Of a DNA stretch of 64,000 bases, positions 1 to 64,000 are shown piece after piece. How positions within the stretch are numbered: the first letter of the stretch is position 1; each line of letters starts with the position of its first letter. Below the pieces are notes generated by a model. That model was given only the letters and a program-made list of their open reading frames with translations. It searched no databases and was not told the origin of the DNA. The position numbers and the translations under genes were made by a program. This stretch comes from Cetorhinus maximus (taxonomy: Eukaryota): contig NC_135887.1 of the NCBI RefSeq assembly GCF_964194155.1, positions 87,048,001-87,112,000 on the forward strand. The letters run 5' to 3'.

Positions 1-650
1 CCTTCCTCTCCAAAGTGCTTGAACATGTTGTTGCCTCCTAAGCCTTTGCCCATATTTCCATGTTAAATTATGATAAATTTCCACCCCTGCCACAGTACTG
101 AAATGGCACTTACCAACGTTACGAACAACATCCTATGTATTGTGACGAAGGTAAACCACCAGTCCTCACCCTTTTTGATATGGGTCTTTGTCGAACCTTT
201 GTCATGGTTGACCCCATCCTCTTCCAATGCCTGTCCAATGTCATCCAGTTGGATGGGACTGTGTTCACCTGGTTCCTTTCTTATCTATCCAACTGTAGTC
301 AGCGTATCACTTGCAATGGCTTCTATTCCTTCTCCTGTACCATTACCTCAGGTGTACCCCAGGGATCTTATCCTTGGTCCATTCCTTTAGAAAGAGATTG
401 TCAGTTTCCTCACCACCACCTCTCTCCTCTCCTCTCCTATTTCCATGTTCATAGCATCATCCCTATCTCAGCTCATCTGTTGAAACCCGCATCCTTACCT
501 TTTTTACCTTCAGACTTGACTGTCCTAATGAACTCCTGACTAGGCTTGCCCATCCTATTCTCTGTAAACTTGGGGCCATCCAAAACTCCGCTGCATGTGT
601 CCTAACTCTCACCAATTCCTGTTTACCCATAACCCCTGTGCTCATTGATC
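1..650 (+). mobile_element. Degenerate L2-like LINE reverse-transcriptase fragment
   Basis: Frameshifted RT-like peptides: LSKVLEHVV, FHPCHSTEMAL, WFLSYLSNCSQRITCNG..SGVPQGS, IQNSAA..PITPVL. The remainder of this element appears to resume after the CR1 insertion (~5300-5500 and 5890-6130). Confidence 0.7.
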
Positions 651-1194
651 ATCACAGAAACTAAGAACAGGAGTAGGCCATTCGGCCCTTCGAGCCTGCT
701 CCGCCATTCAATATGATCATGGCTGATCCTCTATCTCAATGTTATATTCCTGCTTTCTCTCCATACCCATGATGTCTCTAATATCCAAAAATTTATCAAT
801 TTCTTTTTTGAATATACTCAGTAACCTGGCCCCTACAGCCTTCTGTGGCAGAGAATTCCACAGGTTGACCACCCTCTGAGTGAAGAAATGTTTACCTCAT
901 CTCAGTCGTGCCCCGTATCTTGAGACTGTGGCCCCTGGTTCTAGACTCCCCAACCAGGAGAAACATCCTCCCTACATCCAATCTGTCTAGCCCTGTTAGA
1001 ATTTTAGACGTTTCAATCAGATCTCCTCTCATTCTTCTAAACTCTAGTGAATACAGGCTCAGTCGAACCAATCTCTCCTCATACGACAGTCCTGCCATTC
1101 CTGGTATCAGCCTAATGAACCTTCGTTGCACTCCCTCTATGGCAGGTATATCCTTTCTTAGGCACGGAGACCAAAACTGCACACAATACTCCAG

Positions 1195-1323
1195 GGCTGG
1201 GATTTTCCAGCCCCGTCACAGGCTGGATCTGCCACAGGCAAGGCAGCGCCTCAGACAGAAGTCCATTGACTTATGGCGGGACTGGAAGATCGCGGCGGCG
1301 GGCGGCTGCGGAAAATCCCACTG
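1195..1323. mobile_element. Small MITE with GGCTGGGATTTTCC-type terminal inverted repeats, inserted into the CR1
   Basis: It interrupts the CR1 sequence cacaatactccag|gtatggtctc. TIRs are ggctgggattttcc...ggaaaatcccactg, with 3-bp flanks cag/tag. Confidence 0.7.
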
Positions 1324-1733
1324 TAGGTATGGTCTCACCAAGCCTCTGTATAACTGCAGTCAGACATCCCTACTTCTGAACTTAAATCCTCTTGCAATGA
1401 AGGCCAACATATCATTTGCCTTCCTAATTGCTTGCTGCTCCTGCCCATTTACTTTCATTCACTGGTGTATAAGGACACCCAGATCCCTTTGTACATCCAC
1501 ATTTCCCAATATATCACCATTTAAATAATACTCTGCCTTTCTGCTTTTCACTCCAAAGCATATAACTTCATATTCATACACATTATACTGCACCTGTCAT
1601 GTGTTTGCCCACACACACAACTTGTCTAAATCGCCACAAAGCCTCCTTGCATCCTCCCCACAACTCTCGACCCCGCCCAGTTTTGTCATCAGCAAACTTG
1701 GAAATAATTGCATTTGGTTTCCTCATCCAAGTC

Positions 1734-1736
<3 letters not shown>

Positions 1737-1766
<30 letters not shown>
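1737..1766. repeat. (TA)n microsatellite inside the CR1 RT region
   Basis: About 15 TA units visible directly. Confidence 0.95.
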
Positions 1767-1770
<4 letters not shown>

Positions 1771-4700
1771 ATAGCTGGGGCCCAAGCACTGATCCCTGCA
1801 GTACACCACTAGTCACTGCCTGCCACCTGGAAAAAGACCCATTTATTCCCACCCTCTGTTTCTGGTCTGTCAACCAATTCGCAATCCACTCCAGTATGTT
1901 ACCCCCAATCCCATGTGCTTTAATTTTGCCCACTAGCCTCTTACGTGGGACCTTATCAAAAGCCTTCTTGAAATCCAAATACGCCACATCCACTGGTTCT
2001 CCCTTATCTATCCTACTAGTTACATCCTCAACAAACTCCAGTAGATTAGTTAAGCATGATTTCCTTTTCATAAACCCATGCTGATTTTGTCTAATCCCGT
2101 TAATGCTTTCCAACTGTTCTGTTACCATGTCTTTGTAATGGACTCTAGCATTTTCCGCACTACTGATGTTAGGCTGACTGGTCTGTAATTCTGTTTTTTC
2201 TCTCCCTTTTTTAAATTGTGGGGTTACATTTGCCACCCTTAATCTGTAGGAACTGCTCCAGAGTCTAGAGAATTTTGGAAGATGAGCACCAATGCATCCA
2301 GTATTTCCAGGACACTTCCTTTAGTACTCTGGGATATAGATTATCAGGCCCTTGGGATTTTTCAACCTTTAACCCCATTAATTTCTCTAGCACCGTTTTT
2401 TTTTACTAATACTGATTTTCTTCAATTCCTCCCTCTCACTGGACCCTTGGTTCCCTAACATTTCTGGGAAATTTTGTCCTCTTGTAAAGATAGAACCAAA
2501 ATATGTGTTCGATTCTTCTGCCATTTCTTTGTTCCCCGTTATGATTTCCTCTGTTTCTGACTGTAAGGGACCTATGTTTGTCTTCGCTAATCTTTTCTCT
2601 TCACATTTATAGAAGCTTTTACAGTCAGTTTTTATGTTTTGTGCAAGTTTACTCTCATACTGCATTTTCCCCCTCTCGGTCAATCTTTTTGTCCACTTTT
2701 GCTTAACTCTAAACTGCTCCCAATCCTCAGGCTTGCTGCTTTTTCTGGCAATTTTAAATATCTCCTCTTTGGATCTAATACTATCCCTAATTTCTTTTGT
2801 AAGCCATGGTTGAGCCATCTTTCCTGTTTTATTCCTGCGCCAGACAGGAATGAATAATTGTTGTAATTCATGCATACGTTCCTTAAATATTAGCCATTGC
2901 TTAGTCAACCCTTTTAGTAAGGTTCCCCAACTCGCACCTCATACCCTTGTAGTTCCCTTAATTTAGATTCGGGACCCTAGTTTCGGATTCAACTTCTTCA
3001 CCCTAATGAACAATTCTACCATTTTATGGTCGCCCTTCTCTAAGGGACCCCGCACAACAAGATTGTTAATTAATTTTTTTCTCATTGCACAATACCCAGT
3101 ATAGGATAGCCTGCCCTCTAGTTGGTTCCTCAACATATTGGTCTAAAAAACCATCACATACACACTCCAGGAAATCATCCTCCACAGTATCATTGCTAGT
3201 TTGGTTTGTCCAATCTATATGTTGATTAAAGTTACCCATGTTTACAGTTGTACCCTTTATTGCATGCGTCTCTAATTTCCTGCTTAATGCCTTCCCTTAC
3301 ATCTCCATTACTGTTTGGGGGCCTATAGACAACCCTCACCAATGTTTTCTGCCCCTTGGTGTTTATCTCCACCCAAATAGATTCCACATCGTGATTTTAC
3401 GAGCCACTATCCTTCCTCACTATTGCATTGATTTCCTCTTTTACTGACAATGCTACCCCACCTCCTTTCCCTATTTGTCTGTCCTTCCTAAATATTGAAT
3501 ACCCCTTGATGTTCAGTTCCCATCCTTAGTCACCCTGCAGCCATGTCTCCGTAATTGCAACTATATCATAACCGTTTATATCTATTTGCGCTGTTAATTC
3601 ATCTACCTTTATTGTGAGTGCTCCGTGCATCAAGATACAATACCTTTAGACTTGTCTTTTTAACCTTGTTAGTCATCTTAGCTTTATTTTGCACTATGAC
3701 CCAATTAGTTTTTTTGCTCTTGTTTTTTCTGCCTTCCACTTTTGCTTTTTACTTTTCTGTCTTTTGTTTTTATCCTTGTTCCCCCTTCCTCTGTTTCCCT
3801 GCTCAGGTTCGCATTCCCCTGCCCTTGTAGTTTAAACCCTACCCGACCGCACTAGCAACCACCACCCAAGGACATTGGTTCCGGTCCTGCCCAGATGCAA
3901 CCCAGCCCCAATGTCCCAGGAATCTGAATCCCTCTCCTCTACACCATTTCTTCAGCCACGTATTCATCTGATATATCCTGTTATTTCTACTCTCGCTAGC
4001 ACGTGGCACTGGTAGTAATCATGAGATTACTACCTTTTGAGGTCCTACTTTTTAATTTATGTCCTAACTCCCTATATTCAGCTTGTAGGACCTCGTCCCT
4101 TTTTTTTTTATGTATGTCGTTGGTACCAATATGTACCATGGCCACTGGCTGTTCACCCTCCACCTTCAGAATGCCCTGCAGCCTCTCCGAGACATCCTTG
4201 ACCCTGGCATCAGGGAGGCAGCATACCATCCTGGAGTGTCTCTTGTGGCTGCAGAAATATCTGTCTGTTCCCCTTACTATTGAATCCCCTATCACTATAT
4301 CCCTGCCACTCCTCTTCCTCCCCTCTTGTGCAGCAGAGCTACCTGTGGTGCAATGGACTTAGGATCTTTCTGCTTTCCCCTGAGAAATCGTCTCTCCCAG
4401 CAGTATCCAAAACGGTATATCTGTTAGAGAGCGGGATGGCACAGGGGACCCCTGTACTACCTGCCTTCCTCTACTCTGCCTGGTGGTCACCCATCCCCTT
4501 TCTGCCTGCTCAGTCTTTACCTGCGGTGTGACCATCTCACTGAACATGCTGTCCACGATAATCTCAGCATCGTGGATATTCCACAGTGAATCGACCCGTA
4601 GCTCCAACTCCAAAATGTGGTTAGCCGGCAGCTGCAGCTAGACACACTTCCTGCACACATGGTTGCCAGGGACGCTGGAAGTGTCCATAACTTCCCACAT

Positions 4701-5509
4701 AGCGCAGGAGGAGTATGTCACTGGTGCAAGCTCTGCTGCCGTGACTTCCCTTTAGATTAAGCTCGTTAGTTACTCCCTTCAAAGAATACTAATTACGCTA
4801 GGGGCTTTATTCCATTCCAAACAGTCCCACTACAGTCCAAAGTCCTCACCTTGTTTTGTTCAAGCTAATGGACTGCAGCAGTTTAATTAGTAGAAAAAGT
4901 ATAAGTACTCACCTGCCCGCCCTTACCAATCAGCTGCCTCTCCTGCACCCGTCATTTTTTTGAATCATGACGTCACTTCGAACTCCGCCGCCTTAAGGTC
5001 CTGAGGGCATGCCTCTCTTCTCCGGTCTTGGCCTCTGTTTTTCGACCCCTTATATACTGCTCTCGCTGGCCTCTCCTCTCGAGTCAGCCTGAGTCTCCCC
5101 ATAACTCTCGGTCCGTCCTCGAACTACTTTCAGCCCTGAGTCTCCCTGGAACTCTTGCTCTGTCCTCGTGCCGCTTTCAGTCCTGAGTCCAGCTCCCGCT
5201 CTTTTAAAATCTTCACTGTCTCTCAGCTCCTGCTCTTTTTAAATCCTACCAAGGCCACCGCTCCTCTCGCACTGCCTCCCGGTCCCGCTTTGGCCTCGGG
5301 CCTGGTTTTCCTTACACTTGAAAATCTAAAATTTAAAATAGGTTCCTGCTTAAGCAATGCTTGGATTTTAAAATTCTTGTCCTTGTCTTCAGATACCTCC
5401 ATTGTGTCACCCTCCCTATCTCTGTAACCTCCTTCATCCACACAAACTTCCAATATACCTGTGGCCCTCTAATTCCAGTCTCTTGAGCATCTCAAATTTT
5501 TATTGCTTT

Positions 5510-5886
5510 GGGAAGATGGTGAAATAGTGGTGATGTCATTGGACTAATAATCCAGAGGCCCAGACAAATGCTCTGGAGACATGGGTTGAAATCCCACCGT
5601 GGCAGCTGGTGGAATTTAAATTCAATTAATAAATCTGGAATAAAGCCAGTCCCAGTAATGGTGACCATGAAACCATTGTTGTTTGTCATAAAAACGCATC
5701 TTGTTCACTAATGCCCATTAGGGAAGGAAATCTGCTGTCTGTACTTGGTCTTGGCTACATGTGACTCCAGGCCCACAGCAATGTGGTTGATTCTTAACTG
5801 CTGTCTGAAATGGCCTAGCAAGCCACTCAGTTGAAGGGCAATTGGGGATGGGCAACTATCCCATGAAAGAATAAAGAAAAAAAAAA
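5510..5886 (+). mobile_element. tRNA-derived SINE with a family-B LINE 3' tail
   Basis: Degenerate A box (tgaaatagtgg) and B box (ggttgaaatcc). The body is shared with 38390 and 63328. It ends in aagggcaattggggatgggcaa..cccatgaaaga and an A-rich run. Confidence 0.8.
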
Positions 5887-6259
5887 GCTGTTGACAGCCA
5901 TGCTTTCAGCTGCCAAGCCCTTAAGCTCTGGAATTTCTTTCCTAAACTTCTCCACCTCTCTGCTCCTCTTTCCTCCTTTAAGACTCTGCTTAAAATCTAC
6001 TTCTCAGTCTAAGTGACCAAAAGCTTGGTCAAATATCTCCTTATGATGATATGGTGGCTTGGTTTTCTAGTTTTTTTATAACATTCCTGTGGAGGGCCTT
6101 GGAATGTTAAAGATACTATCTAAATACAAGTTGTTACTGTTATAGATTAATTCTAAAATTTTGCACATAAGACAACTTTTGTATAGTGCCATTAATGTGA
6201 TAATGTCCCAAGGTGCTTCACGGGCATTGTAAAGTAAAGTTTCGCATCGAGTCACGTAA

Positions 6260-7050
6260 GGGATAGTCAAGTCTAGAGGAAACAGAGGCATGGATGAGGA
6301 TTTCAGCAGCAGATGAGCTGAGGCAGGGTGGGTTTATCTGATACTGAGGTGGTCTTAGTGGTGGCGTGGATATGTGGTCAGAAGCTCATCTTGGGCTTGG
6401 GACAAATATGAATGAAGGTTGTGAACAGTCTGGTTCAACCTCAAAGTTGTCAGGGAGAGGGATGAAGTCAGTCACAAGGGAAAGGAGTTTGTAGCAGGGA
6501 CTGAAGACAATGGTCTCTGTGTTCCCAAAATTTAATTGGATAAAATTTCTGCATGTCTAGTGCTGAATGTTGGACAAGCAGTTTGATAATTTAGCCATAG
6601 TGGAGTCGTCGAAAGAGGTGGTGATGAGGTTGAGCTGGGTGTCGTCAGCATATGCGTCAAACCACAAACTATAGGGCAGTTCCATGAAGGAAAAGGCAGG
6701 AAAAATCTTTTTTAATCGCAGAGCACTTTACACAGCAGTGAGCAAAAAGAGTGAACAGGAGAAAGAGAAGAGCAGGGTTGGGAGGACAAAGGATGAGAAA
6801 GTTTTTGAAAACTGGAAATGAAGTTATTGATGACAGGGTTTTCTAAAGCCAAGGGCAGTAGTGGTTGAAGGACTGAAGACTAGCGTAGAGGAAGCATGGC
6901 ACAAGGAAAGGAGAATGCTGGTTTTGGAGAAGTGGAGACTTGCAGCTAGAGGAGATAGCTGAGATAAAGCATAGCAAGACCATGGATGAGTTTAAAGATA
7001 AGACCGTACATGTTAAAATCGACTTGAATTTGGGCACCCAATGAAGATTG
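6260..7050 (-). mobile_element. Degenerate L2-like LINE fragment
   Basis: The minus strand of 6640-6655 reads YADDTQL. The flanking sequence is purine-rich on the + strand, typical of antisense L2. Confidence 0.55.
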
Positions 7051-7264
7051 AATATAACTCCTTTCCCAACCTGCCACCCCAGCGCCACCACCCACCCCCG
7101 CCCCTTCCCACTCCTCAGGCAACTTGTTTGATTCTTTACCTCATTCCTTGATGTTGACCTTTTCTAATGTTGTATGCCTGGGTTTTGGTTTATCTCCAAT
7201 CGAGCCAAAGTTAAGGTCACTTTAACCCTGAGGTGCTACTCTTCCCAGTGCATCTGAGTCAGTG

Positions 7265-7645
7265 CAGCCATGGCTTTGTGTTTGCATTCTTGCCTCTGAG
7301 TCAGAAGGTTAATGGTTTAAATCTTATTCCAGTCTGACAATTCAATGCAGCACTGATGGAGCGCTGTGTGGTTGGAGAGATCACTTTTTGGATGCGATGT
7401 TACATCGAGGTCCCATTAGGTGGATGTAAAAGATGAGCAGAGAAGTTCTCCCCTTCTCAACCAGGATCACTAAAAGTAATCTGGTTGTCACATTGCTGTT
7501 TGTGGATTCTAGCTGTGAGCAAATTGTTTGCTGCATTTTCTATATTACAACAATGACTACACTTGTAGAGTACATCATTGGCTATAAATTGTTTTGGGAT
7601 GTACTAAATTGTGAAAGGTGCAGGAGAAATGCAATTTTTTTTTAA
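7265..7645 (+). mobile_element. DeuSINE-like tRNA SINE
   Basis: Head ttgcctctgagtcagaagg; Deu-like core (ttttggatgcgatgttacatcgagg); L2-like tail gtgaaagg..aaatgcaa. Related copies at 16985-17350 and 50220-50390. Confidence 0.6.
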
Positions 7646-7934
7646 CTTCCCATAACTAAGCTAAGATCTTGAGTTACACCTCATGGCATCCCTAATGCAG
7701 TCATGTGTCAGACAATGGAAGTTATTTTGGGCCATTCTATGATTTTTCATACCTATAATGGCTGAGATGTCTTGATTCATTTGAGAGTCAGTAACAGTGG
7801 TTATCAGGATAATCTGGTTGAATTCCATATTCTAGGATCAGAATTAACAAAATGGAGAGAAAAATTCATGTCCGGGGTCTGTCAAGTCTAATAAAAGTTG
7901 TGACAAAGCAAAGATGGGAATTAAAATATACCAC

Positions 7935-8035
7935 AAATAAAAACAGAAAATGCTGGAAATACTCAGCAGGTCTGGCTGCATCTGTGGAGAGAGGAACAGA
8001 GTTAACATTTCAGGCTGATGACCTTTCATCAGAAC
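7935..8035 (-). mobile_element. Penelope-like terminal repeat fragment with hammerhead-like core
   Basis: The minus strand reads CTGATGA-AAGGTCATCAGCCT-GAAA-TGTTAAC. Same family as 20220 and 59271. Confidence 0.65.
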
Positions 8036-8680
8036 TAATCATTTATGGGAGTGATTGATGCCATTGAACCTGAGAAGGTCTCTATGAAAGACCCAAACAT
8101 ATAGAAATTCTGTTGTTTGAAAACTTCCAATAGAATTGTCTTGTAGCTACAGAGACCAAGGCAAGATGCAATAGAATCTGATGAGGAAGGTGCTTTGAGC
8201 AGGAGATGTAAAGGATCTTGAAGGAAAGATGAGAGGATTAAAAGAGGGTGAGGAATTGATATGTGGAGAAGGAGCCAGAAAAGAAGGAATTTCCACAGTG
8301 AAATAGAACTGGAACATGGTAGAGCATGAAGTGAGTGACTAGTCTTGATGAGAAGGAAGCAGTTCACCAACAGAGAGACTGGGTTTAAGCTTCCAGATGT
8401 TGACTTCTGTGGAACATATTAAATGGGGAAAGCAGCAAGAGACATGGGCAGAAACTGCTGAGTGAGTGTGGCTCAAGTGAGGACTGATGTCTTTTGTGGC
8501 TCAAGAGTTAGACAGCTCTCATTTTCTTGGATCATAAATGAAGCAAGAGGTACCAGAGGTGCTGGAACCTCATACTTAATTTATGATCCGAGAAAATGGC
8601 AAGAAGTCACCATTTTTAAGGTATGGAGGAGTGAATGTATTATCATTTCCATCTTAACACTCTTGTTAATTCCTCCTTAG

Positions 8681-8882
8681 GTTCCAAGGGGAATCTGTCC
8701 CAGCGTAAGGTGCCTCTCACTATTAGCCTGGTGCTGCTTGGACCATCTACAATAATGGCTATTTATTATATGCTACTCCAGACCTACGTTCTGAAGCTGG
8801 AAGTGACGATCAATGCAATACTATTAGTGTTTTACATCTTTGAGCTGGTTCTGAACACTGTGGGTTTGATAAGCTTTTCAAG
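8681..8882 (+). CDS. TMEM216: TMEM216 penultimate coding exon (202 nt); ciliary transition-zone protein
   Basis: Acceptor tcctccttag|, donor AG|gtgag. Encodes (G)SKGNLSQRKVPLTISLVLLGPSTIMAIYYMLLQTYVLKLEVTINAILLVFYIFELVLNTVGLISFS, which matches recalled human GTKGNLCQRKMPLSIS..YYLLLQTYVLRLE. The upstream exons were not found in the window. Confidence 0.9.
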
Positions 8883-9414
8883 GTGAGCAGAACCTATGTC
8901 CTTCCAGATTCCTGGATGTTAGTCATTCTTAAATGGTTGTGCATTGTTTGCATTTGATTGTGTAAATATCACTAATATAAATTTTGGGTTTGAAAGTGAC
9001 ATCGGCAGGAAATACTTCAATTTCAATGTGAACCCAATCCACCCTTCCTTCTTGTAAAAGTTTTGTATTCTTTGCTAAGGTAGTCAAGCAACTTCTAGAA
9101 CTCCAGCATTACGATTCACAATTTAAATTAACTAAACATTTGCCCTGACAGCTGGCAATGTTTTCTTCTCAGGAACATATCAAGTGTCCTTTCAAAGGGC
9201 TAGTAATGATTCCATGATTTTATCACTCACCATTTGTGGAAATTTGTTCGAGGACAGTGACTGAAAATCTAACCTAACTCTTTGTCTGTGTTTTATAGGT
9301 TATTATCTCTAATCCTAATGCTCTCCACTTAAAATATTAAAGTAATTTCTATGATTAAGCATCTATGGTAGCTGAAAGATGGTTCTAATTTTACATTTTA
9401 TTTTGTTTTCTTAG

Positions 9415-9433
9415 TGCAGTCATCAGTGACTGA
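9415..9433 (+). CDS. TMEM216: TMEM216 short terminal coding exon (S-AVISD-stop)
   Basis: Strong polypyrimidine acceptor ttttattttgttttcttag. It is phase-2 compatible with the donor at 8882 and gives AGT GCA GTC ATC AGT GAC TGA. Confidence 0.72.
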
Positions 9434-9699
9434 AAATCTGAAGAAGGGGAATGTGCCCTGTAACTGATGAAATGTCTCTCTACCCTGGCCGCAAAATAAT
9501 TGTAATACATTTTATGCTGTTTTTGTACGTGGTCATCTTAAAGATAACATTGCCAATATTTTGTACAGTTATATCGTCACTGGATTGTGGGTTTTTTCTT
9601 TTTGTTCAATTTATTTCATATGTTGTATTCCCTTTCTTTTGCTCTCTTGTCCCTAACATCAGCTGTGCAAAGATGGTTTAGATGTCAAATGTACCCTTG

Positions 9700-10050
9700 A
9701 GTCAGGCCTATTGGGTGTATGAGGGCAGCCTGGAGCCAGCCTTCTCTCTTGTTCCCCCCTCCTTGTACAGTAATATATTTACTGAAATGACACTGCACCC
9801 ACCCTCATTTGCTCGCTTTTCTGTCATGTCTTAAGGCATCGACTCATGCAGGGCTTATGACCAAATATCTACACTTCATTTGTGAACCTAGACCATGAGT
9901 GTCAATAAGTACAAATGGAGTGTCAGCTGTGGAAAGCATCAAAGCCAAGTTCTGATTTCATCCACAGGCAAATCTATACACATGCACACTTCCTTGAGTG
10001 CCAAAAGATGGTAATCAAGAATAATCCGCTTGATTCCTCCTTACTATTCT
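9700..10050 (-). mobile_element. Old SINE-like dispersed repeat (AmnSINE2-like by recollection)
   Basis: Diverged copies sharing motifs such as tcctgatcactatc, gctaactcagcacaga and cacttccagcagg occur at ~22080-22330, 24520-24760, 28670-28870, 29320-29490, 34800-35100 and 46180-46500. Confidence 0.45.
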
Positions 10051-10750
10051 GAGGACATTGGCGTCAACTGAAGTATGTAAAGGCCCTACAAAATATCATA
10101 GATCAAGTACAATCTAGAAGTTTAGAAAATGTATTGAGTATGAACACGAAAAAGACAAAAAAAAATGTAGTTAGAAGGAATGCATTAAAAGAAACTAGTG
10201 AAGATTGAAGTGGATGGCGTCACATTGGAGCAAGTAGAAAAATATGTATATTTAAGACAAATGATAACAGAAGATGACAGGTGTGTTGCAGAAGTTAGAA
10301 GAAGGATAGAGATAACCAGGAGTAATTTTGTGAAGGTGAAGGATGTGTTAACTCAAGCTTGTAACAAGGCAAAAAAAACCTATATTCTATCCACTTTCCT
10401 GTATGCCTCAGAAACCTGGATAATTAAAGATTTTGGAAGAAAATAGAAATGTGGATGCTAAGACCTATGCTAAGAATTCCACATCAGACCATAAGATAAA
10501 TGAGCTAACAAGTGACATCCTGAAAATAAAATTTCAGTTTTCAGCCATTTGATCAGGACTGAAAAGTTAGAGATGTCTCCTAGAGGATGAAGTGGAGGGC
10601 AGTGGAAAGAGGATTCAACCTAGGTGTAGTTGGATGACTGATATCAGAGTGGTTGCAGACAAGCTACAGTGGATGTGTGAGGATGGCGCAAGATAGATGA
10701 GTGTGACATAACATGATAGCAGATCTCCTGCCAGTAGTAGCTACAAGCAA
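10050..10750 (+). mobile_element. RTE-clade LINE 3' fragment
   Basis: MNTKKTK..IEVDGVTLEQVEKYVYL..EVRRRIE..LYASETW is a characteristic RTE RT-thumb peptide (ORF 10198-10446). Confidence 0.8.
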
Positions 10751-13700
10751 TGTATTTTACCCACAACTATTAGGGATTCCATCTAATACATTTTATTTAA
10801 TACGCTAGTGAATCTTTCTTACCTTTGCTTATGGTAAATCTGAGTATATAATGTTTGAGTATTATATCAGGGAATACACAATGTAATATAGCGCTACAGG
10901 GAAATGTGTGTAACTTGGTATTGCTCTTGAGACTTCCTTGAGTGGCCAAATACCAAGTGACTTTCTACCCTTCTTTGTGCCTCTGTTGTTTTCTGAATTA
11001 ATTGAACATGTCTCCTGCCTCTGGATGATCTGGGTTCTTGATCTAGTTCAAGTTGAAGTCTGCTGTTCTTGCAAAGTGCTGCTCTCATTTACTGGAGTGG
11101 CTGTGTCAACCCCACACAGGTTTAGCTCTGAGTTCCAGTTCCACTAGTAACTGTATGGGCTAACAATCTTTTAACATTTAAATCTTTGACCAACAGTGCT
11201 TTGCACTGCAATGACTCTAAAACTCCAACCTCTTTTACACCTGTCCAAATAGACAGTTGAGCCACACTTATAGGTGGTACTTTTCTTTCCAAAATATGAA
11301 TGTGGGTACTTAGAAACTGATCATTGAAACTTTGAAACTGGAGTAGGCCACTTAGTCCCTCAAGCCTGTTTTGCAATTTAGTAAGATCATGCTTGATATG
11401 CAACCTAACTGCATTTACTTGCCTTTGCCTCATATGTCCTAATGCCTTTGGCTAACAAAAATCTATCAATCTCAGTTTTAAAACTATCAGTTGATCTAGG
11501 ATATGGGTGTACCAACATGAGACTCGCAGAAGTCATGATAATCAATCATTTTATGATAAAATAATCCTTACTTTCTATCAGAAATACTTGTGAAGACACT
11601 TGAGTTACGTTACTGGCCCAAGTTCCTTCTGCCATCCATGGTGGTTTGCTAACAATAAAATGCTTTTAATCAGTTATTGTACTCTTTCTTAAAATTTGGG
11701 TTAAGGATGGACTTGATTAAATTATTTAGGTAAAAGTCATGGGCTATATCAACTGAACTCCCATTCACTGCTGTTTGAGGCTCACTCTGTCAACTTGAGC
11801 ACACAGTTTTTCTCCTTCCTCTTTTTGCCTGTGCTGATCATTTTAATCATTATCAAATCCTCCTTGTATCTGTGCCATTAATTTTCCCCTTCTTTGTCAG
11901 CCTATGTATTTCAACTTTATTTCACCATTAGCTTACTTTCACTAATGCAACAGTTCTAACTCAATCAACATCGTTCTGAACTTTTGTGCTCCTAGTGACT
12001 TCTATTTGCTTATGATACCTTTACTGTAAGATTTATATAGCCTGTTTGGCCCTGTGGATGATATTTATCCCATTTTAGCTGCCGTCAGTTGATAGGGTTT
12101 GGGTTGCTCTCAGGAATTTAACTTGTGTTCACAGCAAGTAGCAATAAGAAGAACAAGTGTTCTATGCATTGAATCAGCACCTTTATGGCAGTTAGTGGGT
12201 CTACAAGAATTACTGTTCTAATTGTGATATCAGCTAAATGCAGTAAGTACTACAGATACAGATTTGTCCTTTTTTATGTAATACAGAAATTCTTGTCACA
12301 GGCACATTGTGTGGTTATATAGAGAATCACTTAGGCACATTCTAAGATCATTGGTTTTTTTTGTGGCTGGGAAATTTTTTTGAAACCAGAAAATTACTTT
12401 TTTATACATCTTTAAAGAGTCTGATAAAAATTTGTATGTATGACTAGAAACACCTTTGTATAGTTTACTTGTATATAATATATATCTTCCTAACTCTGCT
12501 AACTTGCTTAATTACAGAAACATCCTCATTATATTTGTGGAAAGGAGTGTAATGTTATACCTATTAGCAGATTATCTTGAATCTTTAACTTTTGCCATTT
12601 ATATATTTATTATATTTGTATCAGTTTTTTTAAAACTGTCCTCATTTAAAGCACTTTCTTAGCAAAATTAAAGCTTATTTTTTAATGAAATCTAAGATTT
12701 TGTTTTTAAATACTTTGGAAAAAATCTTGGTAACATAACCTGGACCCCCTGCTTGGAATACTAATGATTGGAGCCTCCATTACGCTAATATATTTAGGAC
12801 CAGCAATAGGCCATTCAGCCGCTCTAGTCTGTTCTTCCCTTCACTGAGATCATGGCTAGTCTGCAACCTATTCCATATGGCCTTTGGCCCATATCCTTAA
12901 GATTTTTGTTAACCAAAAGCATTATCGAGCTTAGATTTAAAATAAACAGCAATTGAAGTTAGGCCAATTGCTAGTGGAAGAGATTTCATAACTACTACTA
13001 CTACCCTTTGTGTATGGAAGTGTTTCCTAATTTCACTCCTGAGAGATCTGGTTCTAATTCTTAGGTTATAGGCCTTAATCCTAAACTTCTCAACCAGCTT
13101 CTACTGAGATACACAAAGGGCTTAACAGATTTGATAGAATTGTATGACATACACTCAAAAACATGTTTATGGTGTGATGGAGGCAACCTTTTTCCTTTTT
13201 CTACATTTTTATTACAAAAAATCTGAAAGATACATTTCATGTGGAGTACGCAAGTAGTTTGCACTGTGACATAAATGTTGAATGGTGTGCCCCGAACCAG
13301 TACTACTGCTATACCACATGTGGCAGAGTCTGCAGATTTGTGTATTAGACTTAACAGCCATTTCAGAACCCATCGAACCAAGAGTGGAAGCAAGTCATCC
13401 TTTATTTGAAGGAACCGCCTAAGAGACTACTGCCAGAAATTATATGCATGGTCTATTGGAATTCTCTTGTGCAAGAAGGGTATGGGTGAGCCACACTCAT
13501 GGCTATCTGAGTAACCTGTCAAATTCTATCATCCAGAAATCTTACACGTGCTTCTAAGAAGAACACAAGCATAAGGAATAGGGAGCTACAACTTTGGTGG
13601 AACTGGCTAAAGATTCAAAGAGATGGCCCTTAATTTCATCCTTTGCATTTCAACTGCCCCAGCTTCTTTTCAAGTAACTTTCCACATCTCACATTAAACT

Positions 13701-13917
13701 AGACATTGCATTTTCTTTCCTTAATGTTTGCAGCTGAATCCTGCCTGCCATTTTTAATCCTCACACCAATTCATGTTTATTAACTTGTTCCCAGTGATGC
13801 CGACTGATCTTTGTTACTTTCACTGACAATTTACTTTTCCAAGTGATTTGAAAAATGCTGGTGGAGCCAATGAAGGTCAGGTAGTAGGGGCTGGAGACCA
13901 CAGAGGAATGAAGCAAA

Positions 13918-14824
13918 TGTCATGAAAATATAATAATTTTCATATTATTGTGATTTATTGTAAAGATAGGTTAATAGTGGGGTTCAGATTGGTTTCTGTG
14001 TGGGTGGGTGTGTGTGTGGGGGCATTTAATTGAATTGGAGACAGTTGGCCTGGCGCCTTTGAGTTATCAAAAGGGAAGCTAGGTTTGAAATGCTAAATAT
14101 GTAAACATGGCTGAGGTTTTAGAATGTGAGGTGTGAGGAACATTTGCATTTTTAGATAAAGTAGGTTAGTTTGAATTTCAAAGAGATGGTAAGATGTTAG
14201 ACCTAGCCATAAGAAGCTAAGCCAAACAGTTTGTTTTTCCCAAAGGTTACTGATAATATAAATCTTTCATAGTACTCATTTATGAGAAAAGGAAAGTTGC
14301 AAATACATATTGGAACAATGGAATTGAAAAGGGGGAAACATGTATAAAGGAGATGAGGTTGTGTGTAAGGGGGAAGGCACTTTTTTTTAAAAAAAAACAC
14401 AAGTGTGAAAAGCCTCCAGCCCTTCTGCAACAAGTTGTTGCCTACAGGAACTGAAGCTAATAAAACTCACTTTGAATATCACTGTCCAGTGTATTGTGTG
14501 CTTTGCCTGGGTCTTTTTAACTCCATTTGTTTTACTGTTCCCTTAACAGAGGTGTAACTGGGAGCCAGATTAATTAGGAGATTTAGGAGTTAGTATAGTA
14601 GTAATTTGTAGACCTATGTATGTGCTTAAGACATTTTCTTTTATTAATAAACGATTAATTTAGTTTTGTGAAAAAAACCTCTAAGTCTCGGTGGACTTAT
14701 TGCTACTGAATTCAAGGCATGCATCTCGAAATAAAATACAAATTGCAAACAGTTGTGGCAGCTGTTTTCAGATTCCCTCTGGGACTTGAGCAGCTCGGCA
14801 TTTACCATCCGCTGTTCCATAACA
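13918..14824 (+). mobile_element. Solo LTR (907 bp), Gypsy-type
   Basis: Termini TGTCATG...CATAACA, a 4-bp target-site duplication CAAA (13914-13917 and 14825-14828), and an internal AATAAA near 14645. Confidence 0.75.
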
Positions 14825-15429
14825 CAAATATGAGGGCAGAAAGCCACAAGCCTAAGGAGAGGTAGTGGCCTGGCAGAGTTAAGAGTAGGGGCATGGGCTG
14901 CTGGCCCAGGAAAAGGAAAAGAGGTAGGATGAGGCTGGGAAGGAGTTGGTGTAGGTGAGAGGGTTGCAGGCCCAAAGATAAAAATATTAACATTTTAAAA
15001 ATTTAGCAGAGACAATAGAGAGGAGTTGAGAAGTGGTCAGTTTAGTGGGGAAGGCTGCAAAAGGCAATTGTGCTTTCAAAGTTTAAAAAATAAAATTTTG
15101 CTAATTGCAGTGTAACCTCAAATAGATATAAGGGAAACAATGCAAGAGTAATGGTGTCACCTATGATGGGAAGACTGAAAGGTAAGTATGCATTGTTTGG
15201 CTTGTTAGGAATAGGTATGAAGAAAAGTGATGCAGCCAACACTAAAATCATTACACAGGAAGTAAGTATGATACACACATACACAAGTCAAAACCAATAC
15301 TGAAAAGTTTCATCTTAATTTTGTCAAAGAATGTGTTGATGGTATACCCTAGAACAGTAGGCTGTAGAAGCTGTGGTTATAATAACAGAGATTGAAAATT
15401 AATAGATGTAAAATGCGGATTAATGGATT

Positions 15430-16750
15430 AAAAGACGTGGTAATGGAACACTTGGAAAGCATTAACAGGATTAGACAAAGTCAGCATGGGTTTATGAAAG
15501 GGAAAACATGCTTGACTTGGAGTTTTTTGAGGATGTAACTAGTAGAATAGATAAGGGAGAACCAGTGGATGTGGCATATTTGGATTTCAAGAAGGCTTTT
15601 GATAAGGTCCCACATAAGAGGCTAGTGGGCAAAATTTAAAGCACATGGAATCAGGGGTAATATACTGGCATGAATTGTGAATTGGTTGACAGACCAGAAA
15701 CAGAGGGTGGGAATAAATGGTTCTTTTTCTGGGTGGCAGGCAGTGACTCATGGTGTACCACGGCGATCGGTGCTTGGGCCCCAGCTAGTCACGATATATA
15801 TAAAATGACTTGGATGAGGAAACCAAATGCAATATTTCCAAGTTTGCTGATGACACAAAGCTGGGCGAGGTTGTGAGGAGAATGCAAGGAGGCTTCGGGG
15901 CGATTTAGACAAATTGTGTGTGGGCAAACACATGGCAGATGCATTATAACGTTGATAAATGTGAAGTTATACTCAGTGTGAAAAACACAAAGGCAGAGTA
16001 TTATTTAAATGGTGTTATATTGGGAAATGTGGATATATAAAGGGATCTGGGTGTCCTTGTACACCAGTCAATGAAAGTAAACAGGCAGGTGCAGCAAGCA
16101 ATTAGAAAAGCAAATGATATGTTGGCCTTCATTGCAAGAGGGTTTGAGCTCAGAAGTAGGGATGTCTTACTGCAGTTATACAAGGCCTTGGTGAGATCAC
16201 ACCTGGAGTATTGTGTGCAGTTTTGGTCTCCCTACCTAAGAAAGGATATACTTGCAATAGAGGGAGTGTAGCGAAGGGTCGCTAGGCTGATACTGAGGAT
16301 GTCAGGACTGTTGTATGAGGAGAGATTGGTTCGACTGGGCCTGCATTCACTAGAGTTTAGAAGAATGAGAGGGGATCTGATTGAAACGTATAAAATTCTA
16401 ATGGGGCTAGACAGACCAGGTGAAGGGAGGATGTTTTCGCTGGTTGAGGAGTCTAGAACCAGGGGCCACAGTCTCATGATGTGGGGCAGGCCATTTAGGT
16501 CTGAGATGAGGTAAAAATTCTTCACTCAGGGTGGTCAACCTGCGGAATTCTCTACCACAGAAGGCTGTGGAGGCTGGGTCACTGAGTATATTCAAGAAAG
16601 AAATTGATAAATTTTTGGATATTAGGGGCATCAAGGGGTATGGAGAGAAAGAGGGAATATGGTGTTGAGATAGAGGATCAGCCATGATCATATGGAAGGG
16701 CAGAGCAGGCTTGAATGGCCTACCCCTGCTCCTAGTTTTTTTGTTTCCAT
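15430..16750 (+). mobile_element. 5'-truncated CR1 LINE, same family as 655-5250
   Basis: Contains SQHGFMKGK, YLDFKKAFDKVPH, KFADDTK and LYKALVRSHLEYCVQFWSP..RRMRGDLIETYK, followed by a CR1 3' UTR. Confidence 0.9.
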
Positions 16751-16984
16751 AAACTGGAGACATTTAAATTATGGCAAAGTGTTTTTTTATATTAAAAGCA
16801 ATTATAACAGGAAAATTAAATTTGCATTATACAAAGTACATGCATCACTATTTACTGTCAACACTGAAAGGCTACTGATAAATATTGCAATAGAGCTAAG
16901 CAGGTACCAATGAATTAATAAATCAATTTGACAGCTACCCTGCATCAGCAAATTCCATCATTAGCATTTGAACACAAAAATCAA

Positions 16985-17350
16985 CACTGATGCTCCACTG
17001 CGCTACTGAGGGAGTGCTGCACTGTCTAAGGTGCTGCCTTTTGGATGAGACATTAAATTGAGGTCCTATTTCTGATCTCCAGTTGACGTAAATGATGCCT
17101 TGGCACTCTTTTGAAGATCAGAGGAGCTATTCCCAATGTCTTGCCTAATCTTTATCCCTCAACCAAAATCACAATTACAGATCATCTGGTCAATATCACA
17201 TTGTTGATTGAGGGAGTTGTGTGCAAATTGGCTGCCCTGTTTCTGATTACAGTGACTAACTACACTTTGTATAGTACTTCATTGGATGGAAAGTGTTTTG
17301 GGACGCCCTGTGGTTATGAAAGGTGCTATATAAATGCAAGCCTTTTTATT
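16985..17350 (+). mobile_element. DeuSINE-like SINE (Deu domain plus L2-like tail)
   Basis: gagggagtgctgcactgtctaaggtgctgccttttggatgagacattaaa resembles the recalled Deu domain. Tail: gaaaggtgctatataaatgcaag. Confidence 0.65.
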
Positions 17351-17902
17351 TTCTTCATTGCTGTTATTTGGCTTATGTTATTTCAGTGAGTCCTAAATCA
17401 AATGTTAAGATGTCTGGAAGCTCCTGAGAAAAGAAGATACACTATTTGGCTTAAATGAAGGTGAGTGGGAGAAGACTTGTGTAGAGCATAAACACCGGCA
17501 TAAACCATTTGAGCTGTCCCACTGTCATCAATCAAAACAAAATGATTTTATAAAAGGAATGGCCTGTTTTTGTGCTATACATTATAGAGCAAAGTTTTCG
17601 GTGGCGGTACTTGATCACGTGAAGATTCTGAGCATCACGAGAAGATTCCGATGGATATCCGCACTATGTTGTGTACTTATTACAAATTTCCAGTCTTCCT
17701 TTTATTATTAATAGACGTCCAATTGTTTCAATCAACAAATGGTGTTGAGTTTAAAGTCCTGAAGTATTTTCCTCATCTTTACTGGGGAAAGGAATTTGTC
17801 TTCCCCATGGTTAGGGGGCGCTCTCCTGTCGGGGTGCAGCAGTTCCTGGAAATGACATTGCGCAGAATGACGGGATACTGGAGGACTCCTCATGTCGCAG
17901 AG

Positions 17903-17918
17903 ATGGTGCTGCGGAAAG
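17903..17918 (+). CDS. TMEM80: TMEM80 coding exon 1 (MVLRK, phase 1)
   Basis: gagATGG Kozak-like context in a locally CpG-enriched patch, with donor AAG|gtgagc. The phase fits exon 2. In-frame upstream ATGs exist, so the start is not certain. Confidence 0.72.
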
Positions 17919-17937
17919 GTGAGCGAGCAGTGGACGC

Positions 17938-17951
17938 GTTGCTATCGCAAC
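17938..17951. promoter_or_regulatory. RFX X-box candidate GTTGCTATCGCAAC
   Basis: Near-palindromic match to the X-box consensus GTTRCYATRGYAAC, 20 nt into intron 1 of a ciliary-family gene. Confidence 0.65.
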
Positions 17952-18210
17952 CAAAGTGTTCTTCATCTCCCAAATAACTTCACAATAATAAGATTGAGTT
18001 TAAAATGTTGGGTTTGTAAGCGATTTTAGTCGGAGCCGCATCCACTGAGAAAGTTGGTTTAATTTTACAGAGCCGAAGTTCGCCTCTCCTGCACATTGTA
18101 AAATGAATTGTTTAAACACTTTGAGGCTCTGTCCAAATGATTTGGGGATCTCGCTTTTTTTTTTAATGGCGAATCAGACATGCATAAATATGCCCCAGTT
18201 AAAAGCCGAT

Positions 18211-18300
18211 GGTCGGAATTTTCCAGTCTCCCCCTTCGCGGTGGGGCCAGCGAACCATTGACATCTCCGTTCACCTCGGTGGGACTGGAAAATTTCAGCT
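18211..18300. mobile_element. 90-bp MITE with TIRs and a 3-bp TSD
   Basis: ggtcggaattttccagtc...gactggaaaatttcagct, flanked by gat/gat. Confidence 0.6.
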
Positions 18301-19017
18301 GATGTCGTTGAGATTGTAAAGGGAATGAAATAGATAGAGGAGAAGCTAAAATACTTCCAATCCAGAGTTATTTTTTATTTCTGAAATAAAGTGGATTTCA
18401 ATTTTCTTGTGGAGTGTGTGCTGCCTCTCGAAGTTACTGTTTCAGAAGGCAAGGTATTGAAGGGCAGGATACAGATTCATGTATGAGAACCCCAAAACCT
18501 CTTCTGTACGTTCCTAATATAAACATTGCAATTGGAGCGAAGTTACAAGCAGAGATGAACTCTCTCCTACTGTGTAAAAAAGGTAAAGTCAGCGTAAATT
18601 GCCGAAGATGTTTGTAGTGTGTCACTGAAGGGAGTCTGGGAATAATTTGCCTGAGCACTGACATGGATGAGGAAAATATTTGAAAAAGCTCAAGAAAAAT
18701 GCAAAAGAGTTCAGCAAATTTTATACTATATTGACCTGAATTGCTGAAAAAAACTAAGCCGTGCAATTAAAGGAATCTGCACAACCAAACTTTTTTAAAA
18801 ATTCATTCATGGGGTGTGGGCGTTGCTGGCTAGGCCAGCATCTATTGCCCATCCCTAATTGCCCTTGAGAAGGTGGTGTTGAACTGCCTTTTTGAACTGC
18901 TACAGTCTATGTGGTGCAGGTACACCCACTGTGCTGTTAGGGAGGGAGTTCCAGGATTTTGACCCACTTAGGCTGTGTCTGGAGAGAACATTTTGAGCTG
19001 AACAATATTAGGGTTAA

Positions 19018-20360
19018 AAACAAAAAGCTAAAAGCTACTGCGGATGCTGGAAATCCAAAACAAAAACAGAATTACCTGGAAAAACTCAGCAAGTCTGGCA
19101 GCATCGGCGGAGAAGAAATCAGTTAACGTTTCGAGCCTTCATGGCCCTTCGGCAGAACTGCAGCATAGTTTCAACAAGGGAGAAATATAAATTGGTTTAA
19201 GGTGGGTGGGGGGGGGGGAAGAGAATGTGTCTCTTCCCCCCCCCCCACCCACCTTAAACCAATTTATATTTCTCCCTTGTTGAAACTATGCTGCAGTTCT
19301 GCCGAAGGGCCATGAAGGCTCGAAACGTTAACTGATTTCTTCTCCGCCGATGCTGCCAGACTTGCTGAGTTTTTCCAGGTAATTCTGTTTTTGTTTTTAA
19401 TATTAGGGTTAAGTCTTCTTCGGTCTGTCTGCAAGCATTACCCAGACCTCCCTGTCGCTTGCCATCTTCCCCCCCCCCCCACCCACCTTAAACCAATTTA
19501 TATTTCTCCCTTGTTGAAACTATGCTGCAGTTCTGCCGAAGGGCCATGAAGGCTCGAAACGTTAACTGATTTCTTCTCCGCCGATGCTGCCAGACTTGCT
19601 GAGTTTTTCCAGGTAATTCTGTTTTTGTTTTTAATATTAGGGTTAAGTCTTCTTCGGTCTGTCTGCAAGCATTACCCAGACCTCCCTGTCGCTTGCCATT
19701 TCAACACTCCACCCTGCTCTCATGCCCACATGTCCATCCTTGGCTTGCTGCATTGTTCCAGTGAAGCTCAACACAAACTGGAGGAACAGCACCTCATCTT
19801 CCGACTAGGCACTTTACAGCCTTCCGGACTGAATATTGAGTTGAACAATTTTAGATCATGAACTCTCTCCTCCATCCCCACCCCCTTTCCGATTTTCCAA
19901 TAATTTATATAGATTTTTCTTTTCCCACCTATTTCCATTATTTTTAAATGTATTTCCATCCATTGTTTTATCTCTACCTTTTAGTCTTTTTCGATTCCTT
20001 CACCCCACCCCACCCCCACTAGGGCTATCTGTACCTTGCTCGTCCTGCTTACTACTCTTGATTAGCACGTTCCTTTAGGTAATATCAACATCTCTTTGTC
20101 CTTTTGTCTGTGACATCTTTTGGTTATCTCTACCTATCACTGGCCCTCTATCCAGCTGTTCTTGTCCCACCCCCCCTTAAACCAGCTTATATTTCACCCC
20201 TTTTCTATTTTTCCTTAGTTCTGTTGAAGAGTCATGCGGACTCGAAACGTTAACTGTGCACCTCTCCACAGATGCTGCCAGACCTGCTGAGTTTTTCCAG
20301 GTATTTTTGTTTTTGTTTTTGTTTTGGATTTCCAGCATCCGCAGTTTTTTGCTTTTATCT
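19018..20360. mobile_element. Composite Penelope-like insertion: GIY-YIG C-terminus, terminal repeats, perfect hairpin and tandem duplication
   Basis: PVACHFN..MSILGL..KLEEQHLIFRLGTLQPSGLNIE (19650-19861) is a Penelope-like endonuclease end. Inverted arms are 19057-19224 and 19230-19397. A direct repeat spans ~19232-19464 and 19465-19698. Confidence 0.85.
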
Positions 20361-20555
20361 TAGGGTTAAGTCTAATGGTTGCAGTTCTGCCACTTGTGCT
20401 GGTAGAGGGTGAACAATTTAAGATGTTAAATTTAAAATCATAAGTGCACTGGATAAAATTAAAGTGCATTCGCTCAATTATTTCTTTTCCCTTTAGTGTA
20501 TTGGTACAAATTGATATTAAATGTAATCTTATACACTGTCTATTTTTCTTTACAG

Positions 20556-20572
20556 TGAAATCTGCTGCTGTT
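20556..20572 (+). CDS. TMEM80: TMEM80 coding exon 2, 17-nt microexon (V-KSAAV)
   Basis: U2 acceptor tatttttctttacag| followed by the U12 donor |GTATCCTTT. It bridges phase-1 exon 1 to phase-0 exon 3 exactly. Confidence 0.82.
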
Positions 20573-20899
20573 GTATCCTTTGGGTGGCACAGTACGTTTT
20601 ATACCAATTTCGGGAGCTGACATCTTGTAGTCCAGCTCATTTCAGCTCTCTCAAAGGCAGGAATTTTAATACAAAATTTATTCCCAAATGTACAAAGGGT
20701 CGTTAACATTTGGGGTTGGTGGGGCTGATTGAGGAGTCTACTTGTGAGTGAGTGAAGGAAGAGTTCTTTTTCAGAGAGAAGACATTCTGTCTTCTAGTCT
20801 TCCACTTAGTGTTTTTTTTATTATTTCACCCATTTTTAAGTAGTACAGAAACATTTTCTGTCAGTTATTGCTCTTTTCTTTCTAACTCTTGCATTTTTT

Positions 20900-21320
20900 T
20901 ATTTGTTCCTGGGATGTGAGTATCTCTGGCATGGTTAGCATCCCTAATTGCCCTTGAGTAGGAGATGATGAGCCACCATCTTTAATCACCACAGTTCATC
21001 TGGTGTAGATACATTCACAGTGCTAGGACGGAGGGAGTTCTAGGATTTTGACCCAGTGGTAGTGAAGAAACAGTGACATAGTTCGAGTCAGAGTGATGTG
21101 TAGCTTGGAGGGAACTTGCAGGTGTGGCTGTTCCCATATGCCTGCTGCCCTTGTTCTTCTAGGTGGTAGAGATTTTAGGTATGGAAGGTGTTGTTGAAGA
21201 AGCTTTGGCAAGTTGCTGCAGTGCATCTTGTAGATGGTATGTACTGCTGCCACTGTGAGCCGGTAGTGGAGGGGGTTAATGTTTAAGGTGGTAGATGGGG
21301 TATTGATCAAGTGGGATACA
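20900..21320 (-). mobile_element. Family-B LINE 3' fragment
   Basis: LNINPLHYRLTVAAVHTIYKMHCSNLPKLLQQHLP; homologous to 48320-48860 and 55170-55680. Confidence 0.75.
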
Positions 21321-21897
21321 CAGGTTAAAATATATACACATGGCTACAAATTACTATCATAACTTTTAACAAATTCCCAAACTAATCTCCATTAAGGCAA
21401 CAGCAACCCATAGACTTAACCAAACACCAGGCAAAGCATTTTCACCTTATGAATTCGAAATGAGATTCTTTTAACTGTGGAACCAGTTGGAGGCGTACAG
21501 CTGCCTTTTGATCTTACATTGCCTCTGCTCTGCACACCCGAAAACTGCTGAAGTTATACCTGCCACCACTGATTGAATTCAAATTCTCATTGTCTCACCA
21601 GCCTCTTTGAATGTCACCTTTTAACAATGAAACCCCTTTCATTGTACCAATTTTATTAGTAATATAAACATATTGCTTGGTAGCTGCTAGAAAGGCGTCA
21701 GTTTACACCCCACTTCTTGAATGCTCTATTTAAGAAATGCAAATGCACACTATTTCCCTTTCATATCAAAACTAGTACACATCAAAGCACCCAGACTAGC
21801 TGTCTTTAATCCAATTAAGACACACCCACAGATTAAACCTCTATTTTAAAAGAAAAACATTTTCCAAAATATTATATACATTAATAGCTTCATGACA
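21320..21897 (-). mobile_element. Partial LTR related to 13918-14824
   Basis: Ends in ..ttcatgaca, the reverse complement of tgtcatgaa.., with similar AT-rich internal sequence. Confidence 0.45.
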
Positions 21898-23320
21898 AAT
21901 GAATTATTTTTATTTATGAGCAACCTCAGTTTGATTTTGATCCTCCTCAAAATCTACCTTTTTACACATTCCTTTTGTTATCTAACTATTCTGCTGCCTG
22001 TCATTTGTTTTAAGTTTGGGAATGGCTTTGGGACATTTACTTAAAAGAGTTCTATCATTGCAAGTTATTGATCCATTATGGTAAGTGGCAGCAGACTGTT
22101 TCACCGTGGAGAGTCAAATTCAATCCTGTCCTTAACTGATACACTTTCCAGCAGGGGCCATTGGAACTGGGAATTATGGCTGATTTTTGCCTCCCAAAAC
22201 AAGAAAGCTAAGATCAATTGTATCAGCACTGCTGCCAACTGAATTGATAACATTTAACTAAGCACAGACCTGAGATTGAAACTGGGCCTACCTCCTGCAC
22301 ATAATACCCACACTAGAAGATGTATTAAACCATCAAGTCACCTCTCAAAATTATTTTTTAAAATCTAGTAGGCAGTATTAAGCAGAAATTCTTTTTAATA
22401 CTCCTGAGTAGGTTGATTGAATAATCTCCTCCCTGGGAATAGCATTTTCTATTTTAAATCCCATTTTCAGGAATGAGGAATAGAATTCTCAGTGATCTTT
22501 TGGACTAAACTTGAAAGGCTTTAGTATGGGATTTTATCTCTGTAACTGAATTACAAAGACAGAAAAAGTAAAATATTTTTAAGTCACTGGTGGTTTTCGC
22601 CTGTTTCTTGCACAGAACAAAGGCTGCTGTTGTGGTACTTACAGCAGTTTACAATTTTTAGCAAATTAGGTTGCCATATTTTACCAATCTTCTTAATTCA
22701 TTTTTGCTTTATGTGCAACATTAGCAAGGCCATCATTTATTGCCCATCTCTAGTTGCCATTGAGATGATGGTGGTGGTGGTCGGCCACCTTCTTGAACCA
22801 CTGCCATCCATGTGGTGAAGGTACTTCTACGATGCTATTAGGTAGGAGAGCTCCAGAATTTTGACCCAGAAATCTTGAAAATCTGGCAAGTTCAGAACAT
22901 GGACTGACAGTGGAACAAAGACAGATTTAGGATGGAATCATGGCTTTATCTGACTCCTGATTTTTGCCTTTTGATGATGAAAAGCCAGCAGAAGTCCAAA
23001 GACATAAATAACAACTTTGCATTGGGTGATTTCTTTTGCTATGTGCTATGAAAACATAAATCATTTTCTGCACTCACATTTATGATTTCAATGCATTTAA
23101 TGTGCAGCAGAATTTTTTTCCCCTTGTTGTAAAACACAGAAATTAGTTGGAAAAAATGGACTTCAGATTTAAAAAATAGACTTTTGTTCTCCAGTTTATC
23201 GCTTCATTGTTTCCAGATGCCAGGTCAGAAATCCTGGGTGAGAACTCAGGACACTTGATCCCCTAAAATTGATATTTATAGTTATCATTGCAGCAATATT
23301 CCTTAACCAGATTGCAACAG

Positions 23321-23414
23321 CTTTCCTCCATCCCTCTACAGATAGTTTACTATTTCAACATGTTTTATTATTCTTTTTATTTTCTTGCTACTTTGCTAAT
23401 GATTATCTACAAAA
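23321..23414 (+). CDS. TMEM80: TMEM80 coding exon 3 (94 nt)
   Basis: [31 protein letters not shown] matches recalled human [31 protein letters not shown]. Donor A|gtaagt. Confidence 0.92.
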
Positions 23415-23508
23415 GTAAGTTTTAACTTATAACTATTTTGCTATAACTATTTATACACATGATATTTAGAACATTGAGTCCGGGAATTATTTTCTTTTCA
23501 TGTTTTAG

Positions 23509-23601
23509 GTCAAGCATTCAGTTTCCCAGATGGTAATCTGGCCTTTGATCTGATTCTTCTGATTCTCATGGTAATTCTGGAAATGATGAGGCTATATCTG
23601 G
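23509..23601 (+). CDS. TMEM80: TMEM80 coding exon 4 (93 nt)
   Basis: Acceptor tgttttag|; encodes SQAFSFPDGNLAFDLILLILMVILEMMRLYL; donor G|gtaaga. Confidence 0.92.
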
Positions 23602-24959
23602 GTAAGATGTTGCTTTTCATTATGTTGTATCACCCTATCTGATGCTCTGTGGTGTTACTACTGGTAGCTTGAAATTTGGGCACGGTTTTGATGTTTAGTT
23701 GGAACTGTGTTTAATCCCACCTGTCTTTTAAGGCTTATGCTCAGAAATCTGGGGTCATTTTGGATCTAATTGTTATTGTTGAAGTTTCCCCAGATTGGTT
23801 CCTTCCCTTGGGTAGAGTATAGGTTATGTTTGAAGGACACTAGGATTGAATTTCTTTTTTTACACTTTTCCTTTTTAATAAATTGTTGCTAATTTATAAA
23901 GATTCCATTTGAGCCAATTGGGTGCAAGTTTGAAATATGTTTGTGTGTCACAGTGTGATGGTTGCAAATCTGATGCTTTAAGGTGTGATAGATATGCACT
24001 AAATGCAATACTTAATAAAAAATATTAGCAGACTTACATTGTTTATTGCTCATATAAATAGTGATGTCATGCCATGTAACACAGTGGATTATCAGGGCTC
24101 CAGTACAGTATAAGTCAATTTGTGTTTTTGTTACATGTTTTTTCTGTGATTTTTACTAATGTTTTAGGGATCAAATTCCATATCTTTGTCTAATTTTCTG
24201 TTAAAACTGTAATTCAGTGGCTTTGATCATCATTATACATTCCTTAACTAAGTACACAGCTTTCTTTTCCAAAAAGTAAACTTTATTTCAGGAAGTCAGT
24301 TTTATAAATTAATCAAGTTTTTAAGCATCTGACAGTCAAAAGAGGAATGTTTTTTTCAAAAAAAACTTAATTAAATTCTCAGAAGAATACTTTTAATGTT
24401 TTGTGAAGCCATTGTACATTTGATGGCTTCATTGCACAATATCAGCAGGTAGAGTGCATTGATATATCCAAGTTTCTAGACATGAGCATACCTACATTTT
24501 CTAATTTCTGCTAACATATTGATTCACCTACAGCAGGTTTTGAGGCACAATTCACTTCAGTACAGGTGAGCTAGGAAAGGGAAAAATTCCTGCTCCTGAT
24601 CACTATCTAATGACTCCTGTTGCAATGGGTGGATTTGACAGATCAATAGCTCTTTTCCTATTCTTGGTTTTCATATATGAAATAGTGCCCTCTTATATGA
24701 CCACTCGTGAATATATGTATATAAGCAAAACTGGATTAAACTGGTTTCACTTTTGTACCAGACTCTGTGTTGTACACTTGAGTGCTTTTGTTCCAGGAAG
24801 ATATCATAGGCAATGAGGTGGGATACAGATTCCCTAGTCAAACAAATTTGGGTTGGAAAAGCTTCCAGCTAACCAACTGAGGAATTTGAGTGTTCTTTCT
24901 GTGAGAATAGGCTTCAAAATCTGGTTTTAGAGAAAAAGCTGTTGTGCACATGGGTGGAC

Positions 24960-26050
24960 TGACCTTCAAAGACGTCTGCTTCAACAGGAATTATTGGGCA
25001 ACTGGGGGAGTTCAGTGTGACTGAGTGTCTTTATGTGGAGTATTTAGAGATTCTTTTCATTCTAACAATATCCCTGAAGACCCTGATAATCCCTCTGTCA
25101 ACCAAGCAGTGGGAAGAGGAAATGAAAAGATTGACATTTTAGACTGAAGCAGGCCCAGAGGTATATGAGATGCTCAAGAATTCGTTTGTGCCAACAAAAC
25201 CAAAGGACAAGTGACTGGCAAAAATTTTGAGTACTTGAGAGAGCGGCACTACAATTCCAAGCCATTGGAGATTGCAGAAAACTGTCGTTTCAGAGCAAGG
25301 AATGAGTTGCCCAATAAAGACATTGGAAAGTTTATCATGACCTTGAAAAAGCTGCCATTCGTTGTAATTTTGGGGAATTTCAAGAGCGCACTGCAGGAAA
25401 TATTTGAAGTGGTTTAAAAAGTGAATGCATTCGCAGTAAGTTGATGACATTGCCAAACTTAACTTTCAACATAGCTTGCCAAACAGCATTGACATGGCAG
25501 AATGTGACTTGAGAGAAGTTAAAAGTTAACAACTGCCAGTCGTCTGCTGACGTAAATAAGCTGCAGATGAGTAAACAAGAGGCCCCAACAATAGCAGTTG
25601 GTAGTAGCAGTGGTACAACAAAGTCCTGTTACTGGTGCTTAGGCCAACATTGGGCACAGAATTGTCCATTTCTGAAGGCAGAGTGCTACAGCTGCAAAAA
25701 GAAGGGCCTTCTCACCAAGGCATGCTGTAAGAAGGTTAACGGAGAGAATTCTGGCTGGAAGACATGTTAATTGCTGCATGCAAGTATCAAACAGCAGCAG
25801 GTCAATGAGGGGTTGGTTGAGATTCATACGATCAGAAACACAAGGATGTCCAGTGGAAACTCGCACGGCGTCGTGGTCAAAGTAGAATTGGATGGAGCTC
25901 CGCTAAACATGGAACTCAATACTTGCGCATCAGTTAGCGTGATTCCTGAATTGATATATTGTGAAAAATTGAGTCAACATCAGTTGGAAAAAATCACGAA
26001 TACAATTATGTAGTATGGAGGAGAGTTCTGGTCATGTACAATGAGCAATA
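24960..26050 (+). mobile_element. Decayed Gypsy LTR-retrotransposon gag-protease region
   Basis: Gag-like GPEVYEMLKN..P.KPK and HYNSKPLEIAENCRF; zinc knuckles CYWCLGQH..C and CYSCKKKG..C; aspartic protease-like VELDGAPLNMELNTCASVSVI with the catalytic D lost. Confidence 0.8.
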
Positions 26051-26402
26051 TGGATGATTGAAAATGATTGTGTATCGATGGTCTATTGATGCAACTGTGA
26101 ATGGTGTATTGATCATATGGTATTATGAATGGTGTAAGTCAGCTGCTTTTACCAAATATGGTAGGAGAAATCCTGGATACCACATAATCAATAGCTACAT
26201 CCTGAACAACAATTAATAAAGTCTATGGCATGCAGATGTTTGAGTCTAAATTGTTCTGAGGTAACAAAATTACAAGCAGAGTTTAGCAATACAATTAAAA
26301 ATATGCAAACAGCCCAGTAATTTCAATCATCCTTTTCCTGTCTCTTATTGTTAAACTGTACATTTCACATGCCACAGATAATTTTAAGGTGTTACCTTTT
26401 AT

Positions 26403-28330
26403 TGCCGTGATCAAGTATATTTGTATGTGGATCTGTATTTTCTTACCCTCGAGTGATTGAATCAGTTTAAATAACTGCAGCAGGAAGCTTTTGTATTTGA
26501 AAATAAAGAAGGTTAGTTTATTTCTCAAACAGTTGTCCCGGAGATAAACGAAAATGTGACATCGCACTCACATGACTCTCCCACACTATCAGCCACACAC
26601 ACACACAAACTCGATCTTGAAGGTAAAACAGTAATTATAAAAATGGAAATTAACGCATTCGGTGCGGGCCTGACATTTTGTAGTTAATTTGTTGCTTTAG
26701 CTGAAGTGAAGGTCTCAAAAATGTGTTTGTGATGTGTCAGTAGTTGTGATGGTTCCTAGAGTTGATCTGCTTGGAGCTTTTTTTACAGGTAGGTTTGAAG
26801 ATGGAACAGGTTAGAGGAGAGAGAGGCTTAGTTTCTCTTTCAAGATATTGTAGATAGTTACTTTGTTGCTTAACTGGCTGCAGCGGTTGATAGTTTTGCC
26901 TCTCGGGTCCTCTCCTCTCTAATGGAATTCTGTCTACGTCTTTGCAGATGTCTCTGAAAAGTAGTTTGAATTTTCTACTATATCTTTAGCAGGGAGCCAA
27001 AATGGCCACTGTATCATGTGACCTCAAGTCAGTGTTGCGTCATGGTCCCAAATAAGGGATTGTGGTCATTTAATTAAGTGTCTGAAGTCTTTTCCCACTT
27101 GTGTTTTTTTTAGATGGCCAAAGCCTTTTGATTTGACAAGGCAAATTTGGATTTTTACAATGAAGGTCTCACTGGAGTTTTGTTCATATCCTAGCTGAAA
27201 CCACAGTGAGTCAGTATCAGAAAAGGTATCTTTGCCCTCTTGAGAGATATGATGGTTTAATCCACAAAACTATCTGGTAGCTCTGAGGAGCCATCTTAAG
27301 TTTCAGTTTTACTTGTTTTAAAATGTAGTCTTTAAAAATATGTCTTTAAAGATTTATAATACCACCATGTAGGTACTGTGTCATGACAACAGACAGACAG
27401 ACTCAATCATTTTAAACTGTTCTAATTTCCATTTAATCATTCTGAATTGTCCTAACTTTTGACCCTTTGTCTATATAAATGTATAGTTTCATACATGTTA
27501 TCTCTAATCATTGTGTGACATCCTTTATTTACGCCTAACGTAATCAATACAAACAGTAAACCCCCATTAGAACACAACTCAGCAGTTACTCATTACTTAC
27601 CAAAAGTCCATACAAATATTTACAAAGTACAGTTTTTAAAAATCATAGTACAATCATAGCAAGCACTTTGCTCAGTCGAAGTTTAATACCAGCTACTGTC
27701 CTTCTAGTCTATGCCAAATGGCTGAATGCATGAGCAGAATTTGTGTAGAAGCCCTTCTGGATGCAGGTTATCTAGTACAGAAATATTGAGTTCGGGGCTT
27801 GAATTTACGATGTATAGCCTTGCCTTTTTCCATTTTACTACAGCTGATGGTGTTCAGGGCCTCTCTCCATTCCTATTGCCACTCTTTTTTTCTTTAATGG
27901 ATAGCTTAAATCTTGTTTTCTGCTTTTCTCATGTTTTCTGTCTTGTCTTTGGACATGGAGATCAGCACAGTGCACAGTGCATCTGTCTACTGGAGACTGT
28001 TGGTGAGTGTAGGAGAAGTTCCAGAGGGGTTGACTCAAGTTGTAGTTTGTGAAGTATTTCAGGATCTCGGGAGGTGGTATCTCATCATGTTATAGAAGTA
28101 TTAGTTATGCTGGGAGTGCTGAGACCTTTGGCTAATAGGACCTTTTTTGGCCGTTGTTGAGGAGCTGAGCTTGGCTGGTGAATCAACTGGATGTCAGTTG
28201 TTCTGGGAGTTTTTCATTTCTTGTACGGTCGTAGAAGCAGACAACCCTTCCCATCATGTCATGATATAGTACATAGCGAGGATTACAACTGTACCATAAA
28301 GTAGTCCTGACCTGAGGGATCATATCATTC
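26403..28330. mobile_element. Probable LTR and LTR-element internal debris
   Basis: Segment bounded by tgccgtga...tcatgaca (26403-~27387). The adjacent sequence lacks clear motifs and no TSD was confirmed. Confidence 0.3.
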
Positions 28331-28984
28331 CTCCACGCGTGCTAAGATATGAAAAGTAAAGATCAAGAAGATAGTAGGCTTAGAATTCCAACACTGGAGG
28401 CATCAAATAGACTGAAACGACACATATGCTGATCAGTGTGTAACTAAGAGGTATATTATCCATAGATGCTGAAATGCTTCATTAATATACTAGAACTATG
28501 TGTTACGTTTGAAAAAAATAATAGAACTATTGCATCTGTTAAACAGGCTGATAACTGTGCCACTTTTGAAAATTCATTTAGAGAAAGAATCATGAAAGGA
28601 TTTTGAATTTTTTTACTTATTTCGAAGCATGTGAAAACCAAGAACAGGTATTGATTGATCTGTCAAGCCAATATTTACAAAGCCACCTATTCCAGCAGGA
28701 GTCATTAGATAGTGATCAGGAGCAGGAATTTTTCCTTTTCTTAGCTCAATTCCCTTTCCTGTGCTGAGGTGAATTGTGCCCGAAATATGAAACCAGCTAA
28801 GTTAGCACAGACATAACTTGAACCTGAGACCCTCTGTTCTATATGGCTTAGTACTGTATTAGACTATATGGTTGCTTCAGGTATTCCATACAACAAAGTT
28901 GTTTTTGTGTGTGTGACCTTGAATGTAATGGGTCTCCAGAGTTGAGGTGTTAAAGCTGGTTTGATTCTCTGTCCATTTTCCTAG

Positions 28985-29190
28985 GTTTTAAAGGCAACCT
29001 GACTGAAGAGACGGTTCCAATTGTTACTAGCATGGTCCTAACAATTGGAAGTCTGATGCTTTGCCTGTACTTCTTGTTGTGGCAAACCTATGTGCTAAAA
29101 GCAGATGTAATAATCAATGCAATCCTCCTGGTAACCTATGGACTGGAGGGGATGTTGGATATAATTGCTGTTTCAGCTTTTGCCAGGTAA
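28985..29190 (+). CDS. TMEM80: TMEM80 last coding exon
   Basis: Acceptor ccattttcctag|; encodes (G)FKGNLTEETVPIVTSMVLTIGSLMLCLYFLLWQTYVLKADVIINAILLVTYGLEGMLDIIAVSAFAR-stop. GNLTE, FLLWQ and the AF.R end are TMEM80-like. Total CDS is 426 nt. Confidence 0.9.
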
Positions 29191-31382
29191 TTTAATCAAT
29201 TTGCCTTTGATCTAATTTTAAGTCTTGAACTCAATTACATTGATACAGCATTGGAAGCGATAAACTCTCACCTTTTTCCACAAGGACACACCATTTAGGA
29301 GTTTAATGTACCTGTTGGAATCCTCTGACTAGCTCAGTTAGTAAAGGCAGTGTGTAATTGAGCCAGGTTCAGTCCCGCTAATATGTTCATTTCAGTAAGG
29401 GACCTATGAGTGTTAGAGTTGACATCAGCCAGGGTTCCCACTCCTGATCACAATCCTATGATTCCTGGTGGAACTGTACATGCGGCTTAATGTCCTGCAA
29501 ACATTTTAAAATGCAGTTTTTTGTGTGCTTTAGGTAAGGGTGGTGAATAGAAGGCTTCCATTTTGAGCATTCAGTTTCAGGTACAGCATTGTTAGATGAA
29601 GAATATTGTCAAAACTGTTTCACACACAATCCAAGGTTGCATATAGAATGGTTTGATGCAATACTCCTAGGTTATGTATAGAATGGTTAGATGCAGAGTA
29701 AATCCCTCAGTGATCCAATAAACACTTCTAACTCAGCCCAGAAATGTGCTTCAACCTCAGAAGCAAGCATCTCCACCTGTAATATATTCCCATTTCTCAC
29801 ACCAACTATCTGTTGGCCTCTTGGAGCAAAAGTACCAATTTGTACTGAATTAGGTGTAGTTTTGTATTCTGGACATATGTTTACTAGGAATTGGATTGCG
29901 ACCACCCAAACTCATTTTGCACGGAACCCTAATAGGCACCAGACACTGAAGAAACTTATTCCTCATGGACTGGATTAAAACTCATCCCAGAGAGTAACTG
30001 CTCAATCTAACCCACTGATTCACATTGTACTCAATGAGCCAACAATCTCTGTCTTGGATGAGTTGCTAAATAATTATCCAACAGGAGTCAGATGAAATTA
30101 GCAAAAAAATAACTATTGAATAGTTTTTGAAATGAAACTATTGAGGTGGTGCAGTGTTAGACAATATCCTTTCAGTGCTAGGATGTGGAGTTGAATCCAG
30201 CTCAGATTTATAGAATGGCTTTCACATAATAAACTCTTATTTGTCCATATTGACTTCACTTTAAGTTAGCAGAAAGTATTTGACTAGACTCTTGTGCAAA
30301 GGCAGATATATTATAGTATTTATTATCTTGTATTTTGCCCAGGTTCTACACATGATGTGAATGGAATGATGCATCATTTGTTCGGGTCACCAAGACATTC
30401 CCGCCATTTGGAGTTATTTGCAGTTTGTGTCAATAGGATCAAAACTACAATTTTTTTATTAGTTACTTTTTAATTTTGTGGGTAAATGTTTGGTAAGTTT
30501 CTCCTTTGCATTTCTGACCTCTGTTTTATCTGACGCCTGCAGCCAAGAGGATCCACTGGTTGCCTTCATGCTGCTGGTGTTTCTCCCTGTAGTCCATCAT
30601 TAAGAGATGCCAGACACTATCCTGTATTCAGTATTGCTCAGATTGGGAGCTGGGTTGCGCCGGTGGAGTGGGAGTTGAACATGCATCTGCCCAAGCTTTG
30701 TGCTCTGCAATGAATGATGTCATTGTGCTGTCAATTCACTGAAAGGATTTGAGCATGTGATTATTCTTTAATTCAGCCCTGTTTGCGGGGTGGGGGAGGG
30801 GGGAAATGGAATTGCCTGAAAGGAATGTAAGTCCTAAGGATGCTTCAGATCATGAGTTGTAGCAGTTTGATATTATTTGTATCAAAATAAAAGCATTTAT
30901 ATTGAACACATCTGGATTTAATTCTGGCTGTTGTAGAGTACGATGCACTTTTTCCAGATATTAACCAATGGGAGGGATGCAGTAGTAATTACATGGAAAT
31001 TTTGTGCTAAGTGCCACTTGAACTGTGGAAAAACACCCAGCAATCCAATTTTAGATTCCATATATTCAAACCTGGATTTTAACCAGGTGAAGCACTGTTA
31101 ACTATGCTAGTTGTGGGGGAGTAATTTGAGATGATAAGTTAAACAGATTTCCCTAATTGGTACTGCCACACTAAATAAACTTACTAAAATATTGCTGTGA
31201 CATTCCAGCAGATTTCAGGTAGGCACAATTAAAGAATCAGTGATCACTGTCGACTTTTATATGCAAGCACTTTTTTCCCTCAATTTTTCAGTTATGCATT
31301 TCTGTTGGCAGCAAAGGTCTTTTAGTACCTTGAACAAGCCTTCGTAAGCACTTTGACACAAACGTGACAGGCTATTCAAGTA

Positions 31383-33278
31383 CTGTAAGTCCCTGTTTAA
31401 GTTGTCCCACTTTAAGTTTGCTTTAAAATCGTGCTGTTTTTCGAGCCAGTCGTCTTGATTTACGTCATAAATTGCGATTTATTGTCGTAGCGAGTCATTT
31501 TGCACACCTTTTTGCACTGTTGCACATAATCATGGCACATCATCTTGTGATGCTGGGTTCCATGACCCGATCGACACCGTTCTAAAGTGATTGTGATCGG
31601 AGGTGTTTGTTTGTACTTGAGGGAACTGCGATTTAAACAAAACTCTGAAGCAAAGTTCTCAAAGAAGAATATCTAAACCAACATTTTTTTTTGCAAGGAA
31701 GTAGTTGAAGGCTGGCCTGCTAATTTCTCTGCAGAAAAGGCCCATTTCTTGACTCTGCAAGGTGATTTTTGGAGTCCCAAATATGTCTGTTGTGGAGCTT
31801 TACATTGAGTGAGGTAGCGAGACCATTTTTAAGTCTGCTAGAGAGGCATTTGCTACTGTACACATCAATTGCTCTCCTTGTCTCAGGATTTGTTTGGGTG
31901 AAGAATACAGGTGACACAATCACATTGCAAGATCCTGACTGCAATTTTCTGATTAATTTTGGAGTCCCAAATTTGGCCCTTGGCCTTTGTTCAACTCTGC
32001 AGCAGGTGAGGCAGAAAGGCTGTTCCGGGCTGAATATTGAATTCAACAACTTTAGATCTTAAACTCCCTCCCCCATCCCCACCCCCATTTCCGTTTCTTC
32101 CCCCTCCCTTTTGTTTTTTCCAATAATTTATATAGATTTTTCTTTTCCCACCTATTTCCATTATTTTTAAATCTATAACTATAATACCCTGTCAGTCTTT
32201 CCACCCCACCCCCACTAGAGCTATACTTTGAGTGTCCTGCCATCCATTCTTAATTAGCACATTCTCTTAGATAATATCACCACCTTTAACACCTCCCTGT
32301 TCCTTTGTCTGTAACATCTTTTGATTATCTGCTCCTATCACTGCTTGCTTGTCCCTACAACCCCGCCCCCCCCACCCCCAACTTCTCTCCCCCACCCCCA
32401 CCCCGACCTTAAACCAGCTTATATTTCACCCCTTTCCTAACTTCACTCAGTTCTGCTGAAGGGTCATGAGGACTCGAAACGTCAACTCTTTTCTTCTCCG
32501 CCGATGCTGCCAGACCTGCTGAGTTTTTCCAGGTAATTCTGTTTTTGTTCGGGAGAAGATTCATTTGGGAAGGCACTGAACACAGACTTTGTCAGGAACA
32601 TGTGGAGTTGAAGTCAAGGCGGCGGTGAGAATGCAAAAACCTCCAAACAACTCATCTCACTGACCATCCAAGAAACAGCTGCCCTACATGTGGTAGAGTC
32701 TGTGGATCCCATATTGGACTTGAAAATCGTCTCAAAACCCATCGAACCAGAGTGGAAGCAAGTCATCCCCAAACCCAAGGGATTGACTAAGAAGAAAGAG
32801 AGAATGCTGAGTGTTAACTAATTTGAATTTATATTGTATTTCTTTAATATTTAGTGATTTATTTTATTTTGGAAGTTATTTCAGCTAGGAATGAACAGTA
32901 CTGCCTATGTACTGTGCAGTATTTCAACTTGTGCATTGGGCAAGAATTGTCTGAAGGAACCTAACTCTGGTTTTAACATTCTTATGATTCCTATGGAACC
33001 TGTGATTCACTTGAAGTTGGTTAACTTAAAGTTGCAATCTTTTTTTTAATTCATTATGGAATGTGGGCGTCACTGGCTAGGCGAGTATTTATTGCCACTG
33101 AGAAGGTGGTGGTGAGCTGCCGCATTGAACTGCTGCAGTCCACGTGGTGGAGGGAGGGAGTTCCAGGAATTTGACCCAGTAACAGTGAAGGAATGACAGT
33201 ATATTTCCAAATCAGGATGGTGAATGGCTTGGAGTGGAACTTCCAAGAGCGACTATAACTTTAAGTGAGGAGTTACTG
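31383..33278. mobile_element. Old pogo/Tigger-like DNA transposon remnant with nested insertions
   Basis: Imperfect TIRs (ta)ctgtaagtccctgtttaagtt ... aactttaagtgaggagttactg. Interrupted by a Penelope piece and a family-B tail (33050-33245). Confidence 0.4.
32020..32550 (+). mobile_element. Penelope-like 3' fragment
   Basis: SGLNIEFNNFRS-stop followed by the same C-rich UTR and terminal repeat as 19820-20360. Confidence 0.8.
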
Positions 33279-33829
33279 TGTGATCGACACGATCCTCTTT
33301 GCGCTCTGAATTTCATAAGTGATCAAATGCAAGGGATCTAAACACTAGCTTTCCTTGTTCGCCCTCATCGCATTTAAAAAGTACTTGGATATGCACTTGA
33401 AGTATCGCAACCTACAAGCTTGCACACCAAGAGCTGGAAAGTAGGATTAGGCTGTATAGCTCTTTATTGGCCAGCACAGACAATAATGAGCTGAATGGCC
33501 TCCTTTCATGCCATAAACTTTTGATTCTATAAGTAAGTTTTGACAAAATGATGGGGGAAGGGGGTGGCATTGCTGAAACCCATCATAATCCTCTGCTGAG
33601 ATCAGCTAACACTCCTCAGAACACAGGGTGATCCTGAGTAACTCAGTCCAATGCCATCCACATGCTGCACCAAATCACCAAATTACTTTTGATAGAGGGA
33701 GTGGGATTAGGTGGATTGCTCTTGCAGAGAGCTGGCATAGACATGACAGGCTGAATGATCTCCCTCTGTGCTGTAACCATTCAGTGATTCTATAAAACAG
33801 ATAAGACCATTGTTCAGAAAACAAGCTTA

Positions 33830-33835
33830 TTTATT
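33830..33835 (-). terminator. Candidate SDHAF2 polyadenylation signal AATAAA
   Basis: tttatt on the + strand, about 335 nt downstream of the SDHAF2 stop. Confidence 0.4.
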
Positions 33836-34170
33836 TTCAAAGCATCAACTTAAATCCTTTACTTTTTCTATACAAGACCATATATAGTTCAATTTCAGTG
33901 ACAGATGTTGACAGAAGCAAATCAGTTCTGACACAGAACTATTCATATTTCAGAGCTGGCACTTTGCTGGATAAGATCCCATCGGCTCAGCTCCTATACA
34001 CAAACAGATAGTGATTCATTCACTTCAAAAATAGCCAGTGCTACCTCAGCCATTTTTAATGGTAATAAACTAGTTAATATTTGAACTTCCAAGTTTATGT
34101 TTAGTTTTACTCAAGTGATCTAGAGTAAAAGTCTTGTCAGCAGACATTTTATGAGCAAAATAATTCAATT

Positions 34171-34301
34171 TTAATTTTTGTTCTCAAAGAGATAATCAAG
34201 AGCAGGCTGCCCTATCCTCTGCTCCATGTTGCGATTTTTGGTGAATTCCTTCAGCAAGGTCATTACTTCATTATCAAATTCTGGAGGAGTTGGCTTGGTT
34301 T
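34171..34301 (-). CDS. SDHAF2: SDHAF2 exon 4
   Basis: Acceptor ..catccaaacag|; encodes (E)TKPTPPEFDNEVMTLLKEFTKNRNMEQRIGQPALDYLFENKN-stop. Confidence 0.93.
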
Positions 34302-35249
34302 CTGTTTGGATGAAGATGATAAAAACAAAGGTCACAATCCACGGTGTGTCTAAGCTCCAGATTGACTACAAGACTATAGACTGATCCCAATACCCTCTTC
34401 AACCCAGAAACAGCACAATTCCCACCTAAAGATTAAATTCTGAAAATAAATTTAATTTGGGTTATGTGTACAGTGTGGATTTCCTCCCTTTCCTGATGGC
34501 TTGTCTTTTGGGATACAACTTCATGATCTTCAACAGGCCTTCAGCATCTGAGAAAAACTGTTTTACTTCATATGTGAGTTTAGACAATGGGTATCTACTT
34601 GACTGAGCTGATTGAGGACCCCCATCAACATCTTCAGGAATCACTGGATAATAATCAAACGTAAATTGCTTATACAAGGTCCTGGAAAAAAGTTATAAAA
34701 CAAGCTGCAGGTTCAAGCACAAAACACTGCAACAGTAATGGATGTTTTCCTCCCTCAACTTCCCTAATGACTGATTTTTATGTTGCACCCAGAAAGAACA
34801 CAGTTTGATCCGCAGCATGCGCTGAATTAGCTGATCTCAACTGGTATAGTGGGAGAACTGTTACAATTTGCTTCAGTGCCAGTAAGGAGTTCCTGCTCTT
34901 TGGCACTATGTCTTGTTCTTAAGTGTGCATATCAACAGCGGTATCCTTAGTCAGTTTTTCCCTCCTAAGGGCTGAGACAGTGAGACTAATTATAATGCTC
35001 TAATTTATGCCCCAGTTATCAGCTAACAGTGCTGTACAGACAGATGTTGCTGTTCTGTAAATGTTGGTACAACAACATGCCACATTTATCCACTGAACCA
35101 TTAGAGGTTGGGAATTACTTTTTTGGGGTAAGTTAAAATGAAAAAGAAATTCAGAAACCAACTATTTACCATGCAACAATTGGTTACCTTCTAATCAGAA
35201 GTTGGGGAATAGGGCAGGGAAGAGGGAGCATTGTTGGATCTGTACATAC

Positions 35250-35359
35250 CTGTAATCCAGTAGTAAATGTCCCAGTCATTGCTTGGTTGATTTATCAGTT
35301 TATCGTACAAGCTCAGCTGCTTCTCTGTCATTTTATTTAGATATTTTTTGGCAAAGAAA
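35250..35359 (-). CDS. SDHAF2: SDHAF2 exon 3 (110 nt)
   Basis: Acceptor tcttatttcag|; encodes [36 protein letters not shown]; donor G|gtatgt. Sdh5-family signature. Confidence 0.95.
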
Positions 35360-36001
35360 CTGAAATAAGAAAGTTATCAGGCATAATACATTATAATCAA
35401 ATATATTGTTTTTATTTCTAGCTGAATGACTCATTGGCCAGTGTACCATGCAGCAAGTTACTTAGCCAGAGTCATCAGAACAGGGGTTATCGATCTGTAA
35501 TGTTAACTCTGTTTCTCTCCACAGTTGTTGCCTGATCTGCTGAATATTTCCAGCATTTCCTGTTTTTATTTCACATTTAGGCAATTTGTTCTCATTCAGT
35601 GTCATACATCTGTGGTTAATTTTGGCAAGCATGGGGACTATTTTCTAACTAGCATATTTTGCATTAGTACCAGTATAAAATATTTTGATGAAAGGTTGCG
35701 ACCTTAAACATTAACTGTTTCTCCACAGATGCTGCCAGGCTTGCTGAGTATTTCCATCATTTTATGTTTTTATATTAAGTATTCTCAAATTAGGTGAAAT
35801 GCAGAGCAAAGCTCCCTCTACACTGTCCCAAATAGCATTCTCTGTTCAGAACTAGATGGGGAATAATACCTAATTAGGCAAAGTGCCACCAGAAACATGA
35901 GGGGAAAAAAGCAGTACAACCATGTAACAATGTCTTTGCCAGAGAGTTAAATGCTAAAGCAGATGATAACTCCGATCTTCAAATCCAAAGTCCACTTTTA
36001 C

Positions 36002-36222
36002 CTCAGTATGATGCAGTTCTCTAGCATTCCCCGCTTGCGGCTCTCGTACAGCAGGCGTGCTCGCTTTGTATCTACTGGCTCATTGGTTCGCTCTTCCCAC
36101 GGAGGAAGCAGTATCTGAAAAATGTCTTTCATTTCATCATCAGGAGTATCTCCACGATACGCGCGGACAGAGCAAGCACCAAGTATGGTACGTATAAGGC
36201 TTTGTCTGGACTGGCTCAGAAC
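36002..36222 (-). CDS. SDHAF2: SDHAF2 exon 2 (221 nt)
   Basis: Acceptor ccctctgcag|; encodes [51 protein letters not shown]; donor AG|gtaaaa. Contains the RGxxE motif of Sdh5/SdhE. Confidence 0.96.
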
Positions 36223-36554
36223 CTGCAGAGGGACAAGATGGATTTTCTGTCAAGCCTCAGCATATTAATCCCTTCCTGACCAATTACATATCTCTTGGTT
36301 TTCAACTTCTGAGTGTCAAATAAACTGAAATCAGAGCCTAATATCAGTCAAAAATTTTCACTATAATAATTTTTGTCCAAGTTACCATGAGGCATTGAAT
36401 AGTTTGACTGATGGAGCACAAATAATACAATGAGTCACCGACAAATGGTGATACAGTGGCTGAAGTTTCAGCCACCAATGGTAGAGTGGAGGGTGAACAC
36501 ATAGTAGATCATAACTGGACAAGTGAGTATGTAGCTTTAGATCATATAATTTTA

Positions 36555-37365
36555 TGGAAATCAACCTGGAAAAGTGTGAGGTAATGCATTTGGGGAAGGC
36601 AAACAAAGCAAGGGAATACTCAATAAATGGGAATTTTATTGAGAGGGGTTGAGGAAGTGAGAGACCTTGGAGTGCATGTCCACAGGTCCTTGAAGGTAGG
36701 AGGACAGGTGGACAAGAAAGCATATGGAATGCTTTCCTTCATTGGGCAAGGTATTGAATACAAAAGCAGGGATGTAATGATGGAACTGTATAAAACGCTG
36801 GTTAGGCCACAACTGGAATTTTGTGTACAGTTCTGGTCACTACATTACAGGAAGGACATAATTGCTCTGGAGAGAGTGCAGAGAAGATTTACAAGAATGT
36901 TGCTAGGGCTTGAAAATTGCAGCTATGAGGAGAGATTGGATAGGATAAGGTTGTTTTCCCTAGAACAGAGGAGGCTAAGGGGTGACCTAATTGAGGTCTA
37001 CAGAATTATGAGGGGCATAGATAAGGGAGACTGGAAAGACTTGTTTCCCCTAGCTGAGGGGTCAATTACCAGGGGACATAGATTTAGGGTGATTGGTCGT
37101 AGGATTAGAGGGAACATGAGGAAAAATGTTTCACCCAGAGGGCGGTGGGCACCTGGAATTCACTATCTCAGTTGGTGGTTGAGGCTGAAACGCTCAATGA
37201 ATTTAAAAGGAACCTGGATCTGCATCTGAAGTGCTGTAATCTGCAAAGCTACAGATTAGATGCTGGAAAGTGGGGATTAAAATAAGCGGCTAGTTTCTTT
37301 TTCATTTTTGGCTGGTGCAGACACGATGGGCTGAACGACCTCTTTCTGCACCATAACCATTCTAT
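36555..37365 (+). mobile_element. CR1 LINE 3' fragment (antisense within SDHAF2 intron 1)
   Basis: KCEVMHLG..RDLGVHV..LYKTLVRPQLEFCVQFWS..LERVQRRFTRM..RRLRGDLIEVY. Confidence 0.9.
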
Positions 37366-37844
37366 GGAAGGAGGCCATTCAGCCCATTGTGCCTGTGCAG
37401 GTGCTTTGAAAGTGTTACCCAATTAGTCCCACTCACCTCTTTCCCCATAGCCCTGTGATTTTCTTTCCTAAAGCAATTTATCAAATTCTCATTTAAAAGT
37501 TTCTATTATATCTGCTTTTACTGTCATTTCAGGCAATGGATTCCAGATCACTACTACTTTAATCATCCAGGGCTCTGATTAAAAATGAAATTCTTTCCAT
37601 TACTGAACTGTTGTACATTTTCTCTCATTTCAGATCTCATGTTCGCATTATTTTCTTTTATTGTGATGTTAAATTCTTCCATGTTCAAGGCAACCGGCTT
37701 GCAGCTTTCATAGAAAAACAAACCAAATTGTGGAATGTGATCCCGATGCTGGTGAAAAATCTCAAGAGTTGCACATATTGAAGGCGCAATTGAATTGGGA
37801 TTGCACAGAATGATTTTTTTCCCCTTTCATATCAGAAAAAGGGA

Positions 37845-39175
37845 CAGGAGTAGGCCATTCAACCCCTTGAGCCTGTTCTGCCATTCAGCTCAATCATGGC
37901 TAATCCTGTAATTTATCTAGAATCATTTTGGTTGTTTAATTCTTTACTAACAGAAAACCATCAATCTCAGTTTTAACGTTTTCAATTGACCCAGCATCCA
38001 CAACTTTTTGAAGGAGAGTGTTTCCGATTTCTATTACCCTTTTCTGAATATACTGGTTCTTATTTTGCAGATTGTGTCCTCCTTGCTTTGGATTCCCCCA
38101 CAGAAGAAAAACCTTCTCCATATCTCCCCTATTGAATTTCTTAATTATTCTAAAGATCTTGATTAAATTAAGGCTGAACCTTTTCGATGCAAGGGAAGAT
38201 AAGCCAACTTTAGCAATATGTCCTCCAGAACTTAAACTCTTTGAGCCCCAGTACATACAACCATACGAATTAGGAGCAGGAATAGGCCGCTCGGCCCTTT
38301 GAGCCTGCTCTGCCATTCAATAGGATCACGGCTGATCTGATTGTAACCTCCCGCCTATACCCGGCAACCTTTCACCCCTTTGCTTATGGGAAGGCAGTGG
38401 CATAGCAGTATTGTCACTGGACTGGTAATCCAGAGAGCCAGGGTAATGCTCTGGGGATCCAGGTTCGAATCCCAGTGCAGCAGATGGTAGAATTTGAATT
38501 CAATAAAAATCTGGAATTAAAAGTCTAATGAGGACCATGACACCATTACCGAATGTCATAAAAACCCATTTGGTTTACTAATGTCCTTTAGAGAAGGAAA
38601 TGAGCTGTTACATGTGACTCCAGGCCCACAGCAATGACTCTTACATGAACAAGGGCAATTAGGGATGGGCAATAAATGCTGGCCTAGCTAGCGAAGCCCA
38701 CATCCCGTAAACAAATAGAAAAAAAATCAGGAATCTACCTCTGCCTTAAAGACTCTGCTTCCATTGCCTTTTGAGGAAGAGTTCCAAAGACACACTACCC
38801 TTGAAGAAAAAAAGTTCTCCTCATCTTAAATAGGTGATTCCTTATTTTTAAACAGTGACCCTAGGTTTTCCCATAAGAGGAAATGTCCTCTCCACATCCA
38901 ACCTGTCAAGACCCCTCAGGATCTTAAAGGTTTCAATCAAGTTGCCTTTTACTCTTCTAAACTCCAGTGGATACAAGCCTACCCTGTCCAACCTTTCCTC
39001 ATAAGACAACCCACTCATTCCTGGTATTCGTCTAGTAAACCTCTGAACTGCTTCTAATTCATTTATACCCTTCTTTAAATATAGAGACCAACACTGTTCT
39101 CAGGACTCCAGATATGGTCTCACCAGCGTCTTCCTATTTTTATATTCAATTACCCTCACAATAAACAATAACATT
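37845..39175 (-). mobile_element. Stacked CR1 3' fragments with a nested SINE
   Basis: Repeated CR1 termini (aggagtaggccattc.. at 37848 and 38272) and antisense RT C-terminal sequence. Confidence 0.75.
38390..38727 (+). mobile_element. tRNA-derived SINE with a family-B tail
   Basis: B box ggttcgaatcc at 38462. Tail aagggcaattagggatgggcaataaatgctggcc..cccacatcccg, then an A-rich end. Confidence 0.85.
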
Positions 39176-39176
39176 G

Positions 39177-40278
39177 TTTTTTTTTGCAAAAATATACTTT
39201 ATTCATAAAATATCTTCAATCACATTCCAAACCATTTCAAAAACACCATTACAAGGGTACAATCCAGGTTAAACTTTTACAAAATGTATCACCAGGTGCA
39301 TCAGTACAAACAATATTACAATCGTTTACAGCCTTTCATTTTGAGCTGTACAGCCCGAGGGGCTCTAAACAGTTCTCTGTCTCTCGGTGCGCTGTGGCAG
39401 AAAGGTCTTAGACAGCGACCCTTCCCCGTTGCGCCTTTGCGGCAGCTGCCCCAAGCTTTAGTGCGTCCCTCAGCACGTAGTCCTGGACTTTGGATTGTGC
39501 CAGTCCGCAACAATCGGTCGGGGACAACGCTTTGTGCTGGAAGACCAACAAGTTTCGGGCAGACCAAAGTGCGTCTTTCACCGAGTTGATGATCCTCCAG
39601 CTGCAGTTGATGTTTGTCTCGGTGTGTGTCCCTGGGAACAGCCCGTAGAGCACAGAGTCCTGTGTCACAGAACTGCTCGGGATGAACCTCGACAGCAACC
39701 ACTGCATCTCTCTCCAGACTTTCTTTGCAAAGGCACAATCCACAAGGAGGTGAACAACGGTCTCTTCCCCACCACAGCCACCTCAAGGGCAACGTGCAGA
39801 GGGGGTGAGACTCCTGGCGTGTAGGAAGGATCTGACGGGGAGGGCCTTTCTCACCACCAGCCAAGCCACGTCTTGGTGCTTGTTGGAAAGTTCTGGCAAT
39901 GAGGCATTCTGCCAAATGACTTTGACAGTCTGCTCGGGGAACCATCCCACAGGGTCCACCCTCTCCTTTTCCCTCAGGGCCTCTAGGACGTTACGTGCTG
40001 ACCACTGCCTGATGGACTTGTGGTCAAAGGTGTTTTTCTGCATAAATTTTTCCACGAGGGACAGGTGGTACGGCACGGTCCAACTTCTTGGAGCGTTCCG
40101 CGGCAGCGTGGCCAGACCCATCCTTCGCAACACCGGGGACAGGTAGAACCTCAGCACGTAGTGACACTTGGTGTTTGCATACCGAGGGTCTACGCACCGC
40201 TTGATGCAGCCACACACAAAGGTGGCCATCAGTATGAGGGCGATGTTGGGCACGTTTTTTCCCCCTTTATCTAGAGGC
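39177..40278 (-). mobile_element. Young 5'-truncated Tx1/L1-group LINE 3' end
   Basis: One reading frame broken by a single TGA (39783-39785), with the CCHC zinc finger CP*GGCGGEETVVHLLVDC and ..KDALWSARN. AATAAA and poly(A) at 39177-39205; CpG-rich. Confidence 0.85.
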
Positions 40279-40459
40279 TTAATTACCTGCTATACCTGCA
40301 TACAAGCCTTTTGTGATTCATGCACTAGGACACCCCGATCCCTATGAATCTCAGCATCATTCTGGTGACTCTGCGCAGCACCCTTTCCAAGGCCCATATC
40401 TCCTTTCTGAAAGGTAATTTTAAACCCAGTTCCTCTGTTTTTCTGCCGCTTTTACTCAC

Positions 40460-40477
40460 ACTCCGCACCACCGACAT
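40460..40477 (-). CDS. SDHAF2: SDHAF2 exon 1 coding part (MSVVRS)
   Basis: aagATG start and consensus donor |gtgagt. Phase 0 matches exon 2. Total CDS is 480 nt (159 aa). Confidence 0.8.
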
Positions 40478-40818
40478 CTTCCACCTTCTTCAAGGTAACA
40501 GCAGTTACTCTAGGTTTCCTGGAAAGTATCACTGGCGAGAGGGGCAGGAAAACAATGAAATTTGCTTCTGTAATGCGACAGCCCGCTGCTGGAGAACTAC
40601 TGTCTTGAAGGGCTCCTGTGATCCGCAGGCACGGTGAGCGGGGCGGAAGTGGGTTCCGTATGTCACTAGGAGGGCAGAAGTCGATTCCGTGTGTCAATAG
40701 TGGGGGCGGAAGTATGCCGGTGTCCGCGGACCAGAGGGTCCGTCCCTCCGATGCGGCCTGGTCCCTCCCTGAAAGGTGTCCGGGTGTTTGTCCGTATGCG
40801 CGCGGCGAGGCTGGGGGA
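40478..40818. promoter_or_regulatory. Bidirectional CpG-rich promoter and 5' UTRs of SDHAF2 and CPSF7
   Basis: The divergent ATGs are separated by 341 nt. Two GGGGCGGAAGT (Sp1/ETS-GABP-like) motifs at ~40640 and ~40703; high CpG density. Confidence 0.8.
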
Positions 40819-40872
40819 ATGGCCGAGGGAGCCGATCTGATCGACATTTACGCGGATGAAGAGTTTAATCAG
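40819..40872 (+). CDS. CPSF7: CPSF7 (CFIm59) first coding exon
   Basis: MAEGADLIDIYADEEFNQ with donor |gtgagt. It matches recalled CPSF7 MSEGVDLIDIYADEEFNQ and lacks the VG of CPSF6 YADVGEEF. Head-to-head with SDHAF2 as in human. Confidence 0.9.
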
Positions 40873-42384
40873 GTGAGTGAGTGGAAGTTTGTGGGTATAA
40901 GAGTTGTGCCGAGTTGGGGGAAGTGGAGTGATTGAGTTAAGGCCTGAGACGCAGAGTGTGGCTGGGATTTGCTGGCAGGCCTCGGGTCTTGGCTCGAATT
41001 GGAGGAACCGGGTGAACCTCTTTTCCCCGACCCATGAACTGAGAGAACCGCTGCCGGAGAATCGGAAGCTTAAAGTCAGCTCGGACTTGAGTCCTGTCTG
41101 GGACCTTTTAGAGGGGTGGGGAAAAATCCTCAAATGTTTAAGTAAATGGTCGGAATCCACTTTTGCAGAACTTAAACCCGAAGAGTGTGGGTTGGCCCTG
41201 GATCTTCTTATGTTGAAGTTTTCAAATATTTATAGAAGAAAGATTAGATCTGTCTAAACTAAAAACTATTGATGTGTTGAGGTTAGAAACGACATCTTGA
41301 TGGGTGCACTTTACTGAAATCCTATTTAAAAATAAAGTGACAGTTTAGTAAAGTGAAATTAAACATAAAATGCTGGCATTTGCAGTTGGTCCGCCGACAT
41401 CTTCGGAAGGGACAAGGTTTGGATTTTCACCTTTGCGATCTGAATGATTTGCTGATGTGTTTGTTGAACGTTTATATAGTTTCTTGGCTTCTCCATGTCT
41501 CTGGCAGCATGTTTGCATTTTAGTAAACAGTTGCCCCTGAGTGATTAATACAAACATTTATCGTTCTTTGAGAGGAAAAAAATCTAGGGATAAAAAGGGG
41601 AAAATGTGAAAATTGCAAATCTGAAATAAAATCAGAAAATCCTGCAAAATTTGCATTTTACATATTCAAGCAGTATCTGATAAGAGAAAAGCAAGTTATT
41701 GATTTGGAAGGAGACCTTTAGTTAGAAATGGAAAATAAAAGTCCCCTGACATTGTTCAATCAAAGTCAATGTAAACTCCTAAGAACATTACTCCTTTCCT
41801 ATGCACCTGCAACTCTAAATGTCCTCATAGCAACTTTAGCTGTGATCTGTTTTCATGCCAGATTCTCCTGTTCGCATTTTATTTTGCTTCTTTGCAGGTT
41901 TGAGGTGTTTTAGTTAACCTTTATACCTGCTAATGCATTTTGTTATCTCTAACTTTTCTGTTATTTACTCAAAGACTCATTGTACGCCTATCAAAAGTGG
42001 TTACCTTTTAGCAATGGAGAGGCTAAGGGTACTTTATTACTAATGTAAATCTCAATACTGGTTCCTTGAAAGTAAAATTGTCGGTGAAACAAATGGGATG
42101 AATGAAAAATGTGATGTTAAGTAATGATGGATGAAAAACATCCCATTCATAAATAATATTTAAAAATCCGAATTTTGTTTTTAATGGATCATTTTTGTTT
42201 TTAGACATTGGAAGCAAATAGTTTATCCCAATTCAGACAGTTATATGGTTCTACAATGAAAAAACAATTGAAGGTTATGAAAGTGAATACATTGCAGTGT
42301 TTCGTGAACTTTGGTATCAGCCAAATGGATCAGAATGTTTTTTCCAGTTCTGTGTATTGCTATGCTCTAAATATTTGCAATAAT

Positions 42385-44310
42385 TGAAATTGCTGAGAAA
42401 AGAGACATGTCGAAGTTTTTTGTCTTGCACTCATCAGGACACTTCGCAAGGTTACTGATATAAGGAGAAAATAACAATTTATACTCTATGTGAAGAGAGT
42501 GTTGATTGGTTGGCAAGCGTACTTTGATTGGTAGGCATTGCCCTGGAGAATGCACCAGTGGTGGTGACTGACAGTTAACTGCCAAGCATTGTTAGAAATT
42601 TAAATCAGGCAGCTTGACCCTGATTGGTTAAGGCATTATCCTGAGGAATGAGTCAGCGAATGGCTGTCACTTGCTTTGTTTAGCTGAAACAGGTGCAATG
42701 TGTGTACATGTTCCTTTTGTCGGCAAAGAACAGGGCCCTGTGTATATGTAGCTTCCAGTACATGGAAATGTGCCACACTGCAAGCCCAACTGACAGTCTT
42801 AAATTGGTTGTCAATGTAATTCTTAGCACACAGGACTTTTTAGCAAATATTGTCCAATCGCGAAATCGCATCTATTGCTGGACACTATGTTTTGAGTTTT
42901 CCAAGCACGGGCTGGCTGGGTATGGTCTGTACCTTACCCATTGCGAACAGCGGCTGGGACATGCTGTTTGATACAATCCACCAATATTTGGGATGTATGG
43001 CCTACATATGTAGCATCACACTGGCACTGAAATTCATAAACCACATTACTCATTTGTGTGATAGGTAGAATGTCTTTTTGGCTTGACAGCAGCATCCTGT
43101 TAGTGGCAAATACCACTCGTTGTTGCTATTGCATAGTAGCAGTGTGAAACAGCTAGCTTCACCTGTTGCTCACATTTTTGAGATACCTTGCCCTTCCAGG
43201 GTAATTTGAAGTAGACTGGACACTTTTCAGAGCCAAAAAGTGACAGCCTTAGGCCTATTCATGAGTGTGTGATATACAGAGTGAAATGATCTGATCAGGG
43301 TAGCCATTATCCTGCAGGATGCCTTTGAAGTGCCCAATTTCAGAATCAAGCTTGCATGGTGAGCAAATGGCTCGGGCACTATTTACAAGGTTGCCAATTA
43401 AGGCCAATCTTATAGAATGTGGAACTGTAAGAATCCCAACGGGTATATTGATCAGTGAGCATAGGCTTGCAGTAGACTGTGGAAGTGACCCCCCTGGCAG
43501 ATTTCTCAACTAGTATGTCAAGGAAAGGGGAGTTTATTTGACTGCTCCATTTCAAAGGTGAATTTTCATGCAGGATGGAACCCATTAAGATTTGTAAGGA
43601 ATTATTACATGCAGCTGCAGATTTATCATCCACATATCAGAAATATGCAAGGGGTAGGAGGTTAGGTGTCATTCCATCTAAGACATGCTTCAGCAAACAC
43701 TAGCAGATCTTGTCAAACAGCATGTCCCAGCCACTGTTCGCAACAGGCAAGGCATAGACCGTACCTAACCAGGCTGTGCTTACAAAACTCAAAAGACACC
43801 ATCCAACATAAGATGTGATTCTGTGATTGGACAACATTTGTTAAATAACCCTCAGTGTGCTAAGGATTATGCTGACAACCAATTTAAGATTGTCAGTTGG
43901 GCTCGCAGTGTAGAGCATTTGTGTGTATTGGAAGCTACATATAGTAATACAGAGGGCCCCGTTCTTTGCAGACAGAAAGAACATGTACACACATTGCACC
44001 TGTTTCAGCCAAACAAAATAATTGACAGCCGTTTGCTGACTCATTCCTCAGGGTCAAGCTGCCTGGTTTAAATTTCAAACAATGCTTGGCAGTTAACTGT
44101 CAGTCATCATCACTGGTGCATTATCCATGGCAACGCCTCTACCAAACAGAATCCACTTGCCAACCAATCAGCACTCTTCACATACGGTATATATTGTTGT
44201 TTTCCCCTTACATTGGTATTCTTACGAAGTGTCCTGATGAGTGCAAGACAAAAAGCTTTGACATATCTCTTTTTTCAGCAGTGCTCAAGTTCTATACTAC
44301 CAAACGACTA
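42385..44310. mobile_element. Penelope-like element (second family) with inverted-repeat structure
   Basis: Minus-strand RT end (YVDD near 43625, PFLDILV, LQDNGYP) and GIY-YIG (SNVVYEFQCQCDATYVGHT). Segments 42385-43000 and 43700-44290 are diverged inverted copies (IGQHLLNNPQCA..LEATY). Confidence 0.85.
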
Positions 44311-44892
44311 ATAATAATTGAATACAAGCGTTCCTAAATGCAGTCGATAAACTGGGACCTCCAGTTTCCCCTTTCCTTTAAATATCTCTGTAGTCCTCTA
44401 GCTGTTTTCTCAGCAAGAAATCTAAATCTGGACATGCAATAGGTGCTTCAGTAGTGAACTAATTAGAGAATGCTAACAGAACTTTGGACTTATTTTAAGA
44501 TCAAGCTCATGAATTACATACTCTTTCAGTTCCCACACCAGGACTATCCTAGATTACATTTTTCTGCAGCCATAAAGATACATCATGGTGTCTCAGGGTT
44601 CACATACAAATTTAAATTCATGTTGACATTAATTTGTATATATTTAAAGTTGCTCATACAAACACATCTTGGTGTTCATATTTAGGATTTGTCCACCAAT
44701 TAGCAACAGTCTGTTCTAATCTTCCAGCTTGTCAAAATTCAAACAGGACAAACCAAATAATAAATATAATGGCAAATAGGACTCATCTAACTGAGCTTCA
44801 AGGGCCAGATTGTCAGGCTTGGTGGAGGAGGGGGAGTGTTGGGTACTTAGCTCTAGGCTGCAGGTTGTACATTCTTAGTCTACAGTTTGATA

Positions 44893-45026
44893 GGGTGGGA
44901 TTTTCCACACCTGCCTGCTGCCGGGATTGTCCGGTGCCGCTGCAAGTCAATAGACTTCTGGCTGGGGCACCGCCTCATCTCGCCCGCGGCAGGTCCCACC
45001 CGCAATGGGGTCGGAAAATCCCGGCC
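44893..45026. mobile_element. MITE, same family as 1195-1323 in opposite orientation
   Basis: TIRs gggtgggattttcc...ggaaaatcccggcc. Internal aagtcaatagacttctg is the near reverse complement of cagaagtccattgactt at ~1257. Confidence 0.72.
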
Positions 45027-48000
45027 ATTGACTTTGTGTATTTACTGTCTGTGCTATAGACCTTGAAAAAGGCTGAAATGAAGACATTTTTAGATTTGAT
45101 AACTCATCAATTAGTTTAATCTGCCAAAGTTTTGTGTGTGCCATATTTCAATGTTCTAGGTCTCAAATCTTCCAGAGATAAAAAGGGGAAAGTGTGAAAA
45201 TTGCAAAAAGAGAGGTTTTTCAGTCCAGGGTCTATTATAGGTTGATTTCAGTTGGTGAAGTGAGTTTGCAGATTGAGCTGGAAATTTACAGACTTCTGGA
45301 GATCCACAAATGTTCCTCACTAACAGAAATTAAATTCTAATTTATGTGAGGTGTACCTATTTACAGCAAAATTAGCGCTTGTCCTCAAAGGTACAGGCTA
45401 GATTCAACACACTCAACTGTGTGTGCTCCATGGTAAATTACATGCAGTTTACAGCATAGAAACAGGCCATTTGGCCCAACTGGCCTGTACTGGCATGCAT
45501 GCTCCTTTCACCCTATTTCATCTAGTTCGATCAATGTATTCTTCTATTCCTTTCTCCCCCACATACTTTTCTAGCATCCCCTTAAATGTATTTATGCTAG
45601 TTACTTCCTTGTATTACACATAAATAAGATATTCAAACCAACTACAGCTTCATCTAATTATTATAAACTGAGTTAGAAGGTAATTTTAAAATTAAAGAAT
45701 TAGTAAATAAGTTAACTCATTAGTTTTAAATGGAATTTTCAAAATTATTTCCAATGTATTTTTGACATTTAAATTCTTAGAGTTTAACAAAGCTACATTC
45801 TGTGTTGCTTTTATAATAAAATAGTATTATCTGGGCAATGCCACAGGAGATGTACTATATTTTATGAAAATCTTTCTAATTTCATCCATTTTGAATGATA
45901 CAGCTGGAGGAAGGATGATATTTGCTGCTTGTTGCAGGTTTGAATTCCACATAATTTGGTCCAATCTTCCTGGAATGCTTAAATTTGAATGCCATAATTT
46001 AATCCTGGAACTTTATGAACTATGTAACCAATATTTTTAGTTATTCTTGAATAGCTCAAATTATTTTTGAGTATTTAGTTTTAAGTAAATGCAGAATAAT
46101 ACAGATTGGGCAGTGGCTTTGCACAAATTGTGGCCTTGGATTAGATATCTGGTACTTAGACAGGAATACTGATTTCCCCAAGTGAATTACTGGTTAAAAA
46201 TGGCTTCTGTCATTGACTCAGCAATATTTTCTTGAGAACCCTGGGTTGTTTGGGCATGACCGTGGATCCATCATGATGTGGTCCCACTTTTTAGCAGGAG
46301 TAACTAGATAACAGTCCTGACTGGGAACTCTGGCACTGTCCTTCCCTAGCCCATGAGCACTTTTAGGCCAATTATGACTGGCCCAGTTATTTACCTGGCA
46401 CAGATCAGCTAAATCAACGTAGGACAGGGGTTGAATGCAAGATCATCTTGGTCTGTAAGGCTTCATACTACAATCATGCAGTCATGCTTTAGGGAGAGCC
46501 CTGAAATGGATGTGATAAAGTTACTGGATTCATTTTTACATTTTCAGTAGTGTTTTTGTACAATCTGTGGCTGAAGTAAGTATTTGTTTGTGGTTTGTGC
46601 AGGAAGCAGTGTTAGCTAATATTGAAGATTCTTGATTGTATTTTTGTATCTGATGATGTTTGGGATTTCCCTGTAGTGTGGCAAGGTGTCTGCTATTATA
46701 TAACTTTAGATGTGTAGTTTGTACATTTGACCATGCATTTGTAGAGTCACCATTTTTTTTGTCATGTTGACCTTGCTAACGACTTAATACATCACTGAAA
46801 TTTGGATGCAAGAAAACTTTCAACAAAGCATACTGTTTGAAGGAAGAAGAGATTTCTGTTCATTATGTGGAAAGCGTACAGATTATACTCAGACAGCAAC
46901 AGGTTCTGAGGAGCATTGTTCCTTACTTAAGACTTTCGAATTTCCATGCAGGTCTGCTTCTCCTTTTGCACCCCCCCGCCCCGCGCCCACACTTTATGCT
47001 CCATCTTTTGGTGCTGAGAATCTGGCCCCAGTAATCAAGCTGACCTAAATGGGTTAGTGAAGTTGGTCTCATCTACAGTAAAACAGCCACTTGTTTGCTT
47101 GGACTTCAGAAAATGTAATACGATCTGTGTCAGAAACTTTTGCGCTGTATCAATTTGAAATGTTACAATACCCATCGGTACCATTGAACATTCTCTTCAG
47201 AGAGACTGTAATGAGCTGTGCAATACTGGTTGTTTGCTTATCACTGGTGGTGGGAGCAGTTTGAAGTATTGTCAAAAATATTACACACAGCACTATATAG
47301 AGTGTGCTGGCTTAGAGTTCTTTTCCCCTTTTAGTATAGAAGTTTCACTATATTAAACGAACCTGATGACAGCATTGAGCATTTTGAATGTGTCTTTACT
47401 AATTTGAGTTGAGTGAGATGGGGGAAATGCCAGCTTCTGTTTGGCACTATAAGCAGAATAATATGGGCTTTGATATTTTGAGACTGTGTTGTGTTGATAT
47501 GAATTAATTTTCCTTTCCTTCAGTGAGTTCATAGTTGTGCTTACCTAAAATAATCCGAATCCTTCCTGCTCTCAAAATTCTATGTTTTACTTGGAAGTTG
47601 GAAACATTTCACCCCTGGAAACTCATAAAACAACCTTGTTAATGAGGTTCAGGGAAGTTGCAGTTATCTGACAGGTGTATTTTGCACAGGTTTTGTTCTC
47701 ATAAGTGATGTTAGTGTACCTACTATCAATGGAGCATTTCCAGGTTGCATGCAGAGTAGAGCTCTTTCTACTCTGCTGGAACCCTAAACTCTACTGCTCC
47801 AATGTGACATTTATCCATTTCTCTCACATACTGTCTGCGGCTTTTTTAAGTAAAATTCCAAATTAATACTGAATCAAGGCAATTTCATGCTGTTGTTCTG
47901 TATCTCCAAGAAGGCTGAATTTCCTGAACTCATATCACATGGTGGAACACTTAGTCTTGGGAGGAGACAGTCTGACCTTGGACTTAAATCCAGATCTCAA

Positions 48001-48319
48001 AGGTGAAAAACCAGAATGTCATCCATTGTACCACTGGTCCTGATTATAGTCCATTGTTAATGTATTTTGATGGTCACAACCTGTGTGTCTCAGCAGTCTC
48101 AAATGCAACAAATTAAATGTTAACATCATGCCTCTTTCTGGCCACTGCCCCTTGCACTGATCCATCTCCCTCTCCTCTGGAAGTCTGCAGATATCTGACA
48201 AGTTTAATACATTACTGACAGTTAAACAGATTAAATAGTTTGTGAACATTGCTGGAAATCGTACAGTAAAGTCTGAAAATGTTGCAAATGCACAGTAGGT
48301 CAGTCAGACTCTGCAAAGC

Positions 48320-48860
48320 CTCCCCATCATCTACAAGGCTCAAGTCAGGAGTGTGATGGAATACTCTCCGCTTGCCTGGATGAGTGCCGCTTTAACAACA
48401 ACTTAAGAAGCTGGACACCATTCAGGACAAAACACCCCACTTGATTGGCACCCCATTCACCACCTTAAACATTCACTCCTTCCGTCACCAAGAGGTAGCA
48501 GTGTGTACCATCTACAAGATGCACTGCACCAACTCACCAAGGATCCTTTGACAGCACCTTCCAAATCTACAACGTCTACCGCCCTGAAGGACAAGGGCAG
48601 GAGATGCATGAGAAAACAAGCTGCAAGTTCCCCTCCACGCCACACACCACTCTGGCTTAGAACTAAATTGCTGTTCCTTTACTGCCATTAGGTTAAAATC
48701 CTGGAATTCCCTCCCTAATAGCACTGCAGGTGAACCTACAACACATGCCCTGCAGCAGTTAGAAGACAACTCACCGCCATCTTCTCAAGGGCAGTTAGGG
48801 ATGGGCAATAAATGCTGGCCTAGCCAGCGATGCCCACATCCCATGAAAGATTAAAAAACA
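48320..48860 (+). mobile_element. Family-B LINE 3' end
   Basis: IYKAQVRSVMEYSPLAWMSA..KKLDTIQDK..VCTIYKMHC, then the tail caagggcagttagggatgggcaataaatgctggcc..cccacatcccatgaa. Confidence 0.85.
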
Positions 48861-49464
48861 AGTTAGCACCTGTAAAGAGAAAATACAGGTCACTGCTTGA
48901 GGATGCACCCTTCATCAGAACTGAAGACTAAAAGGCATTTTAGTAAGGCTTGAAAACAGATGAGAAGAGAGATTCAACAGTTACACCAATCATACAGAGT
49001 CAGTTAACGAATTTGCAAGTTGCCAAATAGTAAATTGTTAGATGGTGTAAAAAATCCCAGATGAGATAGTTGTTGGAGACTGAAGACTGAGAGGTCAGAG
49101 TGGAAATTGAAATGGCAAGCCAAAGGAGGCCAGACCTGCAGATAGAATGAAAATTTGAGCCATATTGAAATTTAACTGAGTGACTTCAAAATATATTTTT
49201 CTGGCTGTCCAAAAGGCTCACGAGGATTAAAATGCCACCTGATATACTACCAAAGAACCAAAACGATCTGTGTCTGTGCTCATTTATAGCATTTGCCTCT
49301 GAGTCTTGGTTGGGGACAGCAGGATAAAAATTTTAATAAGGTAGGGGAGTCATGACTTTATTTGCAAGAAAATTCTGTGAAGCTGAAAGAGCAGCAGTAA
49401 CCACTGGATTAACAAACTGACCTCCTGAAGAGGGACCTTGAGTTTTAAAGTTCTTAATTTTTTT

Positions 49465-49765
49465 TATTAGTTCATGGGATGTGGGTGTTGCTGCTTTTAT
49501 TGCCATCCCTAATTGTCCTGTTCAGAGGCAATGTGGGTCTGGAGTCACACGTACGCCAGCAGATCTCCTTCCCTAGAGGACATTAGTGAACCAGGTGGGT
49601 CTTTACGACAATCGTTTTGTGGTTTTCAGATTTCTAAATCCAGATTTATTGAATTCAAATTTCACCATCTGCCATGGTAGGATTTGAACCCGGGTCCCCA
49701 GAGAATTACCCTGGGTCTTCTGGAATACTAGATCAGTTACAATACCACTTTGCCACCACTGGTAA
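49465..49765 (-). mobile_element. tRNA-derived SINE (family of 5510 and 38390), antisense
   Basis: Reverse-complement head (ggatttgaacccgg; ccactttgccacc) and tail (ttcatgggatgtggg). Confidence 0.8.
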
Positions 49766-51324
49766 GCTTCTTTGTAAAATGCCATAAAGAAAGGGAAAAC
49801 CTCAGGTTTCCTGGTATATGTGCAATAAACACAATCTACAATCTGAGTACTTTTTCTACTCCTTTGCGGGGGGGGGGGGGGTGGTGGGGGGGGGGGGTGG
49901 TGGTGGTAGTGAGGTTTGCCAGTTAGGCTCAAATGTGCGGCCAGGTTGAGCCACCTAATGACAAGTCAGTGTGTAATGCTCAGATTTTTTTTTGGTTCTG
50001 GTTCCATTAATGTCATTAGCTATATTTTCTGTGTTACTTCTAATTCATCACCATAAATTGCTTCTATAGCCACAAGCTGTCTGTTCTTTTCTGCTTCTTC
50101 ACCTCCCACCCAAAAAGCCAGCTGTTATTGGTGATGGTGAATTTTTACTCTGACACATTTAACTGAGAATCAGACCCGTGTTTCTTTGTTCAGTAAACCT
50201 TCTGAAACAAACGCAGCTGTCGGCTATAGCTTCCTGGTGGCACACTTACCTCTGAGTCAGAAGGTTATGGATTCAAGCTTCATTCCAGACTTGAGCACTT
50301 AAATCTAGGTTGTTTCTGATGCCCAAACCAATATTTATCTCTCAAACAATATCACTAAAATGGATGAACATTGCAGTTAATTGGAACTTGTATGTGTAGC
50401 TTAGTATCCAACCTGTAGCCCCAAAATCCTCATAATTAGCCCCATGAAGCCCAGGAAACTCAACTGCTTTCACTCCAGTTTTTTATGTGCAGATTTGTCC
50501 TGTTTGAATTTTTTGAGTCTGAAGATTTGGAATGGGCTATTCTTTGTTGTGATCTTTCTGGTCAATAAATCCTAAATAAGGACACCAAGACCTGTTAGTT
50601 TCAATAATTTTAGCTGTATGTAAATTAATGAGAACATGAATTTAAACCTTATATGTGGGCCCTGAGGATTGAGGGTTCATGGCTTGTACCCATGCTGCCT
50701 GTTTAGACAAATGCCTCAATTTGTAGAACTATCATCTCAGAGTATCTGTCAAAACCATTGTCAGCCACTGAGTTGCACTGTCAGCCAATGAATTGGAGGC
50801 AGGATGGGAGTTACGCTAGAACCACAGCAAACAATGCATTTTACAACAAGAAAACTTTATTTCTTCAGTGAGGAAATTATTTGAACAGTGCATTAGAGCA
50901 GTATTAACTCAGCAGAGTCTATTCTATAAAAGTCTCTATGAAATACAACAAACAAAACCCCTCACTGGAATTATCACACCACCACCCAATAAAAGTTAGA
51001 TTATTTCTCCAGCAAAGCACAGTGACTGGAGATTGTTACAAAATACAAAATTATGTAAAATCAATCCAATCACCACAACAAGCTCCGGCATGAATAACAA
51101 GGGAATTACTTAATCATCTTCACCCAGAATGGGAACAATGACATGACTAAAAGGCAGTTGTTCCACTCCCATTCTTTCTTGTATGTTCTCCCTCTCTCCT
51201 CCTGTGTCTCTTTGCCTTGCCCATGTTGCACTCTGTCATCAGTCCCCTGTTGTGCTCTGCCCTTGGCCCCCTCTGCCAACGGTTCCAAGTCCCTGCCCCT
51301 CTCCTGGACCAACCACCCAGAAAT

Positions 51325-52655
51325 GATGTAGGCACCCGATATTATAATTACACAGCCAGCTCAGTCGACCCTGCAAACTCCTTACTAACATTTACGGACA
51401 TGCTAAATTTGGGAAAGCTGCCCCATAGATTCACCGAGCAATAGCCTGGCATAGTCGCACTCATCAAATCGTACCTTACAGCTAAGGTCCAAACTCCGCT
51501 ATCACCATTCCTAGGTATGTCCCACCTGAGGTGGCGGCACTGTGGCATACAGTTGGGAGTGAGTGGCCCTAGGAGCCCTCAGCATTGATCCAGATCTCAT
51601 GAAGTCTCATGGCGTGAGGTCAAACATAGACAAGGAAACCTCCTGCTGATTTCCACCTACAGACCTCCCTCAGCTGAAGAGTCAATGCTTCTCCATGTTG
51701 AACATCACTTGGAAGAAGCACTGAGGGCAACGAGGGCACAGAATATACCCTTGGTGGGATACTTCAATATCCATCACCAAGAGAGACTCGGTAGCACCAC
51801 TCCTGATTGAGTCCTGAAGGACATACCTGCCAGACTGGGCTTGCGGCAGGTGTTGCGAGAACAACACGGGGGAAAAACAAACTTGACCTTACTCTCACCA
51901 GTCTACTTGTTAAAGATCCATCTGCCCATCACAGTGTTAGTAGGGTGACCATTGCACAGTCCTTTGAAGAACAAATCTTGCCTTCACACCAAGGATACCC
52001 TCCGTTGTGTTCTTTCTACCACTGTGCTAAATGGAATAAATTCAGAACAGATCTAGCAGCTCCAAACAGGGCATTCTTGAGGCATTGTGGACCATCAGCA
52101 GCAACAGAACAGAGTAATTTTCTTTCTTTTTATGGTTATTCATTTCATATGCTATTATTTAAGTGAATGAGCTCTGTACCTAAAATGAATTTTATGGACA
52201 AAATGTGAAATTGAATTGTTGTACTCCACATTTGTAACCTCATGCTCTGACATATCCCTCACTCAGTTAAATACCATTAAGCCAGGGAATCAACCCCTAG
52301 TTCAAAGAGGAGTGTAGGACAGCATGCCAGGAGCAGCACCAAGCATACGTAAAAATGAGGCGCCAACCTAGTGAAGCTACAGAAGAACTACATGCATGCT
52401 AAACAGCAGAAGCAGCATGCTCTCAGACAGAGCTCAGTGATCCCATAACCAATGGACCAGATCAAAGCTCTGCAGCCCTGTCACTTCCAGTCAAGAATGG
52501 TGGTGGTGAAAGAAGAGGCTTCATGAATGTCCCTATCCTCAATGATGGTGGAGCCTAGCAGTGAGTGCAAAAGACAAGACTGGGGCATTTGCAACCATCT
52601 TCAACCAGAAATGGTGAGTGGATGATCTATCTTGGCCTCCTCCTGAGGTCCAATG
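51325..52655 (+). mobile_element. Family-B LINE endonuclease and linker region, decayed
   Basis: Homologous to 63610-64000. APE-like motifs LLISTYRPPS, VGYFNIHH and KNKLDLTLT. Confidence 0.75.
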
Positions 52656-53662
52656 CTTTCCTGCCCAATCTGTCGATCCTTGTAAACTTCAGCTCATCCA
52701 AAATTTCCTTGCCTATATCTTTCACCATTTGCCCATCACCCCTGTATTTGCCAATTGACATTAGCTTCAGCTCCCCCAGCTCCAGAATTTAAAATTCTCA
52801 CCCTTGTTTTTAAGTATCTTCCTGGCCTTACCCCCTCATTTTTCTGCACCATTGGTGGCAGTGCTTTCATTGACCCATCTAAGTCCATATAAAATATATT
52901 TTAGGGGATCCACGAGCATGACCTGCAGAATGACAACTCCCTGTGCTTTAAATCCTATAATTCTAGGAACAATTTTACTTATATGTAATCACATTTACAA
53001 AGAAGTTGACAATATTTGTCAAGCAGGGCCTTCCCTCCTAAATCCATGATAAACAGCATTGTTTTAGTGGATAAATACACCATATGTTCAGAGAATTATT
53101 GAATAGTACTAGACAGAAAGCAGCTATTCATCCCATCGAGTCTGAGCCAGCTCTTTCAAAGAGTATTCCAGTTAGCTCTGTTTCTCTGCTAATTCTTACA
53201 GTTGTAGGTTTAATCCCTGATAAATTAGCTGATTTCACCTTGGGCAACATTAGAATAATACAAATAGACCCAGTAGTCTGAGAGAGCAGGGTAATCAGTT
53301 GTTTTTCACTATCTAGTGACTCCTTTTGGAAAGTGTATGTGTGGCTGTCAGGTGAGGAGAGAGTTTTGGTTAGCTGTGATGCGCTCACAAGAATGATTAC
53401 TTGGGTTTAGTTTCAGAGGGCCTCCTGTGCCATTAGAAACATACCTCAGTATGATTTGGCACCTTCAAGAGGGAAGACAAGGGCATGGTGGGGTTATGGC
53501 AAACTCCAACAAAAGTACACTGTAGGTGCTGAGGATTAGATAGCTACTATAGCATATAGTTTTAAAATGCATCATGATTATAGTTAACCTCACCCCCACC
53601 CCCATCAAATTTTTCATTGAGGAAGACACTGTCCTAAATAAAATGTGTGGGTTCTCTTTCAG

Positions 53663-53872
53663 GAGACTGATTATACTACAAACGATCAAGTTGACCTTTA
53701 TGATGATGTAATAGCAGCTGCTGATGGTAATAACCAAGAAGATCAAAGTTTTGATGAGATATTACCACGGACTCCTGGTGATCAACAGAAAACTGACAAT
53801 AGCGCCAGGCCGACCATAGTCTACACATACGGAGGCAAGCGGCAAGCTGTGTATGTAGGAAACCTGACATGG
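53663..53872 (+). CDS. CPSF7: CPSF7 coding exon 2 (210 nt)
   Basis: Acceptor ttctctttcag|; encodes ETDYTTNDQVDLYDDVIAAADGNNQEDQSFDEILPRTPGDQQKTDNSARPTIVYTYGGKRQAVYVGNLTW; donor |gtgagt. Confidence 0.93.
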
Positions 53873-54686
53873 GTGAGTGAATCTATACCTGGTTAGCTTG
53901 ACTCCGATGTACAAAACCTTATGTCCAATGATGGCAACTGTATTTGGACACACCGAAAAGTTTTCAAGAGGCCTGGTGGGGACAACCTGTCATGTTATTT
54001 TTCTGCCTTTTTCCCTCTATTCCTGAGCTTATTGGCTAAACAATTCAACTTCGATGTGTTTGGCCTGCTTTGGGAAACGGACTAAACGTAGCTTTTGTCA
54101 GTTCTCCTTATTGTTGGAGAGGAATGAATCTTGCCAGTATTGCCTCTAAGTTGTGTCTGTTTTACACTAATTACAAGTGAAGTTGTTTGCTCATCCTCAC
54201 ATTACAGAAAGGCTTCGCTTACTGAGAATTATGGGTAGATTTTGCTTTTCGTGGAATTAATTCTGCCAAATGCTTATAAACAAACAAAAATAATGGATGG
54301 GAAAAGACCAAATGTTCCACTGAGGCTGTCATGTATCATCATTGTGCAACTTAACACCATGGTCCCTGTTGCTACCACCCATCAACAGCATTGTAATCTA
54401 CTCGGACAGGAAAGAAACAGAGGAAACGACCCTGGAGCTAAAAACTCATGAGAAATTCCTGTCCAACCCCGAAGGTAATCAAACAAGTTCCAAGAAATCA
54501 CAGCATGAACTAGCAGGTCATTTCAAAGATCAATGACTCTGCAAAAAGAAAGCCTCCTGATATCCAACTTATATCAATATCCACATGTCCTCCTTAACCT
54601 ATCTAATTCAAATAGCAGATCCACATGGACCAGATCTAATCCTTTCACCATTTTAAAAGATCTTAAACAATCTCCTCAAATATATT

Positions 54687-54890
54687 AAAAGAAAAACACA
54701 GCGGATGCTGGAAATCTGAAATAGAAACAGAAAATGCTGGAAAAACTCAACAGGTCTGACAGCATCTATGGAGAGAGAAACAGAGTTAACGTTTCAAGTC
54801 TGTATGACTCTTCCTCAGAGCTGTGAAGAAGGGTTGTACAAACTCGAAATGTTAACTCTGTTTCTCTCTCCACAGATGGCTGTCAGACCT
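54687..54890. mobile_element. Palindromic Penelope terminal-repeat dimer
   Basis: aggtctgacagcatct..gagagagaaacagagttaac / gttaactctgtttctctctc..gtcagacct inverted arms, inserted in a decayed antisense CR1. Confidence 0.7.
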
Positions 54891-55169
54891 CCTCGAAGTA
54901 TGTGCTTTAGAGTAATAATAGCCTGCTCTCTAAGCCTATCTTGGTAATTAAGAGAATTTAAACTGGACCAATCTAGTCGTCATCCTCTGTCCTTTTCTAG
55001 GACCTCTACTTCACTTAGCATGTATAGGGATCAAACTGGACATGGTATTCTAAATGAGGCCTTACGAAGGACATATAAAAATACAGTTTTTTTTTTGTTT
55101 GGTTTTGGATTGGCTTCATACTGCAACCTGGTTATTCAATCATTTTTGCTATAACCTGCATCTTTTTAA

Positions 55170-55680
55170 AATTTATTCTTTCATGGAATGTGGGCATCAC
55201 TAGCTAGGCCAGCGTCTATTGCCCATTCCTAGTTACTTTTGAGAAGATGGTGGTGAGCCACCTTCTTGAACCGCTACTGTCCATGCGGTGTAGATACACC
55301 CACTGTGCTGTTAGGAAAGGAGTTCCAGGATTTTAACCCAGTGACAGTGAAGGAACAGTGATATATTTCTAAGCCAGGATGGTTTGTGGCATGGAGGGGA
55401 TATTGTGGGTGGTGGTGTTCCTAAACATCTGTTGCTCTTGTCCTTTGAGGTTTTAGAAGTTGTGGGTTTGGAAGGAGCTGTCGAAGGAGCCTTGGTGAGT
55501 TTCTGCAGTGCACCTTGTGGATGGTACACACTGCTACCACTATGCGTCGGTGGTGGAGGGAGTGAATGTTTAAGGTGATGGATGGTGTGCTACTCATTCG
55601 GGCTGCTTTTCCTGGATGGTGTTGAGCTTCTTGAGTGTTGTTGGAGCTGCAGTCATCCAGGCTAGTGCACTCATCCAGGC
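55170..55680 (-). mobile_element. Family-B LINE 3' end, antisense
   Basis: LNIHSLHHRRIVVAVCTIHKVHCRNSPRLLRQLLP plus the shared tail. Confidence 0.8.
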
Positions 55681-56669
55681 CTGTTGTCAATCTTATGAGA
55701 TACTGTAACACCTGGATCTTTATCCCACTGAATGGTCTTAAGTTCACAACCTCGCATTGTATGTACATGTTTGGCATTACCCTACCTATGTGCATGAGAC
55801 TACATTTATCGATTTATATATGTTCCAGGTTTCTATATTAAATGACATCTGGCAACTGAAGGTCTGTTTCCCCCATCACACCTAGATATGCTTGTAATCC
55901 TTTTTTCTCATCTAAGGTCCTAAGGCAAAACTGCCAATTGAATCACTAGTGGATCTTGTGTTACCTGGCGCTTTCTTCCAGACTATTGGTAAATATGAAA
56001 ATTAGTGGCCCTAACACAATTCCTGAGGGACTTCACTAGTCACCAGTCCACATGCAGAACCATTACCATTAATAACAACTTCCTGCCTACTAATATAAAA
56101 CCAATTCTTCAGCTATTCCATGATCTGCCCACTACTCCCAGAGGATTAACCTTTTTTAGTGGGTTATTGTGTGGCATCTTAACATATGCTTTTTTAAAAT
56201 CCACGTATGAAGTGTCAACCAGGCTATCTACCTCCACCAACCGAGTAACCTGTTCCCAAAATTCAACTAAATTGAAATGACATTTCCTTCTTTTTCAGGT
56301 GCCACATTGAAAGTCTCTTATAGTTCCTTCTCTGTCTAGGTGGGCATACGGAATTTGTGTGATGTCTTGTCGCAAAGAGACTCTTTGACCAAGAATTGAA
56401 AGGCCTGATTTCAGACTGTGTTGTGATTTTGTTTGGCAATATGATAGGAAAGTCCTATTTTTGATTGCTATCCTTACAGGAGAGGGACTTGCCAATAATG
56501 TACCTTTTGAAAAGTTGTCCCAGTGGTCCTTGAACGTAGTTGGTCAAGGGACCCTTTTTCAAATGGATTAGCCATAATGGACCCCATCTAAATTATTATA
56601 CTGTATAATACTTATAATATGAACGTGATGCATGTAAAGACTGTTTTAAAAATGCTTTTAAGGAAACAG

Positions 56670-58890
56670 TGAGATGAGTGGACCTGCTACCCATTGAGTT
56701 TGCAACCATCTTCAACCAGAAGTGTTGAGTGGATGATCCACCTCGGCCTCCTCCTGAGGTTTCCAACATTAGAGCTACCAGTCTTCAGCCAATTTGATTC
56801 ACTCCATGTGATATCAAGAAATGGCTGTGCGCACTGGATACAGCAATGGCTATGGGCTCTGACAGCACTCCAGATGTAGTGTTGAAGACTTGTGCTTCAG
56901 AACTAGCTGTGCCCATAACCAAGCTGTGCCAATACAGCTACAACACTGGCAGTACCTGACAAAATGGAAAATTGCCCAGGTCTGTTTTGTCTATAAAAAG
57001 TAGACAAAAGGAGACCAATTAACACTATCAGTATTCTCTCAATCATCAGTAAAGTGATGGAAGGTGTCGTCGATAGTGCTATCAAGTGGAACTTAATTAT
57101 CAATAACCTATGCTTAGTTTGGGTTCCACCAGGATCACTTGGTTTCAGACCTTGGATCCAAACATGGACAAAAGATCCTAATTCCAGAGCTGAGGTGAAA
57201 TTTACTGTCCTTGACATCTAGGCAGAGTTTGACTGCATGTGGCATCAGGGAGCCCTAGCAAAATTAAAATCATTGGGAATCAGGGAAAAAGACCACTAGT
57301 TGAAAGTAATAAGAAATAAGTTTGCTGATGATAGAAAATTGGATGGGAAAGTAAGTGGCGAAAAGGGCACAAAAAGGCTATAAAGGGTTGGGTGAGTGGG
57401 CAAGAACAAGGCAGATGGAATTCAATGTGGTGAAGTATGAAGTTATCCACATTGGTGGACAAATAAAAAAGCAGAGTTTTTTTGAATGGTGAGAGATTGG
57501 GAAATGTTTGCATTCAGACGGACCTGAGTGTCATTGTACATGAGCCTCTCAGTTAACATGCAGGTACAGCAAGCAATTAGGAAAGCAAATGATATGTTAG
57601 CAAAGGCATTGGAGTATAAGAATAAAAACCTGGAGTACTCTCTTTGCAGTTTTGATTTCCTTACCTAAGGAAGGACATACTTGCCCAAGAAGGGGTGAAA
57701 CAAAGGTTCATTAGACTGCTTCCTGAGATGAGGAGAGGTTGAGTAAACTAGGCCTATGTTTCCGGGAGTTTAGAAGATTGAGAGGCGATCTAATTGAAAC
57801 AAATAAAACTCTTAAGGGGCTCGACAAGGTAGATGCTGAGAAAATATTTCCTCAGGCTGGGGAATCTCGAACAAAGGTGTCACAGTCTCAGAATAAGAGG
57901 TCAGCCGTTTAGGACTGGGATGAGGAGAAATTTCTTCACTCAATGGGTTGTGAATCTTTGGAATTATCTAGCTCCAGAGAGCTGTGAATGCTCAGTCATT
58001 GAGTATATTCAAGACAGGTGGATAGATTTTTGGGTATTAAGTGAGTTTGGCGAAATGGGGATAGCACAGGAAGATGTTGTTGAAGTAGAAGATCAGCCTG
58101 CTCCTATTTCTTATATTCTTGTATCTAGTACAAAAGAAGATGGTTGTAGTTAATGGAGGCCAATCATTCAGCCCCAGGACGTCATTACAAGAGTTCCTCA
58201 GGGCAGTGTCCTAGACCCAGTAATTTTCAGCTGCTTCATCAATGATCTTCCCTCTATCATAAGTTCAGAAGTAGAGATGTTCGGTGATGATTGCACAAAG
58301 TTCAGTTCCATTTGCAGCTCCTCAGCTAATGAAGCAGTCTTTACCTGCATGCAACAAGACCTGGAAAACTCTCAGGCTTGGGCTGACAAATGGCAAGTAA
58401 CATTTGTGCCACACTAGTGCCAGGCAATGACCATCTCCTACAAAAGAGAATGTAATAACCTCCTCTTGATATTCAACAACGTCCACCACCTTGAACATTC
58501 ACTCTCTTCAGCACCAGCACACCTTGGCAGCTGTATGTACCATCTACAAAGAGCACTGCAGTACCTTGCCAAGGTACCTTTGACAGTATTTTCCAAACCC
58601 TTGACCTCTACCATTTAGAAGAACATGGGCAGCAGGTGCACGGGAACACTGCCACCTGCAAGTTCCCCTCCAGGTCACACCCCATCCTGACATGGAACTT
58701 TATCACTGTTCCTTCACTGTTACTAGTCAAAATCCTGGAACTCCCTCCCAAACAGCACTGTGGATGTATCTGCACCACATGGACTGCAATGGTTCAATAA
58801 GGCAGCTGACCATCACCTTCTCAAGGACAATTAGGAATGGGTAATAATTGTGCTCATTGCTAGTGACATTCGTGAATGTATATAAGAAAA
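56670..58890 (+). mobile_element. Family-B LINE RT region and 3' end, split by a CR1 insertion (~57290-58125)
   Basis: ISILSIISKVMEGVV and VLDI..FDCMWH before the insertion; VPQGSVL..FSCFINDLP, MFGDDC and WADKWQVTF after it; shared tail near 58820. Confidence 0.8.
57290..58125 (+). mobile_element. CR1 3' fragment nested in the family-B LINE
   Basis: KFADD.KL, ..RGDLIE.. and HSLRIRGQPFRTGMRRNFFTQWVVNLWN. Confidence 0.8.
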
Positions 58891-59270
58891 AGTCTTTCTA
58901 TCATTGGGCGCTCCCCCCGCAAGATGAGATAGCCAGCCGACTCTGTGCTGCACTTTTGGCAGCCGTGTTTTATTCCCACCTCCCGGATTACATTTTTTGT
59001 TATTTTGTGGACTTCCTGGAAAGTCTTTTTAGACTCCAGTTTGTGAACAGTAATGTCAGGAAATAATGTAGCCATTTCACACACAGCAAGGTTTTAGAAC
59101 AGCTGTGAAGCATGTGACTGAAGAATCTCTTTTTGTTTAAGGAATAAATATTAGCCAAGCCGGGACACTAAAAGAAGTTAAAAGCAAAATACTGTGGATG
59201 CTGGAAATCTGAAACAAAAACAAAAATAGCTGGAAAAACTCAGCAGGTCTGACAGCATTGTGGAGAGGAA

Positions 59271-59310
59271 GACAGAGTTAACATTTCGAGTCCGTATGAC
59301 TCTTCATCAG
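59271..59310 (-). ncRNA. Minimal hammerhead-ribozyme-like motif in a Penelope terminal repeat (59178-59312)
   Basis: Minus strand CTGATGA-A-GAGTC-ATACG-GACTC-GAAA-T-GTTAAC-TCT-GTC: conserved core boxes, a perfect 5-bp stem II and palindromic GTTAAC. Confidence 0.55.
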
Positions 59311-59809
59311 AAAAGAAGTTCCCTGGTCATCTCTAAACAGTGGCACAGAAACATCTGGGTCCATTTGAGGGGGCAGGCGAGACCTCAGTTTAATTCTCAT
59401 CCGAAACCAAAACCTGCATTTGTGGACCTGCCCAAACTGTGATTTCAACTGGGATAAAGGTGGAATCCCTAACTGGTAATGTTATTGTGTGGCTGGCACC
59501 TGGACTCAGGCTTGGTGTGCAAGGAAAATTTACATGAATATCAGGAAAATGGTGTTGGAAACTGAGGGAGAAAGTAGTAAAAAGAAAAGAAAATGTGTTA
59601 CATAAACATTAAAAAAGGGGGGAAACCAAGAATTTGTGTTCAAGGCAAAATTAAAACCAAAAGGCAAGAAAATATGGCTGGGATTTTCCCCTTGTGCACT
59701 TGGCCTCATTTGTTTCAATGGACAGAAAAATCATAGGCTGGTGAGCATGTAAATGGAAAACCATCTTGGGTGTCTGTTGTGTACCAAGGTTTTAAAAAAA
59801 GCGGGTGAG

Positions 59810-60570
59810 AGCTGGTATAGGCCATGGAGCCCCTGAGTCTGCTCTGACATTCAGTGAGATCATGACTAAAATTTTACATCTACTCTACTTTCCCACCCTA
59901 TCCCCATATCCCTTGATTCCTTTTGTGCCCACAAATTTGTTGATCTCAGTCCTGAATTTACCCATTGACTTAGCATCCACAGTCTTCTGAGGTAGAGAAT
60001 TCCAAAGATTCACAACGTTTGAGTGAAGAAATGTTCTCTTCATCTTAGATCTAAATGGCCAACCCCTTATCCTGAGTCCATGACCCCTAATCTATACTCT
60101 CCAGGGAAATAGCCTCTCAGCATCTACCCTGTCAAGGCCTGTATATACTTCAACGAGATCAACTCTATTCTCTGGAGTTTAGAAGATTATAGGCCCAATG
60201 TCAATGTCTCTTCATAGGACAGCCTCTTATATCAGGAATCAATCTGGTGAACTTTGTTGTATACCCTTTAAGACAAATATATCCTTCCTTGGGTAGGGAG
60301 ACCAAAACTGTAGAAACACAGTACTGCAGGTGTGATCTCAATCAAGACTTCCTTGCTGTTATACCCAAACCCCTAAAGGTTACATTACATTTCCCTTCCT
60401 AATTCTTGCTGTACCTGCATGTTAACTTCCTGTGATTCATGTACAAGTACCCTCAAATGCTCTGAATACCAACACTTACTAGCCTCTCAGCTTTAAAAAA
60501 TATCCTGCTTTTCCATTCTCTCTACCAAGTGCCTAATTTCACACATTCCCATATTGTACTCCATCTGCAA
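59810..60570 (-). mobile_element. CR1 3' fragment, antisense
   Basis: Homologous to 670-1600 (for example ggtagagaattccaaagattcacaa..gagtgaagaaat and ggagaccaaaactg). Confidence 0.8.
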
Positions 60571-60695
60571 CTAAATTGATCAGTGGGATTATGACGATCT
60601 TGGAAACATTTACACCGGAGGAAAGAAGGATTAGAGCTGACTTTATAAATGTAACCAAGATCTTAATGTGTATGGACAAGATAAATATCAATATA

Positions 60696-61224
60696 CAGGT
60701 ATCCCCTGTTTAGTGCACATTCGAATAACACGTTTTCATCTTACACTGGTTTTAAAAATAGGGAACTTTCCCAAAAACGCTGTTCGCCATAACCTCCATT
60801 TTCACTCGAGCTCGGTTGTGGTGCGTGCGTCAAGAACCACGTTGGTCAGTTATTGCTGCACGTGTGTTAGAAACAGTCATTCATTACTGCGCATGTGTCA
60901 AGAAGAGCGCCAATACTGTATTCAGTAAAAACACTAGTTGGAAACATTGTTCTCTGGAAGATTGTGCATTACCAGTGCATTATTTCACTTATTTAATACT
61001 TATTTAAACATTCTTTGAAAATTGTGCATCTAGCTGTGCTGGAGTGTAAGTGTTCTGTATAAAATACATGAAATTAATACATAAAATTAGGCTTTTAATC
61101 TAAAAATTACCAGTCAGAAATGTAACCTACCATTATTACATGCTTTCTTATGGGAACGTGATTTTTGTTTAGCATGTTTTCATGTAGCACACCGTTTTTC
61201 GGAGTGCTAAACAAGGGATAGCTC
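60696..61224. mobile_element. Non-autonomous pogo/Tigger-like MITE (~530 bp)
   Basis: TA|caggtatcccctgtttag ... ctaaacaagggatagctc|TA: imperfect TIRs with TA flanks. Confidence 0.65.
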
Positions 61225-61633
61225 TATTTCATCTTGCTACTGATTATACAACAGGAGAATGAAAGGAAAATTTATTACTAACAACGCAAGAACTTGATGA
61301 ATGTATGCAATGTACTGCTAAGGCAGGTACTGGGAGCATTAATACTGGGAGCACAACAACAATAATAATGCACTAGTAAGTCAACAAATACTGAAATCTG
61401 CTGCTGATCCTGGTGACCCCAAGGATTGTCTTCAAGAACCACCCCTCCGCCACCAATTTATACAAAAAAACTAAGCATGAGTTTGCACTTCAAATGCTGT
61501 GATGTATACAGTCAGTAAAAATGGCACCACTTATGGATTTGAAAGCAAGTTGTTGGGGAATTAAAAGTCTGATGCTTTTGCTCGTCTAAATTTGCTAGTG
61601 ACTTTCTTACCCCTTCGGTTTTGTTTCATTCAG

Positions 61634-61737
61634 TGGACGACAGACCAGGACGTGGCTGATGCTGTCCATTCAGTTGGTGTGCAGGACCTGTTGGAAATCA
61701 AGTTCTATGAAAACAGGGCCAATGGACAGTCTAAAGG
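61634..61737 (+). CDS. CPSF7: CPSF7 coding exon 3 (104 nt, RRM); the gene continues beyond the window
   Basis: Acceptor ttttgtttcattcag|; encodes [35 protein letters not shown]; donor |gtgagt. Confidence 0.95.
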
Positions 61738-63327
61738 GTGAGTGTATATGAAAATTCAACTGAGCTAATGGGATACAATTAGCTCACATATCAATTTCCC
61801 CTTGATGTGCTAAAAATAAAAGAAAACCGTTCATTTATGTAGCATCTGATTATTTCTCCCAGAATGTCTCAGTGCTTTTAATGCAATGAACCAAATTTGA
61901 AACACATGACTTTTATGATGTAAACAAATGTACCAACCATTTTCCACACAACAAGATCGACTGATAAAATCAGCAAGCGGTTAATCTGGTTTTGGTGAGA
62001 GGGAGATGTTGCTCAGGACACAAGAATTGCAGCTGTTAACTTAAATGGGGCAGTGCAATCACAAGCAGACAGCACCTTGGATAATGCAGCAGTATTGAGG
62101 TGGAATGTCAGCTGCAGTGTACATCAGTGTTATTTACAAACTGAAATCCTGAACTTTTGACTGTTAAGTCAAGATGACACTAGAATAAATGTTTATAAAT
62201 GACGGCTGGAAATCAAACCCAGGTCAACTATTTGGAAGGCTTGTACACAGACTATATCAGCATCTGAGTCCTCCAGGTATGGCACTAGATGTGCCACTTT
62301 TGAGTTATTCAAACCGTGTAAAGAAATACTTGGATTTACTTTTGATGTAAGAATGGTTTTGGACAAGGAGTTATGATTTAACTTTAACATTCTTTTGTTT
62401 ATAGTATAGTACTGTTTAGTTTAAATCAGGTGCTAGTGATATGGGAAGCTGGCTGAAAGAACCCCAGACTTGGGCAGAAGGCAGCTAGGTTGTAGCCCAT
62501 AAATTAAACTCCACTAATGCACTGTATCTCAGGGGTTCTAGACTTCTGACTAAATTACTTTATCCCTTTCCACCAGCAGATTGAAAATCCATCCCTTTCA
62601 ACTGTATGATGATTGTTTCCTCCTATTGTTGAGCTTGCTATCTTCTCCCACCTAAATTTTCTTATTGACACCATGTTTCAGATAAATATATGCAAACCAA
62701 GGATAACACTCTGGTGCTGCTACTAAAGTTCAGATGACTATAATGATGTGTGTGGGAAATTTTCATCCTATCTTCTGTAGAACTACAAAAACATCCAGTG
62801 GTACAATTATAGATTCGACCTTCGAAATATAGGTTGAGCAGCAGAGGTATATATAACATTTATAAATCACTTTGAACACAATATTGTCTAATGTTTTAAG
62901 TTGCATATTACACCAAACTGGGTTTAGTGGTCAGTGATACTAACAAATGTGTTAACCAATCCAAAAGGAAATGGATAAGCCAAGATAGAGGGCAGAGAAA
63001 TGGCAGATTGAATCCAACACATATCAAAGACATTAGTTTAAGACCTGCATTTATAGAGCACTTCTCACAGTCTCAGGATATCCCAAAGCATATCATGGCC
63101 CTTACATTACTTTTTTTGATATGTAGTCACTCTCATGCAGGCAAAATTTGACAGAAGGAACAAGAATGTGAATTACACATTAAATGTCATTGTGCTTGAG
63201 ATAACTGCAGAAGAGAGTCTGGGCTTTGGTGGATAGATCATTAAAATTATTGTTTTGTGTTCATATATCATTGAGAAAGCAGATACAATGTTTGATATAT
63301 TTCTGAATGTGATTTATAAGTCAAGGA

Positions 63328-64000
63328 GGGAGAGGTGGTGGCGTAGTGGTTTTGTCACTGGACTAGTAATCCAGAGACCAAGGATAATGCTCTGGGGACC
63401 TGGGTTCGAATCCCACCACGGCAGATGGTGGAATTTGAATTCAATTAAAATCTGGAATTAAAAGTCTCATGATGACCATGAAACCATTGTTGATTGTCGT
63501 AAAAACCTGGCCTACATGTGACCCCAGATCCAAAGCAATGTGGTTGACTCTAAAATGCCTTCTGAAATAGCCTAGCAAGGCACTCATTTGTAACTGCTAA
63601 AAAGTCATCGATCTAGGCGCCGGAAACAACAACAGCAAACTCAGCCCTATCGACCTTGCAAAGTCCTCATTAATAACATCTGGCTTTTTTGGGAGAGCTG
63701 TCTCACAGACTAGTAAAACAACAACCTGACATAGGCATACTAACGGAGTCATACCTTACAGATTATGCCCCAGACACCACCATCACCTTCCCTGGGTAAG
63801 TCCTGTCCCACCTGGAGGACAGACCCAGCAGGTGGTATACAGTTGGGAGGGAGTTTCCCTCAACATTGTCTGCGGATCCTATGAAGTCTCATAGCATCAG
63901 GTCAAAAATTGACAAGGAAACCTCCTGCTGATTACCACATACTGCTCCCCTCAGCTGATGAATCAGTACTCCTCTATGTTGAACACCACTTGGAGGCAGC
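63328..64000 (+). mobile_element. tRNA-SINE head joined to the family-B LINE endonuclease (runs off the window)
   Basis: A box TGGCGTAGTGG (63339) and B box GGTTCGAATCC (63403), SINE body to ~63590, then APE-like KVLINNIW..GELSHRLVKQQPDIGILTESYLT. Confidence 0.8.

Follow-up and report, generated by a model that had tools for sequence, protein, structure and literature searches.

In the textbook division, LINEs are coding elements transcribed by Pol II and SINEs are non-coding elements transcribed by Pol III. Some BovB elements carry SINE fragments at their 5′ ends, and Cassandra elements contain 5S promoters. The R2 element has a single ORF, and its uncapped RNA is translated, often from no clear AUG. 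R2 RNA is a Pol I co-transcript that is cut by a ribozyme, and R2 encodes an RLE endonuclease. The LINE of Cetorhinus maximus described here is also a single-ORF element, but its endonuclease is of the APE type.

Closer relatives are known. Zenon elements that lack ORF1 and end in poly(A) have been reported from elasmobranchs, coelacanth and hagfish, and absence of ORF1 is reported as universal for Zenon (Stuart et al., 2026; PMC13343379). An earlier note, made from the present DNA alone, had presented the missing ORF1 as a departure from the norm; it is thus a known trait of these elements. The tRNA-headed DeuSINEs SacSINE1 and LmeSINE1 are like the SINEs of this locus in their tRNA head, body, LINE-shared tail, length of about 400 nt and occurrence in sharks (PMC5499810; PMC3747384). 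They are described there as non-autonomous, with a partner LINE (L2-2_CM or CR1-4_DR-like) that is homologous at the tail only, whereas the headed LINE shares the whole SINE head and body as well. Bipartite non-autonomous LINEs, or SIDEs, such as Bov-A/Bov-tA and the RTE- and Vingi-derived SINEs, are likewise short and made of two LINE ends (PMC5786205). In those elements the tRNA head is described as gained after the deletion. In the shark it sits on the autonomous element, and therefore an interior deletion gives a complete SINE in one step. Persaeus is also a short Zenon derivative, from Lepidoptera, but is described without a Pol III promoter (PMC6740152). Chimeras of small RNAs with LINE-1, such as U6-L1 and tRNA-L1, carry the small RNA 5′ of the LINE as a result of template switching or ligation (PMC13174262). 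By analogy, this is a plausible route for the origin of the shark head, although the reported chimeras are individual insertions and the shark junction has been amplified thousands of times together with a selected ORF. No autonomous LINE with a Pol III head was found in full-text searches of the literature, including the available portions of PMC5786205, PMC6740152, PMC11481361, 10.1101/443036, PMC3747384, PMC13174262, PMC4494074, PMC10468316, PMC3531059 and PMC4824008; Repbase Reports lie outside this scope, and a prior description may exist.

The window analyzed here is a stretch of 64,000 nt (contig NC_135887.1, positions 87,048,001 to 87,112,000). Its positions 63328-64000 belong to a dead copy of a LINE, 3.29 kb long with a single ORF, and form its 5′ end, with these features:

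63328..63423, + strand: tRNA-derived head (ARAGORN, Rfam); the element's 5′ end lies 11 nt upstream of the A box
63339..63349, + strand: A box of a Pol III type-2 internal promoter (by sequence; matches the consensus)
63403..63413, + strand: B box (by sequence; matches the consensus)
63424..63589, + strand: SINE body; this copy lacks 54 nt at 63506/63507
63567..63578, + strand: ATG-GCC-TAG-CAA of the family, with ATA instead of ATG in this copy
63590..63668, + strand: LINE-only linker; in the family majority an in-frame, basic, Arg-rich N-terminal extension without AUG
63669..64000, + strand: beginning of the APE endonuclease, disrupted in this copy

The copy continues beyond the window to G000:C9:87114295, where the RT, tail and poly(A) are found. 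It is decayed by deletions, frameshifts and stops, and has four T4+ runs of its own. The earlier note's account of this 5′ end holds: consensus A and B boxes lead a segment of about 260 nt that is common with three SINEs of the window and runs, without a SINE tail, through a linker into an endonuclease. A tRNA-like fold at 63332-63423 is the sole ARAGORN call in the window, and the Rfam match is a weak one to the tRNA clan only (E 0.028, under the gathering score). The SINE-shared segment spans 63328-63589 and, with 54 nt lost from this copy, is about 262 nt long against 316 nt in the family majority; it is 79-85% identical to the SINE copies at 5510, 38388 and 49759. Its body is presumably the Deu-type body of SacSINE1, and on circumstantial grounds we take the window SINEs themselves to be SacSINE1. 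At the point where the SINE at 5510 enters its tail, the linker begins; it measures 79 nt in this copy and about 118 nt family-wide. INNIW follows at 63669-63683 and then, past a frameshift, GELSHRLVKQQPDIGILTESYL. The TAG of ATG-GCC-TAG-CAA is the final in-frame stop ahead of the long frame in the family majority. Upstream in the window, at 53664-53873 on the + strand, is a CPSF6-like exon that runs from the N-terminus to the start of the RRM (PDB 3q2s, E 1e-14) and ends in a GT donor. The LINE copy at 63328, on the same strand and downstream, probably lies inside an intron.

Other copies of the family are found in the window:

51306..52651, + strand: same LINE, 5′-truncated and interrupted (family positions 357-1659)
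5510..5886 (end approximate), + strand: SINE type A (family positions 1-316 joined to 3217-end)
38388..38725, + strand: SINE whose head (family positions 2-267) and tail (3218-3293) are of the LINE type
49458..49759, - strand: SINE with LINE-type head, further deleted
48307..48858, + strand: 3′ fragment of the same LINE
18791-18966, 20894-21284, 22690-22869, 33040-33245 and 55172-55667, - strand: 3′ fragments of the same LINE
56699-57285 and 58122-58850, + strand: 3′ fragments of the same LINE

The first of these had been reported as a headless copy at 51325 with the same linker-to-endonuclease junction. The head is indeed missing, but the copy starts at 51306, at family position 357, and is therefore 5′-truncated within the linker. 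A second, CR1-like LINE family occupies 658-2400, 15427-16738, 38880-39125, 57387-58108 and 59818-60568 in both orientations; the headed LINE and these pieces have 23-39% protein identity. A recent array of units of about 165 nt lies at 19057-19699; the units alternate in orientation and are 98-99.6% identical, so that long inverted repeats are formed.

The junction of head and LINE is not unique to this locus. A junction search of the shark's own genome gave 7857 candidates, and 36 of the 40 loci scored, the window locus included, span the junction unbroken. Two of these, L013 and L018, share their upstream flanks; they lie about 470 kb apart on G000:C24 and represent a local duplication rather than independent insertions. 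In the genome, a 24-nt pattern from the junction is matched exactly at 2274 sites, and its reversed control at none. An endonuclease-only DNA query was used so that copies were not selected for the head. Among the best 30 of its 3693 candidates, a sample that includes the query copy and underrepresents older variants, 20 begin no more than 19 nt from the head start, seven within the head and three beyond it, so head sequence is present in 27. No other 5′ end and no ORF1 were seen among these 30. In eight truncated copies tested, the upstream sequences are mutually unrelated and give no alternative 5′ UTR. An older subfamily with a different 5′ end could have been missed by a sample of top-scoring copies. 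Non-CpG divergence among copies is 5.9% in the B box and 12% between the two boxes, and copies are 4.5-10% diverged from their majority.

Target site duplications spanning head to tail, which the earlier note had looked to as support, give no consistent signal. Exact repeats of at least 7 nt flank three of 21 copies, against 6% of mismatched pairs, and two of the three lie in simple repeats. An empty-site test supports insertion as a unit instead. In seven of 22 copies, or seven of the nine with repeat matches on both sides, a single older repeat is restored when the two flanks are joined across the whole element; five of these repeats are dispersed, two of the five cases resting on one or two subjects, and two are simple repeats. 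The element thus inserts from head to tail as one unit. Two full-length copies, L182 and L183, lie within C/A-rich simple repeats with repeat-like sequence on each side. In another copy (L179:768-1486), the endonuclease region is interrupted by an inserted piece of the family itself, a 3′ fragment of positions 3068-3293.

The majority of 14 copies is 3293 nt long. It has the head and body at 1-316, a tail of about 70 nt common with the SINEs, and poly(A). A single stop-free frame of 975 codons spans 303-3227, and Pfam matches to the endonuclease and RVT_1 on natural copies lie in one ORF. ORF1 is absent from this majority: 302 nt precede the frame, and the longest stretch open there in that frame is 43 codons. 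The full-length consensus is headed, has one ORF and shows neither an ORF1 nor an alternative 5′ UTR. The structure of the headed LINE family is near certain. An overlapping open frame of 97 codons at family positions 196-486 has a conserved AUG at 349 and overlaps the endonuclease start out of frame. Among non-CpG variants shared by at least five of 26 head-bearing copies, 30 are synonymous, 19 are non-synonymous and none creates a stop. Only 24.6% of singleton variants are synonymous, and the excess among shared variants is significant (p 6e-8). The ORF was under purifying selection in head-bearing source genes, and these genes therefore kept a working protein. The case for autonomy of the headed form is strong, and the autonomous single-ORF LINE suggested by the earlier note is upheld. 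The element departs from canonical vertebrate CR1/L2 LINEs, which have an esterase ORF1 upstream of ORF2. It is SINE-like at its promoter but is not a SINE, since SINEs are short and non-coding and this element is 3.3 kb long with a selected frame of 975 codons.

The headed LINE is the same element as Zenon-1 of CarCar, HypSab, RhiTyp, ScyCan and SquAca (PMC13343379). All seven elasmobranch Zenon consensuses in the supplement of that paper, from five species of sharks and rays, open with this head, body and linker when their first 400 nt are compared by eye, so the junction does recur in related species. The elasmobranch Zenon-1 consensuses are 3244-3314 characters long, against 3293 here, and also have a single ORF and a poly(A) tail. 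Intact ORF2 is listed in that supplement for three of 612 HypSab copies and one of 1419 RhiTyp copies. The assignment to CR1-Zenon is based on this match, by eye, of the first 400 nt and the length. In the three hagfish and coelacanth Zenon consensuses, no such head is seen in the first 400 nt and T runs are present; two of the three are poorly resolved there. A quick RT tree built without named Zenon references groups the LINE with marine invertebrate LINEs, one of them from a brittle star, and apart from the genome's CR1. The nearest proteins to its ORF are 37-42% identical. LINE-like RT sequences also turned up in bacterial genome bins (L231, L232) and are probably animal host contamination. 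In the main text of PMC13343379, the words 'tRNA' and 'promoter' do not occur, and 'SINE' occurs solely in a reference. The element's sequence and its missing ORF1 are thus already known, and the head is in the data of that paper yet undescribed in its main text. What is new relative to it is the depletion of T, the proposed AUG-less start, the probable derivation of SINEs and the selection on the headed ORF.

Two types of SINE in the genome are related to this LINE. Type A (3266 exact junction matches) consists of LINE 1-316 joined to 3217-end and has no sequence of its own; it aligns with LINE 12-316 (91.7%) and 3217-3287 (90%), and by eye its head resembles that of SquAca Zenon. Type B is commoner (5256 exact junction matches). 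It equals LINE 14-293 (97.5%) plus 3218-3291 (96%) and has the LINE's two head indels. Since both types are collinear with the two ends of the LINE, the simplest reading of these alignments is that the SINEs arose by internal deletion of the headed LINE, more than once. Part exchange between SINE and LINE may also have occurred. The earlier note was right that a tRNA-derived 5′ end belongs to the family, but today's SINEs are probably not the source from which this end was captured. The first head was probably contributed by an older tRNA SINE, because holocephalans and coelacanth are reported to have SacSINE1-like elements (PMC5499810).

In vertebrates, Pol III terminates when the non-template strand presents a run of at least four T. 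Internal oligo-T has accordingly been used as a ground for excluding transcription by Pol III (PMC4494074). Over its 3293 nt, the sense strand of the family majority lacks T4 altogether, against 15, 11 and 10 runs of A4+, C4+ and G4+, and an independent majority of 20 other copies likewise has none. The internal terminators that were to be looked for are therefore absent from the family majority, though not from the decayed window copy; the sole T4 site common to copies is a CpG decay of TTTCG. Absence of T4 is by itself modest evidence (P 0.011 by base shuffling, 0.08 by synonymous shuffling and 0.0075 by a codon model). The strength of the argument lies in the TTT counts. TTT occurs six times in the majority, against 76 AAA, 63 CCC and 56 GGG. 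In the ORF there are four TTT against 15.6 expected from synonymous shuffles that hold protein and codon usage fixed, and none of 3000 shuffles is as low. None of the 43 NTT codons is followed by T, and windows with four T of five number two against 22.6 expected. The depletion is limited to T and to one strand. Changes that create TTT make up none of 21 shared variants and 81 of 627 singletons, a contrast that is only suggestive of avoidance of TTT by source genes.

Related elements lack this depletion. All 53 related metagenome ORFs, those with a frame of at least 600 codons among 80 loci fetched, have T4 runs, and their TTT ratios are 0.71-1.22 against 0.26 in the shark LINE; these controls are single contigs set beside a majority, have about 28-37% protein identity (best 14 listed) and leave out the nearest relatives, P0004-P0008. 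A CR1 control from the same genome (majority of 20 copies) has six T4+ runs in 1800 nt and a TTT ratio of 0.9. Neither similarity to the head or tail nor an A/B box pair was found in the 80 metagenome loci, where relaxed ARAGORN calls look like noise. Four invertebrate relatives (P0013, P0014, P0019 and P0020) have an equally low Phe content (1.6-1.8%). The 5′ end of the family is sharp, 11 nt ahead of the A box, which fits a Pol III start. In contigs of four sequencing runs that we presume to be RNA, the head and the endonuclease parts are covered; the junction is unbridged among the pieces listed, and contigs do not preserve start or strand. Self-avoidance by the endonuclease was considered as the cause of the T depletion and rejected, as A4 runs are abundant on the same strand. 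Taken together, these sequence patterns make it likely that the whole coding element is transcribed by Pol III.

Translation is the weakest link of this model. RNA made by Pol III carries no cap and is, in general, a poor template for translation. In two majorities the first in-frame Met is residue 291, beyond the endonuclease. In five of the six nearest relatives with DNA, a Met lies at most 44 codons from the frame start, and the sixth is cut short. The frame ahead of the endonuclease encodes an Arg-rich extension that resembles those of some homologues. We infer internal initiation at a non-AUG codon. Readthrough of ATG-GCC-TAG-CAA as a start is weakened by a second in-frame stop at 318-320 in 11 of 34 copies (eight TAA, two TGA, one TAG); by eye, the RhiTyp and SquAca consensuses also show a shifted spacing between this motif and the endonuclease frame. 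An in-frame AUG start would result from a GAG variant (GAG/GTG in eight of 34 copies), but this variant forms no clade in a weakly resolved tree and is also found in SINEs. Initiation at the conserved out-of-frame AUG at 349 would call for a frameshift, for which no canonical slippery heptamer was seen by eye.

The reading we favor, and judge to be probably right, is that of an autonomous CR1-Zenon LINE, the active ancestors of which were transcribed by Pol III and gave off SINEs through internal deletions. TFIIIC would bind the internal A and B boxes of the head, and Pol III would start about 11 nt upstream of the A box. It would read 3.3 kb because no T4 terminator lies inside, and would stop at the next genomic T-run, as for a SINE. 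On the uncapped RNA, translation would begin internally at a non-AUG codon, at about family positions 321-430. The resulting EN-RT protein would then bind the 3′ stem-loop and poly(A) tail, and the RNA would be integrated by target-primed reverse transcription. As the whole RNA would be copied, every full-length copy would carry the promoter, and loss of the interior would give rise to the genome's SINEs. A bolder version, in which a 3.3-kb Pol III messenger with cap-less and AUG-less translation has been kept across sharks and rays, is the parent of SINEs and uses the SINE body as its initiation element, is held more tentatively, at somewhat short of an even chance.

Three other explanations were weighed. 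The head may be the 5′ end of the family and yet act as a Pol II promoter or 5′ UTR, or the element may be carried by host Pol II transcripts, with T purged for another reason such as RNA stability or avoidance of pairing with poly(A). Capped RNA would ease translation, the window copy lies on the same strand as the upstream CPSF6-like exon, and Pol II promoters have been reported within certain tRNA-derived SINEs. This account is nevertheless unlikely, given that the purge hits T only, on one strand only, and is seen neither in relatives, the A-tailed L053 and L077 included, nor in the genome's CR1. The sharp 5′ end 11 nt ahead of the A box also speaks against it, and a capped RNA would meet ten AUGs before position 300, the in-frame ones being followed by stops. 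Somewhat less likely still is dual use, in which Pol III makes the template RNA and the protein is translated from Pol II RNA made at this locus or a different one. It would explain the T purge without translation of uncapped RNA, and would suit an element that has no AUG start of its own. Yet supply in trans would let the ORF decay, and the purifying selection seen on this ORF in the copied lineages implies that whatever sequence was copied made its own protein.

The third explanation, that head and LINE met by chance or form a non-autonomous SINE-LINE chimera that was amplified in trans, is very improbable, with nothing in its favor except the decay of the window copy and the missing target site duplications. 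Against it stand the lack of any other 5′ end among the 30 copies sampled and the purifying selection, and chance adjacency of head and endonuclease is refuted by the 2274 exact junction matches and the recurrence in five species. Transcription of an autonomous LINE by Pol III thus remains the preferred reading.

If it is correct, a natural, selected, kilobase-long coding transcript of Pol III would break the split between LINEs and SINEs, and the element would be a vertebrate model for cap-independent, AUG-less translation. It would also provide a route by which a SINE may be born in one step, through loss of the interior of a headed LINE. Finally, it suggests a possible job for the conserved SINE body, the function of which is called unknown in PMC4824008.
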